DNA of 64,000 nucleotides, taken from contig JAWMAR010000007.1 of the NCBI GenBank assembly GCA_036785375.1, forward strand, positions 11,160,001 through 11,224,000, written 5' to 3'. The position numbers and the translations under genes are program-made. Positions within the stretch are counted from its first letter, which is position 1. Every line of letters begins with the position of its first letter. The DNA is from Leucoraja ocellata. Lineage: Eukaryota. The notes below the pieces were generated by a model that made no database searches, was not told the DNA's origin, and saw nothing but the letters and a program-made list of their open reading frames with translations. Positions 1 through 64,000 of this stretch are shown in pieces.

Positions 1-930
1 ATGAGGCTCGCACCAGGGTCTCTTCCATACCCCGCAACACTGCTCTCTCTCCCCATCCCCCCACTCGCAACAAGGGCCGAGTCCCCCTAGTCCTCACCTT
101 TCACCCCACCAGCCGTCACATACAAAAAGTAATCCTCCGTCAGTTTCGCCACCTCCAACGTGACCCCACCACTCGCCACATCTTCCCATCTCCCCCCATA
201 TCTGCCTTCCGCAAAGACCGCTCCCTCCATAACTCCCTTGTCAATTCTTCCCTTCCCTCTCGTACCACCCCCTCCCCGGGCACTTTTCCTTGCAACCGCA
301 AGAGATGCAACACTTGCCCCTTTACCTCCCCCCTCGACTCCGTTCAAGGACCCAAGCAATCGTTCCAGGTGTGACAGAGGTTTACCTGCATCTCTTCCAA
401 CCTCATCTATTGCGTCCGCTGCTCTAGATGTCAGCAGATCTTTATCAGTGAGACCAAGCGGAGGTTGGGCGATCATTTCGCCGAACACCTCCGCTCGGTC
501 CGCAATAACCAAGCTGACCTCCCGGTGGCTCAGCACTTCAACTCCCCCTCCAACTCCGTTTCCGACCTCTCTGTCCTGGGTCTCCTCCATGGCCACAGCG
601 AGCAGCACCGGAAATTGGAGGAACAGCACCTCATATTCCGTTTGGGGAGTCTGCATCCTGGGGGCATGAACAGCGAATTCTCCCAATTTTGTTAGTCCTT
701 ACTGTCTCCTCCCCTTCCTCAGTCCCCCTGCTGTCTCCTCCCAACCCCCAGCCTTCGGGCTCCTCCTCCTTTTTCCTTTCTTGTCCCCGCCCACCCCCCG
801 CCCCCGATCAGTCTGAAGAAGGGTTTCGGCCCGAAATGTTGCCTATTTCCTTCGCTCCATAGATGCTGCTGCACCCGCTGAGTTTCTCCAGCTTTTTTGT
901 GTAACCTTCGATTCTCCAGCATCTGCAGAT
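1..930 (+). mobile_element. Penelope-like retroelement 3' part (GIY-YIG endonuclease remnant plus terminal repeat)
   Basis: Translates to RCNTCPF...SSNLIYCVRCSRC..IFISETKRRLGDHFAEHLRSV...VAQHFNSP...EQHLIFRLGSLHPGGMN with an internal stop, followed by the ctgaagaagggtttcggcccgaaa terminal motif. Confidence 0.85.
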
Positions 931-949
931 CGTTCTTAAACACAAGTAT

Positions 950-1496
950 AAAGGGTGTAGGCTTACAATTTAGAGCTAAATAAAGAGGACAAAAAGAGGA
1001 CATGAGATAGCTATGGCAGATAAGATAACGGAGAACTCAGAGAAATTCTCGAAGTATATTAAGAGCAAAAGGCTAAATAAAGAGAATAGGATCAACATGG
1101 TCATCCATGGGAGATGGGCGAGGTTTTAAATTAACATTTCTCATCTGTATTTATCGTGGAGAAGGTCATGGAAGTTAAGGAATTACGAGTATTGAATTGC
1201 AATACATTGGAACATATCTACATTACAAAAGAGGTGCTGACAGTCTTAAGTCATATTTGGGTAAATAGATGTCCGAGGCCTGATGAGATGTATCCTAGGA
1301 TATTACGGGAAGCTAGGGAAGAAATTTCAAGTGCTCTGGCAGAGGCATTTGCATCATCTTTAACATAAGTGTGGTACTGGAAGATTGGAGGGTGGTAAAT
1401 GTTGTGCCCCTATTTAAGAAGGGCTGCAAGTACAAGACAGGGAACTACAGACCAGTGAGCCTGTAGTGGTGAGAGAATTACTGGAGGGGATTTTGA
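950..1496 (+). mobile_element. Degenerate CR1 LINE ORF2 fragment (resumes after 2259 and runs into the tandem unit)
   Basis: CPRPDEMYPRILREAREEI...EDWRVVNVVPLFKKG..GNYRPVSL motifs. Confidence 0.8.
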
Positions 1497-2258
1497 TGTT
1501 AATTCTGGTCAAATTGGAGATGCCAGGACACTAAAATTGTGTAAAGGCTTCGGGTCTGCTAGGCCATTTGGTCAATTTAAATGTGCCTTCTGCAGAAATG
1601 GGACAAGCTGCAGAATGATGTCAGCTTGTCTGGAGCCTAGATACGAGTTGTAGGAAAAGAATGGGACTTCTGCGGATTCTTACAATTAGGTGTAAATTGC
1701 ATGAAACGGATTGGGTGAATGCAAACCAGACATATACATTGTTAATATTGTTCCAAAGCTTTACTTTGCTAGATGTTGATTGGATTAAGTGTTGAGCCTT
1801 GTCTAGGTTTCTTGAATAACAAGGCACATGTTGCTATGTTTGCTTCCTTCCAGAAGCTCTGTTTGAATACAATGTATTAGTTACTGTATTATTGGGTTAG
1901 GGAAATGTCTATCATGTACTGTGTTAATCGATATCTGTTATTGGACTGTAAAGAGTCCACCCCCATATGATTCGGCCCCTCAAGGTTCGGGCACCTATAA
2001 AAGGCCACTCCCACGAGGTCCTGAGTCGATCTTCTGGGAAAACGTTTGGGACTGTGCGACTGTTTGGAGTGTCTCTGCTTGCACAAGGCTAGGAGAGCTT
2101 GGCCAATCAGATACAAGGATCGAACCCACAGTGGTTAGGTATAGTAGTGAGGAACTGTTATTGTGTATTTCCAAAATAAAATTTAGATGCGTAAGGGCTT
2201 GACTCGGTATCTTATTGACGGAAACTAGACTGGGGGGAAGCGTAGAATGATCTTTACA
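1497..2258 (+). mobile_element. Putative solo LTR inserted in CR1
   Basis: Non-CR1 block interrupting the CR1 fragment; TG...CA ends, TATAAAA at 1996-2002, AATAAA at 2175-2180. No clean TSD; left end may instead be TGTAAAG at 1540. Confidence 0.5.
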
Positions 2259-2702
2259 AGGATGTACAAGGATGTACCCGGATTTGGAACGGTAACGACT
2301 GATGAGGGATAGTTAGCATGGCTTTGTGTGTGGAATTTGTGTGTGACTCATGAATTTGACTGAGCTTTTGATGAGGCGATGAGTCTATTGATGAGGGCAG
2401 AGCTGGTACACATTGCCTGCATGGACGTTAACATGGCCTTTGCCAAGTTCTCACATGTCTTACCATTCTGGAAGATTAAATCACATGAGGTCTAGGGTGA
2501 ATGAGCCAATTGGATATGAATTTGGCTTGGTGGAAGGTGGTGGTGATGGGTTGCTTCTCAGAATGGAGGCCTGTGACTAGTGGTGTATCACAGGGATCGG
2601 TGCTGGGCTCACTCAGTATGAAATGGGTTTGATGTGTTCCCCAAGGGGTGTCCTCGCAGATGTGTGTATTTTGCAGCTCACGGTGTGTTTGGTGGTCCTT
2701 AC

Positions 2703-2780
2703 CAGTCTCCTCCTCTTTGCAGGGAGGTCTTTGAATATGCACAGTACTGTACAGAGTGTTATTCTGATACTCCTGGGGAT
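2703..2780 (-). CDS. Cytoplasmic exon, copy A: DPQEYQNNTLYSTVHIQRPPCKEEET (ITSM TxYxxV)
   Basis: tgtgttcttttcag|AT...ACTG|gtaagg, 78 nt, phase 1/1, open. Confidence 0.75.
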
Positions 2781-5700
2781 CTGAAAAGAACACAGATTGT
2801 TGTTGCATTCCAGCATCGCTCCCCCACTGTATTCTACCACTCAAACCACCCACTCCCATTTAAACGACATTGGGACAGGTACTTGGTTTGGAAAGGTGTA
2901 TAGGGATATGGGCCAAATGCAGGCAATTGGGACTAGTGTGGATGGGCATTTTGGTTGGCTTGAGCAAGTTGGACCAAAGAGCCTGTCTCTGTGCTCTATG
3001 ACTCTATGAGTCCCCACCTTTGATAATCACTGTCTCTTGCCTGTTCCGATTGCCCCTCCTATAGTGGTCCATCTTTTGCCAAGACTGTTCTTCACCCCTC
3101 ATTAGGATACGTGGCATGCCCCAAGAGAACCCTCGCTGCTTCTGTACAGAACCGTACTGCAGAATAGACAGCATTGTACTTCCAGGTCTAACGCTTGGCT
3201 GCCCGTTGGTGGGAAACGGAAAATAAACAACACCAGGATCTCTAGTAACTCTATGTCCTGGGTCTTTGTTACTAATTCCACCATGTCTGGCCTTTGCTGC
3301 ACCTGCCCTGAATGTTGAATATGGAGAGCTCTGGATCACAGGCTCGCTGGGAAGCCCAGTGTATATTGTCAGTGCCAGTGGATGGTTCTAGTCAGTACAT
3401 CAAGGGTTTGCCTCCCAGCCCGTTGGGGGCACTATTTTACATGGGGCGTCCACACCACCACGTTGTTTCACAGCTCACCGTGTGCTTACTGTTCCTTACC
3501 TATCTCCACTCCTACTCGAGAACGGCTTTGAACGTGAACAATGCTGTAAATGAGGGCATGGCTTTGTGTGTGGAATTTGTGTGTGAATTTGACTGAGCTT
3601 TTGATGAGGCGATGAGTCTATTGATGAGGGCAGAGCTGGTACACATTGCCTGCATGGACGTTAACACGGCCTTTGCCAAGTTCTCACATGGCTTACCATT
3701 CTGGAAGATTAAATCACATGAGGTCTAGGGTGAATGAGCCAATTGGATATGAATTTGGCTTGGTGGAAGGTGGTGGTGATGGGTTGCTTTTCAGACTGGA
3801 GGCCTGTGACTAGTGGTGTATCACAGGGATCGGTGCTGGGCTCACTCAGTATGAAATGGGTTTGATGTGTTCCCAAGGGGTGTCCTCGCAGAGGTGTGTA
3901 TTTTGCCGCTCATGGTGTGTTCAGTGGTCCTTACCAGTCTCCTCCTCTTTGCAGGGAGGTCTTTGAATGGGCAAATTGCTGTACAGATTGTTATTCTGAG
4001 ACTCCTGGGGATCTGAAAAGAACACAGATTGTTATTGCATTCCAGCATCGCTCCCCCACTGTATTCTAACACTCAAACCACCCACTCCCATTTAAACGAC
4101 ATTGGGACAGGTACTTGGTTTGGAAAGGTGTATAGGGATATGGGCCAAATGCAGGCAATTGGGACTAGTGTGGATGGGCATTTTGGTTGGCTTGAGCAAG
4201 TTGGACCAAAGAGCCTGTCTCTGTGCTGTATGACTCTATGAGTCCCCACCTTTGATAATCACTGTCTCTTGCCTGTTCCGATTGCCCCTCCTATAGTGGT
4301 CCATCTTTTGCCAAGACTGTTCTTCACCCCTCATTATGATACATTGCATGCCCCAAGAGAACCCTCGCTGCTTCTGTACAGAACCGTACTGCAGAATAGA
4401 CAGCATTGTACTCCCAGGTCTAACGCTTGGCTGCCCGTTGGTGGGAAATGGAAAATAAACAACACCAGGATCTCTAGTAACTCTATGTCCTGGGTCTTTG
4501 TTACTACTTCCACCATGTCTGGCCTTTGCTGCACCTGCCCTGAATGTTGGATATGGAGAGCTCTGGACCACAGGCTCGCTGGGAAGCCCAGTGTATATTG
4601 TCAGTACCAGTGGATGGTTCTAGTCAGTACATCAAGGGTTTGCCTCCCAGCCCGTTGGGGACACTATTTTACATGGGGCGTCCACACCACCACGGTTGTT
4701 TCACAGCTCACCGTGTGCTTACTGTTCCTTACCTATCTCCACTCCTACTCGAGAACGGCTTTGAACGTGAACAATGCTGTAAATGAGGGCATGGCTTTGT
4801 GTGTGGAATTTGTGTGTGAATTTGACTGAGCTTTTGATGAGGCGATGAGTCTATTGCTGAGGGCAGAGCTGGTACACATTGCCTGCATGGACGTTAACAT
4901 GGCCTTTGCCAAGTTCTCACATGTCTTACCATTCTGGAAGATTAAATCACATGAGGTCTAGGGTGAATGAGCCAATTAGATATGAATATGGCTTGGTGGA
5001 AGGTGGTGGTGATGGGTTGCTTTTCAGACTGGAGGCCTGTGACTAGTGGTGTATCACAGGGATCGGTGTTGGGCTCACTCAGTATGAAATGGGTTTGATG
5101 TGTTCCCCAAGGGGTGTCCTCGCAGATGTGTGTATTTTGCCGCTCACGATGTGTTCGGTGGTCCTTACCAGTCTCCTCCTCTTTGCAGGGAGGTCTTTGA
5201 ATGTGCACAGTGCCGTACAGAGTGTTATTCTGATACTCCTGGGGATCTGAAAAGAACACAGATTGTTATTGCATTCCAGCATCGCTCCCCCACTGTATTC
5301 TATCACTCAAACCACCCACTCCCATTTAAACGACATTGGGACAGGTACTTGGTTTGGAAAGGTGTATAGGGATATGGGCCAAATGCAGGAGATTGGGACT
5401 AGTGTGGATGGGCATTTTGGTTGGCTTGAGCAAGTTGGACCAAATAGCCTGTCTCTGTGCTCTATGACTCTATGTAGGTATGTTGCAAAACCTACCTGAA
5501 TCGTCGTTGAGAATCTGCCCCAGGCTGTGTGCGCAATTTTGGCGCTGTTTAGAGGGGGCGTGTTTAAAACGCGATTTTTACTAGGCAGTTGCAATCGAAA
5601 ATGTTCAGCCTAGTAAATCATTAATGGAAAATCGCTGAAAGAACCCGTCGCAAAAGGTATTATTAGTTTTTATGGCCTTGTATAATAGTTATAGTAGTTT

Positions 5701-8700
5701 AAAAATCACTCTCTAAACCCGCGACCTCTCGCAGCCCCAGGGTTTTATAAAGCAAACAATTAAAGGTATGTACCTTATTTTTACATTAAAAAGGGCTTCT
5801 TAAGAACCCTGTCTATAAAGTTTTCTATAGCGAGTAGCTCATTTTGGGCTCTTTATATCCCGCAGTATTTTTCTGGGCGTTTGAGGGCACAAATCCAGCG
5901 CAATGTGAACGTTCTAAACCAGCGCCTTCACAGGAACCCACTAGAAAGCCGATTTAAATTGACTTTAATTTACAGCAATTGAACACTAAATTCCTTCCAT
6001 TTGGCCTATAAATTGATGTAAATGAGATTTAAAAATCATGTTTTATTGTGAATTATTTGTGAATATTATTGGGGCACTTAGGCTATTTAAAAATGTTAAT
6101 CATTTATTAAGAAATGGATAGATGTTTAGATCTAGTAATTGAAGTTTGAAATTAGCTACAATTGGGTAACTAACTAATTAAATGCTTTAATTTCAGGTCA
6201 TCCAAGTAAGATTATTTTATATTTGTTTCGGAATGGTTCAATCTATGATAACTGAAAATTTCATTCAGTTCTCTTAATTTTTAAGAAGGTTATGGGCTTT
6301 TGACTGTCCATGATCACAGCTTTTTTGTTATGTCCATAGAAAATCAATAGGGAACATGATGCTAATTTCCGAGTATGAAAATGGCCATAACTTTTTTATT
6401 ATTTGAGATATGAAAGTGAATTAGGTGTCAAATTAAACTTATTTTTATGCTGTATCTGATGGGATAAATTGAAGACTTGATTTTTTAAATCTCAAACTTT
6501 TGTAACATTGCTACTCTATGAGTCCCCACCTTTGATAATCACTGTCTCTTGCCTGTTCCGATTGCCCCTCCTATAGTGGTCCATCTTTTGCCAAGACTGC
6601 TCTTCACCCCTCATTATGATACGTGGCATGCCCCAAGAGAACCCTCGCTGCTTCTGTAGATACAGAACCGTACTGCAGAATAGACAGCATTGTACTTCCA
6701 GGTCTAACGCTTGGCTGCCCGTTGGTGGGAAACGGAAAATAAACAACACCAGGATCTCTAGTAACTCTATGTCCTGGGTCTTTGTTACTACTTCCACCAT
6801 GTCTGGCCTTTGCTGCACCTGCCCTGAATGTTGGATATGGAGAGCTCTGGATCACAGGCTCGCTGGGAAGCCCAGTGTATATGGTCAGTACCAGTGGATG
6901 GTTCTAGTCAGTACATCAAGGGTTTGCCTCCCAGCCCGTTGGGGGCACTATTTTACATGGGCCGTCCACACCACCACGGTTGTTTCACAGCTCACCGTGT
7001 GCTTACTGTTTCTTACCTATCTCCACTCCTACTCGAGAACGGCTTTGAACGTGAACAATGCTGTAAATGAGGGCATGGCTTTGTGTGTGGAATTTGTGTG
7101 TGAATTTGACTGAGCTTTTGATGAGGCGATGAGTCTATTGATGAGGGCAGAGCTGGTACACATTGCCTGCATGGACGTTAACATGGCCTTTGCCAAGTTC
7201 TCACATTGCTTACCATTCTGGAAGATTAAATCACATGAGGTCTAGGGTGAATGAGCCAAATGGATATGAATTTGGCTTGGTGGAAGGTGGTGGTGATGGG
7301 TTGCTTTTCAGACTGGAGGCCTGTGACTAGTGGTGTATCACAGGGATCGGTGCTGGGCTCACTCAGTATGAAATGGGTTTGATGTGTTCCCAAGGGGTGT
7401 CCTCGCAGATGTGTATATTTTGCTGCTCACGGTGTGTTCGGTGGTCCTTACCAGTCTCCTCTTTGCAGGGAGGTCTTTGAATGTGCAAATTGCTGTACAG
7501 AGTGTTATTCTGAGACTCCTGGGGATCTGAAAAGAACACAGATTGTTATTGAATTCCAGCATCGCTCCCCCACTGTATTCTATCACTCAAACCACCCACT
7601 CCCATTTAAACGACATTGGGACAGGTACTTGGTTTGGAAAGGTGTATAGGGATATGGGCCAAATGCAGGCAATTGGGACTAGTGTGGATAGGCATTTTGG
7701 TTGGCTTGAGCAAGTTGGACCAAATAGCCTGTCTCTGTGCTCTATGACTCTATGAGTCCCCACCTTTGATAATCACTGTCTCTTGCCTGTTCCGATTGCC
7801 CCTCCTATAGTGGTCCATCTTTTGCCAAGACTGTTCTTCACCCCTCATTATGATACGTGGCATGCCCCAAGAGAACCCTCGCTGCTTCTGTACAGAACCG
7901 TACTGCAGAATAGACAGCATTGTACTTCCAGGTCTAACGCTTGGCTGCCCGTTGGTGGGAAGCGGAAAATAAACAACACCAGGTTTATCAAGGGTTTGCC
8001 TCCCAACCCGTTGGGGACACTATTTTACATGGGGCGTCCACACCACCACGTTGTTTCACAGCTCACCGTGTGCTTACTGTTCCTTACCTATCTCCACTCC
8101 TACTCGAGAACGGCTTTGAATGTGAACAATGCTGTAAATGAGGGCATCTGGAGAGTAATAATAATAATAATAACTTTATTTATAAAGCACTTTAAACAAC
8201 TGCAGTTGCCACAAAGTGCTGTACATGAGAACTCATGGACAAGAATTTATTACAAACCATTAAAAACCGTAAAACAAAGGACTATAAAACAGTAAAAATC
8301 AAAAGACATTAAAAGCACTAAAAACAGGAGCAATGTCTCAGCCAGTGTCGAAAGCCAGTGAATAAAAATGAGTTTTTAGGGTGGATTTGAAGATGGACAG
8401 TGAGGGGGCCTGTCTGATGTGCAACGGCAAGGTGTTCCAGAGTGCCGGAGCAGCAACAGAAAAGGCTCTATCCCCTCTGAGCTTCCGCTTAGACCTTGGT
8501 ACCTCAAGGAGCAGCTGATCAGCTGACCTGAGGCACCGGGCAGGAGCGTGTGGGTGGAGCAGCTCAGAGAGGTAAGGCGGGGCGAGCCCATTCAATGATT
8601 TAAAAACAAATAAAATAATTTTTAAATGAACTCGAAAGTACACCGGGAGCCAGTGAAGGGAGGCCAAAATTGGCGTAATGTGCTCCCTCTTTCAAGTTCC

Positions 8701-11700
8701 GGTTAAGAGGCGATCTGGAAAGGACACAAATTTACTGCACAACTTCATCGCCTTGCTATCTTAACCTCACAATCCCAGCCCCTGAACTACTATCTCCCTT
8801 TTTGATGACCCTCGGACTGTCCTTGATCGGACTTTGTTGGCTTTACTTTCACTAAATGTTATTCCCTTATCATGTATCGATACACTATAAATAGCTCGAT
8901 TGTAATCATGTATTGTCTTCCTGCTGACTGGATGGCACACAACAAAAGCTTTTCACTGTACCTCGGTACACGTGACACCAAACTAAACTGTAACTGTCCA
9001 ACAGTCTCTCTCCCCCCCCCATCCATAACCCTGACAGCCCAATCTCTCCCCTTTCCTATCGCCCTACTCCCTTTTCTGCAGTTTTACTTCCCTGCAGGTG
9101 GAAAATAGAATATTGACAAGGCCCTGGAGGCAGGAATCTTGGGACTGGCATTGTTTTGCTGCTCACCATGTGTTCACTGTTCCCTACACATGAGGGGGTT
9201 ATTTGATTGGCAGGTGGGTTGAACAGCAGCCAGAGGTGAAAGACTGAAGGTGTGAGATAAGGATACATGTGAATTGTGAAGCCAGAGGAATGAATGTGGG
9301 TGGAAGGGGAGGGGAGCATTAAAATGGGTGCTCGTCCTGATGGGGCACAGAGAAGAGAGAGGTGGGGTGGGAAGGGGGTGGGGAGAAGTGTAGATGGGTT
9401 TTGCTGGTTAGTTACCTAACATTGGAAAATTCAATGTTCACACCGTTAGGTTGTAAACAAACCAAGCGGAATATAACCTGGAGTATTGCGTACAGTTTTG
9501 GTCTCCTAATGTGAGGAAAGACATTCTTGCCATAGAGAGAGTACAGAGAAGGTTCACCAGACTGATTCCTGGGATGTCAGGACTTTCATATGAAGAAAGA
9601 CTGGATAGACTTGGTTTATACTCTCTAGAATTAAGAGATTGAGAGGGGATCTTATAGAAACTTACAAAATTCTTAAGGGGTTGGACAGGCTAGATGCAGG
9701 AAGATTGTTCCCGATGTTGGGGAAGTCCAGAACAAGGGGTCATAGTTTAAGGATAAGGGGGAAATCTTTTAGGACCGAGATGAGGAAAACTTTTTTCACA
9801 CAGAGAGTGGTGAATCTCTGGAATTCTCTGCCGCAGAAGGTAGTTGAGGCCAGTTCATTGGCTATATTTAAGAGGGAGTTAGATGTGGCCCTTGTGGCTA
9901 AAGGGATCAGGGGGTATGGAGAGAAGGCAGGTACAGGATACTGAGTTGGATGGTCAGCCATGATCATATTGAATGGCGGTGCAGGCTCGAAGGGCCGAAT
10001 GGCTTATACCTGCACCCATTTTCTATGTTTCTATAAGGTGCTGTTTGTGTATGGTATTACTTTAACAATGGAGGAGGCCCAGGACAGTGAGGTTAGGATG
10101 GGAATGGGAAGGGGAGTTAAAATATATAGCAACAGAGAGATCCAACAGGTCTTGTTACACAGAGTTTGTGTTCAGTGGAACGGTCGCCGAAGCTATATTT
10201 GGTCTCGCCAATGTAAAGGAGGCCACATCAGGTGAAGTAGATGAAGTTGGAGGAGGTGCAGGTTAACCTCTGTCTCACCTGGAAGGACTGCTGGGGGTTC
10301 CTGGATGGATGTAAGGGAGGAGATGTAGGGACAGGTTTGCATCTCCTGCAGTTGCAAGGGAACGTTCCACTCATATATTTCTTAAAGAGGATGATGATTG
10401 GACTTTTTGGCCTTCCATCACAGTGAGGAATGTAGGGAATCTGCTGACGTGGATGCTTATGTTAACTTTTATATAATTGTGTGTCTTGTACGGCTGTACG
10501 GTAATTCACAAAACACTGTATCTTAATTGGTACATGTGACAATAAAAGACCTTTGTAACCTTTGAATACAAGTTGAGAGCAAGAATCAACCACTCAGCTC
10601 TGCTTTTCAATGATATCATGACTGATATCCCACCTGCTAAATGCTCACTACTGTGCTCTTCAAGAGCATGAAACGTCTGACGAAGGTGTGTCCAGCACGA
10701 ATGTTAGTGCTTTCTCTTTTCACAGAGGTTGCCTGACCTGTTGTGGGTTTCCAGATATTTCTGTTTCCAGATATACTCCATCTATCTCTGGCCCAAAATA
10801 TTAAAAACTCAATCTTTTGAGGAAGAGAGTTCCAAAGACTGTTGATCTAAGAAACGAAAATCAAGTCATCCTAAAATGGGTGACCCCTACTTGTGAACAG
10901 TAACTCTTCAATCCAGGTTTGCTCACAAGAGCAAACATCTTCTCAAATCCATTCTGCAAAGATGCTTTGGGAGCTTAGTAAAGTTTTTTCTCACTTTAAT
11001 GCCTCTAATTTTTACATCCATGATACTGCATGTTCCCCCAGTCCCACTCCAAACACGTCTGCTGCTGAAACCCATGTCCCTATCTTCAATCATTCCAGCC
11101 TTGTCACCTCTTACGTGAGTTTTAATCTGTACAAAACGCTCCATTGGCCTCCACTGGCTCCAGCTCGGGGGCATCTCAGTGTGAAGGTTCTCTTTTCCCA
11201 TTTTCTGTAAGCTGTTCCACTTTGCTAATCTTGGGATCTCTACGTTCTCCAGCTTGCCTCAGAAACATCCCCTCTTTGTTTCTCAGATCAATAGGAGCTC
11301 CCTTCCTCAATGACAGTGGCAGCACAGTGGCGCAGCAGGTAAAATGTGCAAACTCCACACTGATATCACCCAAGTTTGGGATCGAGCACGGGTCTCAAGC
11401 GCTGTGAGGCAGCAGCTCTCCCAGCAGCGCCACAGCACAGCACCAGAGATCTGGGTTCAATACAGACTGTATAGAGTCTGTGCTCGTCCCCATGAATGCT
11501 TGGCTTACCTCCGGATGTTCCAGTTTCCTCCACCACCTCATAGATATGCGGGTTAAATCGCCCCTAAGATCCAGGGAGATGATGAGAAAGTGGGTTGATA
11601 TAGAATTAGTGTGAAAGTATGATCAATGGTTGGCATGAACTCAGTGGGCAGAACAGCCTATTTCCATGCTGTATCCATAAAATTTCAACTTTTAACCACT

Positions 11701-14700
11701 TTGCTGCAGGAGCTGGATCATGAAAGCTGGCCTTTACTTTCTGCATCTCTTCCTCCTGGTTACCTCTGTGCAAATTCCAAATGATAACCATCACTGCACT
11801 CACCAACATTCCTGTCCAATTCTCTCGGAGTTGGGACTGCCTGGGTGGCTGCCCTGTTTCTTGTCTCTGTGTTTAAATTAACAACACTGTAAATAGGATC
11901 CCCTTCAGGCTCCTGTGAACCTGCCAAAGACACAAAAAAGCAATGCGTATTTCAATGGAGAAATTAGAGCTCCCAAACTGTCCACCCCATCCCCTCCCAC
12001 AGGGTCAAAACTGAAGGGAATCCTGGAGTAATCGCAAAATGCAGAACTTTCCAACCCTATCCTCAGGCGTGGTGGAGGGTTACATAGATGAGGTATTTTT
12101 GTGCAAATCTATGAGATACATTGATCAGGTATTGTTACTTTGGGAATAATAGGATCAATTCCAAATTACAATGACCTTTCAAAACCAAAGCTGGTGTATT
12201 AGATATAATATTGGTCTCCTTACCCTAAAAAGCAATGTACAGGTAATTCCGCTATACCACGAATGCTGCATTCTTAAGGAACATCTTATTGTAAAAAATT
12301 ACATTCTGAAAATAATTGGGCCAATGAGAAAAAGGAGGTAAGGGGCTAGTGATTATGAGGCTTGCAATAACAATGTTATTTCTCCCACTGGTTTTTTAAA
12401 AACAGAGATCTATTTTATAGCTCCAAGTTTAGTTTTGTAGCTGCAATCTACAAATACTGATGGCTCAATGTTACATTGTTTAATAGAGTATCACTGCACA
12501 CATGTCAATTTAAATGATTGCTTGGCCACCCATGATGACCTGTATTCATAAGAGACAGTGGTGACTGCTTACTGCAGGGAGGTTACATGAACATGTTTTT
12601 TTCTCCCCAGGTTGTTTTTTCCAAGATAGCTTTTTTTCTGCTTTCCAAAGTAACTTTTAACTGGATCTCTACTTCCTGATAGAGATTATTTTATAACCAA
12701 TTCAAGCCGCATAATAGCATTACCTAATTTAGCAATCGTGTTGTAGCCAATTTGCGATTTCAAAACCTATGTTGAGCAGTACTACCTGTACTTACTTTGC
12801 AGGTTGAGCAGCAAAGGTTCATGAGGCTGGTTTTTGGGATGACAAAGAGATTAAATAGGTTGGACCTTCAATCTTTAGAGTTAAGGACAGGTGTCCAATA
12901 CAAAATACTTCCAGTAGGTTCGACAGAGTAGATTAATTCCCATGACTGAGGAATCTGGAATCTTAGTGCAAGCCCTGGGCCTTAAGGAGAGTCTTTTAAG
13001 TATTAATATTCCACTTGAACACACAACCTGATCTGCTCTGAGAGGGATTGTCTTTGCTGATCTAATTAGAAGGCTGTTGGAGGTAGGGAAGGAGGGTAGG
13101 TGGTAGCGACAATTGAAAGGCCAGTTATTAAATGTGGGTTTGAGCTCTGCTTTTCCAAAGAATGTCCTCAATATGAAAAGAAGTTTTGGCAGATTCTCCT
13201 ATTACCTGGCTCTGGTCCTTGTGGTTTCCGACCATTGGCCATCCTGGCATCAACACAACACACACGCTGCTGTGAACCTGTCAAAGACAAAGGAAAGTAT
13301 TCTGTGAGAATTCTCTCTAGATACCTCTCCCACTCTCCTCCTTTAACACACTTCTCTACTCTCAGCTCATGGGCCTCTGAGCCCATCATGCTCCCATCTG
13401 GGCCTACTAATTCCCTGCACAAGTTCTTTTCTTTCATAATCTTCCTTAAAGGCCCTGTCCAATTTCTGTTCCTTAAACTTTGCATATGCATCCTTTTCCT
13501 TCGACACTAAATTTACAACCTCTCATCATTAAATCACTCTCACTTCCTGATGCAAACTTTCCCAATAGCAGCTGGTCCATAACTACTTTACCCGGTAAAA
13601 AACAAAGTGCTGGAGAAATTCATAGGGCCATGCAGGCTCTGTGGTGGAGAGAAATGGATAGATAATGTTTTGGGTCGCGATCCTTCATCAGATTGATGCA
13701 GTAGAGGGGAGAAAGCTGGCAAGGAGAGTTGAAGGGGAACGGGTGTGGCAAAAACTGACAAATGTTGGTAGATTCAGAAAAGGGTTGAGTGGCAGATGGG
13801 TGGAGCTGTTGCGGCATTCCGGCGGCGACCCGACTTCGGAGGCTCAGCCGCAGGCCCAGGGGACAACATCGTCGGGAGCTCACAGGTCACAGGTTGGTGA
13901 TCTGTTTTTCCGGTGCTCCCACTACAACAGCTTCGTCTGCTGGACTGGAGGGCGGCAGTTTCAACCACCCCGGGCCGCGGAGTTTGAGCCGGCTCGTTCG
14001 CGGAGCTTGGATTCAGCCGTGGAACTGACTTACCATCACCCCGCGGGGTCACAACATGGGAAGCCTGAATCGCCTCAGCGCAGAGGGAGAACAAGGAAGG
14101 AAGAGACAAAGACTTTAAGATTTTTGCCTTCCATCACAGTGAGGAGGTGCCTGGTAGACTCACTGTGGTGGATGTTAAATTTGTGTTTATTGTGTGTTTT
14201 TGTTATTTATTATATGTATGACTGCAAGGCACGAAATTTCGTTCAGACCGGAAGGTCTGAATGACAATAAAGAATACTTTACTTTACAAAGGATTGAGAT
14301 AAAATGAAGACAATGAAGACAGATGTACAATCAAATAAGGAAGGAAGAAAACTGTGTAATATAAAACCAAAGGGCAGGATGTGTGTCTCAGTGGGCCTCC
14401 CTGTGTCCCAGTGGGCCTCCCTGTGTCCCAGTGGGCCTCCTTGTGTCCCAGTGGGCCTCCCTGTGTCCCAGTGGGCCTCCCTGTGTCCCAGTGGGCCTCC
14501 CTGTGTCCCAGTGGCCTCCTTGTGTCTCAGTGGGCCTCCCTGTGTCCCAGTGGGTCTCCCTGTGTCCCAGTGGGCCTCCCTGTGTCCCAGTGGGCCTCCC
14601 TGTGTCCCAGTGGGCCTCCCTGTGTCCCAGTGGGCCTCCCTGTGTCCCAGTGGGTCTCCTTGTGTCCCAGTGGGCCTCCTTGTGTCCCAGTGGGCCTCCT

Positions 14701-17700
14701 TGTGGCCCAGTGTTGAACACTATTCAGTACCAATCCTACCTTACCCCGGGATGTTCTGTTGTATTAATCATGCCACATGCTTGCTCAGTAGACTAACAAA
14801 AAGTTTGGCATTTCTCCAACACACTAGCCAATTTCTACAAATGCACCATTGAAAGCAAGACAAAGTGCTGGAGTAATTTAGCAAGTCAGGCAGCATCCCT
14901 GGAGAATGTGGATAGGTGACGTATAGGGTCGGGACCCTTCTTCAGACTGATCGGGATACCGTCAGGATGCTTCACAGCTTGGAAGCAGCTCCCCAAGACT
15001 AAGACATTTCAGAGAGTTGTGAATGTAGTCGAGTATATCACACAGACCACACTTCCCACTATTGACTTCATCTGCACTTCACGCTGCCTTAGGAAAGCAG
15101 TGAACATAATCAAGGATATTTTTCACCTCGGTCATCCCCTATTCTCCCCTCTCCCGTTGGGCAGAAGATACATTAGCTTAAAGACGCAATCCACCAGATT
15201 CAGGAACAGCTTCTTCCCCCACTTTTGCCAGACTACTGAACGGCCCTCCCACAAACTAAGGTGTAGTCCCGATCTTCCAACTTACTTCAATGCGACCCAT
15301 GCATTTTTTCTCTTTTTATCTGAACTTTTTCTGGAGCTGTTACACGGTAATGAAGGAACTATGGATGGCTCAGTGGCACAGCGGTAGAGTTGCTGCCTTA
15401 CTGCACCAGAGACCCGGGTTTGATCCTGACTATGGGAGCCATCTGTATGGAGTTTGTAAGTTCTCCCTGTAACCACTTAGGTTTTCTCCGAGTGCTCTGG
15501 TTTCCTCCCACACACGATAGACATAAGAATTAATGATACAGGGTGCTCGCTGGTCGGCACAGACATGGTGGGCCAAAGGACCTGTTTCCATGCTGTATCT
15601 CTACTAAAGTCTAAAACACAATATTATGTACTCTGGTATTTTTCTCTTTACACTGCCTGTTGTACTTGTATATGGATTGATTGTTCTCATGTATGATATG
15701 ATTAGATTTGACCAAATAACATACAAACAAAGATTTTCACTGTATCACAGTAGAAGTGACTATAATAATAAATTAATACATGAATGCAAGCATTTGTTGC
15801 TGTTGTACAAATCTAAGGACCTAATCAAGAACCTATCAATCTACGCTATAAAATTTCCACTGACTAGACCTCCACTTTTGCCTGTGGCATTGAATTCCAC
15901 TGATTCATCAGTCTCTGGCTAAAAAAAAAAAAATCTTCCTCATCTCCATTCTAAAGGTTCATCCTTTTATTCTGAGTCTGTGTTCTCTGGTTCTGGACTC
16001 TCTCACTGCTGGTAACATTCTCTCCATGCCCACATGTCCTTTTGATAGGTAGCATAGAGACCAAGGACCTATACATTTATACCTGAGTTCATATCTTCTT
16101 GCATTAAAGGCCAACATTACATTTGTTTTCCGAAATCCACACGTTTGATACATAAAGTGAGTTATATGTGAACATTGGTATTCCCCAATCTGTAACCGCT
16201 GGAAGAGCATTGAAGTTTGACAGCTTTTTTTCCTGAAGTGGATTATCTCACATTTTCTCACATTCCCATGTTGTTTCCCAACGTACTTGGCTGGTCGATA
16301 TATTCTCTTCAAACCTTGAGCCATCACATTCCCACTCAGTTTCAAATCATCTGCAAACTGGTCCATGATTGAATCGGAACGCTCAGAACCTTTTTCAAAT
16401 GATACCCAAGCATTTGAAGAACAGCGAGGATCTAAGGACAGAATCACAGCCGGACCTTCCCACAAATTCATCGGAGGGCAAGGGCAATGAATACCTTATC
16501 TCAGGACTGTATTATTAAGAACAGGAAATTCTGACCCTGTTATACCCGTCTATGGACAAGGTCTGTCAGGGTAGCAATGGTGAGGGCAGACTTGACCCTT
16601 CATGGGGTACAGCCCCAGTCCACTAGAACTGAAGATTTAACCTTGGCACACGATGTCTGTGCCGACCATAATGCCAAATTAAACTAATCATATCTCTCTA
16701 CACATGGTTGATCCCTTTCCATTCCATGTATATTTACATGTATAAATGCTCTTTAAACATTGCTAGCGTGTCAGCTTCCACACCTCCCCTGGTTGCACGT
16801 TCCAGGCACCAACCATTCTGAATAAATGGCACTTCTTAAATCTCCGTTAAAAACATTCCTACTCTCACCTTAACCCATGCTCTTTAGTTTTTGACATCTC
16901 AACCCTGGGGAAAAAAGACTAACTACTATTTCTATATGTCTCAGAATTTGACATTCTTTGATCAGCATCAGGTGTTCCAGAGAAAAACAATCCAACCTCT
17001 CCTTATAGCTAAAATCTTCTAATCCAGGCATTATTCTGTAACCCTCTGCACCCTCTCCAAAGTTTCCAAATCCTTCCTGAAATGTGGTCACCAGAACTGG
17101 ACAAAATACTCCAAATGTGGCCTAACCAGGGATGACTGGCCTCCTGTTCACATTTCCGGCCTATAATATTTGAAAAAGCCACCAGTCCCAAGAACACTCA
17201 CAACAGCCCACAATGTAGTTGTTATTGGCAAACTCACATTTTTTCAAAGACATGAGAGCAAATACCATCACAAGGAGAACAACAGCCAATATGGGTAATC
17301 CAATGTAGAGTTCCAGCCACAACCGTCTCCCATCATTGGGTAGGCAGATCTCACGCGTGTCCATCTGGTGTTCATTCACAGCCACACACGTGTAATTCCC
17401 TGGCAGCCTGGGGTGAAGCAGCTTTCCCACAGTCAGTAGTTTCTCTGGATCATGTGTGACTGTCATCTCACTACTGGTCACGGGCAGTGAGCTGTTCCCT
17501 GGGCCGATCCATGTGATGTTTGCAGGAGGCTTCCCTTCAGCCCTGCACACGAGGGTGCGTTCTCCAGCTCCATTGTCGCTCACAACGAACAGCTCCAGGA
17601 TGGTGGCTGGGACTTGGAGAAGGAAGAAATGTATTAAATTCATTGAATTAATCACTGTTGGTGTGCGGATAAACTCCATCTGAATGGGGATTGGAAGGAC

Positions 17701-20700
17701 ACATCTAGGAGACTGCAGTGAAATATTTGCAGATATGATAGTGTCTTTGAGAAGCACATGGATCTACAGGGAATGGAGGGATATGGATCATGTGTCGGCA
17801 GATGATATTAGTTTAACTTACAGAACCATTATATTCTGCACAGATATTGCGGGCCAAAGGGCCTGGTCCTGTGCTGCACTGTTCTATGTAATATTCAGTG
17901 AGAGAACATACAGGATCCCGGAGTCTATGTGAATGAAAGAGACAGTGGAGAGAGGGTTCACTAAGTGGGGGTGGGTGTGATTAAAGACTGTGGACTCTTC
18001 CCGTGGATTCCCCTTCATCCAGCGGACAGTGATGGGGTTGGGATTCTTGTTCAAGGGGCTGAAGCAGCAGGGCAGTGTGGCTGAATCTCTTCTCTTCCCA
18101 ATCACCATCGATGTGTTCTTCTTTCCATCTTGTATAGAGAAAAGTTGTATTTAACAATCTATTCCACATGGTTTATAAAAATACATCATCCATGCCTGTG
18201 ACATTGATTCCCCATCCCACTCCCGCTCTGATCTGTCTGTCTCAGACCTCCTGCATTGTTCTAACGAGGCCCAATCTCAAGCAACCTCATCTTCTGTCTG
18301 GGCAGCATGAAGCTTTTGTGTTAACATTTAATACAACAATTTCAATAACTTGCTTAAGGGCCTGTCCAACTTATGCGATTATTAGGCGACTACTGGCGAC
18401 TAGGCGGTCACCACACGGTTGCCGGGTGTCACATGTAGGGTCGTGAGTCGTCTCCTCAAGTCGCCCAAAGATCCGTAGCGTTTTTCTGGTCGCCGCAGGA
18501 TTTTGAAATGTTCAAATCTTTTTGGCGACACTCAGCGATCTTGGGCTTGTCGTAGCTTGTCTTCTCCTGACGTAGGTGCTGTCGTAAGTTGTCGCCAGGA
18601 TAACATAGGTTGTTGCCAGGATGATGTATGTTGTCGCTGGTGCTGACTTCGATGAATTCATTTGGGGACTACCTACGTCAACCTGCGTAAACCGGCGACA
18701 GCTACCGGCGTCAAGAGAAGTCTTCAATTATCACCGACAGGGTGGTAGCTTGTCGTAGCTTGTCGCGGGTGGAGGTAGGTTGACTGGTTATCGTAGGTTG
18801 TCACCTGTGTGGTCGTAGGGTTGTCTAGGTGTGGTCGTAGGTGGACGTCCTAAGTCGTGACGATTGAGTCGCCGGTTGTCATGGCTTAACGTCGACTAGG
18901 TGGTTGGTTGTTGTAGACGTTGTCGTAGGGGGGGTCCAGTCACCGGTTTTTCACAACCTGCTACGACCATGACAGTCACTGGCAGTTGCCTAAAAAATCA
19001 CCTAAGTGGGACAAGCCCTTTACTGTTAAGTATAAGAACTGGCCAGAACTGCCTCAAAAGTCAATATTACCTGACCTAAACCACCATAGCTAGAGGCTGA
19101 TGACAATATCACTGGAGATGCCACAAGTCTCCCGTCAACACTAACATTGGAGATGAGACAGTGGCGTTCACCTCTGTTCAAACATGAGAAAGTGAAGCCA
19201 ATTGTAAGAGTGCAGTCCACATGTGGCAGCTCAAATATCAAACCCACACATGGGCTGTAGTGTTGCTTATTGACAATGCAAGAGTATCATGAGGAAGACA
19301 GATGAACGTAGAACTGTCGAAAGATACTACAAATGTTGATCTAATACAGATATAGGCAGAGAAATGGCAGATGGAGTTTGATCCGAACATATGTGAAGTG
19401 TTGTCTTTGGGAGGTTGAATGCGTGGAAAATATACAAGGGCAAGACCCTTAATACCACTGATGTACAGAAAAATATTGGGATCCAATTCCATAACTCCCT
19501 GAAAATGGCAACACGTTAAAAACGTGTACAGTTTTCTTGCTTTCATTGGTCAAGGTACTGTATACAAGATGTGTAGGAAGGAACTGCAGATGCTGGTTAA
19601 AACCGAAGATGGACACAAAACGCTGGAGTAACTCAGCGGGACAGGCAGCATCTCTGGAGAGAAAGGATGTGTCACGTTTCAGGTCAAGAAGAAGATACTT
19701 GACCCGAAACATCATCCATTCCTTCTCTCCAGAGATGCTACCTGTCCCGGTGAGTTACTCCAGCTTTTAGTGTCTATCTACTGAATACAAGAGTCAGGAA
19801 GTCATGTTGTAGCTCTATACAACTTTAGTTACGACACTGGGATTATTGCATTCAGTTTTATGTGCAGTTTTCACCCATTACAGGAAGGATGAGGAGACTT
19901 TGGAAAGGGTTCAGAAGAGGTTTAGCAGAATGCTGCCTGGATTAGAGGGTAATAGTTATAATAAAAGGTTGGACATACTTGAACTGTTTTTCTGGACTCT
20001 TGAAAGTTTATAAAAATATGAAAGACATGGATAGGAGAGAGAGTCAGAACCTTTTGCCTACGGCGGGAATGTCAATGAATAGACGGCATTGTGATAAGGA
20101 CAGATGGGAAAAGATGAAAGGAGATATGTGGGGAAAGTTATTGTTTACACAGAGGGTGGTGGGTGCCAGGAAAATACTGTTAGGGGTGATGGAGGCAGCT
20201 ACGATAGTGGAGTTTTAGAGACTTTTTGAAATGCAGGTAATGGAAGAAATGCATCACCTGCAGGTAGACGAGATTAACGTAGCATCATGTTCGGTACAGA
20301 CATTGCGGGCCAAAGGGCCTGTTCCTGTGCTGGTCTACACTGTCAGTGGGAGCTCATTCCTCTTAAGGTTGTGCAATATGATATTATCGTTTACAGCATA
20401 ACATACGTTTCCTTACCCACAACCTGCAGTTTCATCTCATCCTGAGTCACAGTCGTCAACGCTGAACTCCTGATATAAACGTGACAGAAGTAATCACTGG
20501 CGTCATTCAGTTTGAGTCCCTTCACTCTGATGGAGGCGTTTCCCTGCTCCAGATTTCCCACCAGCTCATATCGATTTCCTTTATTTACATTTTTCGGAAT
20601 GTTATTTGCTGCTGGGCGGGGAGAAGTGTCACGAAAGACAACAGACCATTTTGGTGGATTCCTCTTCATCCACTTGATGGTGATGGAGCTGGGATTCCTG

Positions 20701-23700
20701 TTCGAGGGACTGAAGGAGCAGGGCAGTGTGGCAGTCGCACCCTTCCTCCCAATCACCATGGATGCTCTGTCATTATCACCTTGCAGAGAGAAGAGTTTTA
20801 AAGTGTGAATATGATGTAGTAATTGAATACAATAACCACACAGTCTTTATCAATAGTTCATCCATACTTGTGACTTGGATTCTCCATCCCATTCCCACTC
20901 TGATCCACCTGTTCCTGACCTGCACTATTTTATTAAGGGCCAATCTCAAGTAAAGACATCTCAGTTTCAGTCTGGCCAGGATGGAGCCTTGACCTTGAAG
21001 ACTGGGAACCGGAGAGGAGGATGGAGGGTGACTAAAGGCACGGTTAACTGAATTAGGTGGGGTGGGGGGCAGGTCTTAGGTTCTGCACCCGAAGCACTTC
21101 TCATTACCTCTGACATCTGCACTAATCAGGAATCTACTTATCTCTGCCTTAAATATATCCACTGACTTTGCCTCCACAGCCGTCTGTGGCAATGAATTCC
21201 ATAGATTCACCACCCTCCTACCAAAGAAATTCAGCCTCATCTCCTTCCTAAAAGAACGTCCTTTAATTCTGAGGATTAAACCTCTCGTCTTCGACTCTCC
21301 CACAAGTGGAAGCATCCTCTCCACATCCAAGCCTTTCACTATTCTGTCTGTTTCAATGAGGTCCTCCCTCATTCTTCTAAACTCCAGCAAACATAGGCCC
21401 AGTGACGTCAAATATTCATCTGATGATATCCTACTCATTCCTGGGATCATTCTTGTGAACCTCCTCTGGACCCTCTCCAGAGCCAGCACATCCTTCCTCA
21501 GATATGGTGCCTAAAATTGCTCACAATATTCCAAATGTGGCCTGACCAGCGCCTGAAAGATTCTCAGCATTACATCCCTACTTTTGCATATAAACCCTCT
21601 CGAAATAAATGCTAGCATTGCGTTTGCTTTCTGTACAACTGATTTGACTTGCAGATTAACTTTTTGTGAATCCTGCACCAGCATTCTCAAGTCACCTTGC
21701 ACCTCTGATTTCTGGATTCTCTTCCCATTTAGAAAATAATCAACGCCTTTAATCCTATTACCAAAATACATGACTCCACACTTTTCCACACCTTTCCATC
21801 TGCCACTTCTCTGCCCACTCTCCCAACCTATCCAAGTTCTTCTGCAGAGACCCTGCTTTCTCTGCACTACCTGCCTATCCACCTATTTTTGTATAAACCG
21901 CAAACTTGGCCACAAAGCCTTCAATCCCCTCATCCAAATCATTAATATACAACGTGAAGAGCAGCGGCCCCAGCACCGAGCCCTGCGGAACTCTGCTAGT
22001 AACTGGCAGCCAACCTGAAAATGCCTGGTTAACCGAATCAGGAGGGGTGCAAAATGGCAACTGTTGCCCAGACTCAGTGGGTTCTTCTGTACATGATGTA
22101 CTAACCGGGGGGATTGTGCTTATTTATGTACGGTGATATTCTTACTGATCTGTATGCAAAAAAGTATTTCACTGTACTTGCTACATGTGATAATAAAGAA
22201 ACCATTGAACCGAAAATAGACACAAAATGCTGGAGTAATTCAGCGGGCAGGCAGCATGTCTGGATAGAATGAATCGGTGACGTTTCGGGTCGTGATTCTT
22301 CTTCAGGAGAACTGAGTCAGTATCGCAGATGCTGTAGAACTCGCCAGTTCTGATACAAACAGCGAGCAAGTCACCAGAAATTGTTCTATTCACGGTTGAC
22401 CCATTGAACCATTGAGTCAACATTGAATGCAACAATTTCTGGTAACTTTCTCACTGTTTGTATCAGAAGTTCTGCAGCAGGTTATCCATCTGCAATACTG
22501 ACTCAGTTCTCCTCTCTCCACTGACGCTGCCTGATCTGCAGCGTGTTTCTTGCAGCTGACGTGCATTTTGCAGCTCACGTGCATTTTGCAGCTCTGTTTC
22601 TATCTTTGTTTGTGTTCTCTGTCTCCAGTTTCCTTCCTTAATTTATCAACCAGATAATTTCATCAACAGCAAACCTAGACTCACCCTTTCAGAGATATTT
22701 CCTATTTCCAATCCACCCCTCTATACAACCTCTGCAACTTCAGCTAACTTATTTTAAGTTGCAATAATTGTTCTGAGAATAACTGATTAATATTCCATTT
22801 TGCTTATCTTCAGTAGAACTGGTTAGTTCTGATAAAAGAGAGAAAAAGTATCATCCAAAATTCTTGAATTCAATGGAGTCTGCAATGATGCAGAGAGCCC
22901 TGTTCTTCAAATTGCATTAGACGGGTTATAAGGAAGTCACAAAAAATAGTCAGAGGGGGAATTGCATGGATGATTAAGATTACAAGCACCAGAAAGCTCA
23001 GGATTAACCATGTAGAATGAATAAAAGGTTTTCCCTCGTTCCCGCGCCCATCAACTGCATTTATTCCTTGTGAAAGCAGGCAACATAATGAAGGATCACT
23101 CACACCCGAGTTACTCTCTCTTCTCCCCTCCCCCATTACCGGAACCAGAGGCTGACAACAATGTCACTGGAGGTCCCATGATTCTCCCATCAGCACCAGC
23201 AATGGAGATTAGACATGATGTTTATCTATGTTTAACCACTAGAAAGTGAAGCCAATCACAAGAAAGTAGGCTCAACAAATGGCAGCTGAAATGATCAACC
23301 TGTCCATTCTCTCCCGCACACACACGTATCTCCAGATACATTATCACCATCGCTCCAAGATGGTGGCTGAAACCTAGAGAGGGATAAAAGTCACTGTTAT
23401 TCATTGGTGCAGGGGGAGAACCAGGGAGGGGTGAAGATTTGAAAGAGACCCAGCAGGAGAATGGAGTGAAATAGTCAGAGAGGAAACAGAACGAAGCTCA
23501 TTCTTCTCACAGTTGTTCAATGTGATTTTATCATTTACTCCTCAACACTGACTGTTTCCTTACCGAAAACCTGTAGTCCCGTCTCATCCTGAGTCACCTG
23601 ATAATTTTTCTTCTTAGAGGATTCAAAGATCCAAACATGACAGAAATAGTTGTTGGTGTCATTCAACATGAGTCCCCTCACTCTGATGGAGGCGTCTCCA

Positions 23701-26700
23701 TTGTCTACGTTTCCCACCAGCTCATATCGACCTCCTGTATTTACATTGTCAGTGCCGGGACCACTTGTGGCCTAGGAGCGGGTATGTTTAAAGACAACGG
23801 ACTCTTCCCATGGAGTCCCCTTCATCCAGAGGATAGTGATCACTCTGCTATTTGCACTCGAGTGTTTGAAGTTGCAGTTCAGTGTGGCACCACCTCCTCT
23901 CTTCCCGATCACCATAGATGTACCTCTACTACATTTTCTACTGCATGTTCTACTACATGGTGATTTTCCATCGAATTATAAGAAGATTGCAGATGGAATA
24001 TGAAGAGGTGGAGAAGGTGTGTGAGATTAACAGAGACACGCACCGAGTGATAATACCTACACAGAAATGAGAGATAAGATAGTTAAACAGAACAATGCTC
24101 AAGGGTGCCAAGGAACATGTGGAAAACTCCTTCTGAGACACAGTTAACTAAATCAAATGTGACACATTGAGGCAATGGTTAGTGAGGTGCGAGACGCTGG
24201 GCTCAATGATGAAAGTATGAAGTACAAGATTACGATAGCTACATTGCCATAGAAAAAATCAGGAGAGAAACAAATGATTGTCAGTTTGATGATCAGAACT
24301 GGGAAAAGTTACAATAAAACAAATGTCTTTTATGTTGCAGAGAAGTGGGAATGTGGAGGAATCTATGATAGGTTGGGGACAGGATTGCCCTGGTGATTGG
24401 CTGTTGTGGTCACTTGATTGGTAAGTGAATGAGAGTAAATATTGAGGTCAGCCAATATAACAGTATCACACGGCTTGATCTCTTGTTGCTACTGCCAGGT
24501 AGAAGGTTCAGGAAATGTGAACCTTTACCTCCAGGTTCAAGAAGACAATCTTGCCATTTAACAGGTTGTTTTGATTTCACTAAAGATCTCCCTCCCGAAC
24601 TGTGATTCAGCAATCCCGTTATTTGTCCATAACAGGTCAGTGCTGAAGTTTGGTTGTGTTTAGGTTCATTGTGGCATCATCAGGCTCTTGCACCAAACTA
24701 TTATGCACTTTGTATAAGGTTGCTTTAAATACTTCAAATGTTAATCAAATGCTATTGCCATGTATAACTGATATTGTATTATTGTTTGTTGTTAATGTAT
24801 TATTATGTTGCATCAATGTGCCTGCAAAGTTGCAGCAATGAATAATTGTGTTGTTCTAATCCCAGTGCATATGACTATTAAACACACCTGACTGGAATAA
24901 TATGGGGATTGTGTGGAAAGAATAGGGGGACTGGGACTGATGGATGTCAATGGACAGAGGGCTCTGGGGAATAGATGGATTTCACAAATACTTGTGGAAA
25001 GTTTATTTCCTCCTGCTTATGATTCAAAAACCACATGTCAGGGAAAAATAAGTCAGACATTCAGGACTGAGGTCAAGAAATTCCCTGCAATAATGTTTGT
25101 GAACCTACTGAATTTTCCATCCCAGAGTTTAGTTTATTGTCACCTGCACCAAGGTACAGTGAAAAGCTTTTATTGCATGCTAACCAGTCAACGAAAAGAC
25201 AATACATGATTACAATCAACAATCCACATTATGCAGAAGCTGTGGGTAAAACGTAGTTGAGTAAGTTCAAACCAAAGGTCCACAGTTTTTCTGGGTCTCA
25301 TGGAGATCACTGTCTGGGGATCTCTCAGTGAATGAACAAGGTCCAGAATTAGCCATGATTTTATGGATGAGAGTTGGTTCGAGCATCTGTGTTCTGACTC
25401 CTCCCATTTCACGTAATAGTCTAAGCATTGTTTTAAAAACCAGGGACTATCCCTTCCTGTTCACTAACACTGCCTGAACAAATGCTGTCTCTCCAATCTG
25501 CCAGGGTCAATTTTGATTCTCCATTTCACCATTCTACACTTAATGCTGCTTCGGAAAAGCAACCACATTATCAAGGACAACTAATACCCTGACATTCTCA
25601 CACCCAGAAAATACAAAAGCTTGAAAGTAGGTACCACCAGATGGAAGAACAACTTCTTACCTATTGTTAGAGTCTTGAATGGACCTCACAAATGGTAGGG
25701 TTGAATTACCCGATCTTCCAATCTACCACGTTAAACGCTTGCACTACTCTTTAGTAGCACTTTCACTGTAGCTGTCATACTACATTCTTCACTTTGCTTA
25801 TTTTCTCTTTTACAGTTCCTGATGCACACATCTAAGGTATGATTCTTCCAACCTCATCTATTGCATTCTGTGTCCCCAATATGATGAATACTTGTGTTCA
25901 GTCTGCGAAGGCCTGCTGGAGCTCCTGGTTCCGACGCTTTTTAACTCCTCTTTCTGTTCCCACACTGACCTGACTGTCACTGGCCTTGTGTATTATCAGT
26001 GTGAGAACACACACAAACAGGAAGAACAGCACCTCATGGTCAGCTTGTGTAACTTATAACCTAACCGTATGAACACTGAACTCTCAAAGTTCAAGTAATA
26101 CCTCCCTCCCCGCCCCCTCCACCAGCCCACTGTATACACATTGCTCCCATTATCCCTGTCACACTGCTCCTTTCATCTCCCGTATTCATCTCCCGTCCTC
26201 GAATCCCATAGTTCCTTCTATCACGTCTTTCACCTGCCCATCTCCCCTGGCCCATTCCATCCATTTGCCTCCGCCTTTACATTTTGTTTCCTTGTCTGAC
26301 AACTTTTACCACTTTTCACCACTCGCCATTATCACTGTCTCCACCCATCTGATAAGCATCTCCCCCGTGCCCCCCCCTCCCCCACCTCCATCCACCTCTC
26401 ATTGGGCAAGCTTTGCTCCGTTCCCATCTTTCTCCCTACTACTCCATCAGTTTGAAGGGAACCGACCCGGATAATTGCCTGTCCATTTCCTCCACCAATG
26501 CTGCTTGACCCACTGTGTCTTCAGCACTTTGTGTATTGCTCATGGTTCCAGCATCTGCAGTTTCTAGTGTCTCAATGGGATGATTTGTCTGGATGGCACT
26601 CGGAAAAATATCACTGTATCTCAGTGCAATAGACAATAATAAACCAATACCAATATCTGAAACTTAACTGGAGGAGATATAATATGTGACTATAACAGCA

Positions 26701-29700
26701 GGCCAGATGTGGCAATGACATCACCCCATTCCACAGTGACTGGACATCATGGTCAAGGCAGAAATGAGGAGTATGAGTGAAGATGGTTATCAAAAACTAC
26801 AGCAGGATCGTGATCAGCGGGGCAAGTGGGTTGAGGGTTGGTTAATAGATTTAAATTCAGTTTAGTGCAACGTGATGTATTTTAGACAGTCAAACCAGGG
26901 CATGATCTCCCAGTGATGTAGCCAACAAGTCCGCAGCTTGAACAATTGCCAGCCATGCCAGTAACATTGGAATCACAGGAAGCAGGAAGGAAGACAAATT
27001 GTTTGTTTGCAGCACAATCATTCCTCACCTGATGCTGTGATTCGCCCATGTGGGCATTCATACTGTGCTCCTGCTTGCCCCGTGAGCTCAACACGACAGT
27101 AGAGGGTCTTGATTGTATCCGTCGTTCTCAGCTGATTAATGATTATGGAAGCATTGTTCTTCCGAGGGTCCCCCATTGGTCTGTAGCGAGCTCCTACATT
27201 ATACACAATCTTATTTTTATACTTGCCGCTCGATAGATCATTTTTGTATTTGAAAAGGGTATTCTGGGTCTTCTCCTTCTCCTCTTTCCAGATGATGTTG
27301 ATGTTGCCTTTGTATTCATGGTGAGGGTGAGTGAACTTGCAGTACAGAACCACGAGCTTCCCCTCCCTCCCCATCACCTTGTCCGGTGTCTCCATGGACC
27401 AACCTTTGCTATTGCAGCCTGTGAAGACACAGAGATGTAACGTTAAGACTGAACTGAGGGCCACAGTCACTGTCGGAGGATGCGCCCACCCTGGGTCCCT
27501 GCCCTTGTGGAAGACAGTTGAACTGCGATGCTGCTGTTCTGTTTGTCACCGTCACTATGTGGTGAGCTGTGAGAAATGGGGAGGTGGGACTGTGACACTA
27601 ACAGTGGTTTTCCTCCTCCGGGCTGTGCCGGCTCTTCACTAGAGCCACATCTCTCACAGCTATAAGCTGCTGTCCGGGAGAAACCTTGCATTTACATCAC
27701 TTCCCTCACAGACAGGGGGTGGTCCACAGAGCTTCACAGGTTTGAAGTGTTGGCGGTGAAGTAGCGTTGGGAATGCCACAGGCAAGTAGTGCACAGCAAG
27801 ATCCCACCAAGGAAGTACCTGACCGCTAATCGAGGATGTACACAGCTGGCACAGTGGAGCAGCTAGTGGAGCTGCTAACTCACAACTCTAGGGACTCAGA
27901 GTTTAATCCTGACCTCAGATGCTGTGTACAGTTTGCACTTTCCATCTATAACTGCATGGGTTTCTCTTCCTTAGTTTGTTTCCCACATCTCAAAGATAGA
28001 AACATAGAGACATAGAAAATAGGTGCAGGAGGAGGCCATTTGGCCCTTCGAGCCAGCACCGCCATTCATTGTGATCATGGCTGATCGTCCCCAATCAATA
28101 ACCCGTGCGAGCCTTCTCCCCATATCCCTTGACCCCACTAGCCCCTGGAGCTCTATCTAACTCTCACTTAAATCCATCCAGTAATTTGGCCTCCACTGCC
28201 CTCTGTGGCAGGGAATTCCACAAATTCACAACTCTTTGGGTGAAAAGATTTTTTCTCACCTCAGACCTTAAATGGCCTCCCCTTTATTCTAAGACTGTGG
28301 CCCCTGGTTCTGGACACGCCCAACATTGGGAACAATTTTCCTGCATCTAGCTTGTTCAGTCCTTTTATAATTTTATATGTTTCTATAAGATCCCCCTCAT
28401 CCTTCTAAACTCCAGTCTAGTCTTTTCAATCTATCCTCATATGACAGTCCCACCATCCCAGGGATCAATCTCGTGAACCTATGCTGCACTGCCTCAATCA
28501 CAAGAACGTCCTTCCTCAAATTAGGAGACCAAAACTGTACACAATACTGCAGATGTGGTCTTACCAGGGCCCTCTACAACTGCAGAAGAACCTATTTACT
28601 CCGATACTGAAATCCTCTTGTTATGAAGCCTAACATTCCATTAGCTTTCTTCACTGCCTGCTGTACCTGTAAGCCAACTTTCAGTGACTGGTGTACAAGG
28701 CCACCCAGGTCTTGCTGCACCTCCCCCTTACATAACCTAACCCAATTGAGATAATAATCTACCCCCTTGTTTTTGCCGCCAAAGTGGATAACCTCACATT
28801 TATCTATATTACACTGCATCTGCCACTCATCTGCCCACTCACTCAACCTGTCCAGGTCACCCTGCAACCTCCTAACATCATCTTCACAGTTCACACTGCC
28901 ACCCAGCTTTGTTTCATCTGCAAGCTTGCTAGTGTAGCTCCTAATTCCCCCTTCCAAATCATTAATATATATGGTAAATAGTTGCGGCCCCAACACCAAG
29001 CCTTGCGGCACTCCACTCGCCACTGCCTGCCATTCTGAAAAGGACCCGTTCACTCCTACTCTTTGCTTCCTGTTTACCAATCAATTTTCTATTCATGTCA
29101 ACACCCTACCCCCAATACCATGTGCTCTAATTTTAGTAACCAGTGTCCCATGCGGGACCTTATCAAAGGCTATCTGAAAGTCTAGACACACTGCATCCAC
29201 TGGCTCCCCTTCATCCATTTTACTTGTCACATCCTCAAAAAATTCCAGAAGATTAGTCAAGCATGATTTCCTTTTCATAAATCCATGTTGACTTGGACTA
29301 ATCCTTTTACTGCTATCCAAATGCCCCATTATTACCTCTTTAATAATTGACTCCAGCATCTTTCTCACCACCGAAGTCAGGCTAACTGGTCTGCAATTCC
29401 CTGTTTTCTCTCTTGCTTCTTTCTTGAAAAATGGGATAACATTAGCAATCCTCCAATCCACAGGAACTGATCCTGAATCTATTGAACATTGGAAAATGAT
29501 CACCAATGCGTCCACTATTTTTAGAGCCACCTCCCTGAGGACCCTGGGATGCAGACCATCAGGCCCAGGGGATTTATCAACCTTCAGTCCCATTAGCCTA
29601 CCCAATACTATTTCTAACCTAATAAAATGTTCTTTCAGTTCCTTTACCCCCTTAGATCCTCTGTCCTCCAGTACATCTGGGAGATTGTTGGTGTCTTCCT

Positions 29701-31842
29701 TAGTGAAGACAGATCCGAAGAACCAACTTTTCTGCCATTTCCTTGTCCCCATTATAATTTTACCCGTGTCTGCATTCAAGGGTAAATTTGACTTTGCTAC
29801 TCTTTTTCCCATAACATATCTAAAGAAGCTTTTACTGTCCTTCCTTATATTCCTGGCCAGCTGCCCCTCATACTTCATCTTTTCAGCCCGTATTGCCCGT
29901 TTTGTTTCCATCTGTTGTCCTATGAAAGTTTCCCAATCCTCTGGCTTCCAACTACGCTTTGCTGTGTTATACATATTTTCGTTTAGTTTTATTCTATCCC
30001 AAACTTCTCTTGTCACCCACGGTTGCCTCCTACTTAGAATCTTTCTTCCTTTTTGGAATGAAATGATCCTGCATCTTCCGGATTATGCGCAGAAATTCCT
30101 GCCATTCCTGGTCCATCGTCATTTCTGTTAGGATCCCTTTCCAGTCTACCTTGGCCTGCTCCTCTCTCATGCCTTCATAGTCCCCTTTGTTCAACTGCAT
30201 CACTGACACTTTAACCTTCTCCTTCTCAAATTGATGCGCATCGTTAATTAACAGACTTCTCTAAGTTGCCCTCAGTGTTTTTCGGTCAGTGGTAGAAACT
30301 GGGGCTGGGGAGCCATGGATTGATTTTTGAGCTGAATTACTGCTCAATTCTTGTGATATTCTAGTTGCTGTGCTAATCCACGAGAATTCTGGTTACTGCT
30401 CCAATGCTCAGGACATTTTAATTACTGCACTAATTTTCGTGACTTTCTCGTTTCTGCTCTAAATTCTAGGGGCATTGGACCAGTTCTGCAGCAGGAAAGA
30501 CCTCTCCAAGATCAATGGGTTGCACCTCAGCCACACTGGGACAGTGTCGTAGTAGGGAGATTTATTGGTGCACGAAGAAGTGTTTGAGCCAAACAGACAA
30601 AGTAATGGATCAGTATCTATTACTAGCGTGTGGCAAGAGAAAAGAGAAATAAGGTGCACCAAGATTGGGAGTGGCAGATAGTACGAAAATAGTAAATATG
30701 TGAGTGAGCCTGGTTATTCATAGGTAGAAATATCTATATGGAAAAATGATGCAGAGTTGGGGCAGAACCAGACATTTAATGGTTCTGGCTACAAGGTGTT
30801 GATAATGGAGAGGGAAGGGACATTTTAGATGGGCCGGTAATACTGATTGAGGAAAATTAGTATTGGTTTATTATTTTCATGTATACTGAGATAGGCGAAA
30901 ACTTATTTTGTGTGTTATCCGGCTAAATCGTACCATTCATGATTACAGCACTTAGTGCATTAGAGAAAACAAATAGAGTAAAGAATATAGCGTTGCACCT
31001 ACAGAGGAAGTGTCGTTTAATAAAAATGTTTGTGGCCACAACAAGGTATATTGGAAGATTGGGGATTCATTTTTCGCATATGAGATGTTATTTTGAGAAA
31101 GGTATTATCCCAGGTGCAGGTGTTCACTGTACCTCAATACATGTGACAATAATAAACCAAAACAAATTTGATTAGGATCAGAATCAACAATGAGCGCAAA
31201 GACATTCAGAGCAACACAGGAAGCCATTCGGCTCTTCAAGCCTGGTCAACAGTCAATATGATTATGGCTCTTAATTGCTAATCAATACAGAATTGAACTT
31301 TGTCCCCATTCCCCTTGATTTCTTTAGCCTGGGAATATATTCAGCTCCTTGCTGAAGACAAGAGGTGGCTTGGCTTGAACTACTTTCAATTTGATAATTC
31401 TATAGGTGCATTATTCTCAGTGAAGATATTTCTCACCATCTTCACTTTTAAACTATGCCAAGGACACAACGCCCTTCACCCACTCTCAAGGGCTAATATC
31501 TTCATCCAGAAGTGTGGGGTCGACAACTAAACACAATCTCCCCAGCTGCTCTGACTCCAGCCTTATAATCTCAAACCGATCATTTACTGTATTGTAAAAT
31601 GTTTGTATTAAAGGTCTTCACACACATACATATTCCCTTTCTGGAAGACTGCCTGTCACCTTAAGTACAGCATCAAAAGACTGACCCTGCTCTGTTTCCA
31701 CGGACACACATGTCTATCTCATATAGTTAATCATTTCACTCACAGTGAAACAGCCAGAAAAGCAACTTCTGCTCCTTATTAAAGGATACTTACGATTAGC
31801 GGTGACAGGCAGTGCAAAGGCACAAAGCAAAATGAACAGCAT
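2703..31842 (-). CDS. Siglec-15-like Ig-superfamily receptor, multi-exon, 3'-incomplete. Predicted exons: 31794-31842, 27029-27418, 20417-20779, 17238-17612, 13206-13277, 11804-11920, 8088-8147, 7452-7526, 5169-5246, 3935-4012, 2703-2780
   Basis: All listed exons have GT donors, and internal exons have AG acceptors, phase 1/1 and lengths divisible by 3. Joined they give ~1735 nt (~578 aa) open. V1 (WSM..P..V...EG...L.C.FTHPH..Y.G....IW...RYR..GDPRKNNASI.I..L...D....YCRVEL.G....YE..HG) and the fused C2+TM exon match the Siglec-15 pattern as I recall it. Orthology is not established. Confidence 0.8.
3935..4012 (-). CDS. Cytoplasmic exon, copy B: DPQESQNNNLYSNLPIQRPPCKEEET
   Basis: Same splice sites, 78 nt, open. 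Confidence 0.7.
5169..5246 (-). CDS. Cytoplasmic exon, copy C: DPQEYQNNTLYGTVHIQRPPCKEEET (ITSM)
   Basis: Same splice sites, 78 nt, open. Confidence 0.7.
5475..6513 (+). mobile_element. Non-autonomous DNA transposon (MITE), copy 1, 7-bp TSD CTCTATG
   Basis: Ends TAGGTATGTTGCAAAA / TTTTGTAACATTGCTA. Absent from sister tandem units, which show the empty site. Confidence 0.92.
7452..7526 (-). CDS. Cytoplasmic exon, copy D: DPQESQNNTLYSNLHIQRPPCKEET
   Basis: Same splice sites, 75 nt (in-frame 3-nt deletion), open. Confidence 0.72.
8088..8147 (-). CDS. ITIM exon DALIYSIVHIQSRSRVGVEI via an internal acceptor; original acceptor stranded at 8715-8716 by the L2 insertion
   Basis: actctccag|ATGCCCTCATTTACAGCATTGTT...ATAG|gtaagg, 60 nt, phase 1/1; paralogous to the repeated exon (Y..VHIQ). 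Confidence 0.6.
8156..8712 (-). mobile_element. 5'-truncated L2-clade LINE with (TTA)n tail
   Basis: REHITPILASLHWLPV.FR...KI..FVFK.LNGLAP.YL...GDRAFSVAAP.LWN.LP..IR......FKS.LKTH.Y..AF. Confidence 0.9.
9476..10032 (+). mobile_element. CR1 LINE 3' fragment
   Basis: MRGDLIETYKILKGLD...RTRGHSL...FFTQRVVNLWNSLP followed by the CR1 3' UTR. Confidence 0.9.
11804..11920 (-). CDS. Cytoplasmic exon GSQEPEGDPIYSVVNLNTETRNRAATQAVPTPRELDRNV (ITIM-like PIYSVV)
   Basis: ttttttgtgtctttggcag|GT...GTTG|gtgagt, 117 nt, phase 1/1. Confidence 0.8.
13206..13277 (-). CDS. First cytoplasmic exon CSQQRVCCVDARMANGRKPQGPEP
   Basis: ctttcctttgtctttgacag|GT...CCAG|gtaata, 72 nt, phase 1/1; acceptor region resembles that of 11920. 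Confidence 0.7.
13820..14275 (+). mobile_element. GC-rich non-coding interspersed repeat (related 3' tails at ~10380-10560, ~33060-33945, ~48540-52075)
   Basis: Shared tail ttgccttcca(t/c)cacagtga...tggatg...tgacaataaa. Confidence 0.55.
14382..14712. repeat. Minisatellite, 20-bp unit TGTGTCCCAGTGGGCCTCCC, ~16 copies
   Basis: Directly visible; explains the repetitive ORFs in several frames. Confidence 0.97.
15365..15610 (+). mobile_element. tRNA-derived SINE (related copies at ~11318-11690, ~27848-27990, ~39690-39980 minus, ~63560-63820 minus)
   Basis: A-box-like tggcacagcggt and B-box-like ggtttgatcct, with CR1-like tail gggccaaaggacctgtttccatgctgtatct. Confidence 0.7.
17238..17612 (-). CDS. 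C2-set Ig domain + transmembrane exon (VPATILEL...LVCRAEGKPPANITW...GNYTCVAVNEH...LWLELYIGLPILAVVLLVMVFALMSLKK)
   Basis: cttccttctccaag|TC...AAAT|gtgagt, 375 nt; C-W-C Ig core then a hydrophobic helix ending in KK. Confidence 0.92.
17884..18128 (-). pseudogene. Truncated V-domain exon copy (N-terminal half only)
   Basis: Good acceptor, then DGKKNTSMVIGKRRDSATLPCCFSP...VRWMKGNP...VFNHT. Homology then stops: no F-strand Cys, no phase-1 donor, and a stop at 17884. Flanking introns match those of 20417-20779. Confidence 0.75.
18357..19019. mobile_element. PIF/Harbinger-type MITE, TTA TSD
   Basis: TIRs AGGGCCTGTCCAACTTATGCGATT / AATCACCTAAGTGGGACAAGCCCT flanked by TTA on both sides; interior rich in gtcgtagg motifs. 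Confidence 0.85.
20417..20779 (-). CDS. Intact second V-set Ig exon (YFCHV)
   Basis: ctctctgcaag|GT...GTGG|gtaagg, 363 nt; ATLPC, W, RYELVGN..QGNASI, D...YFC motifs. Confidence 0.88.
21095..22030 (-). mobile_element. CR1 LINE RT/3' fragment
   Basis: VPQGSVLGPLLFTLYINDL, LVRPHLEYC, VQRRFTRMIPG motifs with frameshifts. Confidence 0.9.
22305..22513. repeat. ~210-bp imperfect inverted repeat (hairpin)
   Basis: aggagaactgagtcagtatcgcagatg pairs with catctgcaatactgactcagttctcct; ttctgatacaaacag pairs with ctgtttgtatcagaa. Confidence 0.85.
23290..23373 (-). pseudogene. Decayed 5' part of a C2 exon copy
   Basis: TCAGCCACCATCTTGGAG (SATILE) matches CCAGCCACCATCCTGGAG (PATILE) of the 17612 exon, then deletion/frameshift; lies ~190 bp after the 23564 V exon. 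Confidence 0.6.
23564..23935 (-). pseudogene. Full-length but disabled V-domain exon (YFCHV type)
   Basis: SMVIGKRGGGATLNCNF...ILWMKGTPW...KHTRS*ATSG...RYELVGNVDNGDASI...YFCHV...LQVF|gtaagg. In-frame TAG at 23772-23774; no AG at the homologous acceptor position. Confidence 0.85.
27029..27418 (-). CDS. N-terminal Siglec-15-like V-set exon with conserved Arg (YCRVE)
   Basis: gtgtcttcacag|GC...TCAG|gtgagg, 390 nt, open. Confidence 0.92.
27995..30230 (-). mobile_element. CR1 LINE, 5'-truncated, degenerate ORF2
   Basis: KSPGPDGLHPRVLRE, QHGFMKRKSCLTNL, AFDKVPH, VPQGLVLGP motifs; (tttctatg)-type tail. Confidence 0.92.
31794..31842 (-). CDS. Signal-peptide exon MLFILLCAFALPVTAN
   Basis: ATG, hydrophobic core, phase-1 donor C|gtaagt that is in frame with the V1 exon. 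Confidence 0.7.
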
Positions 31843-32574
31843 TCTCTTCTCTCGTTGAGCTTTCAAATGCCGTAAGTCTATCCACTGGACGAGTAGAACC
31901 GAGACTCCTACAGTTTTCTGTAGTTTTCTGAATTTTACATTTAACATAGAGTGTAAAAGGGTGCAAGAGACTTTGCAAGAATTGTCATACAGCTTCAAAT
32001 GGAGAAGTCAATTTTGACACTTTGCATTTCCATCAACCAGTCCTTGTCCAGCAGAATCTGAGTGGAACTGACAGCAGCAACAAGGGCTTCACCCTCTGGC
32101 TGCTGTCGATGGTACGCCAGCAATATTTCAAGTCCACACCGCACTTTTATCTTGATTAGAAAGAGCTTGCAAAATTCTCAGAAAGTTGACCAGGAAGTAA
32201 GAAGCAAGATTGTTCCTTGTTTATAACTTGAAGCAAAATATGAAAAGGATTGCAAAATGCATTTGTGCTGGGTGATGATGAAATTATATGTTATCAAGTT
32301 TTTTTAATAATTTTATAGCTTTGATTATGCCATGGATAAATTTGTCACAAATGTAAGAAACCATACCTGATAGTAATCAGGTTCTTGTTAATTACAGTTG
32401 TACCTCATTTAACCAAATATTTGACATGCAGAAAAACAAATTGCAGGAGGTCCTCAATGCATTAGGTTGCATCTGTGGAGGCAGAGTAATGGTTGACGTT
32501 TCAGGTCAAGACCCTGCATCATCCCTCAATGCATCACCAAATATTTGATATGTGATACCGTGCATAATTCTTAA

Positions 32575-35500
32575 CGAATGGATGAATGAATGAATGTATG
32601 ATTGAATGCATGGATGCATGCATGAATAAGTTTATTGGCCAAGTATCCACAAACAAGGAATTTGTGATCCGCCCACATGTGACAACATGACATACAGTGA
32701 CAGTTACGAATGATACATAAACCACTAAACATTAATAATAAAACACATTGATCAAACATGTGAATTTAATAAAATACCAGAGCTGAAGGAGGCTACAGAT
32801 TGTTGGCTGTTGAGTAGAGCTAATAGTCATGGAAAAAAAGCTGTTTTTATGTCTGGCTGTGGCAGCTTTGTCAGTCCGGAGTCGCCTTCCAGAGGGACAT
32901 GATTCAAAGAGTTTGTGGCCAGGGTGAGAGGGGTCAGAGATGATCTTATCCGCTCGCTTCTTAGCCTCTGCAGTGTACAGTTTGTCAATGGAGGGACGGT
33001 TGCAGCCAATAACCTTCTTAACTGATCGGATGATTCTCTGCAACCTCCGGATTTTTTTCAACTTTTGTTTTTTTAGTATCTTTTAATGTATGTTTTTAAT
33101 GTTCCTCTATGCATTTTGTGTGTGTGTGGGGGGGGGGGGGGGGGTGTAAGGGGGAAACCGCTTCGGCCACCTCCTCCACAGAGGCGACTTTTTCCAGGTC
33201 ACCTCCCCCGTGGTCAAACAGCGAAGGTTGGGCGGCTTTTCCCAGAGACGCGCCCGGAGCTCAGCGGTGGGCGCAGCGCAGTCTCTCGGAGTGGAGCAGG
33301 GGCTCGCCTGAGGTGGAGCACTCCATTTCGCTGGTCCGCGGCAGCCGGCAGCCTGAAGCCCCGGTCTGCAGAGTTCCAGCTGGCGCGGCGTCTGCAGCCC
33401 GGGATCCCTCGTGGGGGACCCGGGGGTAGAAGAGCTCCAACTATGGGCCCGCGGCCAACTACTACCGCGGGCGCAGCGTGGACTTACTTACCATCAGGAG
33501 CGGGGTCCCAAGCCGGGGAAACCTGTAGGGGAGCTCCAGATCGCTGGCCCTGCGGTCTGTGGTGCTTCTGGCTGCGGCGTGGCGGGAACTTTAAATCTTC
33601 GACTGCCGGCCTGCGGTCTACATCATCTTGAAGCCGCGGTCTCCGGTAGGGTTGCACCGATTCACGACTTACCTGGACTTTTTTATCTTGTCTGTACATC
33701 TGGACGCCCGCAGCGACGGCTGCGGAGGGTTGAGGACCCGACCACAGGAGAAAATGGAGGAGGATTGGACAATCTTTGTGCCTTCCACTCAAGTGATGAA
33801 TGCTGTGGTGCATGTTTGTGTTACATTTCTATTGTGTATTTGTGTGTTCTTTATCATTGTACCGCTGCTGGCAAATTCATTTCACTTGCACTTTATGAGC
33901 AATGTGACGTATAAAACCGTATTGTATTGTATTGTACAGTATTGTATTGTCGTGCTTGGTAGCTGAGCTAAACCAGACCATGTTGGAGAAGGTGAGGACA
34001 GACTCTACGATCGCCGTATAGATTTGGACCATCATTGCCTGTGGCACATTGTGCTTCCTCAGCTGCCGTTGGAAATACCTGTTACACCTTAACAGGTGTG
34101 GGACAGAAGGTGGGAGACAGTGAGAAAGGGAGGGAAGCATGGAATGCCAATGTCCCTGGGTGGTGTACCTCTTGTAAACAGGTTCATCCGCTTAGAAGCT
34201 GTTGGGACAGAAGACGTGAGCGGCGGACTGGCTTGCGATGCGAATAGGGCTGTTGAGCCAAAACCAAAAAGGCCTAAGGCAGGCAAGGCCATTGTAGTCG
34301 GAGACTCCATCGTGAGAGGTACGGACAGGGGTTTCTGCGGCAACAGACGGGATGCGAGAATGGTGTGCTGCCTTCCCGGTGCCAGGATCCAGGATGTCAC
34401 GGACAGAGTGCAGAAAATCCTCAAGGGCGAAGGTGAACATCCGGAAGTGGTAGTGCATGTCAGCACAAACGATGTCGGAAAGAAGGGGATGAATATTCTG
34501 CAGCGTGACTTTAGAGAGCTTGGAAAAATGTTGAAAAGCAGGACCTCCAGGGTTGTTATCTTCGGTTTGCTTCCACTTCCCCGTGCTGGCGAGAGCAGGA
34601 ACAGGGAGATACGGGACCTGAACGTGTGGCTGAGGAACTGTTGCACGGGGCAGGGATTTAGATTCTTAGATCATTGGGATCTGTTTTGGGGTAAGGGGGA
34701 ACTGTACAAAAGGGACGGATTGCATCTTAACAGGTGTGGGACCAGCATTCTGGCAGGCAGGTTTGCCACTGCTACACGGGTGGCTTTAAACTGAATAAGG
34801 GGGGTGGGGTGTCGAATGGGATAGTGGAGGATGGAGTTAAAGGGAAAGGGTTTCTTAAATGTGTGAGCGTAGAGACCGAGGGGTGTAAAATGAGGGTAGA
34901 AGCAATAGGTAGCAAGGTGAAAAGTAAAAGTGGCAGGCAGACAAAACCCGGGCAAAAATCAAAAAGGGCCACTTTTCAACATAATTGTATAAGGGGTAAG
35001 AGTGTTGTAAAAACAAGCCTGAAGGCTTTGTGTCTCAATGCAAGGAGCATTCATAATAAGGTGGGTGAGTTGAATGTGCAGATAGCTATTAATGACTATG
35101 ATATAGTTGGGATCACGGAGACACAGCTCCAGGGTGACCAAGGCTGGGAGCTGAACATCCAGGGATATTCAATATTCAGGAGGGATAGACAGAAAGGAAA
35201 AGGAGGTGGGGTAGCGTTACTGATTAGAGAGGGGATTAATGCAATGGAAAGGAAGGACATTAGTTTGGAGAATGTGGAATCAGTATGGGTAGAGCTGCGA
35301 AACACTAAGGGGCAGAAAACGCTGGTGGGTGTTGTGTACAGGCCACCTAACAGTAGTAGTGAATTTGGAGATGGTATCAAACAGGAAATTAGAAATGCGT
35401 GCGACAAAGACAAAACAGTTATAATGGGTGACTTCAATCTACATATAGATTGGGTGAATCAAATTGGCAGGGGTGCTGAGGAACAGGATTTCTTGGAATG

Positions 35501-37850
35501 TATGCGGGATAGTTATCTAAATCAACATGTAGAGGAACCAACGAGAGAGCAGGCTATTTTAGATTGGGTATTGAGTAATGAGGAAGGGTTAGTTAGCAAT
35601 CTTGTTGTACGTGCCTCCTTGGGCAAGAGTGACCATAATATGGTTGAATTCTTCATTAGGATGGAGCGTGACATTGTTAATTCAGAAACAATGGTTCTGA
35701 ACTTAAAGAAAGGTAACTTTGAGGGTATGAGACGTGAATTGGCCAAGATTGACTGGCAATTAATTCTAAAAGGGTTGACGGTGGATATGCAATGGAAGAC
35801 ATTTAAAGACTGCATGGATGAACTACAAAAATTGTTCATCCCAGTTTGGCAAAAGAATAAATCAGGGAAGGTAGTACATCCGTGGATAACAAGGGAAATC
35901 AGGGATAGTATCAAAGCGAAGGATGATGCGTACAAATTAGCCAGAAAAAGCAGCATACCGGAGGAATGGGAGAAATTCAGGGACCAGCAGAGGAGGACAA
36001 AGGGCTTAATTAGGAAAGGAAAAATATATTATGAAAGAAAACTGGCAGGGAACATAAAAACTGACTGCAAAAGTTTTTATAGATATGTGAAAAGAAAGAG
36101 ATTAGTTAAAACAAATGTAGGTCCCTTGCAGTCAGAAACAGGTGAGTTGATCATGGGGAACAAGGATATGGCGGACCAATTGAATAACTACTTTGGTTCC
36201 GTCTTCACTAAGGAAGACATAAATAATTTGCCGGAAATAGCAGGGGACCGCGGGTCAGAGGAGTTGGAGGAATTGAGTGAAATCCAGGTTAGCCGGGAAG
36301 TGGTGTTGTGTAAATTGAATGGATTAAAGGCCGATAAATCCCCAGGGCCAGATAGGCTGCATCCCAGAGTACTTAAGGAAGTAGCTCCAGAAATAGTGGA
36401 TGCATTAGTAATAATCTTTCAAAACTCTTTAGATTCTGGAGTAGTTCCTGAAGATTGGCGGGTAACAAACGTAACCCCACTTTATAAGAATGGAGGGAGA
36501 GAGAAAATGGGGAATTACAGACCAGTTAGTCTAACATCGGTAGTGGGGAAACTGCTAGAGTCAGTTATTAAAGATGGGATAGCAGCACATTTGGAAAGTA
36601 GTGAAATCATTGGACAAAGTCAGCATGGATTTACGCAAGGTAAATCATGTCTGACGAATCTTATAGAATTTTTCGAGGATGTAACTAGTAGCATGGATAG
36701 GGGAGAACCAGTGGATGTGGTGTATCTGGACTTCCAGAAGGCTTTTGACAAGGTCCCACATAAGAGATTAGTATACAAAATTAAAGTACACGACATTGGG
36801 GGTTCAGTATTGATGTGGATAGAGAACTGGCTGGCAAACAGTACGGGATACTGAGTTGGATGATCAGCCATGATCATATTGAATGGCGGTGTAGGCTCGA
36901 GGGGCCGAATGGCCTACTCCTGCGCCTAATTTCTATGTTTCTATGTTTCTCTGTATCCTCTGTTGTGCTTTTTTGACTGTGGAGTCGATGGTAGCCCCCC
37001 ACTTAAGGTCCTTGGAGATGATGGTTCCCAGGAACTTAAAAGACTCCACAGATGTGACTGTGGTGTTGTTGATGGTGAGTGGGGTGAGGGGAGGGGGAAA
37101 CTCTCCTAAAGTCTACAATCAATTCCACTGCCTTAAGAGCATTGAGCTCCAGGTTGTTGCGTTGGCACCAGCACGCCAGCTGTGACACTTCCTGTCTGTA
37201 GGCAGATTCCTCCCCATCCTGGATCAGTCCAATCAGGGTTGCATTGTCCGCAAACTTGAGAAGCTTGACAGAGGTGTCTGTGGAGGTGCAGTTATTGGTG
37301 TAGAGAGAGTAGAGGAGAGGGGAGAGTGTGCAGCCTTGCCGTGCTCCTCTGCTGAGGGTCCGAGATGTGCTTTCCCAGACTCACATGCTGCTTCCTGTCT
37401 GTTAGAAAGTTGGTGATCCACCGACAGAGGGGTTCAGGTCACAGACAACTCGGAAAGTTTGGAGTGTAGTAGCTCTGGCACAATTAATCTAGGCTGTCTA
37501 GGTGCTGGAGGATGAAGTGCAGGCCTAGGCTGACTGTGTTACCCACTGTTCTATTGGCCCGATATAAAAACTGCAGAGGGTCCAGCAGGGGGTTTGTGAT
37601 ATTTTTCAGCTTGGCCAACACAACCCTTTCAAGGGTCTTCATGACTACAGAGGTCAGTGCGACAAGCCTGCAGTCATTAAGACCAGTAATCTTTGCCTTT
37701 TGGGTACAGGAACAATAGCAGAGACTTTGAAACAGGCAGGGTCAATACAGGTTTGCAGGGACTGGTTAAAAATGTTTGTGCCAGTTGTTCGGCACAGAGC
37801 TTGAGAGTAGAGGGGGAAACATTGTCCGGTCCTAAAGGACACATTCACAT
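32575..37850 (-). mobile_element. Rex1/Babar-like LINE broken into pieces (~32575-33050, ~33950-34075, ~36950-37850) by later insertions
   Basis: RRLQRIIRS..KVIG...DPSHPGHKLF...PSGRRLR; YTAIVESVLT; KFADNATLIG-type segment; (TTCA/TGCA)n tail. Confidence 0.75.
34076..36946 (+). mobile_element. CR1 LINE with esterase ORF1 (~34096-34794) and internally deleted ORF2 (to 36854)
   Basis: ORF1 GDSIVRG...DGLHLN (SGNH esterase). ORF2 has APE (LNARSI, GITET, GDFN, SDH) and RT up to AFDKVPH, then jumps to the terminal TGY* and 3' UTR. Confidence 0.95.
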
Positions 37851-38202
37851 CAGATCAATATTCCCTTTGCAGGGATTTTCACAGTCACCCCACCACTAGA
37901 AATGTCTGAATTTCACATTTTATTGTCGAGGTTTATTGTCACATATGCGTCGGTTATAGTGAGGTACGAATACAATGAAAATCTTGCTTGCAGCAGCATG
38001 AGAGGGGGCCAAAAGTGACGGTCGTAGGTGGTGGTGTTCTCTCGGAAATTGCAGCACAGAAGGCCAAAAGCGGTCAAGAACAGAGATTTAGTAAGTTACA
38101 CAGAAAAGCTGGAGAAACTCAGCGGGTGCAGCAGCATCTATGGAGCGAAGGAAATAGGCAACGTTTCGGGCCGAAACCCTTCTTCAGATTTAGTAATATG
38201 GA

Positions 38203-39397
38203 CTAGACCAAGTGCAGACCCGTTGGGTCTGTCCCCCCAACGTGCGGTTGTGGGGGGAGGGGGGGATGCGGCACGCAGCGTCACACACACTAACTATCCC
38301 CCCCCCCCCCGCACTGACGCTAATTACCCCCTTGATATTATATTAATATTATTAATTTGCTCCTTTTACCCATAACCACCCTATCTACTGACGCATAGCC
38401 CCCAACTTGCAGTCACATCTAGAGAGGGGGCGGGGGGGGGGGAGGGGGCGGGGGTAGAGAGTGAGGGCAGAGAGAGAAGGGGCAGAGACAGAGAGAGAAA
38501 CAGAAACACAGAAAGAAGGGCAAGAAGGATAGGGGAGTGGAGCGGAGGATAAGAGGGAGGGTGGGTGAGGGGGGAAAGGTGGGGGAGGAGGGGAGGAGAG
38601 AGGAGGGTGAGAGTGAGGGGGAGAAAGAGGGGGTTCTGAGAGGGGAGTGAGGGGGAGAGGTGGGGAGCAGGGAGGGGGAGGGTGGGTGGAGGTAAGAGGG
38701 TAGGGAGGGAAGAGGGTAGGGAGTGTGGAGGGGGTTTAGGGGAGGGATGGTGAGGGGGGATCGAGGGGGGGAGAAAAAGAGGGGAGAGAGAGGTGGGAGA
38801 GGAGGGGGGGAGGAGAGGGGGGAGAGGAGAGGGGAGCGAGGAGAGGGGGGAGGAGAGGGGGGAGGAGAGGGGAGAGGAGAGGGGGAGGAGAGAGGGGGAG
38901 GAGAGGGGGGGGGAGGAGAGGGGGGGAGGAGAGAGGGGGGGAGAGAGGGGGGGAGAGAGGGGGGAGAGAGGAGGGGTGAGGTGGGGAGAGGTGGGGAGAG
39001 TAGAGGAGAGGAGAGGGAGGGAGAGGAGAGGAGGGGGAGGAGGGGAGAGGGGGGAGAGTGGTGGAGATGGGGGGAGGGGGGGATAGAGGATAGGGGAGGG
39101 GAGGAGAGGGGGCGGAGAGGATGGGGGGGAGGAGAGGGGGGGAGGAGAGGGGGGGAGGGGAGAGGAGAGGGGGGAGGAGGAGAGGGGGAGAGGAGAAGTG
39201 GGGGGGGGGGGAGAACCTAAAAACCATTTTAGAACCAAAAAATACACATCTGCAAGTGTTTTAGAACCACTAAGGACACTTACATTTGAGTAGACATGTG
39301 TTCAATATTCACAGCTCAGAGAAACGTGACCCTCTGCCTTCCTCCAGCTTGCAGACACTGATTGAGGCACACCACTTCCTGGTTTTATAGTCCCTCC
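38203..39397 (-). mobile_element. Non-autonomous Helitron-like element, 3' end, with a long GA/CT low-complexity interior
   Basis: Minus strand ends CAGACCC-AAC-GGGTCTG hairpin + cacttggt + CTAG|T; no 5' TC end identified. Confidence 0.65.
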
Positions 39398-41451
39398 CCA
39401 TGTCAGCACCCTACCACCAATACCATATGCTTTCATTTTGCCCACTAATCTTCTATGTGGGACATCAAATGCTTTCTGAAAGTCCAGGTACACTACATCC
39501 ACTGGCTCTCCCTGTTTCAGCTCGGCTTCTCCGCATAGCAGCCAGTTCCCACTGGATCAGGTCATTCTTGAGTCACTGCCTTGAATTCCTGGGCCAGGCT
39601 GACATGATGATTGCTGCAATAATATTCAAGACTTTCATGTGTACAGCTCTCCGCGGCGTGAACCAGAATCCAACGTGATTATTTTAAAGATATTGCATGG
39701 AAACAGACCCTTCAGCTCACCGAGTCCATGCTAACCATCGAACATCCATTCACACAAGTTTTATGTTATCCGGCTTTTACATCCACTCCCCTACACACTT
39801 GGGGCAATTTACAGAGGACAATTTAACCGACAAGCCCGCATGTCTTTGGGATGTGGGAGGAAATTCACATGGTCATAGGGAGTACGTGCAAACTCTACAC
39901 AGACAGAATCCGAGTTCAGGATTGAACCAGGTTCTCTTGGGCTGTGAAGCAGTAGCTCCACCAGATGAACCATTGTGCTGTCTTTCAGAAGATATTTCTC
40001 ATCCCTTTCCCCTGTTGAGAATAGAAGGAAAGAGAACAGCTCCAGATGTGGATTTGAGAATAGTGCAGGACAATGGAATATCAGCTATGTTTTCATCAAA
40101 GGTGAAGCAGGTTTTAGTTGTCTGGCTATCAGTTTGACATTACTATTTTCTTATGTTTGTAGAAGGAAAGAAAAATTGGTCTGCAATTTTTAAAACCAGT
40201 AACTTGAAGAATTCTTCCATTTTGAGTAGTGATGGCTGATTGTGGTCCCAGCCTGACCTGAAGTGGACGTTTTTCAACAGAACAGTGAACTACGAGTGAC
40301 AAATCATGCTGGAACAAAATGCTACATTCTGGAGATCCTTGTTAATAGACATGGAAACCACTCACTGTTTGATGATTGTTTTTGTTTTATTTTTCTGTAT
40401 TATGGAGGAATGTTACACCATTAATTGCATCACAGCTTGGTTTGAATACTGCTCTACCCAAGACTGCAAGACATTCCAGTTGTGGATGTAGCCCAGTCCA
40501 TCGCACAGACTACCTTCCCCACCATCGCTTTCATCTGCACTTCACATTGATTCAGGAAAGCAGTCAATATAATCAAAGTCCAGTTTCACTCTGGTCATTC
40601 TCTTCCCTCTTCCATTGGGCAGGAGATACAAAAGCTTGAAAGCATGTTCTACCAGATTTGAAGAACAGCTTCTCCCTTGCAGTTATCAGATCTAAATGGT
40701 CCTCCGATGGGCCACAGTGTAGTCACAATGTTCCAAACTAACTCAAGTGCAGACCTTGCACTTATTCTCCATAATTGTAACACTAGAATGCCATAATACT
40801 ATATTCAACACTCAGGTACTTCTTCTCTTTGCATTACACTTGTGTTACACTTGTGTATCTTGATTGTAATCATATGTGGTATAATTTATCTTTTATCTAT
40901 CGGAGTAGTCTGACTGTTGTTTGTTTGACTTGTGACTACTTTGCAGCATGAAGGAGTTTTGAATTCCAGGATTTGGTTGATATTTACTGGGGTGTGCGTT
41001 GGGTAAAAGATTAATCAATACTTGGAGGTGTTAGAATGCCGGTTGAACGTGAGTGTGAGTGGGATCAGCTCATTCTGACATACCTTGAACAACTTTCCTG
41101 GATCATTTCAATTACCTTTTGAAATATTTTTCAGTATGTTTGCCCTCCTCTCACTGTTCACAAGGAGGTGATTTGTGAGAACCTTCTTCAACCACTGCAG
41201 TGATGTTGCAGGATACAGACTCAGTGAAGATGAAAGAAGGCATAATAAATCCACTCAGAATCCCTTTCACTTTGATCATAATCTTTCATAGATTTATCAA
41301 TCTTCTCATTAAATATCTCATATGATCAAACCTCCGCAATAGAGGATTTCAGAGACCTGAAGATATTTCCAGATCAGGGTAGTGTGCGAATGGTAAAATC
41401 TGCAGGTGATGTTACCATACACCTGCTGCACTTGTCCTTCATGGTTGAGGT

Positions 41452-42202
41452 GAGGGGCAGAAATCCAGGGGGGGGGGGGGGGAAGGGGGGCAGGGGGTAC
41501 ACGTCTCCCCCCCCCCCCTGTTTTGGGAGGTGGGGTACGATCCCCCCATTTATTGTAATCTGGATTTTAAAGTCCGGTGAAATCTCTGCTTTCCGTGAGA
41601 GTGGGGGTGGGACTGCTGATCGAGGGCACTGATTGGATGAGAGAGACGTCGGTCAGCAAGCAATGGTGGCGGGACATGATGATTCAGTGCGATCATTGGT
41701 GGAGGGAGGTGTCAGTCAGATGTGGAAGTGGGGGGGGGGGTGGGGGGGTGGTGGGACTGAAGATAGAACGCGGTGATTGGAGGAAGGAGACGTGCCAAAA
41801 CACTCTCAGCAGCCCTGGACGGATCGATCCTGGCTCTTCGGCGCTGTCCCGAGTGCCCCCCCCCCCACGCCTGAGGTTGGCCAGTGACGTCAGGAGTCAG
41901 ACAGGAGCGGTGTCCCCAGGCCTACAGAAGCAGCGCTAAACCCAGCTCAAAGCCTGTCCCGCCGGGTTAACCTACGGACCTGCCTGAAATATGGCCCATG
42001 TGTACAGCCAGCGCGGAGAAGCAGCGCTGGTGTCCCGTCAGTCCAGGCAGGGCTGGCAGAGTTGAGGTGTATTTAGTGCTGGATTGAGCCTCTGAAGCCT
42101 TGCATGTGTGTATGAGTGTGCTCATGGGCATGCGGCCGCCAAGAAATGCTGTCCCCCAGTCCCCCAGTCCCCTCCATATTTTGATAGAGATTTCCGTGCC
42201 TG
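41452..42202. mobile_element. Non-autonomous hAT-type element
   Basis: Imperfect TIRs GAGGGGCAGAAATC / GATTTCCGTGCCTG; 8-bp TSD GTTGAGGT/GTGGAGGT (1 mismatch). Confidence 0.65.
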
Positions 42203-42577
42203 GTGGAGGTCACGGATTTTGATGGAGCAGGGTGCATGAGTAACTGCACTATACTTTGGAGATCGGTACACACTGCAGCCAAGGCCCAACACTGGAGGAA
42301 ATGGGTATTATTGTAGACTGGTTGGCTGTTGAGGTCCCAATCAAAGCAGCTGATTCTCAGCCAAGTAAATGAAAGTTCTTCATCACACTCCTGGCTTGTG
42401 CTGTGTAGATGACGAGTGTTGGCAGGAGCCAAATTGCCTCAGACTGACTTGCTCTAATAGGTGTAGTATTTGCATGGCACTCATGACTACGTCATTTTGC
42501 TCTGTGCAGGCCTGGGCTGCATTATTTGCTGGGGAGGTACACAATGTGAAATCAATTATCATTTCCATTTTGTGACC

Positions 42578-45178
42578 TGTAAAAGGACTTTCTGCACACA
42601 CACAAGTCTTTTACTATAACTATTTATTAGGTAACTGTTAATCACTATGCTGTAGCTGTCCGTGGTCATCACTGGAGCTAGAGAGCGAGCTAGAGGTGGG
42701 GACACTACAATTATACTGGAGACAATGGGGAGTGGTTAGTAATACGGGAGGTCACTATGGTTAAAGGAACATGCACTGATCTACATCCTTCCTCTGGGAA
42801 ACAAAAGCATGGCAGGTACTATACAGAGTGACCACGGCTCATACGCTACGAACACCAACCGCACCGGCAACAGTACAACACTATGCGAATTCCCCGTAGC
42901 GGACAGGCGGCCTGACCAGGCGGCCAGAGCGGGTGCGTAAACCGCCCTCCTCCTCATCGTCGGGAACAGAAGGGACGGCAGCCGGGGGATGGGCAGGAGA
43001 GGCGGGCGGAGGAGAATGCGGGGCTGCGGGTGGAGAGACAGGTTTGGCAGGGGAGGGAGGTTTTGCGGGCGATGCTGGCTTGACAGGCGAGGCAGGGGAA
43101 CGGGCGGACAGTTGTGAGGGGAGGGTGCGTGGCATGCGAGGCGTAGACGGGGCCTGAGGGGCCACGGGAGGTCTGGAAGAGATGGGGGGGTGAGAAGGAT
43201 CCGCGGGAGGCGGAGCGGGCTCATTCACAAGGAGTAAGTGCTGGCGGGAGCGACGGTAGATAGCCCCCTCGTAGTCGACGAAATAGGAGCGCGGAGAACC
43301 GGCGTCTCCGACTACGACTGCCAGGCGGTAGTGGCCAGTGGGGGATTGCATCCGGACAACCTGCCCCGGGAGCAGACGTGGAAGTAGGCGGGCAGATTTG
43401 TCAAAAGAGCGTTTCTGGGTGTCCTGTTTTTTGGCAATGCGCTCAGTGACAGTGGCAGGATTTTGTACAGAGGGCTTGAGGGACTGCTGGGAAACCGGCA
43501 GGGGAGGTCTGGTGGTGCGAGACATGAGGCGTTGGGCAGGGGAGCCGAGCGCAGGGTCGCGGGAAATGTTGCAGAGGTTAAGCAGGGCAAGGTGGAAATC
43601 GGCACGGAACAGGCGGCAGTGTTCCAGCAGCTCCTTGGCACTACGAACGGCCCGCTCAGCAAGTCCGTTGCTCTGAGGAAACTCGGGGCTGCTGGTGATG
43701 TGGTGAAAGTTCCAACGGGCAGCAAAGGTCTTGAACTCGTCGCTGGAGAACTGGCTGCCGTTGTCGGACCGGAGGGTCACCGGGGAGCCGAAGGTGGAGA
43801 AGTGGCGGTGAAGTTTCCCGATGACAGCGGCAGAGGTGATGGAGGTCAGCTGGTCGACCTCGAACCAGCTGGAATACGAGTCCACCAGGACCAGGAAGTG
43901 CTTTCCGCGCCACTCAAAGAGGTCGGTGGCAACAGCCATCCATGGGAGCTCTGGAGCCGGCGGCTGCAGGAGAGGCTGGCGCTGCTGATGGGGGTGCAGG
44001 GTGTTGCAGGCAGCGCAGGCGGAGACCCTGTCACGGATGTCCTGAGCCATGCCAGGCCAGTAGAATTGGCTCTGGGCATGGGAGAGGGTAGCTTCCACCC
44101 CAGGGTGGCCGCTGTGAGCAGTCTGGAAATAGTGATCCCGGAGTGCGGCAGAAAAGTGGCCGAGTTTGCCACAGGAAAGACAGGTCTTGCCCTGTGCGGG
44201 GCAAATGTTTGAGGGATGAGCCGTAAAAAAGCAGTTAGGGCAGCGTCGCGGGACAGTGGAGGTGGCGACTTTCATGGGGAGAGCCGCGGGGTTGCGTCGC
44301 GTAGTCAGGCGACCGGCTTGACCGGTGAAGTTAATGTCCTGGGGAGCCTGTCTGGACACGGAACCAACGGCTTCAGACATGCGTGCAGAATACATAGCAT
44401 CCCGCAGTGTCAGATCGGGTTTAACTAAGAGTTGCTCATGCAGTCTATCGTTGCGGAGACCATTGACCAGGACGTCCTTAATTAATTTGTCAGGGGTGAT
44501 TGTGTCAAGGCGGCAGCGCTGAGCCAGGTGATGCAAGGCGGCAATGAAAGTGCCGACAGGCTCGCCTGGCAGCTGCTGCCTCTGGAAGAATTTGAAGCGT
44601 TCGATGATGTTGTTGGTAGGAATATCACAGAGGGCAGCGAACTTATTAAGGAGACATACCGGGTCGTTGCGGTCCTCTCCGGCGGCGAAATGGAACGATG
44701 CATACTGATCCATAGCTGCAGGTCCCGCGAGGTTAAGCAATAGGTGAGCCTGTACAGCAGGAGTGGCATCAGGATGGGCGATAGCAATGTAATGCTCGTA
44801 ATCGCGCTGGAACACGGTCCAGCGATGGACAATGTCCGTGTCGAACACCAACTGGTCTGGTCGACGACAGTGGTGGGACATGATAAAAGAAAGGAGGGAA
44901 GGACTGGGAGAAAGAAATGATAAAACAAAAACCGATGAACAGGAGACGCAAGTCTACCGCTATGACACCATGTAAAAGGACTTTCTGCACACACACAAGT
45001 CTTTTACTATAACTATTTATTAGGTAACTGTTAATCACTATGCTGTAGCTGTCCGTGGTCATCACTGGAGCTAGAGAGCGAGCTAGAGGTGGGGACACTA
45101 CAATTATACTGGAGACAATGGGGAGTGGTTAGTAATACGGGAGGTCACTATGGTTAAAGGAACATGCACTGATCTACA
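42578..45178 (-). mobile_element. Gypsy (Mag-like) LTR retrotransposon, 2.6 kb, lacking PR/RT/RNase H
   Basis: 208-bp TG..CA LTRs at 42578-42785 and 44971-45178, identical by eye; 5-bp TSD TGACC; PBS TGGTGTCATAGCGG; PPT CCAGAGGAAGGA. Confidence 0.96.
42881..44881 (-). CDS. In-frame Gag-integrase fusion, 666 aa
   Basis: Gag (ERFKFFQRQQLPGE, CPNC..H..C, CLSCGKLGHF) runs directly into IN (AHSGHPG...CAAC, DLF, VDSYS, SDNGSQF, PQSNGLAER, GPY/F-like RSY..RRSR). Confidence 0.9.
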   Translation of the reverse strand: MSHHCRRPDQLVFDTDIVHRWTVFQRDYEHYIAIAHPDATPAVQAHLLLNLAGPAAMDQYASFHFAAGEDRNDPVCLLNKFAALCDIPTNNIIERFKFFQRQQLPGEPVGTFIAALHHLAQRCRLDTITPDKLIKDVLVNGLRNDRLHEQLLVKPDLTLRDAMYSARMSEAVGSVSRQAPQDINFTGQAGRLTTRRNPAALPMKVATSTVPRRCPNCFFTAHPSNICPAQGKTCLSCGKLGHFSAALRDHYFQTAHSGHPGVEATLSHAQSQFYWPGMAQDIRDRVSACAACNTLHPHQQRQPLLQPPAPELPWMAVATDLFEWRGKHFLVLVDSYSSWFEVDQLTSITSAAVIGKLHRHFSTFGSPVTLRSDNGSQFSSDEFKTFAARWNFHHITSSPEFPQSNGLAERAVRSAKELLEHCRLFRADFHLALLNLCNISRDPALGSPAQRLMSRTTRPPLPVSQQSLKPSVQNPATVTERIAKKQDTQKRSFDKSARLLPRLLPGQVVRMQSPTGHYRLAVVVGDAGSPRSYFVDYEGAIYRRSRQHLLLVNEPAPPPADPSHPPISSRPPVAPQAPSTPRMPRTLPSQLSARSPASPVKPASPAKPPSPAKPVSPPAAPHSPPPASPAHPPAAVPSVPDDEEEGGLRTRSGRLVRPPVRYGEFA

Positions 45179-45399
45179 TGACCTGATGATGGAAAGAGGA
45201 TTATTTATAAAGCAACTTAAAGTGATTGAGCCGAAGATATGGCAATATCTCAAGAATCACCACACCCTGGTTGGACATGAAAAGGAGAGTCCTCTGCAAT
45301 ATGTAATCCTTTGCATGGTATTTCCACTCCATTAATATGAAACACCATGACGATTATTCCGACATTCCCACATTCCATGAACTCCAGGCACACACAGCC

Positions 45400-47938
45400 A
45401 CACCGCTGTCCCCTTCTCTCACAAAAGTACATATAAACGTGCTTCTTGGGATGCGTTTAATCAAATTTCACATTGCGAAAAGGTGATTTAGGCCCCATAC
45501 GAACCGGCAGTGTTTTTCCTGCCGATGGTTGTTTAAAACGCTATCACCTTTGCTCTAATGCAAAGGTTCAAGCTAGGTAGCTGGTAATGCTGCTACTAAT
45601 TTCCCATTACGCTTGCCACTTGTCGAATGGTTAGTCGATTGTTAACCATTAATTTGTTACAGGTTTGTGCCAATTCTGCTGACTTTTCTTTAGGCAACGT
45701 TATAGACACATGGACTGAGTTAATTGTGAATACCAGATAGTCCATAGTTGTGGATGGTGCAAACGTAGATTTATCTGGATGTATGACAAAGCCTAAGGTT
45801 AAATAGTTTTTATTAGCTAATGCTGCTGAATTAGCTAATTCCATGGTTTTGTCTATTATTAAAATATCATCGAGATATGCCATGACAATATGTTTCCTTA
45901 ATAGTGTCAGGGCTGGTTTTAATATCTTGGTAAACAGTTTTGGCCCATGTTAGCACATTAGTCAATAATTTGTACTGCCATAGTTACCCCATCCAGGTAA
46001 ATTTTTAGGTATCTACGATGATCTTTATGAATGGGTACTGAATAGTATGCATCTTTTAAGTCGATGCCTGCCATAAAGCATCGTTAGGAAATCCATTGTT
46101 TGGCAGGTACAAATGTTTTCCATTAAAGTGTGTATACCTGACGAAAGTATTCAATGTGGTTAAGTCAATGATGATGCGACATTCACCATCTTTTTTTTAA
46201 TGGTTTTAGTAAATTTAATACGAATTCCAAAGGTTCATGTTTAGATTTCTCTATGATCCCTTTGTATGTAACTTCTCCAGTTCAGCTTGTCCCTCATGTT
46301 TTCTTTTTGGTGAGAGGGTAAAACCCCTTTGGGGTGCATGCTGAACTGGTGACAAGTTCTCTTGAATGAATTCAATTTTTATCCTTGAATACTTTTTGGT
46401 ATATAACTACCAAGTGTGATAGTTCTTCATGCTTCCAAAAACAGATGTAGTCTCCCCCCCTGTTAGCACAATCCCCCCACTTTTTATGTGACTGTAGGAA
46501 CCAGACCCACCTACCTCCATTGTTGTTTGGTGGTGTGTTCATTTCTTCGGTTTCTTGTTCCTTGTCTGTCGGGGTGGTGTTGTTGGGTGGTGGCGCATTT
46601 TCCATGGGGCCCGCTCTGGGCCCTGTCCCGAAAGACTTCCGGGGATGGTATGCGGGCCCCGAGCTTTCACCAGTATCATGAAGTAGACACCTACTGGTGG
46701 ATGTGTAGAGCTACTGCCATCTGGGTTTGCGTGGTTTGCTCGTTCCAGGTCCTGCCCTCATGAGGGCAAATGCCTTGGAATCTTCGTCCAGATTTTAGAC
46801 TTGATTTGGTAATTCTTTGCCAAATAGCTGGATCTATGGCTCTGAGACCGGCATTCTACACAGTCCTGCAAATTTTTGAGGTTGAGGGCAGGTCTATGAC
46901 CTGCTTCTGGAGGTTGTTAATCACATACTGTGTTGCACAGTAGAGCCAGGGTGTTTTGGCATGTCAACCCTGTCCATGGAATGAGCATATGAAGTGATAG
47001 CCGATGTCAGAGGTATCAACATTTTTTGCAATTTAAGTTTTTTTGGTTTTGATACCCTGCTCATTGTACCCCCAGTAACGGCAGGCACATTGAGCAAATG
47101 CAATTTTGGGGAGGCGTAATAAGGTCCAACTTATTGACTACATGTCTTGGAGAGGTTTAAAGGACAGGTAGTACGCTGTAACGGCCGTCTTGCTCGTGGT
47201 GTTGCCACGTAGCGGTTCACCAGACCCAGCAGCTCTTCCTGGTCCTGTACCTCAAGCATACTTCCGGTTTCTTCAGCCAGTGACTCCTGTTCTTGACCAG
47301 CCCAGTCCTGGTCGTCAACACTCCCCTCTGTTGAGGGAGATGCGATGGCCAGTGCTGTTAGTGCAGTGGAGCGGGAGTGTTTGTGCTCCCTTGGCGAGCT
47401 TGCCCCATCTTCCGGAGCATGTCTTGCTGTTCGCTCCATGAGCCTTTCCATAAGGCTTGAAACGGTCACCTTTAGCCACCCTCGGGCGGTTAGTCTACCG
47501 TGCCGGGCTCTTCTAAGTGAACCGGCCGGTCCGACTTCCGTTGTGCCTTACATCCAGCCCGCTGCGGTTGTTTGAGCTGTGCTAGCGGCGCTGGGCTCGG
47601 CTCGGAATGCTGTCGGTGACTGTGGATCGCAGCGTTGTGCGGTCCAGGTGCCGCCAGTCGCCCCCCACTGCTGGAACCCTCCTGGTCCATTGCAGCCCGA
47701 CGGGAACGACCTTCCTTGGTGTTTTCCCTGTTCATGTTCCTATTTACAAATAAAACAGAACAAGGTTTCCAAAACACCATGTCCACAGAGTAAGTTTGCT
47801 TACCTGAAGGTCCGTTTTCAAATTGTTGTGAGGGAGCTCGTACTCCCGTCCATCGCTGTGCACTGCGTGAGACGCTATGTCGCGCATGCGTGCTGGACGG
47901 GGTCTTCACATAGTCACTCATGTGACTCCGAAGTAAAA
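45400..47938 (-). mobile_element. Degenerate DIRS1-like element, 5' part (left terminus, gag-like region, RT)
   Basis: YLDDILI and LGFVIHPDKS RT motifs; terminus ttttacttcggagtcac(a/g)tgagtgac shared with the element at 49230. Confidence 0.8.
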
Positions 47939-49229
47939 TTATTATTATCCTCACTCTTTGTGGTACTTTAATTGTCATGTACCGAGGTACAGTGAAATTC
48001 ATTTTTGTATACAGTTCAATACAAGCATCACTATACTTAAGCACTTACGTACATATTAGATAAGCATCTCAGATACAGCTCTAATGTATAGCAGTAGTAC
48101 ATCAATACAGTGTACAGAGTCGCCAGTTTGGCACCATTTTCAAGTTGTTGTAAGTGCAGGGATCTTGACCTGACCATGACAGTCTGTTGCCCTGTCGGCG
48201 TTGCAGGGTCGGCCTGACCAAGTTGTGCCATGGTGTCTTCCGCTGCTGTTCCACCTCCGCAGGCCGCATCCAGTCCACGTGCTCGGCCTCTTGGAGCAGT
48301 GCCCAGACCAGCCGAGCTCCAGGCAGTTGCAAGGCCTCCAACGGCTCACACCCCCGTCGAGTCCGTACGCTGCTTCCCACAGCTGGTCTGCTTACCGGCC
48401 CTCCAGGTGGGTTCCCGTGGGTCCTCGATCCAAGGCGGTCAATCCGGGCCTTCCGGGTGGGTCTGCAGGTCCACCGTCAGTTATGGGCGGTTAGGGGCGC
48501 TGGGAGTCGGCTGCCCTGCCAGCAGCATGTTCGTTATTAAGACATTTTTGTTTTTTCTGGTATGTCTAAGTGTTTGTTTTGTGTGTCTCTCGGTGTGTCT
48601 TGTGTGCGGGGTGGTGGTGGGGGGGGGAGAGAGGGAAACTGTTTTTCAGTCAATTCCTCGACAGAGAGGTGACTTTTCCACGTCGCTTCTCTGCCTCCCC
48701 TCTCACGGCCTGACAGCTTGGATTAGAGCGGCCTTTCCTGGAGTCGTGCCCAAAACTTCAGCAGCGGACGCAACATGGACTTTTCCATCGTGGAGCAGGG
48801 TGAGCCCTTGCCGGTGGTTGACAGAACGGAGTGGTCCGATCGCTGGCCTGGTGACTTTGGCATCATGGGGGCTGTGGTCTGCGGGGCTTCTAGCCGTGGG
48901 CATGGTGTGGACTTACCATCCTGAGTCTGGGATCCTTTGCCGGGGAACGCTGGATAAGATCCCCGGCCTGCGGCTTATAACATCTTGAAGCCGTGGTCTC
49001 CGGTGGGAAAGTGGCAGATTCCGGCACTCCATGCTGCGGAGTGTATTTGACCGTCCTGACGTCGGTGTTTTGATCATCCCAACGAGAGGGCCTGTACATC
49101 CGGCCATGCGTAGCGGCGACTGCGGAGGTTTTATGGTCCCGACCACGGATGAACAAAGGCAGGAGGACTGACTGAATTTTGTTGCCTTCCACCACAGTGA
49201 AGAATGCTGTGGTGGATGTTTGTGTTAAA

Positions 49230-51980
49230 TTTTACTTCGGAGTCACGTGAGTGACCACGTGAAGAACCCCGCTTACGACGCATGCGTGTCATATCGCTAC
49301 ACGCATTGCAATGAGTCACACCTGGGGAGGACGTCCCCTTGAACGGGAGAAGAGAAAAAGCCGACGAACGGCAGGTAAGTGACTCTGCATTTCAAACTTT
49401 TGTAGGAAATGGCCAGAGTAACTCGGAGAAAGTCTGTGAGGAAGGTGCAGGACGTAAGTTGGGAAGGAGCCGGGGACCTGCAGCAGCAGCCGACGCCACA
49501 GGAGATTCCTATGGAGGAACCAGCTGTGCCCGACTTAAACCCCGCGCCGGCAAAATCTACTTCTCGGCCGGGCGGGAAGGTAAAGCGAAAATTGCATCAC
49601 TATGAAAGTGATATGGTCATGGAGCAGCCAGTAGCGGCCAGTTTTACGGAGCTGGAAAGCCGGTACGAGTGGCTGGAGGATGATCAGCCGCCAGCGACAG
49701 GTGCCCGTGAGTACCGGGACCGTGAGGAGCGGCATGATTATATCGGGCGGCCGGGAGCGACCAGTGCCCGTAGGCATGGGGACCGGCTGCAGGAGAAACC
49801 GCGTGCGACTAGTGCCCGAGAGCACCAAGGTTGGCAGGAGCGGTCGTATAATTTAAAGCACCCGCGATCGACTAGTGCCCGAGAGCATGAAAGTCGGCTG
49901 GAGCGGTTGCTGGAGGAAATTCTCCAGAGTGGCAGGACCCGGGATATGGAGGATAGCCACAGTGGACAAAATATGTCCCACAGCAGATTCCCATAAAGGG
50001 CTGCATGAAATATCATACTCCTCTGAGGAGGGTATTGAAGGTCTGACTGGGTCAGAATCTGAGCAGGAGATGGAGCCACCTTCCCCTATTGAAGGGGAGA
50101 AAACAACCTGCTGGACATGGTGGGCCAGTACTTCCAGCAGGAACAAATGGGAAGGATCTCGAGGCCAGGATGGCTGCCAGTATTGAATATATGTACACCC
50201 ATCAACTTCAAGCCAATACTTTTGCTGAAGTGTTGGCAAGGCATTTACCCCCAGGCAATTGTGGTGCTCTTAATGTAGCCAGTGTCAACCAGTGCATTTG
50301 GAGACATGTTGGGCAAGCCATTAGGAGTCAGGATATTAAAATCCAAAATGCCCTGAAAGGTCTCACGGCGGGCATAACAGCCTTGGCCCGCACATTAGAA
50401 AAGGTGGACATGACTAGTGACCACAAGGATGCCTTAGCACTATTCTGCAACGTGCAGTTTGAACTGAATAATATTAGAAAGGGGGCCATTCAGCCAGCTG
50501 TAGATCCTAAGTTCGCTATACTGTGTAAGCAAAGGGCTATAAGACCTCAAACCCTGTTATTTGGGGGAGACCTGTCCAAACAGGTTAAATATTTGGATGA
50601 GGAGGCCAAGACTTTGGGGCTAATTAGAGCATCCAAAGGATATCTGGGGAAAAGATATCAACCTTAGAGTTTCTCACCAGCCTGCACTATGAAGGACTTA
50701 GTTACAGCACTGTGAATAGTGCCAGAAGTGCATTGTCAAGTTATTTGTGGCAAGGAACAGAAAGACAGTCTGTGGGATCACATCCTCTGGTAGTTAAACT
50801 TTTAAGAGGCATCTTTAACACCAAGCCACCCAAAACAAGATACAACCAAATCTGGGATGTAAGTGTGGTCCTGACCATGCTAAGGAATTGGTCGCCGGCT
50901 ACAGCATTAACTCTGGACAAACTAACTAGGAAAATGGTAATGCTGATGGCGCTGGTCACAGCGCAAAGGGTCCAGTCATTGCAAAAATTAAGACTGGATG
51001 GCTTGACTATGGCAGCAGGAAGTTTGGTTTTTGTGATCCAGGACCTTATTAAACAAAATAGACCAGGATCAGCGGGGCAGGTCATAGAATTTATGGCCTA
51101 CCCGGAGGACGAACGCCTCTGTATAGTGAAGCACATTTAGTTATACATTGAAAGGACAAAGGCTATCAGAGGCAAGGAAATGGCTCTTTTAATCAGCCAT
51201 AAGAAACAGTACCGTAGAGTGTCAACTCAGACCATTTCGCGGTGGCTGAAATATGGATTAAGAAAGGCGGGAGTGGACACTAACATATTTAAATCTCACT
51301 CCACCAGGGCTGCAGCTACATCCGCAACAAAACGCCTTGATGTATCCATGGACCAAATCCTCAGGATTGCAGGATGGTCGTCGGAGAAAACGTTTCAGAA
51401 ATTTTATAACAAACCAGTTAGGAGTATAGGAATGTTTTCGGGAAAAATTTTAAGTTCTGTATGATAATTTATCCCTGAAGAATACAAGGGTTATGATTTG
51501 AATTAATAAAATATTATTTACCATTTACGTTAAATAATTGGTATTACTGTTTTTTTTTAAAATATCATTAACAATTTCTCCCAAACTACCAAGGCAGTTG
51601 TGAAGCATGGACTTGTTCCACGGCATGAGGTCACAGAGCTTTGAAATCTTCACGTAGTCACTCACGTGACTCCGAAGCAAAATAGTAAGATTAAACGAGA
51701 ACTTACCAGTTTGAAGTTTGATCTTTATTTTATGAGGAGGAACATTGAGGGAATACGTGCCCTCCATTCCCACCCTCATATGGTCATATCTTAAACTGGT
51801 ATCTCTTTAATAATCTTACTATCTTAGGTCATTATAGTGTATCTGTGACGTCGCACCGCTGTTTTGAAGGATGACACGCATGCGTCGTAAGCGGGGTTCT
51901 TCACGTATTCCCTCAACGTTCCTCCTCATAAAATAAAGATCAAACTTCAAACTGGTAAGTTCTCGTTTAATCTTACTATT
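49230..51980 (+). mobile_element. DIRS1-like tyrosine-recombinase retroelement with complete termini and RT/RNase H deleted
   Basis: Left ITR (~49230-49292) is complementary to ~51870-51906. The internal complementary region ~51648-51759 is complementary to both ends. Gag-like ORFs 49409-50667 abut the YR region. Confidence 0.9.
50664..51464 (+). pseudogene. DIRS tyrosine recombinase with one in-frame stop (51138-51140)
   Basis: LEFL..GLSYSTVNSARSALS...TAQRVQSL...FKSHSTRAAATS...AGWSSEKTFQKFY. Confidence 0.88.
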
Positions 51981-52124
51981 CTATTGTGTATTGTATGTTC
52001 TTTTTTTCAACTGTATCGCTGCTGGCAAATTCATTTCACTGTGCCTTAGTTGGTGCATGTGACGAATAACTTTGACTGACTTTAAATTTACCATGTCCAC
52101 ATTATAGAATAAGAAGCATGTTGG

Positions 52125-53690
52125 CAGGGCCGGATTTAGATGAAGAGAGGCCCTAAACTATTTCACTTGTGCGTTCCCCCCACCCCTCCCAATCCCCCAC
52201 CCCCACGACTAAAGGACCATGACTACCCGACAGTGACAGTGTGACACTTTTAGATCCTAATGTATGTTGTCATTAAACAGTTGGTTTTAAAATTCATGTT
52301 GGATTCACCACGGAGCGTGCGATGACTTACCTGGATCGCCGTTTGAAGCTCTGGAGTGTTGGGCCTGCTGCTTCAACATCATGGAGCTGTGCTTTGCGGA
52401 GCTCCCAGCCTCGGGCCGCGCTGATTTCAACATCCCTTTGCCGAGGGGCGCCAGCATGAATCTCCGCCCAGCTCAGCCACGGTCTCCGGTAGGAAGTGGC
52501 CGATTCGGAAGTCCAAGCCACTGAGAATGTTCTCCCGTTCCGACGTCGGATGGTGACCCACAAATTTCATTGCACCAATTGATGCATGTGACAATAAGTG
52601 TCTCTTGAATTGAATCTTGAATATTAAGAAATATAGAAACTACAAATACACTAAGAGTAACAATGTTTTTTTCTCGCCTTCTTCATTGCAAAATCATCCA
52701 CAAGTTCACCAAGATCTGTTTGCGTAAGTTGTCACTCTCAATGCACAGAATGCTCATTGCAGCCAACCTCTCTTGATACATTGTGGACCTTAATTCATTT
52801 TTAATTCTTTTGAGTCTTGAAAAAGATCTCTCTCCCGAGCAGTTGGTGACTATTAAGCTAAGAAACAGCCGCAAGATTGCTTCCACATTAGGGAAGGCCA
52901 TCTGAATTGTTTCCTTGTATATTATTTGATAAAGGTCTGTATGAGACAGAGAGTGCTCTTCTGTATGCCTATGGCTTTGTCTGACGTATGAGTGAAAGTG
53001 CAAAAGTTCATCAGTAAGTTTCAGGTCAACATCTTCTGGGTATGCTTCCATCAAATGTTCAACACCTTGCTGAATTTCTTGCTTAGATGTGGTCAGATTA
53101 GCAAGAAAGGAAAACTGTTGTGCAACTTCACTGTACACAATATCTCTTCTTTTTAAATTGGTTTCAAGTGCATCTCGCATAGGAATAAAGGATTTTTTCC
53201 TAAACTTATCTCTTGAAGAGAGTTATCTAAAGCATCAGAACCAGGTGCACTTCCATCATTTCCTTGCCACTTCCTTACTCTTTGTCTCCCTGTGACAGTT
53301 CTGGAATTAACATCTGGCAAGGTGGCCTTTGCTTGTTGCTCAAGCTCATCAAAATCTTCTCTAATTTTGCGTACAAAATCCTGAACTGTACAAACTTGCA
53401 CAAGTACTCAATAACTTGTTTGGATTTCTGAATGGCTTTGTTGACCTTGTGGAAATGACCTAGCAGACGTGTCCAAAAATGCAGCATAAACACAAATTCC
53501 AGTTCTTCCATTTTCTGCAAAAGATTGTTAGCTTGAAGCCTGGTATCACCCTTCACATTAACATCGGAGTACAAATGATTGAGGGCATCAGTGATAGCGC
53601 TGTAACTTTCCAAAATAGCTTCTGTGGCTTTTGCATGTGCCTCCCGTTGGGAACTATTTCTTAAAGAATTGTTCCTTATTGACAATTATA
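52125..53690 (-). mobile_element. hAT transposase remnant with one TIR
   Basis: FPNV...LRLFLSL.VTNCSGERSFSRLKRIKNELRSTM.QERL (hAT dimerisation domain), frameshifted; TIR CAGGGCCGGATT at 52125. Confidence 0.85.
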
Positions 53691-53929
53691 TTGAAAAACC
53701 TGATTCAAATCTGAATCAAATCTGTTTGAAAAAGGCTAACTTATAACTAAACAAATAGGTTCACGTCTTAATAAACAGACAAATCACAAAGCAGTTTGGT
53801 AGACCAATTCAAAACTTTACCAATTATCGTCCGACAGAGATGGCAAGGAAAACAAGCCACAGCCAAGTCAGCAACACGGACACTTGGCTGTCCTCTCTCC
53901 ACTTCCCTGAACACAGGGTTACATGGTAT

Positions 53930-54340
53930 TATATACTGTTGAGGCGGTTGATGTCCCGTCGGCAGTTTATAATAAAATGGTCTAAAGCCGGAAGATGGCT
54001 ATGAGGGGGGGTTCCAAGAGGAGGGGGTCCGTTGGTGATGGGAAAAGGGATCATCAATGGGGGCGAGGACTCATTCCCATGGAAGAAGGGTGTGAGGCGG
54101 AGGCGACGGAAGAAGCGCTCCAAATCACAGCGGGCGCGGAACTCATTGAGGTGGGGATGGAAGGGGACAAAGGTGAGGCCTCTGCTGAGGACAGACCATT
54201 CAGTATCTGAGAGGGGGAGGTCAGGGGGATGGTGAACACACGGCAGGAATGGGGGTTGGGGCCGGAGGAAGGCAGGTGAGTGGACTGAGGCCGAGGCGAT
54301 GTCTGGTGGGGGGGTGGTGGGTGGTCGATGGTCAGGGGGT
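53930..54340 (-). mobile_element. Penelope-like ORF N-terminal fragment
   Basis: PPDLPLSDTEWSVLSRGLTFVP...DLERFFRRLRL. Confidence 0.7.
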
Positions 54341-57300
54341 AGACAATAGACAATAGACAATAGGTGCAGGAGTAGGCCATTCGGCCCTTCGAGCCATCAC
54401 CGCCATTCAATGTGATCATGGCTGATCAACCCCAATCAGTACCCCGTTCCTGCCTTCTCCCCATATCCCCTGACTCCACTATTTTTAAGCCCTATCTAGC
54501 TCTCTCTTGAAAGCATGCAGAGAACCTGCCTCCACCGCCCTCTGAGGCAGAGAATTCCACAGAGTCACCACTCTCTGTGAGAAAAAGTGTTTCCTCGTCT
54601 CCGTTCTAAATGGCTTACTCCTTAATCTTAAACTGTGGCCACTGGTTCTGGACTCCCACAACATCGGGACCATGTTTCCTGCCTCTAGCGTGTCCAAACC
54701 CTTAACAATCTTATATGTTTCAATGAGATGCCCTCTCATCCTTCTAAATTCCAGAGTGTACAAGCCCAGCTGCTCCATTTTCTCAGCATATAACAGTCCC
54801 GCCATCCCGGGAATTAACCTTGTTAACCTCCGCTGCACTCCCTCAATAACAAGAATGTCCTTCCTCAAATTAGGGAACTATAACTGCACACAATACTCCA
54901 GGTGTGGTCTCACTAGAGCTCTGTACAACTGCAGAAGGACCTCTTTGCTCCTGTATTCGATTCCTCTTGTTATAAAGGCCAACATGCCATTCACTTTCTT
55001 CACTGCCTACTGTACCTGCATGCTTACTTTCATAGACTGATGTACAAAGACCCCCAGATCCCATTGCACTTCCCCTTTTCCCAACTTGACGCCATTTAGA
55101 TAGTAATCTGCCTTCCTGTTTTTGATACCAAAATGGATAACCTCATATTTATCCGCATTAAACTTCATCTGTCATGCATCTGCCCACTCCCCCAACCTGT
55201 CCAAGTCACCCTGCATTCTCATAGCATCCTCCTCACAGTTCACACTGCCACCCAGCTTTGTGTCACCTGCAAATTTGCTAATGTTACTTTGAATCCCTTC
55301 ATCTAAATCATTGATGTATATTGTAAATAGCTGCGGTCCCAGTACTGAGCCTTGCGGTACCCCCCTAGTCACTGCCTGCCATTCTGAAAAGTACCCGTTA
55401 ATCCCTACTCTTTGTTCCCTGTCTGCCAACCACTTCTCTATCCATGTCAGCACTCTACCACCAATACCATGCGCCTTAATTTTGCCCACTAATCTCCCAT
55501 GTGGGACCTTATCAAATACTTTCTGAAAGTCCAGGTACACTACATCCACTGGCTCTCCCTTGTCCATTTTCCTAGTTAGATCTTCAAAAAATTCCAGAAG
55601 ATTAGTCAAGCATGATTTCCTCTTTGTAAATCCATGCTGACTCGGACCAATCCTGTTACTGCTATCCAAATGTGCGGCTATCTCATCTTTTATAATTGAC
55701 TCCAGCATCTTCCCCACCACCGATGTCAGGCTAACTGGTCTATAATTCCCTGCTTTCTCTCTCCTGCCTTTCTTCAAAAGTGGGATAACATTAGCTACCC
55801 TCCAATCCACAGGAACTGATCCTGAATCTATAGAACATTGGAAATTTATCACCAATGTGTCCACAATTTCTAGAGCCACTTCCTTAAGTGCCTGGGATGT
55901 AGACCATCAGGCCAAGGGATTTATCAGCCTTCAGTCCCATCAGTCTATCCAACACCATTTCCTGCCTAATGTGGATTTCCTTCAGTTCCTCTTTCACCAC
56001 AGATCCTCTGGCCACTACTAAATCAAGAAGATTGTTTGTGTTCTCCTTAGTGAAGACAGATCCAACGTACCTGTTCAACTCATCTGCCATTTCCTTGATC
56101 CCCATAAAAAATTCACCTTTTTCGGTCTTCAAGGGTCCAACTTTGGTCTTAACTAATTTTTTCCTCTTCACATACCTAAAGAAGCTTTTACTGTCCTGCT
56201 TTATATTCTTGGCTAGCTTACCTTTGTACCTCATCCTTTCTCCCCGTATTGTCTTTTTGGTTATCTGCTGTTGCTCTTTAAACATTACCCAAACCTTTTG
56301 CTTCCCGCTCGTCTTTGCTACGTTGTACTTTTCGCTAAAACATTTATACTGTCCCTGACGTCCCTTGTCAGCCATGGTCACCCCTTACTCCCCTTGGAAT
56401 CTTTCTTCCTCTTTGGAATGAACTGATCCTGCACCTTCTGTATCATTCCTAGAAACACCTGCCATTTTTGTTCCACTGTCATCCCTGCTAGTGTATCTTT
56501 CCAGTCAACTTTGGCCAGCTCCTCCCTCATGGCCCCATAGTCCCCTTTATTCAACTGCAACACTGACACCTCTCCCTCTTCAATTGTACATTAAACCTAA
56601 CCATGTTATGGTCACTGCCTCCTAATGGCTCATTCACCTCAAGGTCCTTTATCAAATCCAGTTCATTACATGACGCTAAATCCAGAATTGCCTTCTCCCT
56701 GGTAGGCTCCAATACAAGCTGTTCAAAGAATCCATCACAAAGGCACTCTACAAAGTCCCTTTCCTGGGGTCCAGTACCAACCTGATTTTCCCAGTCTACC
56801 TGCATGTTGAAATCTCCCATAACACCCACAGCATTACTTTTACTACATGCCAATTTTAACTCCTGATTCAACTTGCGCCCTATGTCCAGGCTACTGTTTG
56901 GGGGCCTGTAGATTAGTCTTTAGGGTCTTTTAACCCTTACAAATTCTTAATTCTATCCATATTGACTCCACATCTCCTGTTTCAATGTCACCCCTTGCAA
57001 GGGACTGAATTTAATTCCTCACCAACAGGGCAACCCCACCCCCTCTGCCCACCTGTCTGTCTTTTTGATAGGAAGTATACCCTTGAATATTCAGTTCCCA
57101 GCCCTGGGCCTCTTGCAGCCATGTCTCAGTAATTCCCACAACATCATACTTGCCAGTTTCTAACTGAGCCTCAATCTCGTCCACCTTATTCCTTATACTT
57201 CGTGCATTCATATACAGTACTTTGACCTCCATATTCACTTCATCCCTCGCACCGCTCGCAATTGGCCCTGACCTTACTCTGTTGTCCATTCTCAAGCTTT

Positions 57301-59480
57301 CCTTCCCATTAATTCAAGAATCTTTTGTAATTTTTCCTGTAGCCACTTCCCCTTCAACTCCATCTTTATACTCCCAATTTGTCAATCCCTCCCCCCCACT
57401 ATTTAGTTTAAACCCACACGTAAAGCCCTAGCAAACTTGCCTGCAAGAATGTCGTTCCCGGTCCAGTTAAAGTAGCAATGTTACAAAATTTTGAGATTTA
57501 AAAAATCAAGTCTGCAATTTATCCCATCAGATAAAGCATAACAATAAGTTTAATTTGACACCTAATTCACTTTCATATCTCAAGTAATAAAAAAGGTATG
57601 GCCATTTTCATACTCGGAAATTAGCATCTTGTTCCCTATTGATTTTCTATGGACATAACAAAAAAGCTGTGATCGTGGACAGTCAAAAGCACATAACCTT
57701 CTTAAAAATTAAGAGAACTGAATGAAATTTTCAGTTATCATAGATTGAAACAAATATAAAATAAAATTCTGAAACAAATATAAAATAATCTAACTTGGAT
57801 GACCTGAAATTAAAGCATATAATTAGTTAGTTACCCAATTGTAGCTAATTTCAAACTTCAATTTACTAGATCTAAACATCTATCCATTTCTTAATAAATG
57901 ATTAACATTTTTAAATAGCCCAAGTGTCCAAATAATATTCACAAATAATTCACAATAAAACATGATTTTTAAATCTCATTCACATCAATTTATAGGCCAA
58001 ATGGAAGGAATTTAGTGTTCAATTGCTGTAAATTAAAGTCAATTTAAATCGGCTTTCTACTGGTTTCCTGTGAACGCGCTGGTTTAGAACGTTCACATTG
58101 CGCTGGATTTGTGCCCTCAAATGCCCAGAAAAATACTGCGGGATATAAAGAGCCCAAAATGAACTACTCGCTATAGAAAACTTTATAAACAGGGTTCTTA
58201 AGAAGCCCCATTTAATGTAAAAATAAGGTACATACCTTTAATTGTTTGCTTTATTAAACCCTGGGGCTGCGAGAGGTTGTTAGTTTAGAGAGTGATTTTT
58301 AAACTACTCTAACTATTTTACAAGGCCATAAAAACTAATAATACCTTTTGCGACGGGGTCTTTCAGCGATTTTCCGTTAATGATTTACTAGGCTGAACAT
58401 TTTCGATTGCAACAGCCTAGTAAAAATTGCGTTTTAAACCCGCCCCCTCTAAACAGCGCCAAAATCACACACAAGGGGTGGGGCAGATGCTCAGCCACGA
58501 TTCAGGTAGGTTTTGTAACATACCTAGTTAAAGTGTAACCCATTCAGTTCACCCCTACCCCAGAAGAGATCCCAGTGGTCTATAAATCTAAATCCTTGCT
58601 CCCTGCACCAGCCCCTCAGCCACACATTCGGATTCCCTATCTCCCTGTTCCTGTCCTCACTAGCAAGTGGTACTGGAAGCAATCCAGAGATAACCACCCT
58701 AGAAGTCCAGCATTTCAGTCTTCTTCCCAACTCTCTGAACTCATGTTGGAGAACCTCATTCCTCTTCTTCCCGATGTTGTTTGTGCCTCTGTGCACAACT
58801 ACTGCCGGCTGTTCACCTTCTCTCTCGAGGATGTTCAGAATTCGGCTCGTGACATCATGAACCCTGACACCAGGGAGGCAACAGACCATCCTCACAACTC
58901 GTCTGCTGCCACAGAATCTCCTGTCCACTCCTCGGACAATGGAGTCACCCACCATTAGGGTTCTGCCCGATGTCTCGCCGGTCGAGTCCCATCTCCAGGA
59001 TTGGAGCCACCGACGTGTCCACCGCTCAGACTGGAAACATTGTCTCCCCGGACAGTTCCTAAGAGGGCGTACCTGTTTTCATTAGGCACAGCCACATGGG
59101 TCTTCTGCACTCCACAAATTCCACCCTTTCTCGCTGTCACACACCTTGGTTCTTCCCGTAACCTCGGCGTGACTACCTCATTGTAGATCCTGTTCAGGAA
59201 ACTCTCGTTTTCCTGGATGGTCCTGAGGTCATCCAGCTGCTTCTCCAGTTCCCCAACACAGTCCTTTAGGAGCTGAAGCTGGACGCACTTGCCACAGTTG
59301 TAGCAGCCAGAGGCTCCATCTGTGTTCCTGGGCTCCACATTCTGCAAGCCTCACACTGTCTCATCTGCCCCGACATGTGTGCACCGTGTTCCGTCCTCTC
59401 GAGCTTTATGCGTAGCCTCCTCTCCTCAGCCTCCCCACCGAAGACTCTCAAGCCAAAGACTCACACTTTTCTCACAAAGC
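54341..59480 (-). mobile_element. Near-full-length degenerate CR1 (ORF1 Zn-finger + esterase, ORF2 APE-RT) interrupted by a MITE
   Basis: QCEACRMW..CGKC, GDSIVRG, YMNARSI, GITETWL, KFAGDTKLGG, MRGHLIETYK; (ATTGTCT)n tail. Confidence 0.93.
57473..58526 (-). mobile_element. MITE copy 2, 7-bp TSD GTTAAAG
   Basis: Reverse complement of 5475-6513; inserted at the end of CR1 ORF1. Confidence 0.92.
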
Positions 59481-59579
59481 CGCTCCCTCACTGCTGCTCC
59501 CTAAGAGCCATCTTGCTTATATTGAGTGATAAAATGCCTAATTTATCAATTTACAAACCAAATTCTTCAGTTTTAAACT

Positions 59580-59843
59580 TTTCCCCCCCTCTGACTCACT
59601 TCTAACTCTCCTCCCACTCGGGCTAGAGCTGATCAGTGCTTTTTCCTGCTTCTCTTTGCTGCTGTTTCTTCAAAATCCACAGGAGCTCTGAGTTAGGTCT
59701 GCCTGTGATTTGCCTCTCCTTTTCAACTGTTTTCCCCCTCTGACTCACTTCTAACTCTCCTCCCACTCGGGCTAGAGCCAATCAGTGATTTTTCCTGCTT
59801 CTCTTTTCTGCTGTTTCTTCAAAATGCACGGGAGCTCTGAGTT
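59580..59843. repeat. Two-copy ~150-bp tandem duplication
   Basis: ctctgactcacttctaactctcctcccactcgggctagagc...ggagctctgagtt occurs twice. Confidence 0.85.
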
Positions 59844-60267
59844 TTTCTTGATACTTCTTGATATGAGCAGTTAGGAGCTGAGATGCAAAAGGTTAGTTTT
59901 TAAATTAAACACCTTATATGTGTGACGGAAAAGAAGGAAATGCAAACAAGATGAACAATTCAATTGGTAGAATAGTAGATATTGAAAAAATGGATAATCC
60001 CACAAGCATTCACTGGAGCTAGTAAAGAGGGGTTATCACCAAGATAGGTTTAATTATAAGAACTTTATTCAATGATGGGTCTATAAAGCAGAATTAAATG
60101 ATGTCAACAGAATTGGAATGTGGTTAATATCAGAGAGCAGAATAAGGATTGAAGGGGAATCATACTCAGATGGTAGACACAAGGAATTGCAAATGCTGAA
60201 ATCTTGCGTACAACACAAAGTGGTGGAGTAACTTAGCATATCAGGCAGTATATGCTAAGTTATATGC

Positions 60268-61108
60268 TAAGGAGATGGTTGTCGACTTCAGGAGGGCGCA
60301 GCCAAAGCATACACCCCTCAACATCAGTGGCACTGCAGTGGAGAGAGTGGAGAGCATAAAGTTCCTCGGTGTGCAAATTACAGACAGCCTCACCTGGTCC
60401 AGGAACACCACTGGGACCGTCAAACGGGCCCATCAGCGCCTGCACTTCCTGAGGAAACTAAAACAGGCCTCACTCCCCACCAACATCCTCAGGACTTTCT
60501 ACAGGGGTACGGTGGAGTCTGTACTCATGTACTGCATAAATACGTGGTACTGCACCTGCAACTGCTCGGACAGGAAGGCTCTGCAGAGGGTAGTGAGGGG
60601 AGCAGAGAGGATCATTGGCATCTCCCTACCCTCGGTACAAGAACTGTTCCAGAGCCGCTGTCTGAAAAAAGCTCAGAGAATTGCTAAGGACAAACTGCAC
60701 CCCCTCCACATACACCTGGATCTCCTGCCATCAGGCAAGAGGTACCGAAGCATCAAAGCCCGGACTACAAGACTGCTAAACAGTTTCCTACCACAGGCTG
60801 TGAGGCTGCTAAACAGTCACTCTGTACTCACAGTCACTTGATTCTGCGGCTGGCACGGCCACTTTAATAACTGGCACTGGCCACTCAAATCAGCTGCCCC
60901 GGACATTTTTATGATTGGTTTATTGTATTTTAACATTGTGTTTTACCTGCTTTTAACTATTTATACTGTTCCATCAGGGACTGGATTGTTTTTAGTGTTA
61001 TTATGTGTGAAATGTTTTAAATTTCATGTGCGATGCTCCGCTATTCACTGGGAAACGTCTTTTCATTTTGCACTGTACAACTGTTGCTTGCAAGATGACA
61101 ATGAAAGG

Positions 61109-61150
<42 letters not shown>
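60268..61150 (+). mobile_element. Rex1/Babar-like LINE 3' fragment with (GATT)n tail
   Basis: KEMVVDFRR...KFLGVQI...FYRGTVESVL...LPSGKRYRSI...NSFLPQAVRLLN, open to stop. Confidence 0.88.
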
Positions 61151-61152
<2 letters not shown>

Positions 61153-61642
61153 ATCTCAGGAGAACATGGATTGGTGACATTTCAGGCCAGGACCCTTCTT
61201 CAGACTGATTGTGGTAGTGGAGAGAAAACTGCAAAACTTGCGGGGAGGTTAAAGCTTTGCAAGTGATGGTGGATAAGAGCAAGGGAGCAGCTGGAATCAC
61301 AGAGGGGAAGCAGTAAGAGGGTGTCACAGAACTTGATACAGAGAGAGGAGGATATCTTCTTCAAAGTAGACATACCTTGTGGAGATATCGCAGTGGAGCA
61401 TGAAATGTAAATACATGGAAATGCAAATGTTGAAATCTTGCATAGACATTGTGTAGAATCATGTCCTCCTCCAACAAAAATCTGCGAAAGACCTGATAGG
61501 CTGATACGAGTGACACCATAACTCGAAGTATGCGTAATTTATTCAAAGCCTCTTTACATCATTTAATTATGTTTTATCTCTGGATTTTCCAATAAAAGAT
61601 GGCTACAATCCAGAGATATCGAGAAAGGGTGACAGCTTTAAT

Positions 61643-62502
61643 TAGGTATGTTACAAAACCTACCTGAATCGTCATTGGGAATCTGCCCACAGCCAGGTCC
61701 GTGATTTTGGCGCTGTTTGGAGGGGGCGGGTTTAAAACGCGATTTTTACTAGGCTGTACTAATCGCAGATGTTCAGCCTAGTAAATCATTAACGAAAATC
61801 GCTGCAAGACCCGGTCGCAAAAGGTATTATTAGTTTTGTAGGCCTCGATAATATAGTTATAATAGTTTTAAAATTACTGTCTGATTCCGCAACCTCTCGC
61901 AGCCCCAGGGTTTAATAAAGCAAACAATTAAAGGTATGTACCTTATTTTTACATTAAATGGGGCATATATATAACCCTATATATCAAGTTATCTATAACG
62001 AATAGTTCATTTTGGGCTTTTTATATCCCGCAGTATTTTTCTCGGCATTTGAGGGCACTAATCCAGCGCGATGTCAACGTTCTAAACCAGCGCGTTCACA
62101 TGAACCCACTAGAAAGCCGATTTAAATGGGCATTTATTTACAGCAATTGAACACTAAATTCCTTCCATTTGGCCTATAAATTAATGTAAATTAGATATAA
62201 AAATCATGTTATATTGTGAATTATTTGTGAATAATCTTTGGACACTTAGGCTATTTAAAAATGTTAATCTTTCCTTAAGAAATGGGCTTTTGACTATCCA
62301 AGATCACAGCTTTTTGTAATGTCCATTGAAAATCAATAGGGAACAAGATGCTAATTTCCGAGTATGAAAATGGCCATAACTTTTTTAATACTTGAGATAT
62401 GAAAGTGAATTTGGTGTCAAATTAAACTTATTGTTATGCTTTATCTGATGGGATAAATTGCAGACTTGATTTTTAAAATCTCAAAATTTTGTAACATTGC
62501 TA
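61643..62502 (+). mobile_element. MITE copy 3 (internally deleted), 7-bp TSD CTTTAAT
   Basis: Same termini and interior as 5475-6513. Confidence 0.92.
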
Positions 62503-62819
62503 CTTTAATGTAAAATTATTATGCAAAATCAATATTATATGCATTTAATACAATTCCGGCAACAACTTCCAATCAATAGGTTGGCTTTCAGGTAGCAGAA
62601 AGAATTGCAGCTGATCAGATGGCACCAGATACATGTTGGCAGTCTGTTAATCTTCCGTCTGGAATAGGAGCAAGCAGCGTATTGTGAACAAAGAATGACG
62701 TCTATGATTTAATAATTTCGATATCATTCTTTAAGTTGACTGTGTGCAAAACAACAGGGTAACTCACTGATCTAATCTTTGCAAACTTGTACTGAGGTAG
62801 CACTACACCATCACAAGTT

Positions 62820-63340
62820 GCACGCATTGAGAATAAGTCAATTAGTTATGATGCAACCTTATAGGACTTTGGTTAGGCTCCATTTGGAGTATGGGTGCAG
62901 TTCCGGTGGCCCCAATATAGGGAGCATGTGGATGCTTAGGAATAGATGCAAAGGAGGTTTACCAGAATGATGCTTGGATTACAGGGTATTGGCTATAAGG
63001 AGAGGTTGTACAGACTTCTCTCTGGAATGTGGGTAGCTGAAGGGAGGCCTGATATTACTATATACATTTATGAGAGGCGCAGATAGGGTAGACATTCAGA
63101 ACCTTTTCCCAGGGTGGAAAAATCAAAGACTACAGGACATAGGTTTAAGGTGAAAGGAACAATGTTTAGAGGAGATGTGCGGAGGATGGTGTTGGTTGGA
63201 ATGTACTGCCAGGGATGATGGTAAATAAGGCAAATATAACAGTGGCATTTAAGAGGCTTTTAGTTAGGCACATCAATAGGCACATTGATATGCAGGGAAT
63301 AGACAGAAATGGACCATGTACAGAGAGATGAGATTAGTCT
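62820..63340 (+). mobile_element. Old CR1 3' fragment
   Basis: YRTLVRLHLEY and following degenerate CR1 motifs. Confidence 0.7.
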
Positions 63341-64000
63341 GAAGTAGGGTCTCGACCCAAAACGTCACCCATTCCTTCACTCCAGAGATGCATCTATGTC
63401 TATCTTCGTTTTGAACCTTTCCGCACGAGAGGAGATTAGTTTAGCTTGACATCATGTTTAGCACAGCCTTTTCCTGTGCTGCACTGCTGTATGTACCATA
63501 TGTAATCACTGGGAAATCTGTAATCAAACAGCACAGAAACAGGCCCAATGAGCTGTGCTAATTGTCAAATATGAATTTAGACCAATCCTATGTGATTCTT
63601 CCCATTGACCTCTATCACCCTGCCCCATAATTCTATCCTTGACCTACACACCAGGAACAATTTACAGCAGCCAATATACACCCACCAACCCACACACCAG
63701 TGGGACGTGGGAAGAAATTGGAGCACCAAGAGGAAACCAACATGGTCACAGGGAAAACGTGCAAACTTCACATTGCCAGCACTGGAGGTTAGAACCGAAC
63801 CCTGGCAGCAGCTCTATTCCATCATTGTGCCGCCATCAATCAAAGAGGGAAATCAGGAGAAAATGTTTTCCCCAGAGAGCGGCCAGGATGTGAAACTGGT
63901 TCCTAAAGGGAAAACTGAGGGGAACAGCAGAGATGTATTCAAGGTAAAATGCTGGTTCAACACACGGTGGAGAGGATAAAAATAGTGATCAGTCGTGATC

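What the first reader, a model, noticed from the sequence alone, without database searches (positions are those of the whole stretch)
2316..8150. Recent tandem amplification of a phosphotyrosine-motif exon builds a multi-ITSM/ITIM receptor tail
Seen: what looks like a junk 1.23-kb repeat carries, on the minus strand of every unit, a 75-78-nt open exon with strong AG/GT sites and phase 1/1. The motifs are TLYSNL (7452-7526), TLYGTV (5169-5246), NLYSNL (3935-4012) and TLYSTV (2703-2780). They lie downstream of, and in frame with, the TM and cytoplasmic exons of the Ig receptor, and upstream exons add PIYSVV and LIYSIV. Known: TxYxxV/I is the ITSM (SAP/EAT-2, SHP-2 docking) and [ILVS]xYxx[LV] is the ITIM; Siglecs usually carry only a few such motifs. 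Inference: the tail could hold six or more motifs, with signalling strength tunable by array copy number and by exon skipping, since every exon is frame-symmetric.
Basis: partly seen in the sequence, partly recalled or inferred. Interest (0 to 1): 0.92.

Follow-up and report, generated by a model that had tools for sequence, protein, structure and literature searches.

The report
Amplified tyrosine-motif exon in skate Siglec-like receptor
A skate immune-receptor gene carries four fresh tandem copies of a real 25-residue signalling exon, which could lengthen its inhibitory tail, but no RNA evidence yet shows that the extra copies are used.

Summary
Window 8147-2323 (minus strand) is four head-to-tail units of about 1.23 kb that are 97.5-98.0% alike. 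Each unit carries a 75-78-nt open segment with identical AG and GT sites and phase 1/1. The segments encode TLYSNL, TLYGTV, NLYSNL and TLYSTV.

The segment is a genuine exon by orthology. RefSeq models of a Siglec-15-like receptor in Leucoraja erinacea (24 of 25 residues identical) and Rhinoraja longicauda splice it after the LIYSIV exon. All upstream exons (V-set domains, C2+TM, three cytoplasmic exons) are collinear and phase 1/1.

The multi-motif tail is not shown. The Leucoraja model uses one copy and then reads through its donor. The Rhinoraja model has one copy followed by a terminal CIYATV exon, which lies outside this window. Two RNA runs of related species gave no reads on any exon, so the test was uninformative.

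The copies differ mostly by replacement changes (6 of 8), and copy 3 has lost the motif. Each unit also carries an acceptor-less LIYSIV pseudo-exon.

Duplicated and alternatively skipped tail cassettes occur in shark and chimaera relatives, so this is a new variant of a recurrent theme.

The parts
2323..8147 (-). Tandem array of four units: U1 8147-7077, U2 7076-4793, U3 4792-3560, U4 3559-2323. The junction shows a 4-nt ATGC microhomology.
   Evidence: 47 variable sites in 1068 ungapped columns
7452..7526 (-). Copy 1 of the xLYSxx exon, 75 nt, phase 1/1. It encodes (D)PQESQNNTLYSNLHIQRPPCKEET. A second donor lies after 7431.
   Evidence: 24 of 25 residues identical to L. erinacea P0175
5169..5246 (-). 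Copy 2, 78 nt, TLYGTV.
3935..4012 (-). Copy 3, 78 nt, NLYSNL. The motif is degenerate, with T->N and H->P changes. The downstream second donor is GT->AT, and there is a stop in the read-through frame.
2703..2780 (-). Copy 4, 78 nt, TLYSTV.
8088..8147 (-). LIYSIV (ITIM) exon, 60 nt, phase 1/1. Its acceptor is the AG just behind the (TTA)n tail of an inserted repeat.
7017..7076 (-). Acceptor-less copy of the LIYSIV segment, also present at 4733-4792 and 3500-3559. The donor is kept. The only in-frame stop-free AG lies 33 nt upstream and has a weak pyrimidine tract.
5476..6513 (.). AT-rich interspersed repeat inserted into U2 only. It carries the only AATAAA/ATTAAA signals on the gene's strand inside the array.
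   Evidence: (loose ends at 5475 and 6513-6515, very high depth)
11804..11920 (-). PIYSVV cytoplasmic exon, 117 nt, phase 1/1.
   Evidence: 39 of 39 residues identical to P0175
13206..13277 (-). Membrane-proximal cytoplasmic exon (SQQRVCCVDARMANGRKPQGPEP), 72 nt, phase 1/1.
17238..17612 (-). C2-type Ig plus transmembrane exon. The hydrophobic core is uncharged, and the exon ends ...SLKK in phase 1.
17944..18141 (-). Truncated fourth V-set exon. Only the 5' half is present.
20394..20792 (-). V-set exon 3.
23550..23918 (-). V-set exon 2.
27024..27449 (-). N-terminal V-set exon. It is Siglec-type and keeps the CRVE arginine.
31792..31947 (-). Leader exon (approximate bounds).
   Evidence: 94% identity to A. 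radiata P0021 residues 1-52

Best explanation
A 1.23-kb piece of the 3' part of a skate Siglec-15-like inhibitory receptor gene was duplicated in tandem to four copies. The piece runs from the first bases of the LIYSIV exon to about 380 nt past the next exon. It therefore multiplied the complete penultimate coding exon (xLYSxV/L, 25-26 residues, phase 1/1) together with its acceptor and donor. It also copied the LIYSIV segment, but without that segment's acceptor. The structure and the exon's identity are shown here. The following steps are inferred. All four copies have the same splice signals and are frame-symmetric, so the default outcome is that transcripts running to the terminal (CIYATV-type) exon beyond the window include several copies, probably in variable number. 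That would give a tail with one ITIM (LIYSIV), up to three TxYxxV/L switch-type motifs, one dead copy (NLYSNL), and the PIYSVV and terminal tyrosines. Once phosphorylated by Src-family kinases, such motifs would dock SH2 phosphatases or adaptors.
For: The array and identical splice contexts are shown. The gene is collinear with L. erinacea P0175 from V1 to the first array exon. The predicted acceptor is used in P0175 (...GVEI|DPQESQNNTLYSNL...). R. longicauda P0167 has the same exon once, followed by a terminal CIYATV exon. The first donor is conserved at protein level in Narcine (KEET|AEIYATV) and Mobula. All tail exons are phase 1/1. Contigs of a same-species DNA run (X17) match unit-specific stretches of U2 and U4 with no difference, and of U3 with 1 and 2 differences, at 1.4-2.0 times the depth of the flank contig. 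Relatives carry duplicated tail cassettes: H. perlo has two identical PVYSII modules plus one diverged copy, with isoforms differing by one cassette, and C. milii has two VIYSVV modules.
Against: No read or model shows more than one copy in mRNA. L. erinacea X1 reads through the donor of its single copy to a stop, and X3 stops after the LIYSIV exon. RNA runs X21 and X24 gave zero depth at 8001-8200, at most 0.43 at 2601-2800 and 0.17 at 7401-7600, and no splice joints. They are from other species, and only 5-6% of each run was read. The exon copies carry 8 variable sites in 75 columns against 39 in 993 elsewhere (Fisher p = 0.014), and 6 of the 8 are replacements. So nothing indicates constraint on each copy, and U3 has lost the motif. 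The repeat inserted in U2 carries five polyadenylation hexamers on the gene's strand. The terminal exon is not in the window.
Confidence: 0.45

Rival explanations
1. The amplification is real but silent. Transcripts use only one copy, or end by read-through or intronic polyadenylation in or before the first unit. The other copies would then be drifting intronic or downstream DNA with no effect on the protein.
For: Both L. erinacea models end by read-through, X1 inside the unit and X3 after the LIYSIV exon. The changes among copies look neutral (6 replacement, 2 silent). U3 is degenerate, with a stop and a lost second donor just downstream. Polyadenylation hexamers lie in the U2 insert. No RNA reads fell on any copy.
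Against: Read-through ends in Gnomon models can reflect missing or multi-mapping evidence in a repeat. There is no AATAAA or ATTAAA on the gene's strand between 7452 and 6400. Rhinoraja, Narcine, Mobula and Heptranchias all splice this exon type onward to a terminal IYA-V exon. Identical splice sites make selective use of one copy hard to explain.
Confidence: 0.35
2. The whole gene copy in this window is a decaying paralogue or pseudogene, so the array has no functional consequence.
For: The fourth V exon is truncated. Remnants of other transmembrane exons lie at 19208-19068 and 23307-23159. The ectodomain is only 74-91% identical to L. erinacea P0175, while two tail exons are 100% identical and the first array exon is 24 of 25. 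No expression was seen.
Against: V1, V2, V3, C2+TM and all tail exons are open, with intact splice sites and compatible phases. A truncated V exon can simply be skipped, because Ig exons are phase 1/1.
Confidence: 0.12
3. The array is an assembly artefact, that is, an over-expansion of a single unit.
For: No listed contig spans the whole stretch. One X17 contig laid on 7349-7563 carries a combination of states found in none of the four assembled units.
Against: The units differ by private substitutions (7-11 each), a 162-nt deletion and a 1-kb insertion, which collapse or expansion errors do not create. X17 contigs match unit-specific sequences of U2 and U4 with no difference, and of U3 with 1 and 2 differences.
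Confidence: 0.04

Closest known systems
Leucoraja erinacea LOC129695366 isoforms X1/X3 (XP_055488227.1, XP_055488229.1; RefSeq models)
   Same: Same exon order from V1 to the tail. The PIYSVV and LIYSIV exons are 100% identical at protein level. The first array exon is 24 of 25 identical and is spliced at the same acceptor.
   Different: The models contain one copy at most and end by reading through a donor. The ectodomain is only 74-91% identical, so it may be a paralogue's orthologue.
Rhinoraja longicauda LOC144611565 (XP_078286854.1)
   Same: Same tail plan: membrane-proximal exon, PVYSVV, LIYSIV, SLYSNV...PPCKEEET.
   Different: It has one copy of the exon. It uses the second donor (+GKAHGTH), has a terminal CIYATV exon, and its LIYSIV exon is longer at the 5' end (DPRDSPDP).
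Heptranchias perlo 'Siglec-12' isoforms X1-X3 and Callorhinchus milii LOC103188796/LOC103188801
   Same: Same receptor family. The tails are built of short D-P-Q-E-headed tyrosine cassettes. One cassette is present twice in identical form, and isoforms differ by exactly one 24-residue cassette.
   Different: A different cassette (PVYSII or VIYSVV) is duplicated, with two to three copies rather than four. The genomic unit structure was not seen.
Human Siglec-15 (PDB 7ZOZ)
   Same: It is the best solved-structure match of V1 (E = 1.6e-16). All 7 of 7 matches are Siglecs, and the arginine of the CRVE strand is conserved.
   Different: Human Siglec-15 signals through DAP12 (abstract start in the listing of PMC13711574). 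It has one V domain and, as I recall, a lysine in the membrane span and no ITIM. The skate gene has 3-4 V exons, an uncharged span and a long tyrosine-motif tail.
CD244 (2B4) and other SLAM-family receptors
   Same: They have several TxYxxV/I/L switch motifs in one tail. CD244 has four, the most in its family (passage in PMC3958483).
   Different: The ectodomain family (CD2/SLAM) is unrelated. The motifs are old and diverged, not near-identical tandem exon copies.

Membership tests
Siglec (sialic acid-binding Ig-like lectin) | N-terminal V-set domain of Siglec type with the conserved ligand-binding arginine | tested here: met
   V1 ORF (27021-27545) against PDB sequences: 7 of 7 hits are Siglecs, best is Siglec-15 at E = 1.6e-16. 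YCRVEL aligns with FCRVEF, and with the FFRMER arginine of CD33. That this is the essential arginine is recalled.
Siglec (sialic acid-binding Ig-like lectin) | Binds sialylated glycans | not testable with these tools
   Needs a binding assay.
Siglec-15 subfamily (activating, DAP12-coupled) | Charged residue in the membrane span, short tail, adaptor coupling | tested here: not met
   The span IGLPILAVVLLVMVFALMSL has no Lys or Arg, and the tail is long. Remnant exons of the charged-span type lie elsewhere in the window. The lysine requirement is recalled. DAP12 coupling is from the listing.
ITSM (switch motif) | TxYxxV/I/L (consensus as given in PMC3958483) | tested here: met
   3 of 4 copies fit (TLYSNL, TLYGTV, TLYSTV). 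NLYSNL does not. Phosphorylation and SH2 binding were not tested.
ITIM | [S/I/V/L]xYxx[I/V/L] (consensus recalled) | tested here: met
   LIYSIV fits. PIYSVV does not, because it has Pro at -2.
Tandem exon duplication | Head-to-tail copies that each keep the exon with both splice sites and the reading phase | tested here: met
   4 of 4 copies have identical acceptor and donor contexts and lengths of 75 or 78 nt.
Tandem exon duplication | The duplicated exons are included in mature mRNA | tested here: inconclusive
   Read laying on two RNA runs of related species gave no depth on any exon of the stretch, including the control LIYSIV exon.

The most novel reading that the evidence does not exclude
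The array is a copy-number-variable and sequence-variable cassette bank. Individuals and haplotypes would differ in how many switch-motif exons, and which ones (A-type SNL, B-type S/GTV), they splice into one inhibitory Siglec-like receptor, so inhibitory strength would be a polymorphic, quickly evolving trait. Four hints support this: the A-B-A-B pattern (5 sites against 1); the cluster of replacement changes on and just behind the tyrosine motif; a same-species contig with a combination of states absent from the assembly; and independent cassette duplications in a shark and a chimaera.
Probability: 0.2. Interest if true: 0.7.

Novelty: new variant of a known kind. Interest (0 to 1): 0.45.

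Why it matters
If the copies are spliced in, this would be a caught-in-the-act example of how immune receptors gain signalling motifs. One unequal-crossover event would multiply a frame-symmetric exon without disturbing the rest of the protein. It would also show that the oldest jawed-vertebrate Siglec-15 relatives include inhibitory forms with modular tails. My three literature searches found no paper describing this receptor family in cartilaginous fish. If the copies are silent, it is ordinary structural variation in a repeat-rich intron.

Tried and rejected
The RNA test was uninformative. No RNA run of the source species (organism B) was offered. I laid a PolyA run of organism C (X21) and an oligo-dT run of organism A (X24) on 2201-8200 at 90% likeness. 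Reads fell only on interspersed-repeat parts (2801-3000, 5401-6600, 7201-7400, 7601-7800), mostly at 90-95% likeness. Depth on the control LIYSIV exon bin was zero and no splice joints were listed, so nothing can be said either way.

I tried to judge copy number in organism C from X18 contigs. Three contigs at depth of about 49 tile one unit's worth. However, other bins (2601-2800, 5001-5200) show further contigs, so I reject a single-copy claim as unproven.

Pfam found nothing in the unit's long non-exon ORFs: 0 families for 2479-2859 and 3007-3387.

I considered selection on the copies. The exon is richer in differences than the rest of the unit (p = 0.014). However, 80 of 994 sliding windows of the same width reach 8 or more variable sites, and the hot patch runs about 50 nt past the exon. 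So I do not claim positive selection.

A search for a terminal IYA[TAV]V exon in all six frames of the window found none.

Word searches of earlier notes gave no details of the off-window exon.

Supplementary files of papers were not consulted, and none bears on the claims made.
Full report
WHAT IS THERE

The repeat finder reports four-copy families with spacings of 1232-1234 and 2280-2284 nt between 2351 and 8147. I cut the minus strand at the recurring start of the LIYSIV segment and obtained four units: U1 8147-7077 (1071 nt), U2 7076-4793 (2284 nt), U3 4792-3560 (1233 nt) and U4 3559-2323 (1237 nt). All six pairs are 97.5-98.0% identical over ungapped columns.

U1 lacks about 162 nt that the other three units have. 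U2 holds an AT-rich interspersed repeat of about 1.04 kb at about 5476-6513, bounded by loose ends in every run laid. The array ends in ...AAAGCCATGC followed by unique sequence, and it starts with ATGCCCTC. The junctions therefore share a 4-nt microhomology.

THE OPEN SEGMENTS

Each unit holds ...ttcttttcag|AT CCC CAG GAG ... GAG ACT G|gtaagg. The positions are 7526-7452 (75 nt), 5246-5169, 4012-3935 and 2780-2703 (78 nt each). All are phase 1/1, and they encode TLYSNL, TLYGTV, NLYSNL and TLYSTV.

Three things were missed.
- Each unit begins with a copy of the 60-nt LIYSIV segment. Only the first copy (8147-8088) is preceded by AG. The three inner copies have ...AAAGCC in its place. The only in-frame, stop-free AG lies 33 nt upstream, behind a weak pyrimidine tract of 11 of 18.
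- A second phase-1 donor (ACC|GTGAGC) lies 21 nt past the first. It is AT in U3, and U3 has a stop in that extension.
- No exon of the terminal IYA-V type exists anywhere in the window.

THE GENE

Several stretches are open on the minus strand and were scored by Pfam:
- V-set: 27021-27545 (E = 7e-7), 20394-20846 (E = 2e-14), and a half exon at 17887-18150.
- C2-type Ig followed by a membrane span: 17164-17763.

Proteins returned by the searches map collinearly on the window: leader 31947-31792, V1 27449-27024, V2 23918-23550, V3 20792-20394, half V4 18141-17944, C2+TM 17612-17238, then 13277-13206, 11920-11804, 8147-8088 and the array. The C2+TM exon ends in phase 1. The three following cytoplasmic exons (72, 117 and 60 nt) are all phase 1/1 with AG and GT sites.

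Against solved structures, V1's best match is human Siglec-15 (E = 1.6e-16). All 7 of 7 hits are Siglecs, and the arginine of CRVE is kept. V3 alone is less specific: its hits are antibody light chains and CD276, with Siglec-15 thirteenth. The membrane span has no charged residue. The gene is therefore a Siglec-15-like receptor of inhibitory build. The source is a skate.

IS THE SEGMENT AN EXON?

Three word-index searches and one full-library search gave relatives:
- 6 proteins of 106 candidates;
- 19 of 1538;
- 27 of 8000 scored;
- 354 at E <= 0.001, of which I read 9.

Two skate relatives are decisive.
- R. longicauda LOC144611565 (P0167) reads ...LIYSIVHVRRRSQVGAEM|DPAVSQNSLYSNVHIQRPPCKEEETGKAHGTH|GCIYATVVSPKEQLEDASGK.

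Narcine (…SLYSNVQSAPRAKEET|AEIYATV…) and Mobula end the same cassette at ET and go on to an IYATV exon. The exon is therefore real and old.

IS MORE THAN ONE COPY USED?

This is not shown. X1 of L. erinacea does not splice at the donor. It reads on for 73 codons through sequence that matches the unit's downstream part at 91-98%. X3 (P0166) reads through the LIYSIV donor to GKEQ-stop. Rhinoraja has one copy.

For RNA, no run of the source species (organism B) was on offer. I laid a PolyA run of organism C and an oligo-dT run of organism A, about 6% and 5% of each run being read, on 2201-8200 at 90% likeness. Depth was 0 in 8001-8200, at most 0.43 in 2601-2800 and 0.17 in 7401-7600. All substantial depth lay on interspersed-repeat parts at 90-95% likeness. 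No joint at any predicted junction was listed. Because even the control exon was uncovered, the test is uninformative rather than negative.

IS THE ARRAY REAL DNA?

- Contigs of run X17 (organism B, which holds 0.56 of the sampled words) match stretches that occur exactly once in the window. Two of them (2909-3030, 6746-6879) match with no difference, and two (4233-4436, 3334-3559) with 1 and 2 differences.
- Their depths are 180-247 against 126 for the unique flank contig. Their mean 31-mer multiplicity in the window is 2.1-2.7.
- The units also differ by a deletion, an insertion and 7-11 private substitutions each.
- An artefact is therefore unlikely.
- One X17 contig laid on 7349-7563 combines states (78-nt form, Tyr at the S/Y site, SNL core) that none of the four assembled units shows. 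This could be another unit or an allele.
- Copy number in organism C (contigs 3.3-4.4% diverged) could not be settled.

HISTORY AND CONSTRAINT

There are 47 variable sites in 1068 ungapped columns. Eight lie in the 75 exon columns, against 39 in the other 993 (Fisher one-sided p = 0.014). However, 80 of 994 windows of that width reach 8, and the patch runs on for about 50 nt downstream.

Of the eight exon changes, six are replacements (S/Y, T>N, S>G, N/T, L/V, H>P) and two are silent. This is the neutral expectation.

Five sites group U1 with U3 and U2 with U4, against one site for U1U2|U3U4 and none for the third split. The 3-nt loss in U1 sits in a GAG run, so its likeness to the L. erinacea exon (KQET) may be parallel.

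With 2-2.5% pairwise divergence, plus a later deletion and insertion, 'recent' is fair on the scale of species but not of individuals.

COMPARISON WITH RELATIVES

Ten of the 14 relatives' tails that I cut out hold two or more tyrosine motifs, and four hold none.
- H. perlo X1 and X3 carry the 24-residue cassette DPQEAGSVPVYSIITGTVSQQAET. It recurs in the same tail, identical but for one added residue at its head, alongside a diverged His-for-Tyr copy. X2 lacks exactly one cassette.
- C. milii models carry two VIYSVV modules.
- Tail-cassette duplication and skipping are therefore family traits already visible in RefSeq models.
- The present case is the largest and freshest seen here, and it affects a different cassette.

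Under the consensus TxYxxV/I/L (passage in PMC3958483), three of the four copies are switch-type motifs. The same passage says CD244, with four, has the most in the SLAM family.

My three literature searches listed no paper on this receptor family in cartilaginous fish. I saw listings only, except passages of PMC10440875 (not relevant) and PMC3958483.

VERDICT

- I give 0.45 to use of several copies, 0.35 to silent copies, 0.12 to a decaying gene copy and 0.04 to an artefact.
- Interest is moderate at 0.45. It would be higher if cDNA shows variable multi-copy inclusion.

Noticed in passing
[not shown]
   Followed up: partly
window 19068-19208 and 23159-23307: Remnants of a second kind of membrane-span/tail exon (…CLNRGERHCL…), like the short-tailed, charged-span Siglec-15 models of Rhinoraja and Pristis, lie behind V3 and V2. 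They point to a past of duplicated V/TM modules or paired activating forms.
   Followed up: partly
window 17887-18150: The fourth V-set exon is only half present. It matches relatives up to about residue 60 and then diverges.
   Followed up: partly
window 5476-6513, also 58022-58237 and 61932-62147: An AT-rich repeat of about 1 kb is present at least three times in the window. It has very high depth in all DNA and RNA runs laid. It is inserted in U2 only, with a short direct duplication of the target.
   Followed up: partly
window 13206-13277: The Rhinoraja model P0009 ('CD276 antigen homolog') ends in a peptide that is this same cytoplasmic exon read in another frame. That gives a short tail without tyrosine motifs. 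It is either a natural frame-shifted isoform or a model error.
   Followed up: no
window 7349-7563 (run X17): A same-species contig at depth 191 carries a mix of states (78-nt exon form, Tyr variant, SNL core) not found in any of the four assembled units. The array may be polymorphic or hold further units.
   Followed up: partly
window 7410-7514 and homologous parts of U2-U4: Fifteen of the 47 variable sites of the unit lie in about 105 nt covering the tyrosine motif and the 50 nt behind it. The cause is unknown and could be a conversion tract, a mutational hot spot or selection.
   Followed up: partly

Follow-up and report, generated by a model that had tools for sequence, protein, structure and literature searches.

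The tail of a minus-strand gene in the skate Leucoraja ocellata contains four copies of one tyrosine-bearing exon, and these raise the question of how two kinds of docking motif came to alternate along a single array and whether selection has kept them apart. The window considered here is the whole 64,000-nucleotide stretch of DNA that was analyzed (contig JAWMAR010000007.1, positions 11,160,001 to 11,224,000). Diversification of immune receptor families is usually described for ligand-binding domains. In the skate genes it is the signaling end that varies, both in motif type and in copy number, with paralogs carrying from 1 to 4 exons. We favor, with a probability of roughly 0.6, a lineage-specific expansion in which a single in-frame tail exon of a Siglec-15-related receptor was repeated in tandem and the two motif types were inherited by position.

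Structure of the exon array

The array (2316..8147) consists of units A (2316-3559), B (3556-4792), C (4789-7076), and D (7073-8147), with a unit size of ~1.24 kb and one 75- to 78-nt in-frame tail exon in each. Every unit join falls at the same microhomology of 4 bp, which reads ATGC on the gene strand. The window's three internal junctions are all copies of one junction, which is common to three paralogous genes. Of the paralogous genes, one carries a single unit, two carry three (one of these having lost a fourth), and one carries four. The array's first exon is an intact 60-nt ITIM exon, LIYSIV (8088..8147, minus strand); acceptor-less copies of it that keep the donor lie on the same strand at the heads of units A (3500..3559), B (4733-4792), and C (7017-7076). 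Unit D carries an ~160-bp deletion, and unit C alone carries a 1,039-bp insertion (5475..6513) that, from its TAG...CTA ends and 7-bp target duplication, is likely a nonautonomous DNA transposon. An assembly artefact was ruled out because the array copies are 2.0 to 2.5% apart and carry private indels and an insertion.

In gene order, the repeated exons are D (7452..7526, 75 nt, TLYSNL), C (5169..5246, 78 nt, TLYGTV, with an extra YQN), B (3935..4012, 78 nt, NLYSNL, combining YxN and YxxL after loss of T-2), and A (2703..2780, 78 nt, TLYSTV, with an extra YQN), all on the minus strand with AG/GT splice sites and phase 1-1. The Leucoraja erinacea model XP_055488227.1 has exon D's type and the identical one-residue shortening. 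The sequence details on which an earlier note had based two types hold: A and C share EYQN and Y(S/G)TV, B and D share ESQN and YSNL, a homopolymer with an extra C occurs only in A and C, and the sole exon indel (3 nt, in D) is in frame. The eight variable exon sites are mostly amino acid changing (six nonsynonymous, two synonymous), and all changes fall within the codons from Y-6 to Y+4, as had been claimed; only Y-6, Y+2, and Y+3 separate A and C from B and D, while B alone differs at Y-2 and Y+4 and C alone at Y+1.

With motif definitions and SHP-2 preferences after PMC12151841, A and C are strict matches to the ITSM (TxYxxV/I), D reads TxYxxL, and B reads NxYxxL. None of the four repeated exons matches the ITIM (S/I/V/LxYxxI/V/L), which the intact upstream exon does. 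The Grb2 consensus YxN occurs at least once in all four window exons and in 11 of 11 copies overall. That each type carries one YxN is correct for the four window copies and fails in 3 of 7 paralog copies, which carry both; the pattern can be explained without selection by mutation order, from an ancestral S...YSNV through the gain of Y-6 to a later change of N to T. The main repeated motif, which is ITSM/ITIM-like, would most likely dock SHP-1/2, any Grb2 role being secondary. The earlier note overlooked this main motif of a Siglec-type tail, as well as the damaged ectodomain.

Identity and condition of the gene

The window gene is a predicted Siglec-like immune receptor, likely inhibitory and related to Siglec-15. 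Also on the minus strand, its other exons comprise a leader (31792..31842, bounds approximate); V1, a Siglec-15-like Ig exon with the essential arginine in CRVE (27029..27418); V2 (23564..23920), broken by an ~1.0-kb deletion that took the acceptor and by an in-frame TAG; V3, an open Ig exon (20417..20779); V4 (17938..18128), broken by an ~490-bp deletion that took the 3' half and the donor; an exon encoding a C2-type Ig domain and the transmembrane segment (17238..17612); tyrosine-free tail exon 1 (13206..13277); tail exon 2, with PIYSVV in an open frame (11804..11920); and, beyond the window, a last exon with CIYATV and the stop (G000:C7:11158142-11158081). The spliced frame is open only with V2 and V4 skipped. 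Given these two broken Ig exons, the gene may be dead and may make no protein. Private changes are rich in nonsynonymous substitutions in all four paralogous genes and do not separate the window gene from its intact paralogs. Four RNA or RNA-like runs, searched with the single-unit paralog, gave no cover in the bins of tail exons 1 and 2, and their output was mostly repeats.

V1 is closest to Siglec-15 (PDB 7ZOZ, E value of 1.7e-16), and its alignment with Siglec-15 and CD33 shows the N-terminal V-set domain and aligned essential arginine expected of a Siglec; the arginine is present in all five cluster V1 exons checked. V and C2 exons are both clearly related to those of Siglec-15. Unlike Siglec-15, which has a lysine in its transmembrane segment (PMC7226832), the window gene has a transmembrane segment with neither Lys nor Arg, four V domains plus C2, and a long multi-tyrosine tail. 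A true skate Siglec-15 orthologue, with the transmembrane lysine and with matched exons at 96 to 100% identity to the Leucoraja model, lies 7.4 Mb away (G000:C7:3.745-3.754 Mb).

The surrounding cluster holds four genes with long tyrosine tails and three short-tail genes with a transmembrane Arg, and their ectodomains are near-identical. Linked long-tail and charged-transmembrane short-tail genes with similar ectodomains are the mark of paired receptors, a logic that we take from PMC13358205. According to the portions of the sources used here, paired Siglecs (Siglec-5/14 and 11/16) and Xenopus paired CEACAMs share this long- and short-tail layout (PMC13358205, PMC5112662), and reported turnover there is in ligand-binding exons, whereas in the skate genes the docking-site exon varies in copy number and type. 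In the literature searched, with most subscription journals outside its scope, we found no description of a paired receptor family of this kind, derived from Siglec-15 and expanded in cartilaginous fish.

Alternation is confined to the motif

That two motif types alternate is real, and a second and a third paralogous array show the alternation again by position. In all 10 units from three paralogous genes, the Y+2 residue tracks array position, with N in odd and T in even positions; these units trace back to about four ancestors and so do not represent ten independent events. Exon divergence is 2.78% within and 5.43% between parity classes (rank 1 of 126 labelings), while in introns the values are 2.25 and 2.18% (rank 105 of 126). 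The motif thus follows position and the introns ignore it, so that the alternation is confined to the motif. Contigs of both YSNL and YSTV types occurred together in three of four other DNA runs. These runs showed uniform-looking flanks and a three-way bubble at the motif; because contigs drop simple variants, we do not count this pattern as evidence of selection.

Doubling of a diverged pair as an ~2.5-kb block, as proposed earlier, is not supported. Introns ignore parity, the whole-unit tree is a star (0/6 branches supported), and sites are mosaic, with 30 of 91 informative site pairs failing the four-gamete test. Within the window, A and C differ by 2.02%, B and D by 2.05%, and the remaining pairs by 2.15 to 2.51%; distances among all units, window and paralogs together, are star-like at 1.6 to 2.9%. 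Same-type units are therefore not much closer along their whole length, as monomers of a higher-order repeat would be. The grouping of A with C and B with D stands insofar as six shared sites favor it, against one and one for the alternative splits (a single AB|CD site and a single B/C insertion); each copy has 9 to 12 private single nucleotide polymorphisms (SNPs). Two noncoding sites also track parity (9/10 and 6/7 units), so that two units may still have been doubled very early.

Variation and possible selection at the motif

The claim that variation centers on the motif was borne out. Among the four window copies, 8 of 75 exon sites and 36 of 933 intron sites vary (Fisher P = 0.013), and a 33-nt scan for clustering gave a P value of 0.007, with values of 0.007 to 0.028 across copy sets. 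The exon excess has a P value of 0.047 with 11 copies and 0.074 with the seven paralog copies alone. In the 11 copies from four paralogous genes, 12 of 12 variable exon sites lie inside 34 nt (P = 0.0004). Conservation is seen in the remaining three tyrosine exons (4/239 sites, versus 7/78 in the repeated exon; P = 0.006). The tyrosine-free tail exon is as variable among genes as the repeated exon (8/72 sites). A second variable patch lies beside the donor, at intron positions +10 to +55 (7/46 sites). Alleles new in the paralogs show no enrichment over the whole exon (5/75 versus 33/637, P = 0.37) and a P value of 0.037 in the motif window only. Synonymous sites in the motif are also raised (3 against an expectation of about 0.65, P = 0.03), in keeping with a local excess of mutation.

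Three mutational causes were considered and rejected. Palindrome-perfecting mutation would lengthen an inverted repeat, which only 1 of 13 exon variants did (versus 40 of 102 in the intron), and just 1 of 13 exon variants is a CpG change. A single multibase mutation creating both types is rejected because intermediates exist (YSNV, and YSTV with either Ser codon).

The suggestion that the types had been selected finds no support in ratios of substitution. For the exon (62 nonsynonymous and 15 synonymous sites) pN/pS is 0.73, the 6:2 ratio being the neutral expectation, and dN/dS-type ratios span 0.73 to 0.81, below 1, with few changes and low power. Taken as a whole, the sequence comparisons suggest that selection may have acted on the motif.

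Origin and maintenance of the two types

Several histories could produce such an array. It is possible, although we do not favor it, that the alternation descends neutrally from one ancestral array and that the variable cluster reflects a local excess of mutation combined with relaxed constraint on redundant or dead exons. The N:S ratio at neutral expectation, the raised synonymous density, the noncoding variable patch next to the donor, the broken V2 and V4, and private changes in B and C that degrade the motif are all consistent with such a history. However, two of the four best parity sites are adjacent amino acid changes in an exon that accounts for 6% of unit length (post hoc binomial P = 0.02), neither CpG nor palindrome-perfecting change was found as the cause (1/13 each), and both motif types persist in other genomes. 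The block model of the earlier note, in which a doubled pair supplies a Grb2 site from each type, seems to us quite improbable. It can draw on the six A/C versus B/D sites, a unique insertion common to A and C, a head allele that tracks parity in 9 of 10 units, and AU tests in which A+C survives on all four segments, but the A-C and B-D distances are only slightly below those of the remaining pairs, the 5' intron rejects B+D (p-AU = 0.043), and 3 of 7 paralog copies carry two YxN. Moreover, the middle junction is no new join: it copies the other internal junctions, down to their 7-bp loss and internal head allele.

Selection might instead keep the alternation by way of a two-exon module, YSNL followed 25 to 26 residues on by YSTV, that would bind the N-SH2 and C-SH2 domains of SHP-2 jointly. 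The spacing from D to C (25) and B to A (26) and the use of Y223 and Y248 in PD-1 fit this proposal, as does the restriction of parity to the exon. The two types also fit SH2 preferences, since N-SH2 favors L at pY+3 and C-SH2 favors I, T at pY-2 is favored by C-SH2 only, and T at pY+2 contacts C-SH2 E204 (PMC12151841). Yet the interval is 25 to 26 residues between all neighboring pairs, the ITIM exon and D as well as C and B among them, and therefore does not mark out the dimer; D has T-2 as well, 1 of 5 odd units has V rather than L at +3, one gene has two consecutive odd-type units, one intact gene and the Rhinoraja models carry the repeated exon only once, and dN/dS does not exceed 1. We consider the module unlikely, and we would give little credence to the wider proposal of an undescribed paired Siglec-15-derived family whose copy-number-variable tail is built from YSNL-YSTV SHP-2 modules, with selection keeping the alternation while introns mix. 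If selection does keep it, these genes would offer a natural test of paired-motif reading by tandem SH2 phosphatases.

Under the positional inheritance of a tandemly expanded exon that we prefer, the shared joins show that one microhomology junction seeded the repeat. The ancestral exon was of the S...YSNV type, and its two derived types, YSNL and YSTV, alternate by position in three genes; the ancestral S/N/V state is present in three of three Rhinoraja models, and YSNV occurs in Narcine. The two types probably arose early and were passed on by position, with some selection on motif codons likely. Unequal crossover, together with gene conversion in patches, probably enlarged and shuffled the array around the time when the genes themselves duplicated (about 2% divergence). 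Each added exon would supply one more predicted phosphotyrosine dock for SHP-1/SHP-2-type phosphatases. The private changes of B (T-2 to N and H+4 to P) and of C (S+1 to G) likely represent decay of redundant copies in a gene with a damaged ectodomain.

Comparison with known receptors and distribution

An L-type motif followed by a T-type motif 25 to 26 residues on resembles the SHP-2-binding ITIM-ITSM tandem of PD-1 (Y223/Y248). Unlike in PD-1, the skate motifs have S or G at +1 and L at -1, and the pair is repeated twice; the likeness drawn here is one of motif pattern, and SHP-2 binding is predicted. The tail of teleost LITR 1.1b likewise mixes ITIM, ITSM, and YxN in one fish receptor, which belongs to another family, and the portion of that report considered here describes no tandem exon array (PMC4810170). 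MDIR was considered as well, and the literature searched offered a single listing, which proved unrelated. The same tail exons are found in homologous models from skates, rays, and one shark. Tail searches returned relatives only in Leucoraja, Rhinoraja, Narcine, and Mobula; two further candidates from these searches, P0029 and P0031, were spurious matches. Database entries for the cluster genes are uncharacterized or carry automatic Siglec or CD276 names.

Repeat array and its tyrosine exons

Four units of ~1.24 kb span positions 2316 to 8147, with a 1,039-bp insertion in unit C and a ~160-bp deletion in unit D. Each unit carries one tyrosine exon on the minus strand, with phase 1-1 and AG/GT ends; in gene order these are exons D (7452 to 7526), C (5169 to 5246), B (3935 to 4012), and A (2703 to 2780). 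The motifs that the earlier note had named, Y(S/G)TV with EYQN in A and C and YSNL with ESQN in B and D, were all found as described. The head of every unit is a copy of another exon (LIYSIV), whose acceptor is kept only in the first copy (8088 to 8147), since the units are joined at a 4-bp microhomology that lies immediately behind the AG.

An element at 8148 to 8714, common to three paralogs, apparently landed inside the ITIM exon at its start; the former acceptor was left behind near 8714 and its role passed to an in-frame AG within the exon, so the exon is six codons shorter than in Rhinoraja. A possible in-frame alternative donor lies 21 nt behind each tyrosine exon (2682 to 2702 and equivalents), where one Rhinoraja model is extended by 7 residues; in copy B a stop interrupts the extension and the GT is gone. 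This stretch holds four of the seven sites of a variable intron patch. At 5475 to 6513 and about 61640 to 62510 lie two copies, 85 to 94% alike, of a ~1-kb element that has TAG...CTA termini and is flanked by 7-bp target duplications.

Variation and alternation of the motif

Variation had been proposed to concentrate on the tyrosine motif, and we find moderate agreement. Among the four copies, variable sites are denser in exon (8/75) than in intron (36/933; p=0.013), and a 33-nt scan reaches its maximum on the motif (p=0.007). Among eleven copies of the four long-tail genes, the counts are 12/75 and 57/637 (p=0.047), with all 12 variable exon sites inside 34 nt (p=0.0004). On their own, the seven paralog copies yield p=0.074 for the exon and p=0.026 for the scan; for alleles new in these copies, the values are p=0.37 over the exon and p=0.037 over the motif window. 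The remaining three tyrosine exons are conserved (4/239 sites versus 7/78, p=0.006; the ITIM exon is counted in three genes, one gene lacking it). We do not read the clustering alone simply as selection: pN/pS is 0.73 to 0.81, synonymous sites in the motif are raised too, the tyrosine-free tail exon 1 is equally variable (8/72), and a second variable patch lies at intron +10 to +55.

The part worth keeping is an alternation confined to the motif and common to three paralogs. Array positions were set from shared lesions rather than exon sequence: a ~1-kb deletion took the first exon of one paralog, and two paralogs share a deletion and an insertion in the third unit. Among ten units, which share ancestry (the single-exon paralog was excluded), Y+2 is N in 5/5 odd units and T in 5/5 even units; Y+3 follows parity in nine of the ten, Y-6 in only seven. 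Exons of one parity class diverge by 2.78%, and those of different classes by 5.43% (rank 1 of 126 labelings), while introns show 2.25% and 2.18% (rank 105 of 126). Two noncoding sites also track parity (9/10 and 6/7). Outgroup models with one exon read S...YSNV in Rhinoraja (three models) and YSNV in Narcine; T at Y+2, L at Y+3, and Y at -6 are therefore derived. YSNL and YSTV occur together, both with Y-6, in contigs of three of four other DNA runs; the fourth has YSNV.

A higher-order A/B dimer along the whole unit, doubled as a 2.5-kb block, was not borne out. Distances are nearly equal (A-C, 2.02%; B-D, 2.05%; remaining pairs, 2.15 to 2.51%), and the nearest relatives of A and D are the last and first units, respectively, of another gene (1.69% and 1.60%). 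The whole-unit tree supports 0 of 6 branches (A+C, 47/77), and of the four segments tested, one, the 5′ intron, rejects B+D (p-AU 0.043). Sites are mosaic: six group A/C against B/D and one A/B against C/D, B and C share an insertion, each copy has 9 to 12 private single-nucleotide polymorphisms, and four gametes occur in 30 of 91 informative site pairs. The 7-bp loss and the head allele seen at the other two junctions recur at the middle one, which is therefore a copy, not a new join. The observation behind the earlier note is real, while its block-dimer and Grb2 readings are weak.

Predicted docking motifs

By definitions in passages of PMC5112662 and PMC12151841, exons A and C fit the ITSM consensus, D reads TxYxxL, B lacks T-2, and the exon upstream of the repeated exons is a canonical ITIM. 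With every exon spliced, main tyrosines would be spaced 33, 26, 25, 26, 26, and 19 residues apart, close to the Y223/Y248 spacing of PD-1. RefSeq models of related species, themselves predictions, join the same exons. SHP-1/SHP-2 would be the likeliest partners of these docks, with SAP possible at the predicted ITSMs and Grb2 at YxN (portions of PMC4810170); we infer both the splicing of all exons and partner binding as steps of this mechanism. Less probably, the YSNL and YSTV exons could form a two-exon module, one for each SH2 domain of SHP-2. That reading, which we consider unlikely, arises because L at +3 suits the N-SH2 and T at -2/+2 the C-SH2 (PMC12151841).

Receptor gene and its cluster

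Upstream of the array, the gene has two further tail exons, a C2+TM exon, four V exons, and a leader; its last exon (CIYATV, stop) lies 1.9 kb beyond the window. V1 best matches Siglec-15 (7ZOZ, E 1.7e-16), and its essential Arg aligns. The closest named proteins belong to Leucoraja, Amblyraja, and Rhinoraja, which identifies the gene as one of a skate. The gene is not Siglec-15 itself, because its TM lacks the Lys that is a Siglec-15 feature (part of PMC7226832) and a separate orthologue with Lys lies at 3.75 Mb of the contig (C7). The gene is damaged: V2 has lost its acceptor and contains a TAG, V4 is missing both the donor and its 3′ half, and the frame is open only with both exons skipped; all four V exons are open in each of the three long-tail paralogs. 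Among the four long-tail genes, V1 (27029 to 27418; 65/372 sites variable) and V3 (20417 to 20779; 33/363, 27 nonsynonymous) differ more than their flanks (2 to 6%), as expected for ligand-driven diversification. Decayed Arg-type TM exon remnants behind V2 (23215 to 23298) and V3 (19134 to 19208) in every gene suggest that the multi-V ectodomain arose through fusion of older V-C2-TM units. A minisatellite (14382 to 14712; 16.6 copies of 20 bp) sits in the intron that follows the TM exon.

In the cluster (C7:10.97 to 11.38 Mb), four genes have a long tail and another three have a short tail and a TM Arg; paired receptors are arranged in this way, as outlined in parts of PMC13358205 and PMC5112662. 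No description of this cluster was found in the literature listings searched (subscription papers may bear on this). The short-tail genes (C7:10969799 to 11126785) are candidate activating partners; two of the three carry frameshifts or deletions within Ig exons. The cluster contains three 200-N runs (C7:11134230, 11268995, and 11322026), all of them outside the tail arrays. Tails made up of similar tyrosine modules also occur in shark and ray relatives, in Heptranchias (P0022) and Mobula (P0007), and the Heptranchias model repeats one module and carries a TLYSTV of its own.

What the first reader, a model, noticed from the sequence alone, without database searches (positions are those of the whole stretch)
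17238..31842. Siglec-15-like receptor rewired as an inhibitory, multi-V-domain protein
Seen: V1 has the Siglec-15-type pattern (WSM, CKFTHPH, GDPRKNNAS, YCRVE, YE.HG), and C2 and TM share one exon. The TM (LYIGLPILAVVLLVMVFALMSL) has no Lys/Arg, an extra V domain is present, and the tail is long and rich in Tyr motifs. Known: mammalian Siglec-15 is V+C2 with a TM lysine that pairs with DAP12 and a short tail. Inference: this is a lineage-specific paralogue, possibly the inhibitory member of an undescribed paired-receptor family in cartilaginous fish.
Basis: partly seen in the sequence, partly recalled or inferred. Interest (0 to 1): 0.8.

Follow-up and report, generated by a model that had tools for sequence, protein, structure and literature searches.

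The report
Inhibitory Siglec-15-like receptor gene in a skate
This is a skate gene for a cell-surface receptor whose outer tip closely resembles the sugar-binding tip of Siglec-15, but it carries extra domains and a tail built to switch immune cells off, and it belongs to a little-studied on/off receptor family found across sharks, rays and chimaeras.

Summary
A phase-1 gene lies on the minus strand. It has a signal exon (ATG at 31842) and a V1 exon (27418-27029) that is Siglec-15-type by sequence and fold and keeps the essential Arg. One exon (17612-17238) encodes both C2 and an uncharged TM.

There are three extra Arg-less V exons, not one. V3 is intact, V2 has an in-frame TAG, and V4 has lost its 3' half.

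The Tyr-rich tail lies outside the stated span, at 13.3-2.7 kb. It matches the ITIM/ITSM tails of RefSeq models from Leucoraja, Rhinoraja and Mobula in exon order.

Chondrichthyans have linked genes of two types. The activating type has a TM Lys and a tail of 4-51 residues (most 11-19). The inhibitory type has no TM Lys and carries ITIM cassettes. This window holds an inhibitory-type copy.

Unexpectedly, the activating type has lost the Arg in 9 of 10 elasmobranch models.

Two caveats apply. This copy may be decaying. The only RNA-like evidence comes from a copy 96-97% identical, not from this copy itself.

My searches found no paper on the family, only automatic RefSeq models. I rate it a new variant of a known kind, of moderate interest.

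The parts
31794..31842 (-). Exon 1: start codon and signal peptide MLFILLCAFALPVTAN, ending in phase 1 (donor GTAAGT at 31793-88)
   Evidence: Sequence. The same N-terminus is joined to V1 in skate RefSeq models P0176, P0174 and P0004 (identities 15/16 and 14/16).
27029..27418 (-). V1 exon (390 nt, phase 1-1): Siglec-15-type V-set domain that keeps the F-strand Arg (LYCRVE)
   Evidence: Splice sites. Pfam V-set E 7.3e-7. 7ZOZ E 1.6e-16 with YCRVE aligned to YFCRVE. Model pLDDT 94.1, 7ZOZ TM 0.86/0.89. The Arg is invariant in 29 of 29 aligned V1-type sequences.
28595..30082 (-). LINE reverse-transcriptase fragments inside intron 1 (not part of the gene product)
   Evidence: Pfam RVT_1 E 1.8e-10 and 1e-10.
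23564..23923 (-). V2: Arg-less V-set exon (CHV), 360 nt, carrying an in-frame TAG at 23774-23772. The only in-phase acceptor AG (23925-24) follows a purine-rich tract. Probably a dead exon in this copy.
   Evidence: P0173, P0005 and P0176 have Tyr where the window has the stop. Identity to P0173 V2 is 107/115.
20417..20779 (-). V3: intact Arg-less V-set exon (363 nt, phase 1-1; DYFCHVYI)
   Evidence: acceptor AG 20781-80, donor G|GTAAGG. Pfam V-set E 2.3e-14. Clade with Amblyraja V3 domains 100/99*. Contig record 16 of run X4 ends this exon exactly at 20417 and joins it to 18128.
17941..18128 (-). V4 relic: the 5' half of an Arg-less V exon with a good acceptor. The homology stops after ..VNPLSTV at 17941/17940 and the frame runs into a stop at 17886-17884. 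There is no donor.
   Evidence: 58/62 identical to P0173 V4, then nothing. Contigs X2 record 9 and X4 record 16 leave the window at this same base.
17238..17612 (-). C2-set domain plus transmembrane segment in one exon (375 nt, phase 1-1). The TM LYIGLPILAVVLLVMVFALMSL has no Lys or Arg and is followed by KK.
   Evidence: Pfam Ig_3/I-set/C2-set_2. A single colinear HSP with P0178, P0162, P0009, P0001 and P0002.
13206..13277 (-). Cytoplasmic exon A (72 nt, phase 1-1): (C)SQQRVCCVDARMANGRKPQGPEP
   Evidence: 21/23 identical to P0173, and homologous to Mobula P0006 and Rhinoraja P0174.
11804..11920 (-). Cytoplasmic exon B (117 nt, phase 1-1): (G)SQEPEGDPIYSVVNLNTETRNRAATQAVPTPRELDRNV. The Tyr motif is ITIM-like, with Pro at position -2.
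   Evidence: 38/38 identical to P0173.
8088..8147 (-). [not shown]
   Evidence: 19/19 identical to the C-terminus of P0173.
2703..7526 (-). Four B cassettes with perfect AG..GTAAG sites, all phase 1-1: 7526-7452 (TLYSNL), 5246-5169 (TLYGTV), 4012-3935 (NLYSNL) and 2780-2703 (TLYSTV). They are ITSM or ITSM-like. Between them lie three A-type copies (about 7076, 4792 and 3559) that lack an in-frame acceptor.
   Evidence: Homologous to the DPQE..LYS.V cassettes of P0174, P0009 and P0006.

Best explanation
The locus is one copy of a tandem cluster of inhibitory receptors derived from Siglec-15, in a skate. By protein identity it is nearest to Leucoraja erinacea and Amblyraja radiata models.

Shown: all exons are phase 1-1 cassettes. 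They are a signal peptide, a Siglec-15-type V1 that keeps the sialic-acid Arg, Arg-less V-set spacer exons, a C2 domain fused to an uncharged TM, and a tail of small cassettes. The tail holds one canonical ITIM (LIYSIV), one ITIM-like motif (PIYSVV) and ITSM-type motifs (TLYSTV, TLYGTV, TLYSNL).

Inferred: in this copy V2 (nonsense codon) and V4 (3' half lost) are skipped. The product would then be SP-V1-V3-C2-TM-tail. V1 would bind sialylated ligands. Src-family kinases would phosphorylate the tail tyrosines, which would recruit SHP-1/SHP-2 and dampen activation. This would be the opposite sign to the DAP12-coupled gene with a TM Lys that RefSeq calls Siglec-15 in the same animals. The number of spacer V domains (1 to 3 in relatives) varies by exon birth and death.
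For: V1 is Siglec-15-type.

Exon boundaries and phases.

The same domain order is joined in RefSeq models of relatives. P0173 (Leucoraja) is V1-V2-V3-V4-C2-TM-tail. P0174 (Rhinoraja) is SP-V1-V-C2-TM-tail with PVYSVV, LIYSIV, SLYSNV and CIYATV. P0009 and P0177 (Heptranchias), P0006 (Mobula) and P0115 (Callorhinchus) follow the same plan.

The tail exons are colinear with those of P0006 and P0173. No other signal, TM or Ig exon lies between 31.8 kb and 2.7 kb.

The activating counterparts have the TM motif IPLxKFLLLL.

Run X4 behaves like RNA. Its exon contigs have depth 64-79 against 2-10 for unique intron bins. One contig joins 20417 directly to 18128, which are the predicted V3 donor and V4 acceptor.
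Against: No RNA evidence exists for this exact copy. The spliced X4 contig differs from the window at 14 of 361 and 6 of 188 bases, and it continues with an intact V4 that the window lacks. It therefore comes from an allele or a paralogue.

No RNA run was on record as holding the stretch.

V2 carries a stop, and V4 has an acceptor but no donor, so many transcripts could be unproductive.

No protein identical to these exons was found in the libraries. The best V1 match is 83%, which would fit a gene that is unannotated or annotated as a pseudogene.

ITIM function, sialic-acid binding and the splicing of the tail are all inferred from homology.
Confidence: 0.6

Rival explanations
1. This copy is a decaying or dead member of an otherwise functional cluster. 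The nonsense codon in V2 and the truncated V4 would make most transcripts unproductive, and the function would be carried by the neighbouring four-V paralogues.
For: TAG at 23774-23772 where three skate models have Tyr. V4 has lost its 3' half and its donor. Contigs with an intact V4 exist in the same species label. Three of the four LIYSIV copies lack an acceptor. No identical protein is in the databases. Unchecked scan notes place four-V paralogues 79 kb before and 105 kb beyond the window.
Against: The signal, V1, V3, C2-TM, tail A, tail B, A1 and four B exons are all open, with consensus splice sites. Every exon is phase 1-1, so skipping V2 and V4 keeps the frame. Relatives with one or two Arg-less V domains exist (P0174, P0177). 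The tail exons are 100% identical to P0173.
Confidence: 0.3
2. It is the direct orthologue of vertebrate Siglec-15, and it changed its TM and tail in this lineage.
For: V1 is closest to Siglec-15. NCBI names one Amblyraja fragment of this type 'Siglec-15' (P0007).
Against: Skates have a separate gene with the Siglec-15 hallmarks of a TM Lys and a 12-residue tail (P0162, P0163). Its V1 falls in a different clade: the batoid activating clade at 100/99*, against the skate inhibitory clade at 96/90*.
Confidence: 0.04
3. V1 and the C2-TM exon belong to different genes, or the tail exons belong to a downstream gene, so the architecture is an artefact of reading neighbouring genes together.
For: Tandem paralogues do produce chimeric automatic models: Amblyraja P0004 and Mobula P0006.
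Against: Between the signal exon and 2.7 kb there is only one signal exon, one V1 and one TM exon. The order SP-V1-V..-C2-TM-tail is the same in models of at least 6 species. The phases all match.
Confidence: 0.05

Closest known systems
Mammalian Siglec-15 (structure 7ZOZ)
   Same: The V-set domain matches in sequence (E 1.6e-16) and in fold (TM 0.86/0.89), including the essential F-strand Arg (R143 in human). A C2-set domain follows (passages of PMC13711574 and PMC6941304).
   Different: Human Siglec-15 has two Ig domains, a TM Lys274 that pairs with DAP12, a short tail, separate but adjacent C2 and TM exons, and two coding exons before the V exon (passages of PMC6941304 and PMC13711574). Here there are one to three extra Arg-less V exons, no TM Lys, C2 and TM in one exon, one upstream coding exon, and a long ITIM/ITSM tail.
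Leucoraja erinacea LOC129695366 isoform X3 (P0173) and Rhinoraja longicauda LOC144611565 (P0174), both automatic RefSeq models named 'uncharacterized protein'
   Same: The exon order is the same. Identity to P0173 is V2 107/115, V3 109/120, V4 relic 58/62, C2 79/90, tail exons 21/23, 38/38 and 19/19. The TM is uncharged and the tail cassettes are the same.
   Different: V1 is only 91/119 identical, the most divergent domain. P0173 has all four V domains intact, whereas the window copy has a stop in V2 and a truncated V4.
Elasmobranch genes that RefSeq names 'Siglec-15' (for example Leucoraja P0162, Rhinoraja P0163, Pristis P0161, Mobula hypostoma P0013)
   Same: They share the V1 - Arg-less V - C2 ectodomain plan. 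Against the window, C2 is 66/90 and the Arg-less V is 73/120 identical. In Leucoraja, Rhinoraja, Pristis, Heptranchias, Hemitrygon, Mustelus and Callorhinchus they lie on a scaffold of the same length as the other family models (in Mustelus only an uncharacterized relative, P0038).
   Different: They have a TM Lys (IPLxKFLLLL) and a tail of 4-16 residues. The F-strand Arg is replaced by Leu in 9 of 10 elasmobranch models; Mustelus keeps it. V1 is 54/105 identical to the window.
Primate paired Siglecs (Siglec-5/14 and Siglec-11/16)
   Same: These are pairs of related ectodomains with opposite signalling: an ITIM tail against a charged TM that couples to DAP12 (search listing and abstract starts of PMC4042635 and PMC5701461; passage of PMC13711574).
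   Different: They belong to the CD33-related lineage, their ectodomains are nearly identical through gene conversion, and they have C2 spacers. Here the lineage is Siglec-15, the spacers are V-set domains, and the ectodomains are divergent in skates. Only in Callorhinchus are the two V1 domains near-identical (100/100*).
Teleost 'siglec15l' (Conger conger P0041) and salamander 'Siglec-12' models (P0014, P0017)
   Same: They have a Siglec-15-type V with the Arg and tails bearing ITIM motifs. Conger has IIYADI and VCYAEV with an uncharged TM. Pleurodeles has SEYANI and VTYAVV.
   Different: They have no Arg-less V spacer. The salamander models have two Arg-bearing V domains. Their relation to the chondrichthyan clade is unresolved because the tree backbone is open.

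Membership tests
Siglec family | N-terminal V-set domain of Siglec type | tested here: met
   7ZOZ E 1.6e-16, then CD33, Siglec-10 and Siglec-5. Fold match to 7ZOZ at TM 0.86/0.89. Separated from CD22-like V domains but inside the Siglec-15 group.
Siglec family | Conserved F-strand Arg that forms a salt bridge with sialic acid | tested here: met
   YCRVE aligns with YFCRVE of 7ZOZ. The Arg is invariant in 29 of 29 aligned V1-type sequences. Its role as R143 comes from a passage of PMC13711574.
Siglec family | Binding of sialylated glycans | not testable with these tools
   This needs V1-Fc on a glycan array, with an Arg-to-Ala control.
Siglec-15 orthologue group | Ectodomain of one V-set and one C2-set domain | tested here: not met
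   At least one intact extra V exon (V3) and two damaged ones lie between V1 and C2.
Siglec-15 orthologue group | Lys in the transmembrane segment (the DAP12 partner) | tested here: not met
   The TM LYIGLPILAVVLLVMVFALMSL has no Lys or Arg. The type with a TM Lys is a different gene in skates.
Siglec-15 orthologue group | Short cytoplasmic tail without an ITIM | tested here: not met
   Seven or more downstream phase-1 tail exons carry LIYSIV and TLYSTV motifs.
Siglec-15 orthologue group | Conserved synteny with the SIGLEC15 locus | tested here: inconclusive
   The rest of the window holds only transposon ORFs: LINE EEP/RT, Gypsy integrase and RT.
ITIM-bearing inhibitory immunoreceptors | Uncharged TM plus a cytoplasmic (S/I/V/L)xYxx(I/V/L) motif | tested here: met
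   The LIYSIV exon 8147-8088 has consensus splice sites. It is present as expressed sequence in the RefSeq model P0173, 19/19 identical. Its splicing in this copy is inferred. The ITIM and ITSM consensus patterns are recalled knowledge.
ITIM-bearing inhibitory immunoreceptors | Recruitment of SHP-1/SHP-2 after phosphorylation | not testable with these tools
   The mechanism for ITIM Siglecs is stated in a passage of PMC13711574. It needs a pull-down or a reporter assay.
Paired activating/inhibitory receptors | A related gene in the same genome with a charged TM and a short tail | tested here: inconclusive
   None lies in this window. One is present in the closest annotated skates (P0162, P0163) and in 8 further elasmobranch species plus Callorhinchus. 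A scan note on a candidate activating Siglec elsewhere in this genome was not checked.
Paired activating/inhibitory receptors | Nearly identical ligand-binding domains in the two partners | tested here: not met
   In skates V1 is 54/105 identical between the window and P0162, and the two lie in separate clades. The feature is met only in Callorhinchus (100/100*).

The most novel reading that the evidence does not exclude
In elasmobranchs the Siglec-15 lineage is an old two-sided system with an unusual division of labour. The single DAP12-type activating gene has given up the sialic-acid Arg (Leu in 9 of 10 species models). A multicopy inhibitory cluster keeps the Arg. That cluster diversifies V1 faster than any other domain, and it changes receptor length by birth and death of Arg-less V-set spacer exons that themselves derive from the Siglec-15 V. 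This would be a second, independent invention of Siglec paired receptors, about 400 million years older than the primate ones. The window would be a snapshot of exon turnover in it.
Probability: 0.35. Interest if true: 0.7.

Novelty: new variant of a known kind. Interest (0 to 1): 0.55.

Why it matters
Siglec-15 is treated as the conserved, single, activating Siglec of vertebrates, and it is a drug target in bone disease and cancer. If cartilaginous fishes carry a whole inhibitory gene cluster built on the same sugar-binding domain, alongside an activating partner that has lost the sugar-binding Arg, three things follow.

- The ancestral role of the Siglec-15 domain may have been inhibitory or dual.
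- Paired Siglec signalling would have arisen more than once.
- V-set domains would be able to serve as spacers where other Siglecs use C2 domains.

The idea can be tested directly, because RefSeq models for both partners exist in at least ten species.

Tried and rejected

The C2-TM exon alone does not identify the family. Its best PDB hits are titin and RPTPs, and 7ZOZ scores only E 0.019. In the word-indexed library it found just two fragments.

V3 alone looks like a generic V-set, with antibody light chains on top. Only a profile of 8 Arg-less V domains put Siglec-15 first among single-domain matches: 50.1 bits, against about 26 bits per domain for CD276. I therefore rejected RefSeq's 'CD276 homolog' and 'CXADR-like' names for relatives as descriptions of origin.

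The RNA search found no run on record as RNA. The one read-laying run gave contigs only. It could not show whether the V2 stop is fixed, because 290 differences were not listed.

Synteny could not be tested.

The sigma-70 promoter and terminator scan has no bearing on a vertebrate gene.

The TIYTGL and LQYGSV motif hits lie in long repeat-unit ORFs without cassette splice sites, and I did not count them as tail motifs.

The C-termini of P0001 and P0005 match intronic repeat sequence (19208-19068 and 16469-16398). I did not use them as TM or tail evidence.

Literature searches for Siglec-15 or Siglec with cartilaginous fish, shark, elephant shark, little skate or siglec15l found no description of this family. 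The review PMC9905256 is not held. I did not read Angata 2007; I saw it only in reference lists. Supplements were not opened. Supplementary file 9 of PMC8455134 and Supplementary Table 7 and Figure 10 of the bioRxiv CD24 paper might list fish Siglecs.
Full report
**What is there.** The feature is a gene on the minus strand. Stop-to-stop frames and the DNA give these exons:
- a signal-peptide exon, 31842-31794 (MLFILLCAFALPVTAN);
- V1, 27418-27029;
- three further V-set exons: V2 23923-23564, V3 20779-20417 and V4 18128-17941;
- one exon holding both the C2-set domain and the transmembrane segment, 17612-17238;
- small cytoplasmic exons at 13277-13206, 11920-11804, 8147-8088, 7526-7452, 5246-5169, 4012-3935 and 2780-2703.

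Every exon starts and ends in phase 1, so any cassette can be skipped without breaking the frame. The introns hold LINE reverse-transcriptase fragments and other repeats.

**V1 is a Siglec-15 domain.** Pfam sees a V-set domain. Against all PDB sequences the best hit is human Siglec-15 (7ZOZ, E 1.6e-16), followed by CD33 (1.5e-7), Siglec-10 and Siglec-5. In that alignment YCRVE lies on YFCRVE. Passages of PMC13711574 state that R143 of human Siglec-15 is the conserved Arg essential for sialic-acid binding. In an alignment of 29 V1-type sequences this Arg is invariant. An AlphaFold model built from that alignment has pLDDT 94.1. Its best structural match is 7ZOZ at TM 0.86/0.89, and the next fold reaches only TM 0.65. 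A phmmer scan of 1.84 billion representatives gave 111 hits at E <= 1e-3 and 36 at E <= 1e-10.

**The extra V exons.** V2, V3 and V4 are V-set domains with CHV in place of CRV, so they lack the Arg. Only V3 is intact.
- V2 has an in-frame TAG at 23774-23772, where the skate models P0173, P0005 and P0176 have Tyr. Its only in-phase acceptor follows a purine-rich tract.
- V4 has a good acceptor and matches P0173 at 58 of 62 residues. The homology stops after ..VNPLSTV at 17941/17940, and the frame runs into a stop at 17886-17884. No 3' half is found anywhere in the window.

A profile of 8 Arg-less V domains from 7 species and the window finds Siglec-15 as the best single-domain PDB match (50.1 bits, E 2.4e-12). 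CD276 scores 56 bits, but only as the sum of two domains of about 26 bits each. In a tree of 64 V domains the Arg-less domains form a chondrichthyan clade (14 rows, 98/98*; 17 rows, 99/96*) inside the Siglec-15 group. That group is split from CD22-like and Siglec-8-like V domains at 99/98*. I infer that the spacers are old duplicates of the Siglec-15 V itself. The backbone of the tree is unresolved, so this is not proven.

**TM and tail.** The TM core is exactly as quoted and has no basic residue. Its exons follow the same order as the tail of the Mobula birostris model P0006. Against the Leucoraja model P0173 they are 21/23, 38/38 and 19/19 identical. They encode:
- PIYSVV, which is ITIM-like because position -2 is Pro;
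- one canonical ITIM, LIYSIV (8147-8088);
- four DPQE..LYS.. cassettes, of which TLYGTV and TLYSTV fit TxYxx(V/I), TLYSNL is close, and NLYSNL does not fit.

Three more LIYSIV copies in the 1233-bp repeat units lack an in-frame acceptor. The terminal exon (CIYATV.. in Rhinoraja P0174) was not found in the window. An unchecked scan note places an ITIM-like exon 1.9 kb before the window start.

**Relatives.** The nearest proteins are automatic RefSeq models from skates:
- Leucoraja erinacea LOC129695366 X3 (P0173, 694 aa: V1-V2-V3-V4-C2-TM-tail);
- Amblyraja radiata LOC116971578, LOC116971577, LOC116971575 and a fragment named Siglec-15;
- Rhinoraja longicauda LOC144611565.

Against P0173 the window gene is 76% identical in V1 (91/119) but 88-100% identical elsewhere. 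V1 is therefore the fastest-diverging part.

The same inhibitory architecture is modelled in Heptranchias (named 'Siglec-12'), Pristis, Mobula, Hemitrygon, Narcine and Callorhinchus LOC103188797, which has VIYSVV and VIYAVV.

A second type has the same V1 - Arg-less V - C2 ectodomain but a TM with Lys (IPLxKFLLLL) and a tail of 4 to 16 residues. It is modelled, mostly under the name Siglec-15, in Leucoraja, Rhinoraja, Pristis, Hypanus, Hemitrygon, Mobula hypostoma, Heptranchias, Heterodontus, Mustelus, Cetorhinus, Chiloscyllium, Rhincodon, Scyliorhinus torazame and Callorhinchus. In Leucoraja, Rhinoraja, Pristis, Heptranchias, Hemitrygon and Callorhinchus both types lie on scaffolds of the same length. 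In Mustelus the activating model shares its scaffold length only with an uncharacterized relative. This points to linkage on one chromosome, at unknown distance.

Passages of PMC6941304 and PMC13711574 give the mammalian reference state: two Ig domains, Lys274 pairing with DAP12, a short tail, and a TM exon adjacent to but separate from the C2 exon.

**An unexpected pattern.** I aligned the F strand of 28 V1 domains from 25 models.
- In the activating type, the Arg is Leu in 9 of 10 elasmobranch models (Mustelus keeps Arg). In Callorhinchus one model has Trp and the other has Arg.
- In the inhibitory type, the Arg is kept in the window and in Leucoraja, Rhinoraja, Heptranchias, Pristis and Callorhinchus. 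It is Gln in Mobula birostris and Hemitrygon.

In a 31-row V1 tree, chondrichthyan V1 domains are monophyletic against bony-vertebrate Siglec-15 (100/97*). The batoid activating V1 domains form one clade (100/99*), and the skate inhibitory V1 domains, including the window, form another (96/90*). The Callorhinchus activating and inhibitory V1 domains sit together (100/100*). The backbone is open. The two types therefore separated before the batoids radiated. Whether they separated before sharks and rays split is not resolved.

**Expression evidence.** No run is on record as RNA. In the single read-laying run (17931-23930), run X4 behaves like RNA. Contigs on V2, V3 and V4 have depths of 64-79, against 2-10 in unique intron bins. 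One 573-nt contig joins 20777..20417 directly to 18128..17941, which are my predicted V3 donor and V4 acceptor.

That contig differs from the window at 14 of 361 and 6 of 188 bases, and it runs on for 24 bases unlike the window. A genomic contig of run X2 (98% identical over 17941-18463) also leaves the window at 17941 and continues into an intact V4 3' half. These contigs therefore prove splicing and expression of a very close copy with an intact V4, not of this copy. Unchecked scan notes describe four-V Siglec-15-like genes 79 kb before and 105 kb beyond the window. Those are plausible sources.

**Interpretation.** The family assignment is secure: this is an inhibitory-type member of a chondrichthyan family derived from Siglec-15. 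Whether this copy is functional is open. I put 0.6 on a working receptor made by skipping V2 and V4 (SP-V1-V3-C2-TM-ITIM/ITSM tail), for three reasons:
- all the other exons are open, with consensus splice sites;
- all phases match;
- relatives with one or two spacer domains exist.

I put 0.3 on a decaying copy. The mechanism is inferred from the ITIM Siglecs (passage of PMC13711574) and was not tested: Arg-dependent sialoglycan binding by V1, then tyrosine phosphorylation, then SHP-1/2 recruitment.

**Novelty.** Six searches of the paper library found no description of Siglec-15-like inhibitory or paired receptors in cartilaginous fishes. The terms were Siglec-15 with cartilaginous fish; Siglec, shark and paired receptor; Siglec, Callorhinchus, elephant shark and Chondrichthyes; Siglec with shark; siglec15l; and Siglec with little skate. 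The whale shark genome paper mentions Siglecs only in a list (one passage of PMC8455134). A bioRxiv paper treats zebrafish siglec15l only as a candidate (passages). Subscription papers and supplements were not visible.

The genes themselves are in RefSeq as automatic models under inconsistent names: 'uncharacterized', 'Siglec-12', 'Siglec-15', 'CD276 homolog' and 'CXADR-like'. ITIM-tailed Siglec-15-like models also exist in an eel and in salamanders. I therefore rate this a new variant of a known kind, of moderate interest. Most of that interest lies in the reciprocal Arg pattern and the V-set spacer turnover.

Noticed in passing
related proteins P0162, P0163, P0161, P0160, P0013, P0165, P0167, P0168, P0170: The elasmobranch genes with a TM Lys that RefSeq names Siglec-15 have Leu in place of the essential sialic-acid Arg in 9 of 10 species models. 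Most inhibitory paralogues keep the Arg.
   Followed up: partly
window 17931-23930, runs X1, X2 and X4: Contigs under the same species label are about 1% different from the window in unique intron stretches but about 4% different over the V3 exon (15 of 360). This means either cross-mapping paralogues or unusually polymorphic V exons.
   Followed up: no
window 14382-14712: A 20-bp tandem array (16.6 copies, 95% matches) lies in the intron between the C2-TM exon and the first tail exon. It produces a spurious repetitive ORF, 14282-14719 on the minus strand, with no Pfam hit.
   Followed up: partly
window 34096-36854 (+), 42884-44881 (-), 55175-55879 (-): The region upstream of the gene is transposon-rich. 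It holds a LINE with a GDSL-esterase ORF followed by an endonuclease/RT ORF, a Gypsy-type integrase ORF and another RT fragment. No host gene usable for synteny was seen.
   Followed up: partly
window 60275-60838 (+): An ORF matches Pfam ALKBH8_N (E 2.6e-15). It may be part of a repeat rather than a host gene.
   Followed up: no
related proteins P0004 (Amblyraja XP_032874700.1) and P0006 (Mobula birostris XP_072113536.1): These RefSeq models are chimeras of two tandem family genes. In P0004, V-V-C2 runs into the next gene's 5' UTR, signal peptide and V1. P0006 contains two full ectodomains and two TM segments.
   Followed up: partly
window 19068-19208 and 16398-16469 (minus strand): The C-terminal residues of the RefSeq models P0001 (Pristis) and P0005 (Amblyraja) match intronic repeat sequence here (62% and 100%). 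Those model ends are probably mis-spliced into transposons.
   Followed up: partly
related protein P0003 (Protopterus annectens XP_043935463.1): A lungfish model has seven tandem Arg-bearing Siglec-15-type V domains before C2 and TM. This is a different route to a long Siglec-15-like ectodomain.
   Followed up: no
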